This document shows, piece after piece, positions 1 through 29,881 of a stretch of 29,881 bases of DNA (the first letter of the stretch is position 1; each line of letters begins with the position of its first letter). The translations under genes were made by a program, and so were the position numbers. The notes under the pieces are model-generated. The model saw nothing but the letters and a program-made list of their open reading frames with translations. It did not search any database and was not told the origin of the DNA. Origin of the DNA: Syntrophus sp. (in: bacteria). Lineage in GTDB: Bacteria > Desulfobacterota > Syntrophia > Syntrophales > UBA5619. Location: NCBI GenBank assembly GCA_013824905.1, contig PNOO01000001.1, positions 1 to 29,881 of the forward strand. The letters are read 5' to 3'.

Positions 1-507
1 AACGACGGGAACATCAACGAGGTCCTGCGCTCATTGCGGGTGCACGGCCAGGGGAGCGACAAATACGATAACGTCCGGATCGGGATCAACGGCCGGCTGG
101 ACACCTTCCAGGCCGCGATCCTCCTTGCCAAGTTCGAGATCTTCCCCGAGGAGATCGGACTCCGCCAGGGGGTCGCCGACGATTATAACGAACTCCTCGC
201 CGATGTCGTTGCAACGCCGCAGGTTCCCGAAGGCTATAAAAGCGCCTGGGCGCAATACTCGATCCTCGCCCGCGGCGTCGCGGAGCGTGCCGCGTTTATG
301 GCAAAGCTGAAAGGGGCCGGGATCCCCACTGCGATCTACTACCCGAAGCCCCTCCATCTTCAAACGGCCTTTGCCTCGTCGGGCTACCGGGAGGGCGATT
401 TCCCGATCAGCGAGGATTGTGCCCAGCGGATCTTCAGCCTCCCCATGCACCCTTACCTCGCCGCCGAAGGCCGGCGACGGATCGCCGATGTCCTGAGGGG
501 AAAATGA
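1..507 (+). CDS. DegT/DnrJ/EryC1/StrS-family PLP sugar aminotransferase, C-terminal part (5' end outside window)
   Basis: Frame open from base 1. RVHGQG..NGRLDTFQAAIL, WAQYSI, YYPKPLHLQ and FSLPMHPYL are typical C-terminal motifs of this family. Confidence 0.92.
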   Translation, partial: NDGNINEVLRSLRVHGQGSDKYDNVRIGINGRLDTFQAAILLAKFEIFPEEIGLRQGVADDYNELLADVVATPQVPEGYKSAWAQYSILARGVAERAAFMAKLKGAGIPTAIYYPKPLHLQTAFASSGYREGDFPISEDCAQRIFSLPMHPYLAAEGRRRIADVLRGK

Positions 508-541
508 TGATCCCCGGTTCTCTTCCCGGCCCATCAAAAGA

Positions 542-574
542 CAAGGCAGGCATTCATTAAGGATGCCTGCCTTG
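542..574. terminator. Perfect 12-bp hairpin between convergent genes, probable terminator
   Basis: caaggcaggcat (542-553) and atgcctgccttg (563-574) are exact reverse complements with a 9-nt loop. No strong adjacent U-tract. Confidence 0.6.
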
Positions 575-616
575 ACGGCCAGCCGAGGGTTTTTCTTTAA
601 ATGGCCCCTCCGATAG

Positions 617-2137
617 TTACTTCCTGCTGATCGTTCCTTCCCAGGTGCTGATCGTGGTCTCCTTTTTGTCTTCTTCACTGAACCACCGACTGGTGACGCA
701 TTTCGATTCCGTATAGAAAGCGACGCCGTCCCGGCCCATCACATGGAGATCTCCGAAGAAGGAGTCCTTGTGGCCCGCGAAGGGGAAATAGGAGACGGGC
801 ACGGGAATGCCCACGTTCACGCCCACCATGCCGCCATGGGTCCGGTGTACGAACTCCCGGGCATAATAGCCGTTCTGAGTGAAGATGCAGGAGCCGTTGG
901 CAAACCGGCTCGCGTTCATGATGGCCAGACCCTCTTCAAAATCCTTTACCCGCTTGATGGCAGTCACCGGACCGAAGATCTCGCAGTCCCCGACGGTCAT
1001 CCCGGGTTTCACATGATCAAAGATGGTGGCCCCCACAAAGTGACCGTTCTCAAAGCCGGGGACGACAAGGTTCCGGCCGTCCAGGATCAACTCGGCCCCC
1101 TCCTCGACACCCTTGTTGATCCAGTCGATGACGGACGCCTTGTGTTCCGCCGAGACGACGGGCCCCAACTCCGTATCTGGATGGTAGGCGCATCCCACCT
1201 TCCGCGCTTTGGCAAACTTGACCAGGTGGGAGATGAACTCGTCGGCGCAGGCCTCCTCGACGCAGAGCGCCGGCAGGGCCATGCAGCGCATTCCCGCGCA
1301 ACCGAACGTCGAGTTGATGATCCCGAGGGCCGAGCGTTCCAGCGCGGCATCGCGCAGGACCAGACCGTGATTCTTCGCCTCGCAGAGGGCCTGGACCCTT
1401 TTCCCGTGAGCCGCGGCCGTGGAGTAGATGTGGAGACCGACCGAGGTGGACCCCACATAGGAGATCCCCCGGACATCGGGATGCTTCAAGAGCAGTTCCA
1501 CCTCGTTGCGGCTGCAGGTGACGAGGTTTACGACCCCTTTGGGCATGCCCGCCTCGATGAGGAGTTCCAGGACCCGCATGGACGTCTGGGGCGTGAGGCT
1601 TGCCGCTTTCAGGACAAAGGTATTGCCGAGCGTGATGCATAGCGGAATCATCCAGCCGAAAGGGATCATCGCCGGAAAATTAAAGGGGACAATCCCGGCG
1701 AAGACACCGATGGGCTCGCGGTACATGACCGTATCGTGGCCTGTGGATACATTCATCAGTGCATCCCCCTGCATCAGGATCGGCGCCCCGCAGGCCATCT
1801 CCACCACCTCCATGACCTTGATGATGTCCCCTCGGGCCTCTTCGATGTTTTTTCCCAGTTCCATCGAAACCGATAAAGTCAGTTCTTCCAAGTGAGCTTC
1901 GAGCAGCGTTCTGAAACGAAACATGACTTCCGTCCGTTGTTGTATGGGTTTGGAAGACCAACCCGGAAAGGCGTCCCTAGCTGCGGCTACGGCGCTATTG
2001 ACCTCCTCCACCGTACAGCAGGGGGCCTCCGCCATCACCTCCCCCGTACTGGAGTTCGTCACCGGCATATACTTTGTTGTCTTCGACTCTTTCCACTCGT
2101 TGTTCACACAATATCGCAATCGCTTTGCACCACCCAT
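617..2137 (-). CDS. mmsA: CoA-acylating (methyl)malonate-semialdehyde dehydrogenase, 506 aa
   Basis: ALDH motifs PFNFPAMIP, YVGST, EAKNH, GMRCMAL, EIFGPV, GMVGVNVGIPVP and FGDLH..GRDGVAFYT. Start reassigned to ATG 2137 (MGGAKRL), which follows AAGGAGAGAGGA. Confidence 0.9.
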   Translation of the reverse strand: MGGAKRLRYCVNNEWKESKTTKYMPVTNSSTGEVMAEAPCCTVEEVNSAVAAARDAFPGWSSKPIQQRTEVMFRFRTLLEAHLEELTLSVSMELGKNIEEARGDIIKVMEVVEMACGAPILMQGDALMNVSTGHDTVMYREPIGVFAGIVPFNFPAMIPFGWMIPLCITLGNTFVLKAASLTPQTSMRVLELLIEAGMPKGVVNLVTCSRNEVELLLKHPDVRGISYVGSTSVGLHIYSTAAAHGKRVQALCEAKNHGLVLRDAALERSALGIINSTFGCAGMRCMALPALCVEEACADEFISHLVKFAKARKVGCAYHPDTELGPVVSAEHKASVIDWINKGVEEGAELILDGRNLVVPGFENGHFVGATIFDHVKPGMTVGDCEIFGPVTAIKRVKDFEEGLAIMNASRFANGSCIFTQNGYYAREFVHRTHGGMVGVNVGIPVPVSYFPFAGHKDSFFGDLHVMGRDGVAFYTESKCVTSRWFSEEDKKETTISTWEGTISRK

Positions 2138-2207
2138 TTCCTCTCTCCTTTCAACCGGCCCGGCAACTATTTTCACTGATAACCGGAACCTATTTATTTC
2201 ATTGAGA

Positions 2208-3506
2208 TTAAAAAAGATGCTCTCCTTTTTCAACGAAGCGCCGGAATCCCTCCCTGTCTCCAGCCGCAGCCGCAATCCGCACAAGCCCCTTCTTGAGCTC
2301 CTCGGTGCCGGTGGCAATGGAGAGACGCAGATAATGAAACGGCTCGGCGCCGATCCGGCCAAATGATTTTCGGTCCATTGTCGCCACCCCGTGGACAAAC
2401 AGGAGAAACATCTGCAGGAGCGTCGATGGACTGGTCTTATCACGGATATTCGCGGGAAGGCCGGCAAAGGCATCCATGGCGCCCAGGCTGCGACAGACCC
2501 CCTCCACATTGGGGAAGACATAGAAAGTCGCTTTCGGCTTCAGGCAGCGGATCCCCGGAATGGCATTGAGCCCGGCCACAACCAGGTCACGGCGCATCTG
2601 AAACGTATCCACCATCTTTTTGATCACCCCGGGACCTTCCGGAGATTCCATCCCCAGACGCACCCCTTCCTGGTTGTACGCGGCGGTGCAGGAGAAGTAA
2701 TTGATGTTGAGGTTCTTGAAGACATCCGCCTCCTCCCGTGTGGGAAACAAGGCCCAGCCGATCCGGCCGCCCGTCCAGGCAAAGCTCTTGGAGGCGCCGC
2801 TAACCACGATCGTATTCCTCTCCATACCCGGGCAGGAGAGGATACTGTGATGGCGGCACTCATCAAAGAGGATATGCTCATAGATCTCGTCGGAAAAGAT
2901 GCGGACATCGTCGCCGCATCGGGCGCGGATCACCCGGCCGATCTCCTGGAGCTGCGCCGGAGAGGCGACCCCTCCCGTGGGATTGGAAGGGAAGTTGAGG
3001 AAGATCAGTTTGGTTCTCTCCGAAAGGATAGGCTCCAGTTCAGCGCCGGATAGGGAAAATGCGTTCTCCTCTTTCAGATAGACGGGGACCGGCGTAGCGC
3101 CCACATAGGGGATGAAGGATTCATAGATGGGAAAACCGGGGCTGGGATAGACCACCTCGTCCCCAGGGCCACAGTAGGTCTGCTGGCACAGGCCGATGGG
3201 GGGCTTGCCCCCCGGAAAAACGACGACACGCTCCGCCTCCGCCCGAACCCCGCGTGTTTCCTCGATCTGTCTCGCGATAGCCGCCCGGAGGGAAGGGATC
3301 CCCTGGGGATCGCAGTAATGGGTGTTGTCCAGATCGATCTGGCGTTTGACCTCCTCCTTGATGAAAGCGGGGACCGGAAAATCGGGCTCACCCAGATTGC
3401 ACTTGATGATCTCGCGCCCCTCGGCTTCCAGAGAACGGATATAGGGTCCTACCTTGAATGCATTCTCGCTGTCGATACGCCCGGCCCTGTCCGCATACAA
3501 CCCCAT
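2208..3506 (-). CDS. PLP-dependent aminotransferase class I/II (aspartate aminotransferase-like), 432 aa
   Basis: NLGEPDF, NFPSNPTGG, SDEIYE and the PLP-lysine motif SKSFAWTGGRIG. Start reassigned to ATG 3506, preceded by GGGAGG. Confidence 0.9.
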   Translation of the reverse strand: MGLYADRAGRIDSENAFKVGPYIRSLEAEGREIIKCNLGEPDFPVPAFIKEEVKRQIDLDNTHYCDPQGIPSLRAAIARQIEETRGVRAEAERVVVFPGGKPPIGLCQQTYCGPGDEVVYPSPGFPIYESFIPYVGATPVPVYLKEENAFSLSGAELEPILSERTKLIFLNFPSNPTGGVASPAQLQEIGRVIRARCGDDVRIFSDEIYEHILFDECRHHSILSCPGMERNTIVVSGASKSFAWTGGRIGWALFPTREEADVFKNLNINYFSCTAAYNQEGVRLGMESPEGPGVIKKMVDTFQMRRDLVVAGLNAIPGIRCLKPKATFYVFPNVEGVCRSLGAMDAFAGLPANIRDKTSPSTLLQMFLLFVHGVATMDRKSFGRIGAEPFHYLRLSIATGTEELKKGLVRIAAAAGDREGFRRFVEKGEHLF

Positions 3507-3796
3507 TGTTGCCTCCCGATCCTTACTCTTTACCCCGTGATAGGTAGCGCCGCCCTCCGACCCGACAACGACCAACCCGTCGCCGGTTCGGAAAAAGTCG
3601 TATAATATATTTTTATAGCATGGATCGGAAACAGTTTCACGGCAGATTTTCCTGATAGTCGGATCAATCTCGAAAAATGATTGCATTTCCGCATTTTACA
3701 CGCTAAAATTGACCTGTTTTTCAGTAGATTTCATATCCTGCCAGCGCTTTGGCTTTATTTTTTAGTGCGCTCACGAATTCAAAGGAGGGAAATGGC

Positions 3797-6490
3797 ATGG
3801 GTAATCTGCAGAAACTCTTTAATCCGGAAACAATCGCCGTTATCGGCGCCACGGAGAAGGAAGGGACGTTCGGACGGGCCGTCCTGGAAAACGTACTGAC
3901 TTCGGGCGACCGAAAGGTCTATCCCGTCAACCCGAACCGGGAGACGGTCCTGGGAAACCCCTGCTGGTCCGAGATAGGCGCCGTGCCCGGACCGGTCGAT
4001 TTGGCCATCATCGCAACCCCCGCCGCTACTGTTCCCGGGGTGGTCGACGCCTGCGGCCGTGCCGGCGTGGGAGGGCTCATCATCATTGCCGCCGGTTTCC
4101 GTGAAGCGGGTGCGGAGGGAAAGCGCCTGGAGGAGGAGATCCTCAGGATCAACGCCGCCTACGGCATGGGGATCGTCGGCCCCAATTGCCTGGGAATCAT
4201 GAGACCTCCCCTTAACCTCAACGCCACCTTCCTCCGCGATAATCCGGACGCAGGAAACATCGCCTTTATTTCCGACGCGGGCAGTTTCGGCCGGACCCTG
4301 CTCGACTGGGGCATCAGCTCCCACATCGGTTTCAGCATGGTGGTGTCCCTGGGTTCGGCCATCGATGTGAATTTCGGGGATGTCATTGAATTTCTCGCCG
4401 ACGACCCACACACGAAAAGCATCATCCTTTACATGGAGGAGGTCGTCGGAAATGTGAAGCGTTTCGTCAGCGCCGTCCGCGGATTCGCCCGCTACAAGCC
4501 TGTCATCCTGCTCAAGCCCCCGATACTGATACTGGAGGATGAAGATTACGTCAGGCTGACCCACTCGGGCGCAATGGCCCGCCCGGAAAGGGTCTACGAT
4601 GCCCTCTTCCGCCGCCTGGGCGTTGTCCGGGTCCGCGAGGCCCAGGACCTCTTCAACGCTGCCGGCGTCCTTTTTTCCCGCAATCGCCCCAAGGGCCCCC
4701 GTCTGGCTATCATATCAAACGCCAATGGGATCGGAATCATCGCCGCCAAACAGTTGCTGACCTCCGGCGGCCTGCTGGCGGAGCTCTCCAAAGAGACGAC
4801 CATCCGGGCCATGGACGCCTTTATCCCCCCTTGCTGGAACCGGAGAAATCCCGTCCATATCCTCCGCAATGCCGATACCCCCCGGTATGCGGAGGCCGCG
4901 GAGATCTGTCTGAAGGATCCCGGAGTGGACGGGCTTTTGGTGATCTATACCCCCCAGGACTTCGCCCAACCCGAGGAACTGGCGGAGGCTCTTATCGCAG
5001 CGGCGGCCAAGACGGACAAGCCCCTGCTGACGGCATGGATGGGGGGGCGGGAAATGCTGCGGGGGCGCGAACTGATGGCGGAGAAAGGCATCCCCGCCTA
5101 TGAAACGGCGGAGGCTGCCGTCCGCGCCTACCTCTATATGATCCAATACGAGCGAAACCTTCAGCTCCTCCAGGAAACCCCTGCTGAACTCCCCCTGGAC
5201 GAGGCGCCTCCGAAGAACCACCTCAAGGCCCTCATCCGGCGCTCCTGTCGTGAGACCTGCTTTATCCTCACGGAGGAGGACTCCCGAAAATTTCTCCACA
5301 ACTATGGCATCCCCGTCATCCCTTCCCGGATGGCAACCACACTGGAGGAAGCGATGGCCGCCGCCCGGGAAATAGGGTACCCCGTGGTCCTCAAAGTGGC
5401 TTCCCCCGACATCATCTTCCGCCAGGATGTAGGAGGAGTCGTCACGGCCATCGATTGCGAAAAAACGCTGATAACCGCCCATCACCGGATCCTTGACGGG
5501 GTCCGCCAGTTCACCCCGAAGTCGACCGTACGGGGCGTGACCGTTCAGAAGATGGTCGAGCACATCGATTACGAGCTCATCTTAGGGGCTAAGAAGGACC
5601 GACACTTCGGCGCCGTCATCCTCTTCGGCATGGGGGGGATAGGCGTGGAGCTGTTCAGAGACTTCTCCGTCGGATTGCCGCCCCTGAACCAAACACTGGC
5701 CCGGCGGCTCATGGAGGAGACGCGTGTCTATCGTATGCTCCAGGGCTTCCGAGGGAAAACTCCCGCCGACATCCGGCAACTGGAGAAGATCCTGGTGGGC
5801 TTCTCCAGAATGATCGTCGATTTCCCCGAGATCCGGGAGATGGACATCAACCCTCTGGCCGTCTGCCAGGGCAAGGCCGTCGCCCTGGACGCCCGGATCC
5901 TCCTGGATCATGGTGTATACCAAGAGAAAGCATCAGCCTCGGCCTATCCCCACCTGGTCATTACCCCCTATCCGACACGGTATGTCACGCCCTGGCGTCT
6001 GATCGACGGAACCGAGGTCATCCTCCGCCCCATCCGGCCCGAAGACGAACCTCTGGAGCATGAGATGCTCTCGACCGTCTCGGCGGAGACCCTCCGTTCC
6101 CGGTTCTACCAGAACCTCAAGCACATCAGCCATGCCATGCACGTGAGGTCCTGCCACATCGACTACGATCGGGAGATGGCCATTGTGGCCGAAATACGCA
6201 CGGATCAGAAAAAACGCCTCATCGGCATCGGAAGTCTCGCCATCGACACGAACGGCGGCGGCACAGGGGAATTTGCCGTTATCGTTCACGACGACTTCGG
6301 AGGACGGGGCTTGGCGTCCAAGCTCCTGGATGTCCTCATCGGGATCGCCGCCGAGAGAGGCCTCAAGGAATTCTATGGATTTGTGGAGCCGACAAACGGC
6401 CGGATGACCGCCCTCTGTGAAAAGCTGGGCATGACCCGCCGGCGCGTCTCCGAAGATTTGGTACGGGTCAGTCTGACCCTGGAAGGTTAG
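3797..6490 (+). CDS. Acetate-CoA ligase (ADP-forming) family / GNAT acetyltransferase fusion (Pat-like), 897 aa
   Basis: CoA-binding N-terminus (IAVIGAT, YPVNP, VGPNCLG), ATP-grasp region (GYPVVLKVASPDI, EMDINPL) and C-terminal GNAT (LRPIRPED..GRGLASKLL). ATG 3797 follows AAAGGAGG. Confidence 0.9.
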   Translation: MGNLQKLFNPETIAVIGATEKEGTFGRAVLENVLTSGDRKVYPVNPNRETVLGNPCWSEIGAVPGPVDLAIIATPAATVPGVVDACGRAGVGGLIIIAAGFREAGAEGKRLEEEILRINAAYGMGIVGPNCLGIMRPPLNLNATFLRDNPDAGNIAFISDAGSFGRTLLDWGISSHIGFSMVVSLGSAIDVNFGDVIEFLADDPHTKSIILYMEEVVGNVKRFVSAVRGFARYKPVILLKPPILILEDEDYVRLTHSGAMARPERVYDALFRRLGVVRVREAQDLFNAAGVLFSRNRPKGPRLAIISNANGIGIIAAKQLLTSGGLLAELSKETTIRAMDAFIPPCWNRRNPVHILRNADTPRYAEAAEICLKDPGVDGLLVIYTPQDFAQPEELAEALIAAAAKTDKPLLTAWMGGREMLRGRELMAEKGIPAYETAEAAVRAYLYMIQYERNLQLLQETPAELPLDEAPPKNHLKALIRRSCRETCFILTEEDSRKFLHNYGIPVIPSRMATTLEEAMAAAREIGYPVVLKVASPDIIFRQDVGGVVTAIDCEKTLITAHHRILDGVRQFTPKSTVRGVTVQKMVEHIDYELILGAKKDRHFGAVILFGMGGIGVELFRDFSVGLPPLNQTLARRLMEETRVYRMLQGFRGKTPADIRQLEKILVGFSRMIVDFPEIREMDINPLAVCQGKAVALDARILLDHGVYQEKASASAYPHLVITPYPTRYVTPWRLIDGTEVILRPIRPEDEPLEHEMLSTVSAETLRSRFYQNLKHISHAMHVRSCHIDYDREMAIVAEIRTDQKKRLIGIGSLAIDTNGGGTGEFAVIVHDDFGGRGLASKLLDVLIGIAAERGLKEFYGFVEPTNGRMTALCEKLGMTRRRVSEDLVRVSLTLEG

Positions 6491-6495
6491 AAAAA

Positions 6496-6508
6496 TGGCG
6501 GGAGAGGG
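6496..6508 (+). repeat. Distal att site (displaced tRNA 3'-end fragment)
   Basis: tggcgg-gagaggg (6496-6508) matches tggcggAgagaggg (23532-23545, tRNA 3' end on the minus strand) with a 1-nt deletion. It sits 5 bp after the host gene stop. Confidence 0.8.
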
Positions 6509-6571
6509 TCTATCAAATAGAGATACTATCTATTTGAATACACTTATAAAACAGAATAAGAAGTTTCATAG

Positions 6572-6592
6572 ATACCCCCATAAATACCCCCA
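6572..6592. repeat. Probable integrase arm-type sites (2x ATACCCCCA)
   Basis: Direct repeat at 6572-6580 and 6584-6592. The same TGGGGGTA(T) motif recurs at the other island end. Confidence 0.65.
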
Positions 6593-6646
6593 AATATAGG
6601 GAGCTGGAGGGGCTTGGATGAACAAATCCGCCTTGCAACGCAAATT

Positions 6647-7786
6647 TTAACTCCCACTTTCAGACCTTCTTATGGCTTCTTTTTTGACATCCTTACCAGA
6701 AGAATAAAATTTCTTGTAAACCGCTTCGGCGATTTCATCGGCCTCCGTTGAAACTGACCTTTGAGTCATCGCCAGATTGCGGATGATTTCCCCCTGTCGC
6801 TGGCATGCAACCTCTCCATAGCTCAGAAAAGTCGTCAAAACTTTCTCATGTCCAAGGTTCTGGCTCCACGCCTTGAACTGTTCCGGCGTTTTGCAGACCT
6901 CTTCACCGAGTTGGGCAAGGGTATTTCTGAAGCTATGAGGATTGAAATACGGCAGCCCGGCGCTGATAAAGGCTTCGCGAAAGATAAATCGAATGGGCGA
7001 TGCGGTACTCCAGTGCTCCCGTGCCAGGCCTACCGCTGCAAATTGTCGATCAGGGCCTGGCACAACCCGCGTCGCCGGGAACAACGGATCGTCATTGCTC
7101 CACAGCTTCTCATCACGGAGATACAACGCCCACTCTGATATAATTGTACGAATTTCCTCGCCCACTGGAAAGAAGTATGTATTGAAGGTCTTGCTGAATT
7201 TCGTCTTTACCTCGCGGGCATCCTGGTTGACACATCCAGCTATAAGATCGACATGCTTCAGCTTCAGCGAGGCAATGGCGCTGTCCCTCGCTCCGGTTAA
7301 CAGCGTAAATGCCACTAAGGCGCGATTCCGGAGCTCTATCTCGGTTTTCGTTGGCATTGTATTGATGACGTGCTTGATCTGTTCCATTGTTGGGAACCTT
7401 TGCTGTCGTTTTGCAGTGGCAATGCGGGTATCTTTATCAGACAAATTGAAATACTCGGAATCGGCATATTGAACACGCGATTTGTAGCCAGGTTGCAACG
7501 CCAGCCACTGAAAGAACCGTTTGAGTTGGGTAAGGGTCGCATGCAGAGTCGCCTTACTCAGATTCTCCCCAGACTGCTGCCCCTTCTGCTCGGCAAGGTG
7601 CTTCTTGAAGGCGACGGCCTGCTCAAAGTGAAATGCCTTGAAATCTCGATAATTAGTGTATGACTCGAAGCGGCTCAGAGCTTTAGCGGTCGCGTCAACC
7701 GTTGGCTCGCTGTGACGCTTGGCTTCCTTTAGAAAAACGAAGTACTTTCGCTTGATCCGTTCATTGGCTGGATTGTGCTTTTTCAT
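6647..7786 (-). CDS. Tyrosine recombinase (second, non-P4 type), 379 aa
   Basis: Complete catalytic set: TGARDSA (R), HSFR, NLGH and TFLSYG (Y). ATG 7786 follows AGGGGA. Confidence 0.88.
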   Translation of the reverse strand: MKKHNPANERIKRKYFVFLKEAKRHSEPTVDATAKALSRFESYTNYRDFKAFHFEQAVAFKKHLAEQKGQQSGENLSKATLHATLTQLKRFFQWLALQPGYKSRVQYADSEYFNLSDKDTRIATAKRQQRFPTMEQIKHVINTMPTKTEIELRNRALVAFTLLTGARDSAIASLKLKHVDLIAGCVNQDAREVKTKFSKTFNTYFFPVGEEIRTIISEWALYLRDEKLWSNDDPLFPATRVVPGPDRQFAAVGLAREHWSTASPIRFIFREAFISAGLPYFNPHSFRNTLAQLGEEVCKTPEQFKAWSQNLGHEKVLTTFLSYGEVACQRQGEIIRNLAMTQRSVSTEADEIAEAVYKKFYSSGKDVKKEAIRRSESGS

Positions 7787-7802
7787 GGTCTTATATCCCC
7801 TA

Positions 7803-8270
7803 TCATAAGTCACTATTTACGGAAGGTCTGGCACTCTCAATTAGATGTTGAAGTGCTTCCGGGAAGCTGATGTCCATTTTCCCGCGAAACTCCTCGATCT
7901 GGGTCATGCTGACGTGCCGGTTCATCAAGGAATTGCAGTCCGGGCAAATGGCAATGAGGTTGCCGAACTTCTCAGTGATGGGTGAATATTCCGCCATGTC
8001 ACCGGCGGGCGATCTCGGGGCGCGGCAGCGCACGCAATAGAGTTCCCCCAGCTTGCAGGTCTGCTTGTTTTTTACACGGCGAGCCTGAAGAAATGCCACC
8101 AGAACATGACCAAGAATCAATAGAGGGCGTTTGTCGTCGATGGTAGCAAGCCCTTCCTTAACCCAGCGGCGCACTGTATTTTTGTGGATACCGAACAGCT
8201 TGGCAATCTCTTCAACCGTGTAGCTGCGGTGAATCTTTACTAGACGGTGGTTTGGGTGACGTCTTTTCAT
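7803..8270 (-). CDS. Excisionase/MerR-like HTH protein with C-terminal CxxC..CxxC zinc ribbon, 155 aa
   Basis: YTVEEIAKLFGIHKNTVRRWVKEGL is an HTH_17-like motif. YCVRC and ICPDC form two Cys pairs. Confidence 0.8.
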   Translation of the reverse strand: MKRRHPNHRLVKIHRSYTVEEIAKLFGIHKNTVRRWVKEGLATIDDKRPLLILGHVLVAFLQARRVKNKQTCKLGELYCVRCRAPRSPAGDMAEYSPITEKFGNLIAICPDCNSLMNRHVSMTQIEEFRGKMDISFPEALQHLIESARPSVNSDL

Positions 8271-8273
8271 AGT

Positions 8274-8387
8274 TTACCTTACCAAAGTATCGCTAACAAT
8301 TTTCTTGTCGGGCGAAACGAAAAGCGATGAGACCGGTGAAACCGATTTCACCACTCTTACTAGCCAAACATTGGCCGTCTTCATCAT
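8274..8387 (-). CDS. Small ORF, 37 aa (MMKTANVWLVRVVKSVSPVSSLFVSPDKKIVSDTLVR), not in the ORF track
   Basis: Its ATG overlaps the AlpA TGA (ATGA), and its TAA ends 3 nt before the next ATG, so it fills the gap exactly. Confidence 0.5.
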   Translation of the reverse strand: MMKTANVWLVRVVKSVSPVSSLFVSPDKKIVSDTLVR

Positions 8388-8638
8388 CTCCCCCATTCCT
8401 TCGCCCCCTTGCGGGCCGCTTCCAGTTTCGTCACCAGGACACGGATTTCGTCATCTGTCTTCCCGGCAATACGTGCCGCGTTGATTGCCTCTACTTCGTC
8501 AGATGGCCACCCGACCGCCCGAGCTCCGAGGGACACTGGCTTTGTCCATAACCCTTGCGAAACCCGTAAATAAATGGTGGAGCGGGAAAGCCCTGATTCA
8601 GATTTGACAGCCGGAATCCTTAGTATGGTACGCTTCAT
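8384..8638 (-). CDS. alpA: AlpA-family regulator / recombination directionality factor, 84 aa
   Basis: ILRIPAVKSESGLSRSTIY..PVSLGARAVGWPSDEV is the AlpA signature. ATG 8638 follows GGAGG. Confidence 0.9.
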   Translation of the reverse strand: MKRTILRIPAVKSESGLSRSTIYLRVSQGLWTKPVSLGARAVGWPSDEVEAINAARIAGKTDDEIRVLVTKLEAARKGAKEWGR

Positions 8639-8851
8639 CTTCAAACCTCCTTGAAAGGTATTGGAAATCTTGAGACGAAGCGTAGATGGGCGATTTGGGC
8701 GATACAATACCCAGGCAAAGCTAAGCTTTTACTCGATATTTCTATATAATTCAGCTAGTTGTATGTTTCATAGGAGTTGCACCATAATAGGCGAAATTGA
8801 TATTTTACTGCGGAAAGTGGCAAGAAAACGTAGGTTTACCGGAAGGTGGAA

Positions 8852-8887
8852 TTGGGCGAAAAATTTCCGCCCAACTTTTTTTATTTT
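8852..8887 (+). promoter_or_regulatory. Inverted repeat TTGGGCG-N9-CGCCCAA followed by a T-tract (terminator or operator)
   Basis: Arms at 8852-8858 and 8868-8874, followed by cttttttta-ttttt on the + strand. Confidence 0.5.
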
Positions 8888-9009
8888 TGGTTCATCAGGT
8901 TAATGCGTACTTCTCTCTCGTTCACCTACCTACTGTTCAGGGACTAGCAGTTGTGACAACCGAACATTACTGATAGAAAGAAAGTAATGTACAGTTCAGC
9001 GACAGAACT

Positions 9010-9320
9010 TGGAGACTGCCGCTGATCCGCATGGTTTCCCTGCATTTCAGGCAAGTGAGCAGATCGATCTCATAGTTTTTTTGAATCAGATTGACCCAGC
9101 TTGTTCTGGCATGCCGCCGGTGACCTGTTTGATTCGATGATTTACGGGATTGAGCCGTCTTTGGCTCTCTTCTGCCTTTTCCCCCCGAGTGCCGTTGCTC
9201 TATCAACCGTAGTACCAAACCATCTGTTCTCCCCGGTTTGGGACATCCGAACACATGGACGCGAGCCATTCTTGGGCGTCGCAGCCCTTCCGGTCTTTAC
9301 CGTTTCGTCGACGGCATGTC
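9010..9320 (-). pseudogene. Decayed C-terminal fragment of an IS91-family (Y2/HUH) transposase
   Basis: DAQEWLASMCSDVPNRGEQMVWYYG**SN, then after a frameshift SWVNLIQKNYEIDLLTCLKCRETMRI. These match the recalled IS91-like C-terminal motifs (EWLA..HIP..GEQMVRYYG.YSN; WARLI.K.YEVDPL.CP.C...MRI). In-frame stops TGA TAG are present. Confidence 0.75.
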
Positions 9321-12300
9321 GTGTTTCGCTGCTGCCGGACCAGCAGCAGGCCTTGGCTTCGCAGCGTCGGGCGGCTTGGGATTGAGAGGTGGCAACGTTG
9401 TCCCTTCGTTTTGTAACTGTATGGCCTGTTTGGGTTTGTCCGCAATGAAGTTGGTGTAGAAGGTATAGAACCCGGTTAACCCGACAAGAATCCCGATTAT
9501 CCAATAGATGCTATTCAACCATGTAGTTTTTTCCTTTTGTTGTGTTGGTGTTGGTGGAAGCGTCATTTGTATCGACAGTTGTTGGTTTTGGTGAAACTTG
9601 CCTTCCCTTAAAAGCGTGGTGAGGATTTCTTGCACCTGATCCTTCGACATCATGTCGCGATTCATTTGATCATCCGGATAGTGATCGAGGTCACGCTCAT
9701 AGGCTCGGTGTTCCACAATGCCGCCGAGCAGATCCGCGATGGAGACGTTTCTGAATGGATATGGTGGCTTCTCACACCGAATATGAAACTCGTTTGCAGT
9801 GATATAATCTTGAAGTCGTGAAAGCTCGAACATGGTGGGGTTTGGAATTTCGCGACAAATGGGGCAGGTGCATGGCACGAGCGGTTCCACGTCCACCCTT
9901 GGGAAAGACTGTATGTGTACCGCGTCGATGGTGCCACGGATAAGGGCTAGAAAATCCTTGACCGGAAGCCGGTTTCCTCTGACCGAAATATCGATGAGTT
10001 TGAGACCCTCTTTGGAAAGATCCTTTTTAACCAATGCCTTGCATCCGTCCTTGCATAGAATGATGCCGCTCTTCCACACCAGGTCCTCTTTGTCGGGGTT
10101 TTTCGCAATCCAGTCATTCAAGCGAACGATGAGCCGGGTGATGATCCCTTCGGGCATGAACTTGTACCTGTACTGAAAGGACAAGGTGCCTTTTTTGTCC
10201 CAATTGTTGGCCTCCACCGGCGCCACGTCCGAAAGCAGTAGCGGCGCGATGAACGTGTCGGCTTTACCTTTTCCTCCTTCAACGCGGTAAACGAGGTCGA
10301 ACTCCTTTTTCTGCATCAGGTTGAGGAGCTTGTTCTTTTCCTCAAAGCTGTATTGATCGCTCCATTTGTCGAATAGCAGCGTTTTTTCAAACCGGCCATG
10401 GGTCTTCTCGATGTCCTTGTCCGACAGGATCATGTACACGGCCTTTGATATCCACTGAGGATTGACGAACAACGTGTCCGCCAGGGCTGTGTCGTTTCGA
10501 AAGTGAAGAATAATGCCGAGGGTGTTGAGAAAGTTGCATACCGCGAGTTGGTCCGCCTCTTCGGTGATTTCCTGCTTCTTGCAGATCTCCTTGAAATCGG
10601 CCATCGTGATATGGTTCTTCCTCTGTTGTTCGATGACGGCTTCCCGAACCCTGATCCAACTTGCCGGCAGTTCTTCTCCCACGTGTTTTAGACCTGTCAA
10701 CAGCTTTTTGATTTGAGAGGCGATGCCGGCAAAGCGATAGTCTTCCTTGAATAGATTGATATCCTCATACTCGAGGACTCTCAAATCGTTGCCGTACCGG
10801 TTTTTATACAGGTTCCAATCAAATCCTGTAGAAGATTCGATGTTCTTTCGATTGCGAACCACCAGCACAGGGCTGTCTTTGCCGAGAAGATGGATGATTC
10901 GGAACCAGTAGTCGATGTTGGGACAGTCTTTTCGATCATCCAGCATCAGGACGTAGAGGGCATCCTCCGTGAGAAAGAACTGGTGGATATAGTATTGAAT
11001 CTGCTGTCCTCCGAAGTCCCACAGGTGCGCTTTAAAGGACTTCTTTCCCTCGGCTGTGTATTCGAAATCAAACAGCCAATTCATGTATACGTTGATGCCC
11101 AAGGTAGAATCTTCTTCCCGCGATGGGTCGATTCTGTACGTATCATCCACCAGTCGCTTCATGAGCGATGTCTTGCCGGCCTTGGGTTCTCCCACAAAGA
11201 GCACCTTGGCTTCGTAGAGCTTATCCTTCTTTTTGGCCTTCTGTCGGTAGAAGCTGCGGATATCTTCAATATTGGCAAGTTGGACTACATAGCTTTTAGG
11301 TAAATCCGATACCGTTGTTTTTTCAAGAAGCAGATGGCGAAGATTCAATAAACTCAAAATGATTGCAAGACTTGTGAGTTTGTTTCCGCTGAGGTCGAGA
11401 GCGGTCAGCCCTTTAAGCTCTTTTAGGAACGAGAAGTCAGTGAGGTTGTTTCCGCTGAGGTCGAGAGCGGTCAGCCCTTTGAGCTCTTTTAGGAACGAGA
11501 CGTCCGTGAGTTTGTTTCCGCTGAGGTAGAGAGAGGTCAGCCCTTTGAGCTCTTTTAGGAACGAGACGTCCGTGAGGTTGTTTCCGCTGAGGTAGAGAAA
11601 GGTCAGCCCTTTGAGCTCTTTTAGGAACGAGACGTCCGTGAGTTTGTTAAAGTTGAGGCAGAGAGCGGTCAGCCCTTTGAGCTCTTTTAGGAACGAGACG
11701 TCAGTGAGGTTGTAAAAGCTGAGGTCGAGAAAGGTCAGCCCTTTGAGCTCTTTTAGGAACGAGACGTCAGTGAGGTTGTAAAAGCTGAGGTAGAGAGCGG
11801 TCAGCCCTTTGAGCTCTTTTAGGAACGAGACGTCCTTGAGGTTGTTAAAGCTGAGGTCGAGAGAGGTCAGCCCTTTGAGCTCTTTTAGGAACGAGACGTC
11901 CTTGAGGTTGTTAAAGCTGAGGTCGAGAGAGGTCAACCCTTTGAGCTCTTTTAGGAACGAGACGTCCGTGAGGTTGTTTCTGCTGAGGTCGAGAAAGGTC
12001 AGCCCTTTGAGCTCTTTTAGGAACGAGACGTCCTTGAGTTTGTTTCTACTGAGGTCGAGAGAGGTCAGCCCTTTGAGCTCTTTTAGGAACGAGAAGTCCG
12101 TGAGTTTGTTTCCGCTGAGGTAGCGAGAGGTCAACCCTTTGAGCTCTTTTAGGAACGAGAAGTCCGTGAGTTTGTTTCCGCTGAGGTCGAGAGAGGTCAG
12201 CCCTTTGAGCTCTTTTAGGAACGAGACGTCCGTGAGGTTATTTCCACTAAGGTCGAGAGAGGTCAGCCCTTTGAGCTCTTTTAGGAACGAGAAGTCCGTG

Positions 12301-12761
12301 AGTTTGTTTCCGCTGAGGTCGAGAGAGGTCAGCCCTTTGAGCTCTTTTAGGAACGAGACGTCCGTGAGGTTGTTAAAGCTGAGGTAGAGAGAGGTCAGTC
12401 CTTTGAGCTCTTTTAGGAACGAGAAGTCCGTGAGGTAGGGTGCCGAGATGCTGAGTATTTTAAGCTTGTGCAACCGGTTAAGAAAAACAAAATCACGAAT
12501 ATCGTTGAAGCGGATAATCAACGTTTCAATCTCTTGAAGGTCGCCGAGCAACCTGCCCTCGGAAAAGCAGGTATTGTTCAGCCAAAGGGTTACGATGTTT
12601 CCGCTTTCGCTAAAAAAATAGCCCCGTTTGGGTCGATCGGGGTACGTTTCCAATTCATCAAGATTGAGTTCAGGAAACGGTACACCTATCTGTACACCTA
12701 TCTGCTCGATGATGCGCATATCCGATATGTTGTCGGTTGAAGTGATTGAACTTGTTTCCAT
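9297..12761 (-). CDS. Bacterial Roco protein: LRR array, ROC GTPase, COR domain and C-terminal transmembrane helix, 1154 aa
   Basis: LRRs; P-loop GEPKAGKTS (11166-11192); G2 DSTLGI; G3 WDFGGQ; COR motifs LGIILHF, VNPQWI and MPEGIITRLIVRL; hydrophobic segment IYWIIGILVGLTGFYTFY. Confidence 0.92.
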   Translation of the reverse strand: METSSITSTDNISDMRIIEQIGVQIGVPFPELNLDELETYPDRPKRGYFFSESGNIVTLWLNNTCFSEGRLLGDLQEIETLIIRFNDIRDFVFLNRLHKLKILSISAPYLTDFSFLKELKGLTSLYLSFNNLTDVSFLKELKGLTSLDLSGNKLTDFSFLKELKGLTSLDLSGNNLTDVSFLKELKGLTSLDLSGNKLTDFSFLKELKGLTSRYLSGNKLTDFSFLKELKGLTSLDLSRNKLKDVSFLKELKGLTFLDLSRNNLTDVSFLKELKGLTSLDLSFNNLKDVSFLKELKGLTSLDLSFNNLKDVSFLKELKGLTALYLSFYNLTDVSFLKELKGLTFLDLSFYNLTDVSFLKELKGLTALCLNFNKLTDVSFLKELKGLTFLYLSGNNLTDVSFLKELKGLTSLYLSGNKLTDVSFLKELKGLTALDLSGNNLTDFSFLKELKGLTALDLSGNKLTSLAIILSLLNLRHLLLEKTTVSDLPKSYVVQLANIEDIRSFYRQKAKKKDKLYEAKVLFVGEPKAGKTSLMKRLVDDTYRIDPSREEDSTLGINVYMNWLFDFEYTAEGKKSFKAHLWDFGGQQIQYYIHQFFLTEDALYVLMLDDRKDCPNIDYWFRIIHLLGKDSPVLVVRNRKNIESSTGFDWNLYKNRYGNDLRVLEYEDINLFKEDYRFAGIASQIKKLLTGLKHVGEELPASWIRVREAVIEQQRKNHITMADFKEICKKQEITEEADQLAVCNFLNTLGIILHFRNDTALADTLFVNPQWISKAVYMILSDKDIEKTHGRFEKTLLFDKWSDQYSFEEKNKLLNLMQKKEFDLVYRVEGGKGKADTFIAPLLLSDVAPVEANNWDKKGTLSFQYRYKFMPEGIITRLIVRLNDWIAKNPDKEDLVWKSGIILCKDGCKALVKKDLSKEGLKLIDISVRGNRLPVKDFLALIRGTIDAVHIQSFPRVDVEPLVPCTCPICREIPNPTMFELSRLQDYITANEFHIRCEKPPYPFRNVSIADLLGGIVEHRAYERDLDHYPDDQMNRDMMSKDQVQEILTTLLREGKFHQNQQLSIQMTLPPTPTQQKEKTTWLNSIYWIIGILVGLTGFYTFYTNFIADKPKQAIQLQNEGTTLPPLNPKPPDAAKPRPAAGPAAAKHDMPSTKR
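11379..12434 (-). repeat. 16 contiguous 66-bp tandem repeats encoding 22-aa LRRs
   Basis: 16 x 66 = 1056 bp. Unit is L[TK]D[VF]SFLKELKGLT[SFA]L[DYC]L[SN][GFR][NY][NK], with no unique spacers. Confidence 0.97.
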
Positions 12762-12769
12762 AGGCCGTA

Positions 12770-12798
12770 AGTATGAGGACGGGGGGGTTGTATGTCAA
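12770..12798 (-). promoter_or_regulatory. Sigma70-like promoter for the Roco gene
   Basis: Minus strand TTGACA (12798-12793), 17-bp spacer, CATACT (12775-12770), 8 nt before ATG 12761. Confidence 0.65.
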
Positions 12799-12826
12799 GG
12801 TGATTTTTCGCAGGTGATTTTTCGCA
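12799..12826. repeat. Perfect 14-bp tandem duplication (GGTGATTTTTCGCA x2)
   Basis: Copies at 12799-12812 and 12813-12826, abutting the -35 box. Confidence 0.9.
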
Positions 12827-12865
12827 ACCTGTTGTGTCGATAGTTCATATTAATCGGACGAATCT

Positions 12866-13654
12866 TTATTGTTTCATTCGTTTACGGATGGTTTCTGCAT
12901 CGCGGCCTTGGGCAATGTTCAGCTTGGCAATCTGCTGAGAGCACCAAACGCCGGACATCCCAGGGCGTTTTCTTCGCAATGCACGATATTCCTTCCGCCA
13001 GCTCTCGTACATGGCTTTTGTATCCAGCTTGCGAGCTTCCATCCTGGCGTTGCTTGGCGTGTAGCGGTTATCTGCCGTGGTAGTGGAATCGGCCAGCCGT
13101 CGGATCTGCACAGCATCGAGCATATATGCGCCTTCGTGAAATTCAATGAACTCGGCCAACGGGACCTTGCTGTTCCCGGCGACCAGGGTCAACGCGCCCG
13201 AAGCTTCGAGGCATAGCATCTGGCTGCGTTTATCACCGAAAACAATGCCAATTTCCCATCGGCCGGCACTATCTGCTTGCCTGGCGGGGTGGCGCAGATC
13301 AAGGCAAGATGCGACAAAGCCGGATACCAAATCGGGACTGCACTGCCATTGTATTAACCTTTCGGGGGGAACCGGCACCCGATTTATATCGCTGCGCTTG
13401 TCACAAAGGATAAACGATGCCTGGGTGCCTGCTGTTGCGAGCAGGGTACGCAAGGGCATTACACAATTGCTCTCGCACCCTGGACATATAGCGCTTGATG
13501 CCGGACGCGCTTTTACGATCAGCTTTTGGGATTTCATGGCCTTAACTGCCGCCCTGGGCCATTGGCGCAAATCTTCATCATTAACCAGAACCGCAGTATC
13601 CTGGCAGGCACCCACACATCCCAAAAGCTCAAGCAATGCATCAATTGACGTCAT
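12866..13654 (-). CDS. Hypothetical protein, 262 aa, with Cys cluster and possible C-terminal HTH
   Basis: Long ORF whose ATG overlaps the upstream TGA (ATGA). Contains CPGCESNC..LCDK and a basic helical C-terminus (SQQIAKLNIAQGRDAETIRKRM). Confidence 0.8.
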   Translation of the reverse strand: MTSIDALLELLGCVGACQDTAVLVNDEDLRQWPRAAVKAMKSQKLIVKARPASSAICPGCESNCVMPLRTLLATAGTQASFILCDKRSDINRVPVPPERLIQWQCSPDLVSGFVASCLDLRHPARQADSAGRWEIGIVFGDKRSQMLCLEASGALTLVAGNSKVPLAEFIEFHEGAYMLDAVQIRRLADSTTTADNRYTPSNARMEARKLDTKAMYESWRKEYRALRRKRPGMSGVWCSQQIAKLNIAQGRDAETIRKRMKQ

Positions 13655-14871
13655 AATTTAACCGGTCTTTTCCCCTCGGGATTTTTCGCCGGTTCCTTGG
13701 GCTCGATCCCGGACGCTTCCAGCATGTCGCGCAGTTTTAGCCCCAGCTCGTCGTATTTGAGAGAGCAAGAATTGGGATATGTAATACGGATGGAAATCCG
13801 TTTCGCGGGTTTGTTGGAATCCACAACAACTGACGCCGATAGCTCAACCTGTGTGAGGTTGTACATATCCAAAGGGATTGCCTTTCCGATCTGGTCGAGC
13901 AAGACGTAGATGGCATCAGAGTTTCGCGAGGTATCGGCTTCCAGCGTAATGCGATCCCCTTTCTTAATCTGCGAGGAAAGCCGCAGTTTCTTAACCGTCA
14001 CTTCCTCGATGCCGCTGCCAACGTCGTAGGTGAAATCAAAACCTCTCTGGCGCAGCGGAGTCAGATCATAGATTCGTTCGTCTTTTGGATCAGGCGGCAG
14101 TTCATCGATCTTGAGAATCGCCGTTGCGAACATGCCCTGGAGAGGTTCAATGGCCTTATAAGACCCGCGAAAGTTCAGGTCGAGGGAACCCTCCTTTTGC
14201 GAGTAAACATAAATGACCTCGAAAGCGGGATTGTGAGGCCGACGGTCAAACTCGCCATTGACCCATTCGATGCTTTGCTGCGAATAATCTTCGGGATAGG
14301 CGAAAAAATAATCAAGTTCTCCCCGCCGGAAAGGTTCTACCACACAGTTTTTTCCCCGGCCCTCAGTATGGTGGAAATAATGGCGGATCAGCGCGGCCAG
14401 TTGCTGAAGGCTGGCCTCATCCACCGCTGCTGTTCGGTGCGGTAGATTTTTACGCTTGCGCCAATAGGGCATCGTATCCGCATGATAGAAGAGCGTGGCC
14501 CCCCTCCAGAAACAATTGTGATCCAAAAAGGTGGCCATTGCACGTTCATAGTGATTGGATAGGGCCGACAGCTTTTCAATAAAGGTCTTGAGAGCATCCG
14601 GGGTTTCCCGCATTTGCCAGTTTGCCTCGTCAATGATCGCCTGAAAGCCCTTTTCGCAGCTCATCTCGAAGATGTCCCGAAACTCTGAATCCATCTTATT
14701 ACGCTGGCTGTCCGGCAGAGCCAGCCAGGCCTCAAATAGCTCATCCGGCTTGCCCTCCTTCATAGCGGTGAAGTCCATATTGCCAAACAACCCACGCTCA
14801 TTAAAGTAGCGTCCAAGCAGAGCATTCGGCATCTGTCGGAGGAAGTTTTTTGTTGAGTATTGCCCGGCCAT
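13651..14871 (-). CDS. Hypothetical protein, 406 aa
   Basis: Long ORF. ATG 14871 follows AAAGGAG. No domain recognised. Confidence 0.85.
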   Translation of the reverse strand: MAGQYSTKNFLRQMPNALLGRYFNERGLFGNMDFTAMKEGKPDELFEAWLALPDSQRNKMDSEFRDIFEMSCEKGFQAIIDEANWQMRETPDALKTFIEKLSALSNHYERAMATFLDHNCFWRGATLFYHADTMPYWRKRKNLPHRTAAVDEASLQQLAALIRHYFHHTEGRGKNCVVEPFRRGELDYFFAYPEDYSQQSIEWVNGEFDRRPHNPAFEVIYVYSQKEGSLDLNFRGSYKAIEPLQGMFATAILKIDELPPDPKDERIYDLTPLRQRGFDFTYDVGSGIEEVTVKKLRLSSQIKKGDRITLEADTSRNSDAIYVLLDQIGKAIPLDMYNLTQVELSASVVVDSNKPAKRISIRITYPNSCSLKYDELGLKLRDMLEASGIEPKEPAKNPEGKRPVKL

Positions 14872-14907
14872 GTGATCTCCTTTCTTTGGCACTTTTTCCG
14901 CAAAACG

Positions 14908-14937
14908 ATAATAATACTTTCAAGTCCTTTAAGTCAA
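14908..14937 (-). promoter_or_regulatory. Putative sigma70 promoter for the 406/262-aa pair
   Basis: Minus strand TTGACT (14937-14932), 18-bp spacer, TATTAT (14913-14908). Confidence 0.5.
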
Positions 14938-15113
14938 CAGAGTCAGTTCTATAGCCGACTTATTCAATTACGACAGAATGGTATCCTGAACCGCAGAAGA
15001 GCGATGAAAACATGAAATGTGCCGGTCAGTCCACTGTGGAGTATTTATTGTAGTCAGTGAATGAGACTGACGCGCTTTTGTAGCAGCTTTCACTCCGTAC
15101 TACTCAGGTAAGA

Positions 15114-15341
15114 TCAAGGAAAATCTGAACCGTACTGGTTATCGCTGTCACTTACAATTGTTGATGGCCAAGATACGACAAGCGTAAAAATTACGGATTG
15201 ATAGCTTCTACGATACGTTTCAGTGATTGGCCTAAAGCGACGCGGAAACCGATCAGCCTGCGAGCATTTGTTGTATGGCCGCTCCTGTAGAGAAATGGGG
15301 GTAGCGGCATCAGGAAGAACATAGTGGCATGTTCTACTCAT
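15114..15341 (-). CDS. Possible small hypothetical protein or decayed gene, 75 aa
   Basis: AGGAGG lies upstream but far from the ATG (~14 nt). No motif recognised. Confidence 0.25.
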   Translation of the reverse strand: MSRTCHYVLPDAATPISLQERPYNKCSQADRFPRRFRPITETYRRSYQSVIFTLVVSWPSTIVSDSDNQYGSDFP

Positions 15342-15389
15342 AATAATTTTTTACACCTCCTACTACTTGGCGGTTCTCGCCACACCCCA

Positions 15390-16091
15390 TCAAGTCCTAT
15401 TCCAAGTCGTCCATCTACTCAGTATGGCCGCACCTGGACAGCGGCAGTTCTTGGTAATCGTAACCCAGTTAAATTCATCTATAAGTTTTGGGATAGATGA
15501 GTGTGGTCGGTCCAAGTATCTTGGAAGATCATAAAGTGATATGCCTTGCACTTTGCATTGTGATTCCAGCTGTGAAAGGGCTCTTTTCATATCCATATGG
15601 AAGCGATAGTAAGACTGTCCCGAAGCATCATATTTGAGTTTAGCTCTTATCGGCTCATCCCAAAGTACGAGGGCTTTGGGGCGTAAAGCAAAAAGGATTT
15701 TTGCTGCGCCAGTCGCTCCAATAGAAACTGGTATCCGCCCAGATCCCTTAGCTCTATGACTCGCTATTTTCCCCATCAGGTTTTCATAAGCCCTGCTGGT
15801 TAATTCAAGTTCTTCTGGCAACATCGAGTATAAGTCAGTATCCTTTACAGGCAAGATGTCTCTGTAGTCCTCATACCACTGTAAAATCTCCCCGCTTGCT
15901 TGGTCGTGACACTCCACGGAAAACTGTCTACATCCCCATTTGTTAAGCCAGGTGATGAGAGCCTGCCGATGGTCAGCAGATGTCAAGTCCAAGTCGTCAT
16001 TAATCCTCCCCTGGAAAGAACGATATGAGTTGTCGAAATCGCTCATACTGGCATAGATGTAACATGCAAAAGCAAGTTCGCCCAGGTTCAT
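15390..16091 (-). CDS. Helix-hairpin-helix (HhH-GPD/DUF6308-like) protein, putative DNA glycosylase-like, 233 aa
   Basis: IGATGAAKILFALRPKALVLWD resembles the G-x-T-x-A-(S)-K-x-L..P....(W/Y)D HhH motif, and there is a late KLIDEFNW motif. Strong RBS GAGGAGG. Confidence 0.55.
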   Translation of the reverse strand: MNLGELAFACYIYASMSDFDNSYRSFQGRINDDLDLTSADHRQALITWLNKWGCRQFSVECHDQASGEILQWYEDYRDILPVKDTDLYSMLPEELELTSRAYENLMGKIASHRAKGSGRIPVSIGATGAAKILFALRPKALVLWDEPIRAKLKYDASGQSYYRFHMDMKRALSQLESQCKVQGISLYDLPRYLDRPHSSIPKLIDEFNWVTITKNCRCPGAAILSRWTTWNRT

Positions 16092-16096
16092 AATCT

Positions 16097-17137
16097 CTAA
16101 TCCTCCTCCTGCGCCGCAACCGACCAGATACGCTTGAGGGGTAACTCGGCTTTTAAATCTTCGTCGAGTTTGTCATAGTGAGTGAAGAGTTGTTCCAGCA
16201 GTTCTTTCTGAGTCCAGAGCCGAACCTTAAAAAAACTTGCCGCCAATTCTTTTGGCACGTTGCTCTTGAACCCGCTCCATGAAACAAATAAACCTTCATT
16301 TGCACCGAACTTGCTCACCGCACCGAGCAGCTTGTCCACCATAGAACGGTCGATGGGCGATGTTTCCGATTTCACCTCGACGCAGAGCCTCGGCTCACTG
16401 AAGCCAAGCGGACCGGAACCAGCAAGAATATCAGCCCCGCCATCGGCGCCTTCCGGGCTTCGATAAGTTGTGTAGCCTTGGGCCGTGAGAATGGCCTCAA
16501 CCAATCGTGTCAACCCGTGCCCCTTGAATTTGGCCTCAATGACTCGGGCAATCTGGTCGCGTGACAGTTCTTCAAGATCTGGCGCAGCAACATGTTCGTC
16601 ATTATCAGTAGCGACAGCAGGCTTCACCTTAACAGCCGCAAGGTTTTCAGGTTTCCATCCGTTTGCCCGCATTGCAGAAATCCTGGATTCTGCATTGTTA
16701 CGCTGTATACGACATACAGTCATGAATGCGCCAAAGGAGTAGAGAAGGTCTTGGCTGAAATTTGAACGCGGGATGGTTTCACCAATCCATTTCACCGGTC
16801 GCCAGTGATAAAAGGGGCTCGGCCCTTTCTTTTCAAAGTGGTAATCCCCGGTGATTTCTCCGATGTAAATAGCGGGTTGTGATTTGAGCGGCAAGACGAC
16901 AAGATCACCTTGTTTCATATCGTGTGCGAACGGCCAGACCTGGCTTACCCAATTATAGAGGCGCTTCGGCTTTGCATCGGAATATATCTTCTCCATGAAT
17001 GTAAAAAGATCATTACGATTGCTCAGTTTCGACAGATCTTCCGTAAGGTTGTCTTTCGTTAAATAGACGTGCTTATCCTGGATGAACTTTTGTTCGTATT
17101 CGCCGTGCGAGCCGGCGCGGATTAACCAGATAGCCAT
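16097..17137 (-). CDS. Mrr-like (type IV) restriction endonuclease with N-terminal EVE/PUA-like domain, 346 aa
   Basis: C-terminal ADGGADI..CVEVKS..GLFVSWSGF (Mrr_cat). N-terminal IWLIRAG..MKQGDLVVLP..IGEITGDY..RPVKW. ATG 17137 follows GGAGG. Confidence 0.85.
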   Translation of the reverse strand: MAIWLIRAGSHGEYEQKFIQDKHVYLTKDNLTEDLSKLSNRNDLFTFMEKIYSDAKPKRLYNWVSQVWPFAHDMKQGDLVVLPLKSQPAIYIGEITGDYHFEKKGPSPFYHWRPVKWIGETIPRSNFSQDLLYSFGAFMTVCRIQRNNAESRISAMRANGWKPENLAAVKVKPAVATDNDEHVAAPDLEELSRDQIARVIEAKFKGHGLTRLVEAILTAQGYTTYRSPEGADGGADILAGSGPLGFSEPRLCVEVKSETSPIDRSMVDKLLGAVSKFGANEGLFVSWSGFKSNVPKELAASFFKVRLWTQKELLEQLFTHYDKLDEDLKAELPLKRIWSVAAQEED

Positions 17138-17150
17138 AGCAGCACCTCCA

Positions 17151-18308
17151 TTATTGCTCAGTTTCACCCGGATTAAAGAATACATTTAGTCGGTCTTCAT
17201 ACACGGATAGAGCAGACGCGACAACACTATCTTCATCACATCCGAAAACAAATTCACCGTCATCTCTTGGAGCATTGGCATAAAAGGCTGTCGCTGCAAT
17301 TTCAGAAAGATATTGTTCCAAATCTTCACGGTTCGAAACGGTTGTTTGGTGTTTTTCACCATCGAAATCAAACAGAGTAATGGTCTTGTCTCTATCATCC
17401 CAAAGAGCATTTTCAAGTGCATCTTCCACTGCCAAGCGTGCCGCTGTATCCCATGGCATTTCGCTGTCGTCATTCCATGATAGTTCCCAATTAGACAAGA
17501 ACTGATTGAGCATGTTATTAACTTGTTGCAGTGCATTCAGATAGTTTTCTGTTATCCGCTGCGACGGACGACGGTTGTGGGCGACACAATTCCTCATGGC
17601 TTCAATGGAGGTCATTCGCTCGCGCAAGCCGGCGAGAAACACGGCATCATCCTCGTCTTCGATCGGCTGCCTTTCCAATTCACGCCGGAGCGTTTCGTAA
17701 GTCTCGTTTGACTGAATTAGGCTTAAGAGGGTTGGTAACTGGCGCATGTCGGGGCGTCGGTTCAATTTCACATATTGCCCTAACGTAAGGAAGAAAAATT
17801 CATTCTCACCAGTAGCCCGCATCTGCTGTTCTTGTGGTGAGTTTATGGGCTTCTCTGACTCTTCGCGAAGGAGGTCATAGGGCCTCTCGATATAACCGTA
17901 GAGATATATAACGGAAATGACACGGCGCAGCTTCATTTCAAGCGCAAAGAGTTCTTCCGAACGTTGTGCAAGTTCGCGACGAAGCAATGGGTCTTCAAAC
18001 TTCACAGCGTGTTCAATCGGCGTGTCCAGAAGAGCATCAGCGAATTCATCAACGACAGTACGAAAGCTTGCAGTTTCGTCAGGTAGTTCGATCGAGAAGC
18101 CGAGGATGGTTCGCCAATGGGTTACACCAGCTTCATCGTTTACTGGATCGCCGATACGCTCGAAGTTTAATGTGAGCATCTGTAAGATCACATCATCGTC
18201 AAACTGGTTAAGGTTGTCCGTCAGCACAATGCGCAGACGGTCAAGCAGAATATCGGAGATGCTCATGCCTTCTTCTCTTTGATAGACGATGACATACTCA
18301 AATTTCAT
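17151..18308 (-). CDS. HEPN-domain protein (Swt1-like), putative RNase, 385 aa
   Basis: RNCVAH (R-x4-H, 17577-17594) preceded by LEMKLRRVI and FLTLGQY, a Swt1-type HEPN pattern. Acidic C-terminal domain. Confidence 0.75.
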   Translation of the reverse strand: MKFEYVIVYQREEGMSISDILLDRLRIVLTDNLNQFDDDVILQMLTLNFERIGDPVNDEAGVTHWRTILGFSIELPDETASFRTVVDEFADALLDTPIEHAVKFEDPLLRRELAQRSEELFALEMKLRRVISVIYLYGYIERPYDLLREESEKPINSPQEQQMRATGENEFFFLTLGQYVKLNRRPDMRQLPTLLSLIQSNETYETLRRELERQPIEDEDDAVFLAGLRERMTSIEAMRNCVAHNRRPSQRITENYLNALQQVNNMLNQFLSNWELSWNDDSEMPWDTAARLAVEDALENALWDDRDKTITLFDFDGEKHQTTVSNREDLEQYLSEIAATAFYANAPRDDGEFVFGCDEDSVVASALSVYEDRLNVFFNPGETEQ

Positions 18309-18310
18309 GG

Positions 18311-19726
18311 CTAGATGCCTCCCAAGAGTTGTTCTTCAAACCAACGCTTGGCTTTTTGCCAATCGGTTTCGGCTTCGACTCGCAGGCGGCGTGCTTCATC
18401 AAGGCGGCGGTGAGATTCGTACACAATAGCCTCCTGCACTGGCTTTGGAGGTATAATAAGTGGAATTTCACCAATCTCTTCTAAATTGATGTTTGCACGA
18501 GCAACCGGACGTTTAAAGAAGTCAAGCAATGCTTGGCCAACGCTGGAGCGTAGATAAAGGCAAGCATATTCCGTAGAAACTTCATTGCCTGCCAATCTGA
18601 CTGCTGCTATTGCTTGATTTATGTTCGCGGGCTCGTCGCGGTTAAATACACCGGCAGCCCCTATCGTTGCGCCGACAATTGCGATGAGTAAATCACCAGA
18701 TTCAAGCTGCGAGTGCTTCATCAAGCCATTGTGAATAGAGGCGCTTATATGGACCTCACTATTTGGTGTCACTGCCCCGTCCGCGGTGATTTCGCCGCTA
18801 CGAATAAAGCGTACACCATCGGGTGGAAGGACGTAGGAATCACCTTTAGCCAGTGGAGTAACCCCGGAAAAAATGCGTGACGCGAGCTCTTTAAAGGATG
18901 CTACGCGATAACTGGATCGGTGGATATAGGCGAACAAGTTCCTAAATCGCAACTGGTTTGAATAAGCATCGATTCGTTTGCCAAGATCGCTAACTCGCAC
19001 AGCAAAAAATTTGCAATTATCCTTTGGCGGCTGTGTTAGGCCGAGGGTATCAAGGAGGAAACCGTCGAGACCGGTAAGCAACGACTCAGCCTCCGCCAGT
19101 TTCGCTCGCCGAGTCATTCGCGCAGCATCCATAACAGCGACAATATTCGATTGCACTTTTAAGATATCTGGAAGTGGAATTTCGAAACTCTTAAACTCCT
19201 CCTTGTTGATGTTTGGTTGTCCGGCCGGCCTCTGAATTTTGGTAACCCACCGCGCGTAGAAGTCTGTTTTTGTACACCAGTAGACAAAACGAGGAAGGAC
19301 AACATCGTGTTTGAAGCGAAAGCGAATGCAGTAGCCTGCAAAGATTGCAGACTCACTTGTGTCTTCATGGATATATGTTTTCCCTACCGTTGCGCCACTT
19401 CTGGCAAATAGTAGATCATCAGCATGAAGGATGCATTCCGGTTCAATAGGATCAGCCGTTACATAATCGTGACCAGGCTCAATGCCATCATCGCCGAAAT
19501 CTGTTATCCGAATGTAGCGTGGCTGAGTTTTTTTTGTACGTTGGACTGCACGAGCACCGGACCCGTAGTTCGGCTCTTCGCTAACCAACGAAGCCAGACT
19601 CCGCAGGGGGTGAAGTACCTCAGAGAGAGATTCGCGAAGCGCGAAGTATTTCGCATCGCATCGGCCCCTTATCTCGCCCCGCTGAACCGCAAAGCACTGA
19701 GCTTTGCCCGCTTCAACAGGGCTCAG
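18311..19726 (-). CDS. Restriction-modification specificity (S) subunit with two TRDs, ~471 aa
   Basis: Two HsdS-like repeats (DLLFARSGATVGK / DLLIAIVGATIG; GQPNINKEE / ARANINLEE). The frame is open 46 codons upstream of the ORF-track start, back to a CTG overlapping the methylase stop. Confidence 0.85.
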   Translation of the reverse strand: MSPVEAGKAQCFAVQRGEIRGRCDAKYFALRESLSEVLHPLRSLASLVSEEPNYGSGARAVQRTKKTQPRYIRITDFGDDGIEPGHDYVTADPIEPECILHADDLLFARSGATVGKTYIHEDTSESAIFAGYCIRFRFKHDVVLPRFVYWCTKTDFYARWVTKIQRPAGQPNINKEEFKSFEIPLPDILKVQSNIVAVMDAARMTRRAKLAEAESLLTGLDGFLLDTLGLTQPPKDNCKFFAVRVSDLGKRIDAYSNQLRFRNLFAYIHRSSYRVASFKELASRIFSGVTPLAKGDSYVLPPDGVRFIRSGEITADGAVTPNSEVHISASIHNGLMKHSQLESGDLLIAIVGATIGAAGVFNRDEPANINQAIAAVRLAGNEVSTEYACLYLRSSVGQALLDFFKRPVARANINLEEIGEIPLIIPPKPVQEAIVYESHRRLDEARRLRVEAETDWQKAKRWFEEQLLGGI

Positions 19727-21768
19727 ACGAAAAAACTTGTCGGGTCCTTTTTAAAGGCCCGGTACTGTGCCACCAATCCTGTGTCGGGAATGATTTCGCG
19801 ATGCCGCTCACTCCAGTCTGGTTTCTTTGGGTTTGTTGTGCTCCACTCGTAGGTGACCCGGTAGTCGAAGAGGTCGCTGCGTTGAAGTTCGACTTTTTCC
19901 TTCCCAGGCTCTTCTTTTTCAACAGTGACGAAAAATGTTTTCCTCCCGGTAGCATCGTAGCCGATGTTATCGGCCAAGGCCATAAAGATGGGGGTATCGT
20001 CCGATACCTGTTCACTCTCTCTGAGGCGGCGAAGGAAAACGAGGGTGGCCTTTACACCTGCGTCGTAGTGGGCAAAGGCAAATTGTGGCAGGGAGACGAC
20101 GGCAAGGAGTTGAAAATGCTCCAGCAACCAGTTGCGCACACCTTGTAGCGAGGAATTGGTGAGAATACCATCGGGCAGGACGATGGCGGTGCGGCCTGTA
20201 CCTGGCTTGAGGAAGGAATGGACACGTTCAAGGAAGAGAATTTCTGTCTTGATGCTGGACCGGTCTTTCACAGCCTTAGCACCACGCTTGGCGTCACTCT
20301 CTCCCTTGGCAGATTCGTCCGGCTCGCTGCCCGTGGTGCTCTTGCCGAGATATTTCCGCAGTTCGAACTGTTCAAGATAACCCTCACTCTTTTCGGTGCG
20401 TTTCACCACGGAACCAAAAGGCGGATTGGTGAGGATAAGATCGAACTTGTCGCGCTTGAGTGTCTCTTTCTTGCTCTCAATGCGGTCGAGAAAGTCGAGG
20501 GCGTCATGGCCGACGATATTGGTATGGCCGTCATCATGGATTATCATGTTCATTTTGGCAACACGGGCCAGTTCTTCGTTGATCTCTATGCCGAAGAGGT
20601 TCTTTTCGGCGAAATCATGCCAGTAAATGAAGTGGTCTGTGTGTTGTTTCGTGTCAGTGCAGCGCTCGGGGAATCGGCGATCAGCCTCGCGCCGAACGTG
20701 GTCAAGGGCGTACAAAAGGAAGCCACCGGAGCCACAGGCGGGGTCAAGCACGAAGTCCTTTCTTTTCGGGTCAAGCACTTCTACAGCGAATGCGATGAGT
20801 TCGCGTGGGGTAAAGTATTGACCGAAGTCGCCCTTAAAGAAGCTACCCATGAACTCCTCGAAGGCTACGCCCTTGGTATCGAGTTCGGTGCGGTCGAGGG
20901 AGATGCCTTCCAAGTGTTCGACACATTGCGCGAGAATGGCCGGTCCTATGTTGATCTTGTCGGTGAAGACGTCCGGCTCCAGTTCCTGCTCGGCGGCGTA
21001 GAGCTTATAGATGCGGGCAGCGAGTTCGCCGGCACTTTCCTCGCTGCGGCGCTGAAACGCATAGGGCTTGCCATTCTCGCGGTTGGGGTCCTTTTCGTCG
21101 CGGTGTTTTATGAAGATGATTTTGCAGAACTCGCCGAAAGCTGCTATTGGACTGCGGCGACCACCTTCCCAAAGGGTCTGGTGGCACTTGCGGATAGCGG
21201 AGCGCAGTTCTTCGCGGGGGACGGCGGCAAGGTCCTTGCCATTGAGGTTCTTGTAGAAGCGCCAATCAGGGGGCTTGCCGTAGCGGACGGGAATGTCGGG
21301 AAGAACATTACGGTCGCGTTCGCCAGCCGGGAATTTATCAAAACGCAGAAGGCGGCGTGTCAGTCCCGCGATCACACCGCAATACTTGGCTCCAAGGCTC
21401 GCTCGGTTGCCACAGGCTTGCTCAATAGCCTGAGAAAATTCAGCATCGGATATATCGGCACGCTTGCATTCGAAAACAAAGTAGCGGTCCTTCCTTTCGT
21501 CGTTGGCGTAGATTACGAGATCGGCCTTGTCGTCCGGGGTACGGCGTTCGACTCTGACCTCAAGGCCTATACACTCTGGTTGATACTCGTATTTGTAAAT
21601 AAGTTCGGACCAAAACTCGGCACGGACTTTCTCTTCCGGATCGGCCCAACGCTCGGAATGGTTGGCAGCTTTGTAATGGATGCACTCTATCTTGCCTTCG
21701 CCTCTAATTTCGGCGAGGCCGTCTTCGAATGCTCGTTCAAGGTAAGTCTTATAGCTGTCGGTTGTCAT
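19723..21768 (-). CDS. Restriction nuclease-N6 adenine methyltransferase fusion, 681 aa
   Basis: N-terminal HsdR_N-like PD-(D/E)xK motif (EEKVR..KADLVIY..FECK). MTase motifs GQYFTPR, DPACGSGGF and TNPPFG. No helicase motifs. Confidence 0.92.
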   Translation of the reverse strand: MTTDSYKTYLERAFEDGLAEIRGEGKIECIHYKAANHSERWADPEEKVRAEFWSELIYKYEYQPECIGLEVRVERRTPDDKADLVIYANDERKDRYFVFECKRADISDAEFSQAIEQACGNRASLGAKYCGVIAGLTRRLLRFDKFPAGERDRNVLPDIPVRYGKPPDWRFYKNLNGKDLAAVPREELRSAIRKCHQTLWEGGRRSPIAAFGEFCKIIFIKHRDEKDPNRENGKPYAFQRRSEESAGELAARIYKLYAAEQELEPDVFTDKINIGPAILAQCVEHLEGISLDRTELDTKGVAFEEFMGSFFKGDFGQYFTPRELIAFAVEVLDPKRKDFVLDPACGSGGFLLYALDHVRREADRRFPERCTDTKQHTDHFIYWHDFAEKNLFGIEINEELARVAKMNMIIHDDGHTNIVGHDALDFLDRIESKKETLKRDKFDLILTNPPFGSVVKRTEKSEGYLEQFELRKYLGKSTTGSEPDESAKGESDAKRGAKAVKDRSSIKTEILFLERVHSFLKPGTGRTAIVLPDGILTNSSLQGVRNWLLEHFQLLAVVSLPQFAFAHYDAGVKATLVFLRRLRESEQVSDDTPIFMALADNIGYDATGRKTFFVTVEKEEPGKEKVELQRSDLFDYRVTYEWSTTNPKKPDWSERHREIIPDTGLVAQYRAFKKDPTSFFV

Positions 21769-22132
21769 TATTCCCCCTGTCTATTTGCCCAATCATTTCT
21801 ATTTGAATCTAACATCCCTATCTCTTCTGTCTATAACATAATTACTAAGAAAATAACATTAATGATTCCGAGTTGAAACCCTGTATCTCCAACGAGGATG
21901 ATGTTTGTTGCTTGCTTGATGACATGCGCTTTTCCCATAGGCAGGAAAATATACGATTCTGTCCTCGACATTACAAACCGTATTCAATGAGCTGAGCCGA
22001 TCGTCCCGACTATCGCTTTGTTTTTGGAATTGAGTATTCTGGATAAGGAGAAACGCTGTCACACAGATGGTTGGCTCCACAATCGAGTCAACGTCTTCTT
22101 CGATCTGGCCCGTAATCGCCAAGATCTCCTGG

Positions 22133-23350
22133 CTACCTCTTTGCTGTCTTGAACGGTACCACCACAGCGCCAGCCTTTAATCCATCAAGATAATCCGACC
22201 ACGTCTGCATCATCTTCCGGCGTTCTTCAAGGTGGGCCGTCCGGTTGTAGGCCCGTCCATTCGGATCACGTACGGCATGGGCGAGCTGATGCTCGATGTA
22301 ATCAGGACGGATGTGCAGGACCTCATCAAGGATAGTTCGCGCCATTGCCCGGAATCCGTGGCCGGTCATGGTTTCCTTGGCGTACCCCATATATCTGAGC
22401 GCTGCGTTAATCGTATTTTCGCTTATCGGCTTGGTAACTGACCGCACGGACGGAAAAACATAGCGACCTGAACCGGTTAACGGTTGCAGCTCACGGAGAA
22501 TTTCAACGGCCTGATCCGGCAGGGGCACAAGGTGAGGTTCTTTCATCTTCATCTTGCTGGCCGGGATATTCCAGACAGATTCGTCAAGATCAATTTCCGC
22601 CCATTCTGCATGCCTCAGTTCCCCAGGACGGACAAAAAGAATCGGTGCCAGTCTCAAAGCACACTTCACAACAAAATGCCCTTGATAGCCGTCTATAGCC
22701 CTAAGAAGGGGGGCAACCTCTTTCGGGTCCGTTATCGCTGCATGATGCTTTTCGCCTGGTTGTGGCAAGGCCCCTTTAAGATCGACTGATGGGTCACGTT
22801 CGGCCCTACCCGTAGCGACAGCATACCGGAACACCTGACCGGCAATAGTCCTAATCCTGTGTGCCGATTCCAAAGCACCCCGATCCTCAACCCGACGTAA
22901 GACGGCCAGAAGTTCAGGCGCCTTGATCTCTGTAATCGGGCGTTTTCCAATCCAGGGGAAAAGATCCCGCTCCAGGCGGCCCTTGATAGCGGAAGCGTGG
23001 CCAGGTGTCCATGTCGGCGTGAATTTCGTATGCCATTCACGGGCTATGACTTCAAAGGTTTCCGTTTCCTCTGTCTGCACCTGCTTTTGTGCTTTTCGGA
23101 CGGCTCCGGGGTCAATGCCATGCGCTAACTGCGTTCGGGCTTCATCCTGCCGGCGCCTGGCGTCGAACAGAGAAATTTCAGGATAACTCCCCAAGGCAAG
23201 GAGTTTTTCTTTCCCATCGAAGCGATACTTCATCCGCCATAGCTTGCCGCCTTTTGTAGTAACGAGAAGGAAGAGACCACCGCCGTCAAATAGCTTTAGA
23301 GGCTTTTCTATGGGCTTGCAGTTCCGAATCTTCACATCACTTAGAGACAT
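22133..23350 (-). CDS. P4-like tyrosine integrase with N-terminal arm-binding domain, 405 aa
   Basis: DGGGLFLLV..GKLWRMKYRFDGKEKLLALGSYP arm domain. Catalytic RPGE, HGFR, LAH and AYNR intact. RBS GGAGG. Confidence 0.96.
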   Translation of the reverse strand: MSLSDVKIRNCKPIEKPLKLFDGGGLFLLVTTKGGKLWRMKYRFDGKEKLLALGSYPEISLFDARRRQDEARTQLAHGIDPGAVRKAQKQVQTEETETFEVIAREWHTKFTPTWTPGHASAIKGRLERDLFPWIGKRPITEIKAPELLAVLRRVEDRGALESAHRIRTIAGQVFRYAVATGRAERDPSVDLKGALPQPGEKHHAAITDPKEVAPLLRAIDGYQGHFVVKCALRLAPILFVRPGELRHAEWAEIDLDESVWNIPASKMKMKEPHLVPLPDQAVEILRELQPLTGSGRYVFPSVRSVTKPISENTINAALRYMGYAKETMTGHGFRAMARTILDEVLHIRPDYIEHQLAHAVRDPNGRAYNRTAHLEERRKMMQTWSDYLDGLKAGAVVVPFKTAKR

Positions 23351-23368
23351 GGGCCTGCACCTCCTTTT

Positions 23369-23431
23369 TGGGGGTATGTGGTTTATCGTGGGGGTATATT
23401 TGTTTATAATGTACCCCCAATTGGGGGGTAT
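23369..23431. repeat. Probable integrase arm-type sites (TGGGGGTAT cluster)
   Basis: tgggggtat at 23369-23377 and 23389-23397, plus an inverted pair tacccccaa-ttggggggta at 23412-23430. Confidence 0.65.
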
Positions 23432-23472
23432 GTCAATGGATTTCTTTGGACGATATAGAACAAACAGATAAG

Positions 23473-23500
23473 AAAAAACCCGCTATTTCTAACGGGTTTT
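23473..23500 (-). terminator. Rho-independent terminator downstream of the tRNA
   Basis: aaaacccg (23475-23482) and cgggtttt (23493-23500) form a stem, followed by a T-run on the minus strand. Confidence 0.6.
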
Positions 23501-23531
23501 GTACTTCTTTGGACATCCCTGGATTATATTT

Positions 23532-23625
23532 TGGCGGAGAGAGGGGGATTCGAACCCCCGTGAGGGCGGTTAGCCCCCAAATCGATTTCGAGTCGATCCC
23601 GTTACGACCACTTCGGTATCTCTCC
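23532..23625 (-). tRNA. tRNA-Ser(CGA), intact, CCA encoded
   Basis: Acceptor GGAGAGA/TCTCTCC-G-CCA; anticodon arm ATCGA-CTCGAAA-TCGAT; long variable arm; T-arm GGGGG-TTCGAAT-CCCCC. Confidence 0.97.
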
Positions 23626-23716
23626 GGACCTGTTCTTTCTACGCTTTTTTCTTCCCTTCCCGTACGGGAGAGGATTGTGGGGAGAGGGCATCGTTCACAA
23701 TCGCCCCTCAGCCTCG

Positions 23717-24181
23717 TTATGGCGGCGATATTAGCCTTTTCGCACGGAAAAATCCACTTAAAATTTCGACGCAGGCCTCCCGGTGGGCGCCTTCCGTGAC
23801 CTCCACGGCGTGGTTCAGCCGCCGGTCATCAAAGAGGCGGTAGAGACTAACCACTGCTCCGCCTTTCGGATCGGCGGCGCCGAAGACGACACGTCCAATT
23901 CTTGCGTGGAGGATTGCCCCGGCGCACATGAGGCAGGGTTCGAGCGTCACATAGAGTGTCGTCCCGGCGAGACGATAATTCCCAAGGAGAGCGGCCGCCC
24001 GTCGGATGGCAAGAATCTCCGCATGGGCCGACGGGTCGTTAAGGGTAATGGGGCTGTTGTGAGCCTGCGCGAGGAGTTCCTCCCCCCGGACGATCACCGC
24101 CCCGACCGGCACCTCTTCCGACTCCCGGGCCAGGAAGGCCTCCTCCAGGGCCAGCCGCATCCATTTTTCATCCGTCTCCAT
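23717..24181 (-). CDS. tadA: tRNA adenosine(34) deaminase
   Basis: EVPVGAVIV, DPSAHAEI, TLEPCLMCAGA and LNH motifs. Confidence 0.95.
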   Translation of the reverse strand: METDEKWMRLALEEAFLARESEEVPVGAVIVRGEELLAQAHNSPITLNDPSAHAEILAIRRAAALLGNYRLAGTTLYVTLEPCLMCAGAILHARIGRVVFGAADPKGGAVVSLYRLFDDRRLNHAVEVTEGAHREACVEILSGFFRAKRLISPP

Positions 24182-24310
24182 CGGTTTTTCGCCTCATATC
24201 GTTTTTTATATCATTAAAGGGACAGCTCCGGTATTCTTCCCATTTTCGCTTTTGACTTTTGACGCAAATTCCTTCATTATCCATCGGAAAGACGGAGGGT
24301 GTTCTATCCC

Positions 24311-24853
24311 ATGATGACCAGGAAGTTCCTCATTCCCTTTGTGTTGGCATCACTCGTGGGCCATACATTGGTCCTTGCCCTGACGACCCGCATCTATTGG
24401 AGCGCGAGCTCTTTGCCGGAAAAAGTGATCACCGTCGAGCTGAAGGCGCCGCCGGAAAACAAAACGCCGCCAAAGCCTCCCCTCCCCAAGAAGACGCCGG
24501 CAGTGGCGGTTGCCGGAGGCGGCATCCGTGAAGATTCGGTCGCCCTGCGGGGCGACCCCGGCCCTTACAGCGCCTATCTCCTTACAATCCGCCGAAAGAT
24601 TGAACAGATCTGGAGTTACCCGCCGCAGGCACTCTCGGAACAGAGGGAGGGAAATGCCGTGATCAGCTTCACCATCGACTCCAGCGGCGCGCTCCAAGGA
24701 TATCACGTCACAGCCACCTCCGGAAGCACGGTCCTGGACGAAGAGGCGCTCGCCGTCGTCCGGGCGGCCGCTCCATACGCTCCTCTTCCCGCGGATTTCA
24801 ACCTCGCACGGCTCAACATCACCGCAACTTTCAGCTACCGGATGACCCCCTGA
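24311..24853 (+). CDS. TonB C-terminal domain protein (energy-transducer-like)
   Basis: N-terminal hydrophobic anchor, Pro/Lys-rich linker, and YPPQA..EGNAVISFTIDSSG..SGSTVLDEEAL. Start could be 24299, 24311 or 24314. Confidence 0.8.
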   Translation: MMTRKFLIPFVLASLVGHTLVLALTTRIYWSASSLPEKVITVELKAPPENKTPPKPPLPKKTPAVAVAGGGIREDSVALRGDPGPYSAYLLTIRRKIEQIWSYPPQALSEQREGNAVISFTIDSSGALQGYHVTATSGSTVLDEEALAVVRAAAPYAPLPADFNLARLNITATFSYRMTP

Positions 24854-24856
24854 AAA

Positions 24857-26464
24857 TTATATTTCTGAGACGATCTCGGCGATGTTCCGGTTCACATCGA
24901 GGAGTCGATCCCGGATCTCGGTCTGCTCCAGCCAAACCTTCGCCTCCATTTTGCTGCTGCGCTCTCTGAGCTGGGCGAGTCGGGTTTCCATGTCGGTGAT
25001 AAGGAAGCCCCAGTCGATCCGCGGCGTCGCCTGCTCGGGATGCGCCACGCGCTCGAGCTCGCGGCCCACCTCCAGCGTCACTTCTTCCAGATAGTCAGGG
25101 ATAGCAGCGTCCATGCCAAAGCGGCTTTTGATGAGGGAGGCAAGCTCCTTTTGGGCGCTGTATTCTCCGTGAATCAGGAAGACCTGCAATCCCTGCGTTT
25201 TGAAATGGCCGAGCCAGTCCAAAAGCTGGCTCTGCCCCGCATGGGCGGAGAAACCGTTGATCGTGAAGATTTTTGCCTTTACGGCGATCTCTTCATTAAA
25301 GATACGAACCTTCTGAGCGCCGTCGACGATCTTCCGGCCTGTCGTCCCCTGCGCCTGGAACCCGACAAAGACGATGCTCGCCCCTTCGCGCCAGAGATTG
25401 TGGCGGAGATGGTGCTTGATCCGGCCGGCGTTGGCCATGCCGCTTGCGGAAATGACGACGGCAGGGCCTTTGGCGCTGTTGATCTCCATTGATTCCTGAG
25501 TGGTCAGGGTGTAGTGAATCTGAGAGAATGACAGAGGATCCTCGCCGTTGGCGAGGAAATTCTTGGCATCCATGTCATAATACTCCCGACGCTTCCTGAA
25601 GATCTCCGTGGCCTGAATGGCGAGCGGGCTGTCAACGAAGATGGGCATGTCCGCGGGCAGTCGGCCGTCCTTCGCCAGGAGGTGAAGGGAATAGATCATC
25701 TCCTGGGTCCTCTCCACGGCGAAAGCGGGGATGATCACCTTCTCTCCCCGGCTATAGCTGTACGCGATCGCCTCGGCAAGTTCGTTCAGGCTGTCCTTTT
25801 CATCCTTATGGTTCCGGTTCCCGTAAGTGGATTCCATGAAGAGGAAGTCGGCCTCGGCAATCACTGTCGGATCCTGTATGAGGAGCTGCGTCGGGCGGCC
25901 GATGTCGCCGGAGAAAACGATCCGGCTCGTTTTGCCGTTTTCCGTGACCACAAGCTCTATCATCGCAGCGCCGAGGATATGTCCCGCATCTCGGAAGGTC
26001 ACTCTCAGCTCCGGAAACGGTGAGAAGGGCGTCTCGTATTTCACGGCGGAAAAAAGGGGAAAGGTGGTCTGCACGTCCTTTTGAGTGTAAAGGGGAATGA
26101 GGTCCCTGTCCCCATAGCGGAGCCTTTTTCGGCTCTTCCACTGCGCCTCCATCTCCTGAATGTGGGCGCTGTCCATCAGCATGATCCTAAGGAGATCCTC
26201 CGTCGGCGGTGTCATATAGACCTTGCCGTGGAAACCCTTTTCGACAAGCCTGGGGAGGAGTCCCGAATGGTCCATGTGGGCATGGGTCATCAGCAAAAAC
26301 TCGATACCGGCGGGATCATAAATCCCGACGTCCCAATTCCGCTTTTCGATCTCGGCGTTTCCCTGATGCATGCCGCAGTCGATTGCGAACCGATGGCCCC
26401 CTGCCTCCAGTATGTAACAAGAGCCTGTGACCGTCCTCGCCGCACCCATAAACCTGATTTTCAT
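24857..26464 (-). CDS. Metallo-beta-lactamase / beta-CASP family nuclease (YSH1-like), 535 aa
   Basis: THAHMDHSG, DAGHILG, FSGDIG, MESTYG, ISASGM, FSAHAG and IHGE motifs. Confidence 0.92.
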   Translation of the reverse strand: MKIRFMGAARTVTGSCYILEAGGHRFAIDCGMHQGNAEIEKRNWDVGIYDPAGIEFLLMTHAHMDHSGLLPRLVEKGFHGKVYMTPPTEDLLRIMLMDSAHIQEMEAQWKSRKRLRYGDRDLIPLYTQKDVQTTFPLFSAVKYETPFSPFPELRVTFRDAGHILGAAMIELVVTENGKTSRIVFSGDIGRPTQLLIQDPTVIAEADFLFMESTYGNRNHKDEKDSLNELAEAIAYSYSRGEKVIIPAFAVERTQEMIYSLHLLAKDGRLPADMPIFVDSPLAIQATEIFRKRREYYDMDAKNFLANGEDPLSFSQIHYTLTTQESMEINSAKGPAVVISASGMANAGRIKHHLRHNLWREGASIVFVGFQAQGTTGRKIVDGAQKVRIFNEEIAVKAKIFTINGFSAHAGQSQLLDWLGHFKTQGLQVFLIHGEYSAQKELASLIKSRFGMDAAIPDYLEEVTLEVGRELERVAHPEQATPRIDWGFLITDMETRLAQLRERSSKMEAKVWLEQTEIRDRLLDVNRNIAEIVSEI

Positions 26465-26610
26465 AGCCGCCTCATGATGATGTAAGTTTTGACCTTGTCA
26501 ATACCTGAATGGCAATGAAATTGCAACGGCCTTTTCCCTCCGGGCCGGCACTTCGGTCTTGACAGGATTCCCTCTTCCGGATTAGTTTAAGCAAGGAATA
26601 GGAGGCTGCC

Positions 26611-28053
26611 ATGAATCCGGAGATCCGCCGAACGCTCAAGGAGATAAACACCGAGGACTGGAAAGAGATTCCCGTCGAATACGGAAAGGAAATCCTGGCC
26701 ATCCGTGTTCCCCCAAACTGCGACATCCTGTCGATGAAGGAGCTCCCGATCCTCCCCGATCCGCGGGCGGCTTTCGAGGAGGCCCTTTCGCATCCGATCG
26801 GGGGCGCGACTCTCGAAGAGATCATCCGTTCCAAGGGAAAGCCGGCGGCAGAGCTCAGGGCTGCCGTAACCGTCTCCGACATCACGCGCCCCGTTCCCTA
26901 CCGCGGGGATACCGGCCTGCTTCGACCGCTGCTCAACCGCCTGGAATCGGCGGGGATCCTTCGGCAGAACATCGTCATCGTCATCGGCAACGGCATGCAC
27001 CGACCGAGCACTCTTAACGAGCGAAACGAGATGCTCGGAGAGGACATCCTTCGTCAATACCCGATTATCGACCACGACTGCGAAGACCAGGCCTCGCTCA
27101 CCTTCATCGGTAAAAGCGACACCGGCGGGGATGTCTTCGTGAACAGCGTCTTTTACCGGGCCGATGTGAGGATTGCAACGGGGCTTGTAGAGAGCCACTT
27201 CATGGCAGGGCTTTCCGGCGGGCGCAAGGCGATCTGTCCGGGACTGGTGGACAAGAGGACCATCGAGAAGTTCCACAGTCCCGCCTTCCTCGAATCCCCC
27301 CAGGCGCAAAATCTCATCCTCGACGGAAATCCCTGTCATGAGGAATCCCTGGCGATCGCGCGGACGGTCGGGGTGGATTTCATCGTCAATACAACCCTGG
27401 ACAAGGATCTGCGTCCGACCGGCGTCTTCGCCGGACACATCGAATCAGCCCATGCCGCGGCGGCCGATCTCGTCCGGAACTACGTCTTAGTCCCGGTGGA
27501 GCATGAGTATGACATCGTCCTCACCCATGGCGGCTACGTCGGCCGGAACCACTACCAGGCGGTAAAGGCCGCCTACAATGCCCTCCCGGCCATCCGAAGG
27601 GGGGGGACCCTGATCATCGCCACCGACAACCGTGATGTGGAACCGATCGGCGGATCGGAATACCGCAGTCTCCTCCACATGCTCAAGATCCAGGGAGCCG
27701 ATCACTACATGAGAATGATCGAAACGCCCGGCTGGCGCTTCACCAAGGACCAGTGGGAACCGGAGATGTGGGCGAAGGTCTTCAGGAAAATCGAAGAAAA
27801 AGATTTCGTCTACTGTACGCACACCATCCCCCGTCAGGATTACTGTCTGATCCCCGGCTGCTGTGGTCTCGATTTTATGCATAAGGAAACTAAGAAACCC
27901 GCCGCCGCGGCAGTCAAGGAAATGGTGGATAATGCTTTACGTTTCGCCGTGGCCGGGTTCCGAAACAGAGGCGTCGAACCCACGGTCGCTTTCATCCGGG
28001 AAGGGCCTTATGCGATCCCCTACCTCAGAGAGACGGAGGCCGGCGCCGGGTGA
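26611..28053 (+). CDS. Nickel-pincer-dependent lactate racemase (LarA/DUF2088) family protein, 480 aa
   Basis: SDITRP, GMHRP, DHDC, HFMAGLSGGRK, FHS and QAVKA motifs. Confidence 0.85.
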   Translation: MNPEIRRTLKEINTEDWKEIPVEYGKEILAIRVPPNCDILSMKELPILPDPRAAFEEALSHPIGGATLEEIIRSKGKPAAELRAAVTVSDITRPVPYRGDTGLLRPLLNRLESAGILRQNIVIVIGNGMHRPSTLNERNEMLGEDILRQYPIIDHDCEDQASLTFIGKSDTGGDVFVNSVFYRADVRIATGLVESHFMAGLSGGRKAICPGLVDKRTIEKFHSPAFLESPQAQNLILDGNPCHEESLAIARTVGVDFIVNTTLDKDLRPTGVFAGHIESAHAAAADLVRNYVLVPVEHEYDIVLTHGGYVGRNHYQAVKAAYNALPAIRRGGTLIIATDNRDVEPIGGSEYRSLLHMLKIQGADHYMRMIETPGWRFTKDQWEPEMWAKVFRKIEEKDFVYCTHTIPRQDYCLIPGCCGLDFMHKETKKPAAAAVKEMVDNALRFAVAGFRNRGVEPTVAFIREGPYAIPYLRETEAGAG

Positions 28054-28961
28054 GAACGGTCATTGAAGCAGGGCATCTCCGTAAAACATTCGGGGAGCTT
28101 GTCGCTGTCGACGACCTCTCCTTTACGGTAGCTGCCGGCGAGTGCTTCGGGATCCTCGGTCCGAACGGTGCGGGGAAGACCTCCACGATCCGGATGGTCT
28201 ACGGCTTTTCGCCGCTCACCACAGGAACGCTCAGGGTTTTCGGCCTGGATGTGACGCGGGAGGCCCGCACTATCAAGGCCCGGATCGGTGTCTGCCAGCA
28301 GGAGAATAACCTCGATCCGGAACTGACGGTCCGGGAGAACCTTCTCGTCTTCGCCCGTTACTTCGATATCCCGGCTGCCGAGGCAGGACGCCGGGCGTCA
28401 GAGCTTCTCAAATTCATGACCCTGGACCATCGCGAGAATTCCCGTGCAGTTGATCTCTCCGGCGGAATGGTTCGGCGGATCGTCATGGCCCGCGCCCTCC
28501 TCAACCGGCCGGAGCTTCTCATCCTCGACGAACCGACGACCGGCCTCGACCCCCAGTCGCGCCACCTGGTCTGGGAGCGTCTTGAAGAGCTGCGCGCCAA
28601 CGGACTCACCATCCTTCTGACGACGCACTACATGGAGGAGGCCTCCCGCCTCTGCGACAGGCTCATTATTATGGACGGGGGAAGGCTCCTCGTCGAAGGG
28701 AAGCCGGCCGAGCTGGTCCGCCGGCACGTCGGCCGCCACGTCCTCGAAGTGGCCGATCCCGAGGCCGGACTCGCAGAGTTTCTCACGCAGCGAGCGGTCC
28801 CTTATGAAAGCTTCGGCCATCGCCTCATCATCTATATCGAGGACGGCAGCAACCTCTACCGGGAGATCAGCGAAAGGTCGTGCAGCGGGTCGTGCACCAT
28901 GCGGATGGCGACGCTGGAGGATGTCTTCCTCCGCTTGACGGGAAGGGAGTTGAGAGAATGA
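28050..28961 (+). CDS. ABC exporter ATP-binding subunit (NodI-like)
   Basis: GPNGAGKT, LSGGM, LILDEPTTGLDP and TTHYMEEA. GTG start overlaps the upstream TGA. Confidence 0.92.
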   Translation: MRTVIEAGHLRKTFGELVAVDDLSFTVAAGECFGILGPNGAGKTSTIRMVYGFSPLTTGTLRVFGLDVTREARTIKARIGVCQQENNLDPELTVRENLLVFARYFDIPAAEAGRRASELLKFMTLDHRENSRAVDLSGGMVRRIVMARALLNRPELLILDEPTTGLDPQSRHLVWERLEELRANGLTILLTTHYMEEASRLCDRLIIMDGGRLLVEGKPAELVRRHVGRHVLEVADPEAGLAEFLTQRAVPYESFGHRLIIYIEDGSNLYREISERSCSGSCTMRMATLEDVFLRLTGRELRE

Positions 28962-29743
28962 CGATCTATCCCCCGCTTTCTCGCCGCTTTGTCCGCGTCT
29001 GGCAGCGGAATCTCACCGTCTACCGACAGAGCTGGCAGATCAGCTTTATCCCGCCGCTCCTGGAGCCCCTCTTCTACCTCCTGGCTTTCGGGCTCGGTTT
29101 GAGCGGGCTTGTGGGGAATATCAGATATCTGGGAGAGGAGATCTCCTACGTCCGGTTCATCGCCCCGGCGCTCATCGCCATCACCATCATGAACAGCGCC
29201 TTTTTCGAAAACACATACGGCTCGTTCGTCCGGATGTACTACCAGAAGACCTTCGACGCGATGATGGCGACGCCGCTTACAGTCGAGGAGATTATCACGG
29301 GAGAGATCATCTGGGGGGCGACAAAGGCGGTGATCGCGACGGTCATCATGATGGCGGTGATCAGCGGCTTCGGTTTGATTCGTTACCCGTCGGGGCTGCT
29401 CCTGATTCCGCTTGCCTTCCTCGGGGGTCTCGCCTTCGGCGCCTCCGGAATGGTCTGCACGGCGATCGTACCCAACATCGAACTGTTCAATCTGCCGGTC
29501 TTTCTCTTCATTACACCCATGTTTCTCTTCGGTGGGACGTTCTTCCCCGTTGAAAACCTCCCCCTCTGGGCGCAACGGACCGCGGCGCTGCTGCCTCTCA
29601 CCCATCTCGTCGATCTCGCCCGCGCCTTCGCGACTGACCGCATCGACGCATCGCTTTTACCCGGCCTCGGTTATCTGACCGCCGTCGCCGCGGCTGTCTT
29701 TCCGCTTGCCCTCCGCAAGATGCGCCGGCGCCTGATCAAATGA
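28958..29743 (+). CDS. ABC-2 type exporter permease (NodJ-like), 261 aa
   Basis: Multiple TM segments and YYQKTFDAMMATPL..EIITGEIIWG. ATG 28958 overlaps the upstream TGA. Confidence 0.9.
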   Translation: MTIYPPLSRRFVRVWQRNLTVYRQSWQISFIPPLLEPLFYLLAFGLGLSGLVGNIRYLGEEISYVRFIAPALIAITIMNSAFFENTYGSFVRMYYQKTFDAMMATPLTVEEIITGEIIWGATKAVIATVIMMAVISGFGLIRYPSGLLLIPLAFLGGLAFGASGMVCTAIVPNIELFNLPVFLFITPMFLFGGTFFPVENLPLWAQRTAALLPLTHLVDLARAFATDRIDASLLPGLGYLTAVAAAVFPLALRKMRRRLIK

Positions 29744-29784
29744 ATGCCGCTCGGCGGGAGGAACATTCTTTCGCCTGCTAAAAA

Positions 29785-29826
29785 AACCGGCCGAACGCTA
29801 TCGGGCACGTTCGGCCGGTTCTTTTC
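29785..29826. terminator. Probable bidirectional Rho-independent terminator
   Basis: 13-bp perfect stem aaccggccgaacg / cgttcggccggtt, with an A-run before and a T-rich run after. Confidence 0.8.
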
Positions 29827-29881
29827 TTCTTGGCTTTGGTGAATTTCTAAATACTTGGTTGCCGGTGCCGGTGCCGCTGGC

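Follow-up and report, generated by a model that had tools for sequence, protein, structure and literature searches.

Structural work on the Parkinson's-disease kinase LRRK2 uses bacterial Roco proteins as models, and to our knowledge the function of the bacterial proteins themselves is not known. The presence of a complete Roco gene on a mobile island in a Syntrophales MAG raises the question of what such a protein might do for its host, and whether it could work as a membrane-anchored immune receptor carried as single-gene cargo of a defence island, as the original prediction proposed. In order to address this we analysed the 29,881-nucleotide stretch of DNA that carries the gene (the window) for domain content, predicted fold, homologues and genomic surroundings.

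The Roco open reading frame is intact, running without interruption over 3.4 kb, and only 11 codons lie between its ATG and the upstream stop (Table 1). Pfam finds a leucine-rich repeat (LRR) region (LRR_4, E 1e-68) and a Roc G domain with COR-A and COR-B directly C-terminal of it, as the Roco family requires. Within Roc the G1 motif GEPKAGKTS (aa 524) and the G3/switch II motif WDFGGQ (aa 581) are intact, and G4 (aa 637) reads NRKN, a clade-wide N-x-K variant that stands in place of NKxD. The AlphaFold model has a pLDDT of 75-95 over the Roc-COR part, and a Foldseek search with aa 509-1154 matched the RocCOR structure of C. tepidum Roco (CtRoco; 3dpu) with an E of 3.7e-30 and a target-normalised TM-score of 0.72, with 6hlu at 1.1e-28 and LRRK2 at about 1e-26. 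The protein is a member of the Roco (Roc-COR) GTPase family by sequence and fold. A signal peptide is absent, the search for an enzyme domain in its 1154 aa found none and the model contains no folded domain after COR-B. Neither PADLOC-DB v2 nor NCBIfam gave a system-level match, the first returning only mad8 (E 0.0029) with no stretch passing alone and the second only LRR/internalin and small-GTPase domain matches. That PADLOC holds no model for the protein counts against reading it as a conflict sensor.

Table 1 Features of the Roco gene and its island, in positions of the window
Feature	Position	Strand	Evidence
Integrative island of 17 kb carrying the Roco gene; 13/14-nt imperfect repeat of tRNA 3' end at 6497	6497..23531		GC, repeat, empty sites
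ORF of 100 aa, 28 nt past Roco stop; weak match to C-terminal part of ISCR/IS91-type transposases	8967..9269	(-)	NF052416 E 0.001, far under family cut-off
Roco gene (P0001), 1154 aa: LRR - Roc - COR-A - COR-B - linker - TM - Pro-rich tail	9297..12761	(-)	Pfam, PDB sequence matches, AlphaFold/Foldseek
Disordered 48-aa tail, aa 1107-1154, 21% Pro; presumably extracytoplasmic	9300..9443	(-)	Model
Single predicted TM helix, aa 1081-1106, GxxxG motif (GILVG)	9444..9521	(-)	Alignment, model, hydropathy
Acidic linker, aa 1014-1080, mostly low-confidence; one predicted helix aa 1042-1062	9522..9722	(-)	Model
COR-B, aa 859-1013	9723..10187	(-)	Pfam E 3.9e-28; pLDDT 75-91
Four-Cys cluster C964-x-C966-x2-C969...C996, end of COR-B, putative zinc knuckle	9774..9872	(-)	Alignment
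COR-A, aa 699-843	10233..10667	(-)	Pfam E 2e-35
Roc G domain, aa 519-639	10845..11207	(-)	Pfam Roc E 2.5e-23
16 near-identical 22-aa LRR units, aa 116-467, 66-nt DNA period	11361..12416	(-)	Repeat and codon comparison
Promoter-like site TTGACA-17-CATACT, 10/12 matches	12770..12798	(-)	
TGCGAAAAATCACC twice in perfect tandem, directly against the -35 hexamer; may be a regulator site	12799..12826	(-)	Read from sequence
Co-resident defence genes: N6-methylase/HsdR-N fusion, type I S subunit, 385-aa protein, Mrr_cat nuclease, 233-aa protein	15390..21768	(-)	
P4-type tyrosine integrase adjoining tRNA	22133..23350	(-)	
tRNA-Ser(CGA), integration site	23532..23625	(-)	

The LRR region extends through degenerate caps to aa 94-489, and its regular core combines a conserved scaffold with a variable surface. 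At the DNA level the 16 repeats share 88-93% identity, with scaffold codons nearly identical throughout, and the differences fall largely at the x positions of LxxLxLxxNxL, being concentrated at the exposed repeat positions 9, 11, 14, 16, 18 and 20. Pairwise comparison of codons among the repeats counts 480 non-synonymous differences against 151 synonymous ones. Judged by this pattern the array fits the rapidly evolving N-terminal LRR array that characterises the AP-GTPase counter-invader class discussed below. Repeat 6 carries an arginine in place of a core leucine (L213R).

The four cysteines at the other end of the folded body (C964, C966, C969 and C996) are invariant across 12 single-TM homologues (alignment A1) and the cluster is also found in multi-TM, EAD-like and CHAT relatives. 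As it is kept in relatives with other tails, it forms part of the COR-B end and not of the tail. Beyond it come a 67-aa linker and the predicted TM, 26 uncharged residues for which the model gives a helix at pLDDT 57-73. This segment is marginally hydrophobic, with a Kyte-Doolittle 19-residue score of 1.52 that lies slightly under the usual cut-off of 1.6; the segments aligned to it score 1.75-2.6 in 10 of 11 relatives and 1.49 in P0018. Of the 12 TM helices examined, 11 contain small-xxx-small packing motifs and five a strict GxxxG, which we count as weak evidence against a mere anchor. No usable match to aa 1005-1154 was obtained in Pfam (E<=1), PADLOC or the ESM Atlas, and the sequence of TM and tail is poorly conserved, falling into singleton clusters with almost no invariant positions past aa 1012, so that a membrane effector is not distinguishable here from a mere anchor. 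The poor conservation of TM and tail suits an anchor no less than a pore and, like the marginal hydrophobicity of the helix, counts against the conflict-sensor reading. The LRR-ROC-COR architecture with a single C-terminal TM and no enzyme that the original prediction had described is real, and the helix it put at about 9447-9521 ahead of a Pro-rich tail agrees with our placement; the cysteine cluster that it noted (CTCPIC..C) is likewise present, as a feature of COR-B.

Comparison with homologues shows that the segment after COR-B is exchangeable. Of the 17 homologues that form one clade with strong support (SH-aLRT 100), 12 end in a linker, one TM and a hydrophilic tail, and nested among these single-TM proteins are the TIR-ended P0019, the multi-TM proteins P0013, P0014 and P0016 and P0003 with another tail. 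Beyond the clade the same position is occupied by EAD8, EAD11 or CHAT, giving a repertoire of one TM, multi-TM module, TIR_2, CHAT, EAD8 and EAD11, and a tree of 60 sequences needs 15 changes of tail class. Because homologues place TIR, CHAT, EAD8 and EAD11 there, the TM sits in what is the exchangeable output slot of the family. The TM-plus-tail architecture itself is common to 11 independent metagenomic homologues, of which P0002 is 59% identical over 98% of the queried aa 500-1154 (Roc to C-terminus). With the TM-tail shared in this way and P0002 aligning to the C-terminus, we regard this end of the protein as ancestral and not made by an IS. A scenario in which the ISCR-like relic just downstream had truncated an original effector was rejected on the same sharing of the TM-tail architecture by 11 independent homologues.

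The neighbourhoods of the homologues are mixed. Three of the better-resolved contexts are ordinary metabolic ones, an observation that counts against a conflict sensor, and several other TM-tailed homologues lie beside AAA_21, HepT/MNT, Mu-like transposase or PADLOC-matching genes. Among 20 neighbours of three single-TM loci, for which there was no control set, 12 PADLOC models were matched at E<=1e-10, generic ClpB-like, trypsin and AAA_21 matches included, and the Pfam picture was mixed. In cyanobacterial relatives the synteny is conserved, a sign of probable vertical inheritance. A tblastn search with seven island proteins found no match at about 80 other Roco loci, and as no neighbour recurs there a single-gene unit is plausible; the reading as a multi-gene system was dropped for want of a conserved partner gene at any of the Roco loci fetched.

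The gene was brought in from elsewhere. The GC content is 0.48-0.51, about 0.49 for the island, compared with 0.58-0.60 in the flanks, the repeat TGGCGG(A)GAGAGGG is found at both 6497 and 23532, and five same-genus genomes hold the empty site, with about 6493-6506 joined directly to 23532. The Roco gene is absent from all 40 of the relatives examined. The island is proven to be a strain-specific insertion at tRNA-Ser and the Roco gene to be horizontally acquired. No internal att copy, as two tandem islands would show, was found. The mobile island foreseen in the original prediction is therefore confirmed by the integrase beside tRNA-Ser, the tRNA 3'-end repeat, the empty sites and the deviant GC. 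Its list of neighbours held for restriction-modification (RM), in the form of a type-I-like methylase/S pair, and for Mrr, in the form of the Mrr_cat nuclease that matches the PADLOC candidate PDC-S02 (E 6e-155), but not for HEPN, as the ORF at 17151-18308 has no Pfam support for that domain even at E<=1. A foreign gene on an island with RM and Mrr/PDC-S02 genes is an observation in favour of a conflict sensor. As to the strong promoter of its own, a promoter-like site does exist; the three such sites in the region compare with 2.6 in shuffles and are not above chance. The -10 hexamer ends 8 nt ahead of the ATG, and a nearly leaderless mRNA would thus be expected. The promoter-like site and the absence of a conserved neighbour speak for the autonomy of the gene.

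LRR-AP-GTPase-COR proteins have been predicted in silico as counter-invader proteins (Kaur, Iyer, Burroughs & Aravind, eLife 2021, PMC8195603, Fig. 6D and source data), with COR+TM forms tabulated there and, in the accessible portion of the paper, not discussed in the text. The immune-sensor idea is therefore not new and was drawn from comparative genomics alone (PMC8195603). With respect to the present gene, the immune-receptor reading of the original prediction is partly supported, by the island, the co-resident RM/Mrr genes and the tail slot, and it coincides with that already published in-silico prediction (PMC8195603). We see in the protein a plausible conflict sensor encoded by a single gene, which adds a new member to a class known from prediction. 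Our preferred reading, which we hold tentatively, is of an LRR - AP-GTPase (Roc) - COR sensor whose output slot may carry, in place of an enzyme, the linker with a single membrane helix and a short, disordered tail. That no experimental defence phenotype for a bacterial Roco or AP-GTPase was found in the searchable literature counts against this reading.

In such a sensor the 1080-aa LRR-Roc-COR body would lie in the cytoplasm and need GTP, and the C-terminal helix would tail-anchor the protein in the inner membrane. The LRR, through its hypervariable concave side, may bind an invader-derived or invader-altered protein, and binding would move Roc-COR to another nucleotide and dimer state, a shift that has been shown biochemically for CtRoco. 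The TM helices could then re-pack or cluster and compromise the membrane barrier or proton-motive force, and growth of the infected cell would cease ahead of any spread of the phage or mobile element (abortive infection). We find it doubtful that this goes as far as a Roc-COR nucleotide/dimer cycle directly gating a bundle of tail-anchor helices, such that LRR recognition of a phage protein would open a membrane-depolarising pore. In the known Roco cycle a dimer becomes a monomer; it is not obvious how this would assemble a pore of several helices, and this counts against the conflict-sensor reading.

The helix could instead be an address tag only, placing a conflict sensor at the inner membrane, perhaps at sites of phage DNA entry or of insertion of phage membrane proteins, and protection would then come from stoichiometric binding or sequestration of the invader protein or from an unlinked partner and not from membrane damage. 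We consider this unlikely. A tail and TM conserved in architecture and not in sequence are what an anchor would show, nothing is folded past COR-B and many systems of this type seem to work by direct interaction and not as enzymes (Kaur et al. 2020), whereas the bona fide effectors (TIR, CHAT) that close relatives hold in the same slot, the lack of a conserved partner gene beside about 80 Roco loci and, as weak evidence, the small-xxx-small motifs (11 of 12 helices, five with strict GxxxG) point the other way.

The protein might also be a non-immune, membrane-tethered signalling GTPase with a cellular role, for example in envelope, aggregate or partner-cell interactions during syntrophy, that travels on the island as a passenger. 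Such a role would suit the undefined physiology of bacterial Rocos and the action of eukaryotic ones in trafficking and signalling, the metabolic genes around several homologues and the apparently vertical inheritance in cyanobacteria. It is improbable in view of a sporadic distribution tied to horizontal transfer, a hypervariable LRR face, a tail interchangeable with TIR, CHAT and EAD modules, which are hallmarks of conflict systems, and restriction genes on the same island. Very improbable is a decaying or mis-assembled passenger, its LRR array perhaps shortened or lengthened when 66-nt repeats were assembled from short reads, its protein perhaps non-functional and its C-terminus reshaped by the ISCR-like relic, for although the MAG is in 517 contigs, the repeats are 88-93% identical, L213R replaces a core residue and the weak ISCR-like fragment lies 28 nt downstream, the 3.4 kb frame has no interruption, the G1/G3 motifs and Cys cluster are intact, and TM-plus-tail recurs in 11 independent homologues with P0002 matching to the C-terminus.

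The locus makes a compact test case, with one gene that has its own promoter-like site, a mobile island, an intact GTPase switch, a regular hypervariable LRR and the simplest possible output, one predicted membrane helix. A phage-defence or depolarisation phenotype, if true, would be the first physiological function for prokaryotic Rocos and would bring into the defence repertoire a membrane effector that is switched by a GTPase and free of an enzyme, and a pore, if real, would be a new, enzyme-free output mode for GTPase-based immune receptors and give an evolutionary precedent for membrane-centred LRRK2 biology. Absence of such a phenotype would weaken a widely repeated prediction.

Among known systems the class of Kaur et al. 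(PMC8195603), as described in the accessible parts of that paper, shares the rapidly evolving N-terminal LRRs, the AP-GTPase (Roc) with COR and the variable C-terminal module, and relatives of our protein carry TIR, caspase-like CHAT and EAD in the same position. It differs in its multi-paralogue sets in filamentous bacteria, whereas here a Syntrophales MAG (82% complete) has one copy, on a demonstrable tRNA-Ser island, in place of several paralogues per genome and without the multicellular or filamentous enrichment that is a tendency of the class and no strict requirement. The single copy, unlike the multi-paralogue arsenals of Kaur et al., is an observation against the conflict-sensor reading. 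M. barkeri Roco2 (4wnr, 3e-47), the closest solved structure by sequence, and CtRoco (3dpu/6hlu/8r4b, about 1e-42) have the same LRR-Roc-COR order, but the CtRoco alignments end at about aa 964, just ahead of the four-Cys cluster, our protein has G4 N-x-K and not NKxD, and its linker, TM and Pro-rich tail are without counterpart in the matched PDB chains. LRRK2 and LRRK1 also carry LRRs ahead of a Roc-COR-A-COR-B core (E about 1e-19 by sequence for LRRK2; Foldseek E about 1e-26), with kinase, WD40, ankyrin and armadillo domains that are all missing here. LRRK2 associates with membranes through Rab-mediated recruitment, whereas our protein would use an intrinsic predicted TM helix. A parallel in output, and a precedent in favour of our reading, is the CRISPR type III CARF effector Cam1, in which a sensor is joined to a module of transmembrane helix and which acts by membrane depolarisation (PMC10808066). 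Going by the accessible part of that report the likeness, a cytoplasmic ligand sensor with a minimal TM module and no enzyme, is architectural only, as aa 1005-1154 have no sequence or profile similarity to Cam1 or to the CBASS and Pycsar TM effectors in Pfam, PADLOC or the ESM Atlas, and the sensor here is an LRR with a GTPase switch and not a CARF domain binding cyclic oligoadenylate.

The original prediction of an LRR-ROC-COR protein with a C-terminal transmembrane (TM) helix was borne out by the Pfam domains of the Roco protein, its modelled fold and its intact P-loop (GEPKAGKTS, aa 524) and switch II (WDFGGQ, aa 581), while G4 reads NRKN, an N-x-K variant common to the entire clade. The nearest solved proteins by sequence are Methanosarcina barkeri Roco2 and Chlorobaculum tepidum Roco (CtRoco), then LRRK2. 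An AlphaFold model of aa 509-1154, with 12 homologues as input, has pLDDT 75-95 in the Roc-COR region and matched the CtRoco RocCOR crystal structure in Foldseek with E 3.7e-30. The predicted cysteine cluster is likewise present, at C964, C966, C969 and C996, and belongs to the end of COR-B and not to the tail. It is invariant throughout the single-TM clade (the nearest homologues, ending in one TM helix) and is also kept in multi-TM, EAD-like and CHAT relatives (P0031 lacks it), and is therefore a COR-B-end feature of this bacterial lineage. The cluster, directly before which the CtRoco alignments end, is probably a zinc knuckle.

Coordinates of features of the Roco gene, its protein and the surrounding island
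Feature	Window position	Strand	Protein position	Remarks
CoA-ligase/GNAT gene	3749-6490			left flank of island
13/14-nt copy of tRNA 3' end	6497			
100-aa ORF	8967-9269	-		28 nt downstream of Roco stop; weak transposase match
LRR_4			N-terminal part	Pfam, E 1e-68
Roc			aa 519-639	Pfam
COR-A			aa 699-843	Pfam
COR-B			aa 859-1013	Pfam
Four-Cys cluster, C964-x-C966-x2-C969...C996 (C-x-C-x2-C-x26-C)	9774-9872		aa 964-996	end of COR-B; alignment
Promoter-like TTGACA-17-CATACT and tandem repeats	12770-12826	-		
385-aa protein	17151-18308	-		between S subunit and Mrr nuclease
tRNA-Ser(CGA)	23532-23625			adjoins P4-type integrase

Beyond COR-B the model continues with an acidic low-confidence linker, a helix (aa 1081-1106) with zero charged residues and 48 disordered residues, 21% of them proline. 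The helix is marginally hydrophobic (Kyte-Doolittle 1.52), with values of 1.75-2.6 for 10 of the 11 aligned segments of relatives and 1.49 for the exception, P0018. A GxxxG motif lies within it, and 11 of the 12 helices examined show small-xxx-small motifs; as TM helices in general often carry such motifs, this packing evidence is weak. No family, PADLOC or Atlas match was found for the tail. A homologue search with aa 500-1154 returned 168 relatives at E <= 0.001, and among the best 120 of these the nearest (38-60% identical across Roc-COR and tail) end alike in a linker, one TM helix and a hydrophilic low-complexity tail. This ending is conserved in layout and not in sequence, with almost no invariant positions beyond aa 1012 and tails that form singleton clusters. 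In a maximum-likelihood tree of the Roc-COR core (60 sequences) the protein falls in a clade of 17 (SH-aLRT 100) comprising 12 single-TM members, three with a multi-TM tail, one with TIR and one with another soluble tail. The tree requires 15 changes of tail class across the 60 sequences, and within the clade the membrane helix has been retained across deep divergence. By Pfam the other occupants of the tail slot, the C-terminal position after COR-B, are TIR_2, CHAT, EAD8 and EAD11, and thus the membrane helix sits exactly at the effector/adaptor position of the family.

We tentatively favour a tail-anchored, GTPase-switched conflict sensor with its output at the membrane. Recognition by the LRRs would alter the nucleotide or dimer state of Roc-COR, which in turn would re-pack the TM helices and compromise the barrier or the proton-motive force. 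The leading rival, in which the immune role stands and the helix is a mere anchor, fits the poor sequence conservation of the helix and is a possible if rather doubtful reading.

Several other tails were observed among the relatives. Many Rocos carry a conserved multi-TM tail (TM - NPK(R/K)R(Y/F) - TM(s) - ...LD(H/F/Y)KQ at the C-terminus; P0013, P0014, P0016, P0040, P0056 and others, and loci L004 and L053) for which there is no Pfam family and which, as a candidate membrane effector, is better conserved than the single-TM tail. In many Rocos of archaea (ANME-1/Methanophagales) and bacteria the chain stops ~35 aa past COR-B with a conserved short peptide, ...LQPNFFGLGIDINKLIKKLF (loci L049, L050, L058, L059, L063, L065, L077, L080, L081 and L082), an unnamed class that looks like an amphipathic helix and is possibly membrane-binding. 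Some homologues (P0004, P0005 and P0007) combine Roc-COR with a STAND-type NTPase signature (PF20720, PF05729 or PF00931) in one polypeptide and hence hold two NTPase switches. In species-representative genomes the wider family, with many more unnamed tail types, occurs mostly in filamentous cyanobacteria, Saprospiraceae, Chitinophagales, large sulfur bacteria, Pyrinomonadaceae, Aminicenantes and ANME-1 archaea. Cyanobacterial Rocos of Microcoleus/Tychonema (L026, L029 and L032) have a Gly/Ala-rich hydrophobic C-terminal segment and conserved synteny, with the same 156-, 690-, 409- and 105-aa genes upstream and a 213-aa gene downstream, and to judge from this order they appear vertically kept and off mobile islands.

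The mobile island with restriction-modification and Mrr genes was confirmed. GC content is 0.58-0.60 at both ends of the window versus ~0.49 between ~6.5 and 23.5 kb, and the flanking genes assign the host to Syntrophales. In five same-genus genomes the CoA-ligase/GNAT orthologue (82-88% amino-acid identity in same-genus genomes) is followed directly by tRNA-Ser and the right flank of the window, an empty site that proves a 17-kb insertion at 6497-23531. In four others (L088, L091, L093 and L094), including the closest relative (93% nucleotide identity), homology breaks at the same junction (~6493-6506) and unrelated DNA follows, with neither tRNA-Ser nor a homologue of the right flank in the stretch retrieved, which marks the tRNA-Ser(CGA) site as an insertion hotspot. 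Of 40 relatives searched (same genus, 14; same family, 10; same order, 16), none yielded the Roco gene. The cargo includes an N6-methylase/HsdR-N fusion, a type I S subunit and an Mrr_cat nuclease matching the PADLOC candidate PDC-S02 (E 6e-155). The HEPN assignment of the 385-aa protein found no support: searches of Pfam, NCBIfam and PADLOC gave no match.

No island protein encoded near the Roco gene turns up again beside ~80 Roco loci from other genomes; in this the gene behaves as a stand-alone unit. Its promoter-like site is well placed, the -10 hexamer (CATACT) ending 8 nt upstream of the ATG so that the mRNA would be nearly leaderless, and the -35 hexamer is abutted by two perfect 14-nt tandem copies of TGCGAAAAATCACC that look like a regulator binding site. 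The 100-aa ORF downstream shows a weak match to ISCR/IS91 transposases in their C-terminal part (ISCR clade Ia; E 0.001, far below cut-off) and may be a relic of the entry of the gene into the island. The expected enrichment in defence neighbourhoods found mixed support in a crude check. Of the TM-tailed homologues whose contexts are better resolved, three sit in metabolic surroundings, one is accompanied by an AAA_21 ATPase plus a Mu-like transposase and one has an MNT/HepT toxin-antitoxin pair directly downstream. Twenty neighbours at three further single-TM loci, scanned without a matched control, include AAA_21, trypsin, AAA_16/TPR and Schlafen-AlbA2 as well as ClpB, BshC and LemA, and 12 PADLOC models match among them (E <= 1e-10), some through generic domains; the defence association is, without that control, suggestive at best. 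A non-immune signalling role we consider unlikely.

The LRR array consists of sixteen successive 22-residue units (aa 116-467), a number to be read with caution as short reads assemble such repeats poorly. Scaffold codons are near-identical (CTA, AAA and GAG, for example, in 16/16 units) and variation lies mostly at positions 9, 11, 14, 16, 18 and 20, the exposed x of LxxLxLxxNxL, each drawing on just two or three residues. In pairwise comparison of the units, 480 codon differences are non-synonymous and 151 synonymous. The array thus looks recently amplified or homogenised with diversity kept on the binding face, a pattern as expected for a recognition module. In repeat 6 a core scaffold Leu is replaced by Arg at aa 213 (LTSRYLS; CTC to CGC, window ~12123-12125), which may be either a genuine destabilising substitution or an artefact of sequencing or assembly. 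On two metagenomic contigs ~1.8 kb without a called gene (L002 8142-10001 and L003 8212-10001) precede the closest homologues, whose LRR matches are faint or weak; a frameshift or collapse may have affected the LRR arrays in these assemblies. The Roco ORF itself (9297-12761, minus strand) is uninterrupted for 1154 codons, the preceding stop lying only 11 codons before its ATG. It is highly improbable that the gene is a decaying or mis-assembled passenger.

Overall the observation was confirmed and its interpretation partly supported. In the literature searched we found no paper reporting a defence test of any bacterial Roco, and the locus, as a small and readily cloned test case for what bacterial Rocos do, is moderately interesting. 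It belongs to a kind already predicted in silico: the prokaryotic counter-invader systems of Kaur, Iyer, Burroughs and Aravind (eLife 2021, PMC8195603), which are built around an AP-GTPase joined to COR and have rapidly evolving LRRs. Their C-terminal domains are of at least 24 different types, among them GT4, TIR, caspase, trypsin, FGS and EADs. Defence by depolarisation through a sensor domain fused to a transmembrane-helix module has been reported for Cam1 (PMC10808066), and the Roco protein resembles it in joining a sensor to a TM helix.

Follow-up and report, generated by a model that had tools for sequence, protein, structure and literature searches.

Bacterial Roco proteins are structural models for human LRRK2. 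The literature that we examined yielded no ligand or biological role for any of them, and did not address the biological role of the Roco protein of Chlorobium tepidum (CtRoco). CtRoco undergoes a GTP-driven conformational change about the hinge between its LRR and Roc domains (PMC11052575). In the portions of their paper that concern AP-GTPase-COR proteins, Kaur, Iyer, Burroughs and Aravind predicted on computational grounds that these proteins act against invaders, and described their N-terminal LRRs as evolving rapidly and their C-terminal effector domains as numbering at least 24 (Kaur 2021, eLife 10:e70394, PMC8195603). The protease that activates the Runella gasdermin is a Roc-COR-CHAT protein. 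We found in the literature no experimental report linking LRR-Roc-COR proteins of the clade examined here to phage defence.

Tandem repeats with high internal conservation are known from the WD40, ANK and TPR domains of fungal, and also bacterial, NLR-like proteins (Paoletti 2007 and Chevanne 2010, as cited in the relevant passages of Dyrka 2014, PMC4986451; Dyrka 2020, 10.1101/2020.01.06.895854). According to these papers, fungal NLRs lack LRRs, which are also atypical of prokaryotic NLRs (PMC4986451; 10.1101/2020.01.06.895854). In brown algae, LRR-ROCO proteins are candidate immune receptors whose LRR units are shuffled under diversifying selection, and this shuffling was proposed to generate ligand-binding diversity (Teng et al. 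2024, PMC11378527). Here we analyse a tandem array that is the LRR arm of an island-borne bacterial LRRK2-like GTPase from Syntrophus.

Results

The window analysed, 29,881 nt long, is an entire contig of a 517-contig, 82%-complete MAG. It contains a gene for a 1154-aa Roco protein (9297..12761, minus strand) composed of an N-cap, the LRR array, a Roc GTPase domain, COR-A, COR-B, a linker, one C-terminal TM helix and a Pro/Lys-rich tail. Pfam matches were obtained for LRR_4 (1e-68), Roc (PF08477, 2.5e-23), COR-A (PF16095, 2e-35) and COR-B (PF25497, 3.9e-28), and Roc is directly followed by COR-A and COR-B, in the order that marks Roco proteins. The Roc domain (aa 519-639; 10845..11207, minus strand) has the P-loop GEPKAGKT and the switch II motif DFGGQ. 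Its G4 motif aligns as N-R-K-N rather than NKxD (NKID/NKID(E) in solved Rocos), with the N and the K(+2) invariant across the clade; because this G4 is non-canonical, GTP dependence is an assumption. COR-A (aa 699-843) and COR-B (aa 859-1013) were placed by Pfam at 9723..10667 (minus strand), and no Pfam domain follows COR-B. The predicted single TM helix (aa ~1085-1106; 9444..9509, minus strand) coincides with the most hydrophobic 19-residue window of the protein, and similar hydrophobic tails occur in relatives P0002, P0007, P0009, P0014 and P0018. Such a helix could serve merely as an anchor. The protein was not recognised by PADLOC. Just upstream of the start codon, TTGACA-17-CATACT (12770..12798, minus strand) resembles a sigma-70 promoter; it is a match to the consensus alone, and such sites occur in the region no more often than chance predicts.

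The Roco gene and an RM/Mrr operon lie in a low-GC stretch of ~6.5-23.5 kb, which is anchored (22133..23625, minus strand) by tRNA-Ser(cga) at 23532-23625 and the adjoining tyrosine integrase at 22133-23350. The gene is accessory and was probably acquired on this tRNA-Ser integrative island. A search of 40 related genomes, including 14 of the same genus, did not recover it; the protein is the sole member of its 90% cluster, and the island proteins that were looked up likewise form singleton clusters. There is no Roco paralogue in the Syntrophus assembly, so exchange between paralogues is unavailable to this single-copy gene. Two upstream genes of 413 and 262 aa have neither Pfam nor PADLOC matches and are absent beside any Roco relative, and we therefore treat the Roco gene as stand-alone. 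A search of JGI metagenome contigs with an exact scaffold 30-mer and a scan of close-relative proteins returned no other allele. A phage origin was rejected, as no relative was present among IMG/VR viral contigs. The RM and Mrr genes in the same island are a point for a counter-invader reading; the silence of PADLOC and the neighbourhoods of the relatives are points against it.

The first-pass annotation had described 16 repeats sharing the motif SFLKELKGLT. We confirm a real tandem array within the Roco gene: TRF delimits it at 11374-12436 (minus strand; period 66, 16.1 copies, 92% matches), a direct-repeat family with 66-nt spacing was also recovered over it, and the motif is found 16 times in ORF 9297-12761(-) at a spacing of exactly 22 residues. 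Fifteen full high-identity 22-aa LRR units (11418..12407, minus strand; aa 119-448) have a mean identity of 90.9% in DNA and 83.6% in protein and comprise 13 distinct protein units. A 16th unit (11352..11417, minus strand) belongs to the family over its first 15 codons and diverges in its 3' part into the C-terminal LRR cap. Ahead of the array, a degenerate unit (12408..12473, minus strand) with 65% nt identity to a core unit is the source of the first SFLKE among the 16 occurrences.

The codon alphabets read earlier from these units, S/F/A (TCT/TTT/GCT), D/Y/C (GAC/TAC/TGC) and G/F/R (GGA/TTT/AGA), agree with ours, and the N/Y, N/K, T/K and V/F alternations are likewise present. The lone core Leu-to-Arg change is a CGC codon at 12123..12125 (minus strand) in unit 5 (aa 213). 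N/Y had been counted among the binding-face positions, which was incorrect: it sits at the conserved Asn of LxxLxLxxN, in the core, as part of the structural Asn ladder. The N-to-Y codons are confined to two adjacent units (11778-11780 and 11712-11714, span 11712..11780, minus strand), both of which also carry a synonymous ACT marker.

We defined as predicted concave-face codons the HCS positions x3, x5, x7, x8 and x10 (unit positions 6, 8, 10, 11 and 13), with exposure deduced from the DSSP register and established LRR geometry. The AF2 model, which has pLDDT >85 across residues 130-450, assigns unit positions 6-8 to the beta-strand and positions 18-22 to the helix. Two of the concave codons fall in the beta-strand of this AlphaFold model; the concave assignment is register-based. 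The claim that variation is concentrated at ligand-facing positions over a near-invariant scaffold held up well. Residues vary at all 5 predicted concave codons, as opposed to 4 of the 17 others (Fisher p=0.0048), and at positions 1+2 of these codons nucleotide diversity reaches 0.263, sixfold the silent diversity, measured as 0.044 at the third positions of the scaffold (Mann-Whitney p=0.004). Over few sites and in one allele, piN at concave codons is 0.267 vs a scaffold piS of 0.071; inside the concave codons, again over few sites, piN/piS is only 1.19. The GGA and TTT alleles of codon 11 differ at all three bases, against a background divergence of 9%. Synonymous changes are not as few as had been stated, making up 7 of the 20 variable columns, but every one is a rare variant, whereas nonsynonymous variants stand at intermediate frequency (frequency contrast p=0.016). 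These comparisons show that amino-acid differences persist or accumulate, above silent diversity, at positions predicted to face the solvent on the beta-strand and the following loop.

Identity at scaffold third positions is 0.97 within the array vs 0.09-0.36 between arrays of other lineages. Silent sites are thus homogenised in the way that intragenic recombination or gene conversion, the process originally suggested, predicts, and the near-identity of the 66-bp units, silent sites included, is consistent with in-frame units having repeatedly undergone unequal crossing-over or gene conversion. The mosaic allele combinations are also real: under the four-gamete test 35 of 66 site pairs are incompatible, which takes a minimum of five recombination or recurrent-mutation events within 40 nt. 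These incompatibilities could alternatively reflect recurrent mutation rather than recombination. The order of the units is non-random. Units next to each other differ by 4.9 nt, those five apart by 7.3 nt (lag 5; permutation p=0.014). Units 1 and 3 have the same sequence, a difference of 1 nt distinguishes unit 7 from unit 8, and a 105-nt exact repeat occurs at offset 132. Because neighbouring units are more alike, the array reflects local block duplication rather than the free shuffling of units that the first-pass annotation implied. An invertible segment of the shufflon type was rejected, since no meaningful inverted repeats flank the array. The 105-nt stretch is the longest exact internal repeat; 89 of the array's 55-mers are non-unique and all k-mers are unique from a k of 127 upwards. 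Reads of 150 nt therefore suffice to resolve the path, although identical blocks could still have collapsed. Unit order and number are those of the single allele on the short-read MAG contig.

The same homogenisation and the same profile of variable positions were found in five Roco arrays belonging to other phyla, those of Bacteroidales, Spirochaetes, Ignavibacteria, Anammoxibacter and Thermoflexibacter, among which D/Y at position 8 recurs. This profile recurs independently in the five lineages. Roughly 1 in 5 relatives with scorable arrays shows high internal conservation, and in low-identity relatives every non-core position is variable. Among the closest relatives the unit number ranges from ~4 to ~19, with homogenisation independent in each lineage. 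In relatives the C-terminus is replaced by a TIR_2, EAD8, EAD11 or MCU-like TM module. A crude survey of 122 ORFs around 19 related loci returned mostly housekeeping families, dominated by two-component, transporter and metabolic genes, and few RM matches; association with defence islands is therefore not a family trait on this crude count.

Discussion

The array probably serves as the LRR solenoid with which a cytoplasmic, tail-anchored Roco protein senses its ligand, and was probably shaped by concerted evolution together with diversifying selection on the sensor surface. The first-pass interpretation is retained here as regards the invariant scaffold with a variable face, the mosaic structure, the homogenisation and the NLR analogy, and is given up as regards VLR, N/Y and free shuffling. 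We infer an immune function for the protein. Each unit would supply a small set of residues, aromatic as opposed to small or charged, and their combinations along ~16 units may adjust the recognition surface to a ligand that changes quickly, most likely an invader component. Ligand binding would then move the hinge between LRR and Roc, which in CtRoco is driven by GTP, and so trigger the C-terminal module, which would be the membrane helix here and TIR, EAD8 or EAD11 in the relatives. Diversification would proceed in the germline on an evolutionary time scale, as in the fungal NLR repeats of high internal conservation, and not by somatic cassette assembly.

The same array might have arisen by recent neutral amplification, through slippage or unequal crossing-over, with a purified scaffold, unconstrained exposed positions and neither adaptive diversification nor a special recognition role. 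This would account for the likeness of neighbouring units, including the identical units 1 and 3, the single nucleotide between units 7 and 8 and the 105-nt repeat at offset 132; it also agrees with the piN/piS of ~1.2 inside the concave codons and with the variability of all non-core positions in low-identity relatives. We nevertheless regard it as rather unlikely, because relaxed constraint alone cannot lift diversity above the silent rate, and concave amino-acid-changing diversity is sixfold that of silent scaffold sites. It is likewise at odds with the intermediate frequency of nonsynonymous variants beside rare synonymous ones, with the three-base difference between codon 11 alleles, and with the appearance of the same positions and the D/Y alternation in five independent lineages. 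An assembly artefact, in which near-identical repeats had been joined into a chimera or had collapsed, so that unit number, unit order and part of the mosaic were artificial, is very improbable. The contig does come from a fragmented and incomplete MAG, many 55-mers of the array are non-unique, and no second copy appeared in any collection searched. Yet reads of 150 nt can bridge each ambiguity, the reading frame is intact over 1154 codons, the arrays of five other lineages were assembled independently and have the same positional profile, and the per-position alphabet and its location are independent of unit order.

It is possible, if unlikely, that the sensor is real and its role non-immune: the LRR surface would bind one or more cellular partners of a membrane-associated signalling GTPase, the repeats drifting and expanding as they do in other Roco proteins of bacteria. 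The mostly two-component, transporter and metabolic neighbourhoods of the 19 relatives would suit such a role, as would the lack of a PADLOC match and of a recognised effector domain in this protein and the silence of the examined literature on what CtRoco does. A conserved partner, however, predicts a conserved face and not one more variable than silent sites; moreover, the gene is rare and accessory and lies beside RM/Mrr genes on an integrative island, and relatives end in TIR or EAD modules, which the relevant sections of PMC8195603 describe as typical of conflict systems. A stronger version of the sensor reading is that the array is a contingency locus, in which frequent in-frame 66-bp recombination yields many receptor variants, differing in unit order and number, within one population. 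We consider this decidedly unlikely; if true, it would amount to a standing, anticipatory repertoire of Roco sensors ready to meet changing invaders, the bacterial germline equivalent of the combinatorial diversification of LRR receptors.

For the ligand-sensing solenoid favoured here, the confinement of fast-changing residues to the predicted concave face suggests that the sensor arm recognises a ligand under conflict-type selection, and the variable positions identify residues to swap or mutate. Together with the TIR- and EAD-ended relatives, the array supports the predicted existence of GTPase-switched, NLR-like bacterial immune receptors, for which the TM-tailed form is a simple, single-gene candidate in which the prediction of LRR-Roc-COR immunity could be tested.

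Comparison with known systems

The best match in both sequence and fold is CtRoco (PDB 5il7, 6hlu, 8r4b), with E=3e-113 for 6hlu over LRR-Roc-COR and the CtRoco LRR domain as the top Foldseek match. The Syntrophus protein differs from it in the G4 motif NRKN instead of NKxD and in the C-terminal TM tail. It has rapidly evolving N-terminal LRRs fused to an AP-GTPase and COR, as in the class of Kaur 2021, and shares with that class the order of LRRs, Roc and COR, which in the class is followed by a variable C-terminal module; the TIR_2, EAD8 and EAD11 modules of its relatives are as described in the corresponding parts of PMC8195603. This member ends in a single TM helix without a recognised effector domain. 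The pattern of near-identical, face-variable units at the DNA level is not documented in those parts of PMC8195603. InlA has the same 22-residue LRR type and is a fold match, but a surface LRR protein of the internalin type was rejected: the N-terminus is hydrophilic on direct reading and the LRRs are fused to a cytoplasmic GTPase.

The array resembles the fungal NLR repeats in having units that are 80-90% identical and evolve in concert through unit reshuffling, and in an excess of replacement variation at a few binding-face positions. Both features are seen here, as ~80-90% unit identity with homogenised silent sites and as face replacement variation exceeding silent variation, the latter over few sites and in a single allele. 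High internal conservation is also similarly frequent, at ~1/6 of fungal arrays and ~1/5 of scorable Roco relatives. The differences are that the repeats here are LRRs and that a Roc small GTPase and COR take the place of a STAND (NACHT/NB-ARC) NTPase core. The brown-algal LRR-ROCOs have an identical LRR-Roc-COR architecture. There, each LRR is a separate exon subject to exon shuffling and alternative splicing, whereas the units here are contiguous within one bacterial ORF.

The variation of lamprey VLRs, which are assembled somatically, lies on an LRR surface, and the targets of diversity-generating retroelements (DGRs) use other folds. Both systems resemble the present array in combinatorial variation focused on a binding surface. 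Assembly of the VLR type, the analogy drawn in the first-pass annotation, was rejected because the repeat occurs once: a DNA search of the whole 2.7-Mb assembly (82% complete) revealed neither a second copy nor a donor cassette library. A DGR was rejected as well, with no template repeat, no RT among the scanned ORFs of the window, and changes that include T/G, C/T, G/A and C/A and are not adenine-specific. The defining parts of VLR and DGR systems are therefore absent. The companion NLR analogy fares better, as the array forms the sensor at the N-terminus of an LRR-Roc-COR protein, and relatives of that protein bear TIR or EAD effector modules. Since the genome search revealed no donor cassettes, the closest analogues are the fungal NLR repeats and the brown-algal LRR-ROCOs, not VLR assembly. 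Rather than a new mechanism, the array offers a clean further instance of a pattern that immune-type receptors were already known to show.

Results

The 66-bp tandem array detected by TRF at 11374-12436 (minus strand; 16.1 copies, 92% matches) is enclosed by an open reading frame of 1154 codons at 9297-12761 (minus strand). Pfam assigns to its product leucine-rich repeats (LRRs), followed by Roc (aa 519-639; window 10845-11207), COR-A (699-843) and COR-B (859-1013). C-terminal to COR-B there is a linker of about 70 residues, then a hydrophobic window and a Pro/Lys-rich tail; no other 19-residue window in the protein is as hydrophobic as this one (aa ~1085-1106). The best solved relative is the Chlorobium tepidum Roco protein (E=3e-113 across LRR-Roc-COR). 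Based on domain order, hydrophobic window and this match, the gene encodes a bacterial Roco protein with a predicted C-terminal membrane helix. Near aa 655-660, G4 of Roc reads N-R-K-N in place of the guanine-specificity motif NKxD, so that guanine is only the presumed nucleotide. Because this N, and the K two positions further on, are invariant across a 16-protein clade alignment, the clade as a whole may differ in nucleotide specificity or have its G4 displaced. Two plus-strand ORFs within the array (11809-12123 and 12139-12387) were rejected as genes: they encode repetitive antisense peptides, a by-product of the in-frame repeat.

As the first-pass annotation had stated, SFLKELKGLT is kept in all 16 repeats, with exact 22-residue spacing. 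The 15 full units share 90.9% DNA and 83.6% protein identity. With numbering from the L of LKG, each of the residue alphabets described there was recovered: S/F/A at position 6, D/Y/C at 8, G/F/R (GGA/TTT/AGA) at 11, N/Y (two units) at 12, N/K at 13, T/K at 15 and V/F at 17. The lone core L-to-R change is likewise present, in one unit at position 7 (CGC at 12123-12125), and position 10 is S/N in one unit. Positions 6, 8, 10, 11 and 13 correspond to x3, x5, x7, x8 and x10 of the LxxLxLxxN register, the classical ligand-facing LRR positions. A single-sequence AlphaFold model (pLDDT above 85 over residues 130-450; top structural matches the CtRoco LRR domain and internalin A) places positions 6-8 in a beta-strand and 18-22 in a helix. 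Exposure of the variable positions is taken from strand register rather than computed accessibility.

Residues vary at all five concave codons (positions 6, 8, 10, 11 and 13) and at 4 of the 17 others, the scaffold (Fisher p=0.0048). Replacement changes account for 13 of the 20 variable nucleotide columns and occur at intermediate frequency, whereas the 7 synonymous columns all carry rare variants (Mann-Whitney p=0.016). Nei-Gojobori estimates give a piN of 0.267 at concave codons and, for the remaining 17, a piS of 0.071; piN/piS is only 1.19 when computed inside the concave set, and 0.44 in the scaffold. Per-site diversity is 0.263 at the first and second bases of concave codons vs 0.044 at the third bases of scaffold codons (p=0.004), and GGA and TTT at codon 11 differ at all three bases against a background divergence of 9%. 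Replacement diversity cannot be raised beyond the silent level by relaxed constraint alone, which favours selection among the units, either diversifying or balancing, or a selective pressure against homogenisation at concave sites.

The array had also been described as a shuffled mosaic. Mosaic combinations are indeed present, since 35 of 66 informative-site pairs fail the four-gamete test, which implies no fewer than five events of recombination or recurrent mutation in a span of 40 nt. The order of units, by contrast, is structured, with neighbours 4.9 nt apart and units at lag 5 differing by 7.3 nt (permutation p=0.014). Unit 1 equals unit 3 exactly, units 7 and 8 are one base apart, and F-, G- and R-type units, by codon 11, form runs along the array. 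The Asn-ladder N-to-Y change, previously counted among the binding-face alphabets, falls at position 12, the conserved Asn of LxxLxLxxN. It is confined to two adjacent units sharing a synonymous ACT marker, and is best read as a single event propagated by unit duplication rather than as belonging to a recognition alphabet. The array as assembled may represent collapsed identical blocks or a strain-chimeric path; the window is a complete 29.9-kb contig of a MAG of 517 contigs (82% complete), and 89 of the array's 55-mers are non-unique. The path is resolvable with 150-nt reads, because the longest exact internal repeat measures 105 nt and from k=127 upwards every k-mer is unique.

When one genome per species was scanned, 5 of 73 related loci carried 22-residue arrays of high internal identity: L028 (Bacteroidales; within-array nucleotide identity 0.90), L069 (Spirochaetes, TIR-ended; 0.85), L012 (Ignavibacteria; 0.82), L010 (Anammoxibacter; 0.77) and L070 (Thermoflexibacter; 0.77). 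This regime applies to about one in five relatives with arrays scorable by a simple detector, the remainder having ordinary divergent LRRs. Scaffold third-position identity is 0.82-0.97 within each array and 0.09-0.51 between arrays (0.09-0.36 for the window array vs those of other lineages); judged from these identities, every lineage has homogenised its own array separately. In all compared arrays piN is maximal at positions 8, 10, 11 and 13, with 6, 15 and 17 also elevated. Because D/Y at position 8 recurs in the separately homogenised arrays of L028, L069, L012 and L010, from four other phyla, it suggests convergence onto a small aromatic-vs-charged residue set at a predicted contact position. 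Unit number in the closest relatives ranges from about 4 to about 19. The called protein of the closest relative, P0002 (760 aa, on a 42.5-kb contig), begins inside the LRR array and has only about 4 units; this array may be truly short, or else collapsed or truncated in that assembly.

The Roco gene lies in a low-GC stretch (0.48-0.53 vs about 0.6), an island that has a short remnant resembling an att site, near 6496, on one side and tRNA-Ser(cga) with its adjoining integrase on the other. An imperfect short direct repeat of the tRNA-Ser 3' end occurs at 6496-6509 and 23532-23546, the former likely being the far end of the island; just inside it are a second tyrosine recombinase and an HTH_17 gene (6647-8270). 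The island also holds a tight minus-strand gene row at 15390-21768, comprising, in this order, a type I-like N6 methylase with an HSDR_N-like N terminus, a type I specificity subunit, a 385-aa gene without matches, an Mrr_cat/PDC-S02 nuclease (E=6e-155) and a further gene, of 233 aa, likewise without matches. Flanking housekeeping proteins group at >=90% with proteins named Syntrophales bacterium; the island proteins checked are singleton clusters. The Roco gene is accessory; a search of 40 related genomes, of which 14 belong to the same genus, did not find it, and IMG/VR yielded no relative. Directly upstream, at 12866-14892 (minus strand), two overlapping genes encode proteins of 413 and 262 aa with no Pfam or PADLOC match. 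The smaller protein (262 aa) forms a cluster by itself, and the larger (413 aa) has no entry in the protein collection. Since these genes are unannotatable and counterparts lie beside none of the Roco relatives, the Roco gene appears to stand alone.

Discussion

Kaur et al. 2021 (PMC8195603) predicted a counter-invader role for AP-GTPase+COR proteins, in which the N-terminal LRRs evolve rapidly and the C-terminal domain is one of at least 24. By domain content, the Roco protein and its relatives, in which TIR_2, EAD8, EAD11 or an MCU-like module replaces the membrane tail, match this predicted class as described there. The protease activating the Runella gasdermin is a Roc-COR-CHAT protein. 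Against a simple defence reading, PADLOC did not recognise the Roco protein, most of the 122 genes neighbouring 19 relatives are of housekeeping type, and we found no experimental test of a defence role in the literature.

The gene displays homogenised units, strand-face variation and local duplications in a Roco architecture. In the proposed mechanism, in-frame units exchange sequence by unequal crossing-over or gene conversion; this would homogenise the scaffold and also reassort a small residue set at contact positions, and so would tune the concave surface to a ligand that changes. Binding of this ligand would then work through the GTP-driven LRR-Roc hinge, as observed in CtRoco (PMC11052575), to switch on the C-terminal module, possibly via clustering of the membrane helix.

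The analogy to VLRs drawn in the first-pass annotation does not hold, because the defining parts of VLR-type assembly are absent; those of a diversity-generating retroelement are absent as well. The nearest known phenomena are of two kinds. WD, ANK and TPR repeats of high internal conservation in fungal and bacterial NLR-like proteins, which make up 16% of fungal NLR repeats, combine concerted evolution with positive selection at the binding face (PMC4986451; 10.1101/2020.01.06.895854), and LRR exons are shuffled in brown-algal ROCO genes (PMC11378527). Particular to the gene reported here are the membrane tail, the location on an island and the unusual strength of the face-scaffold contrast.
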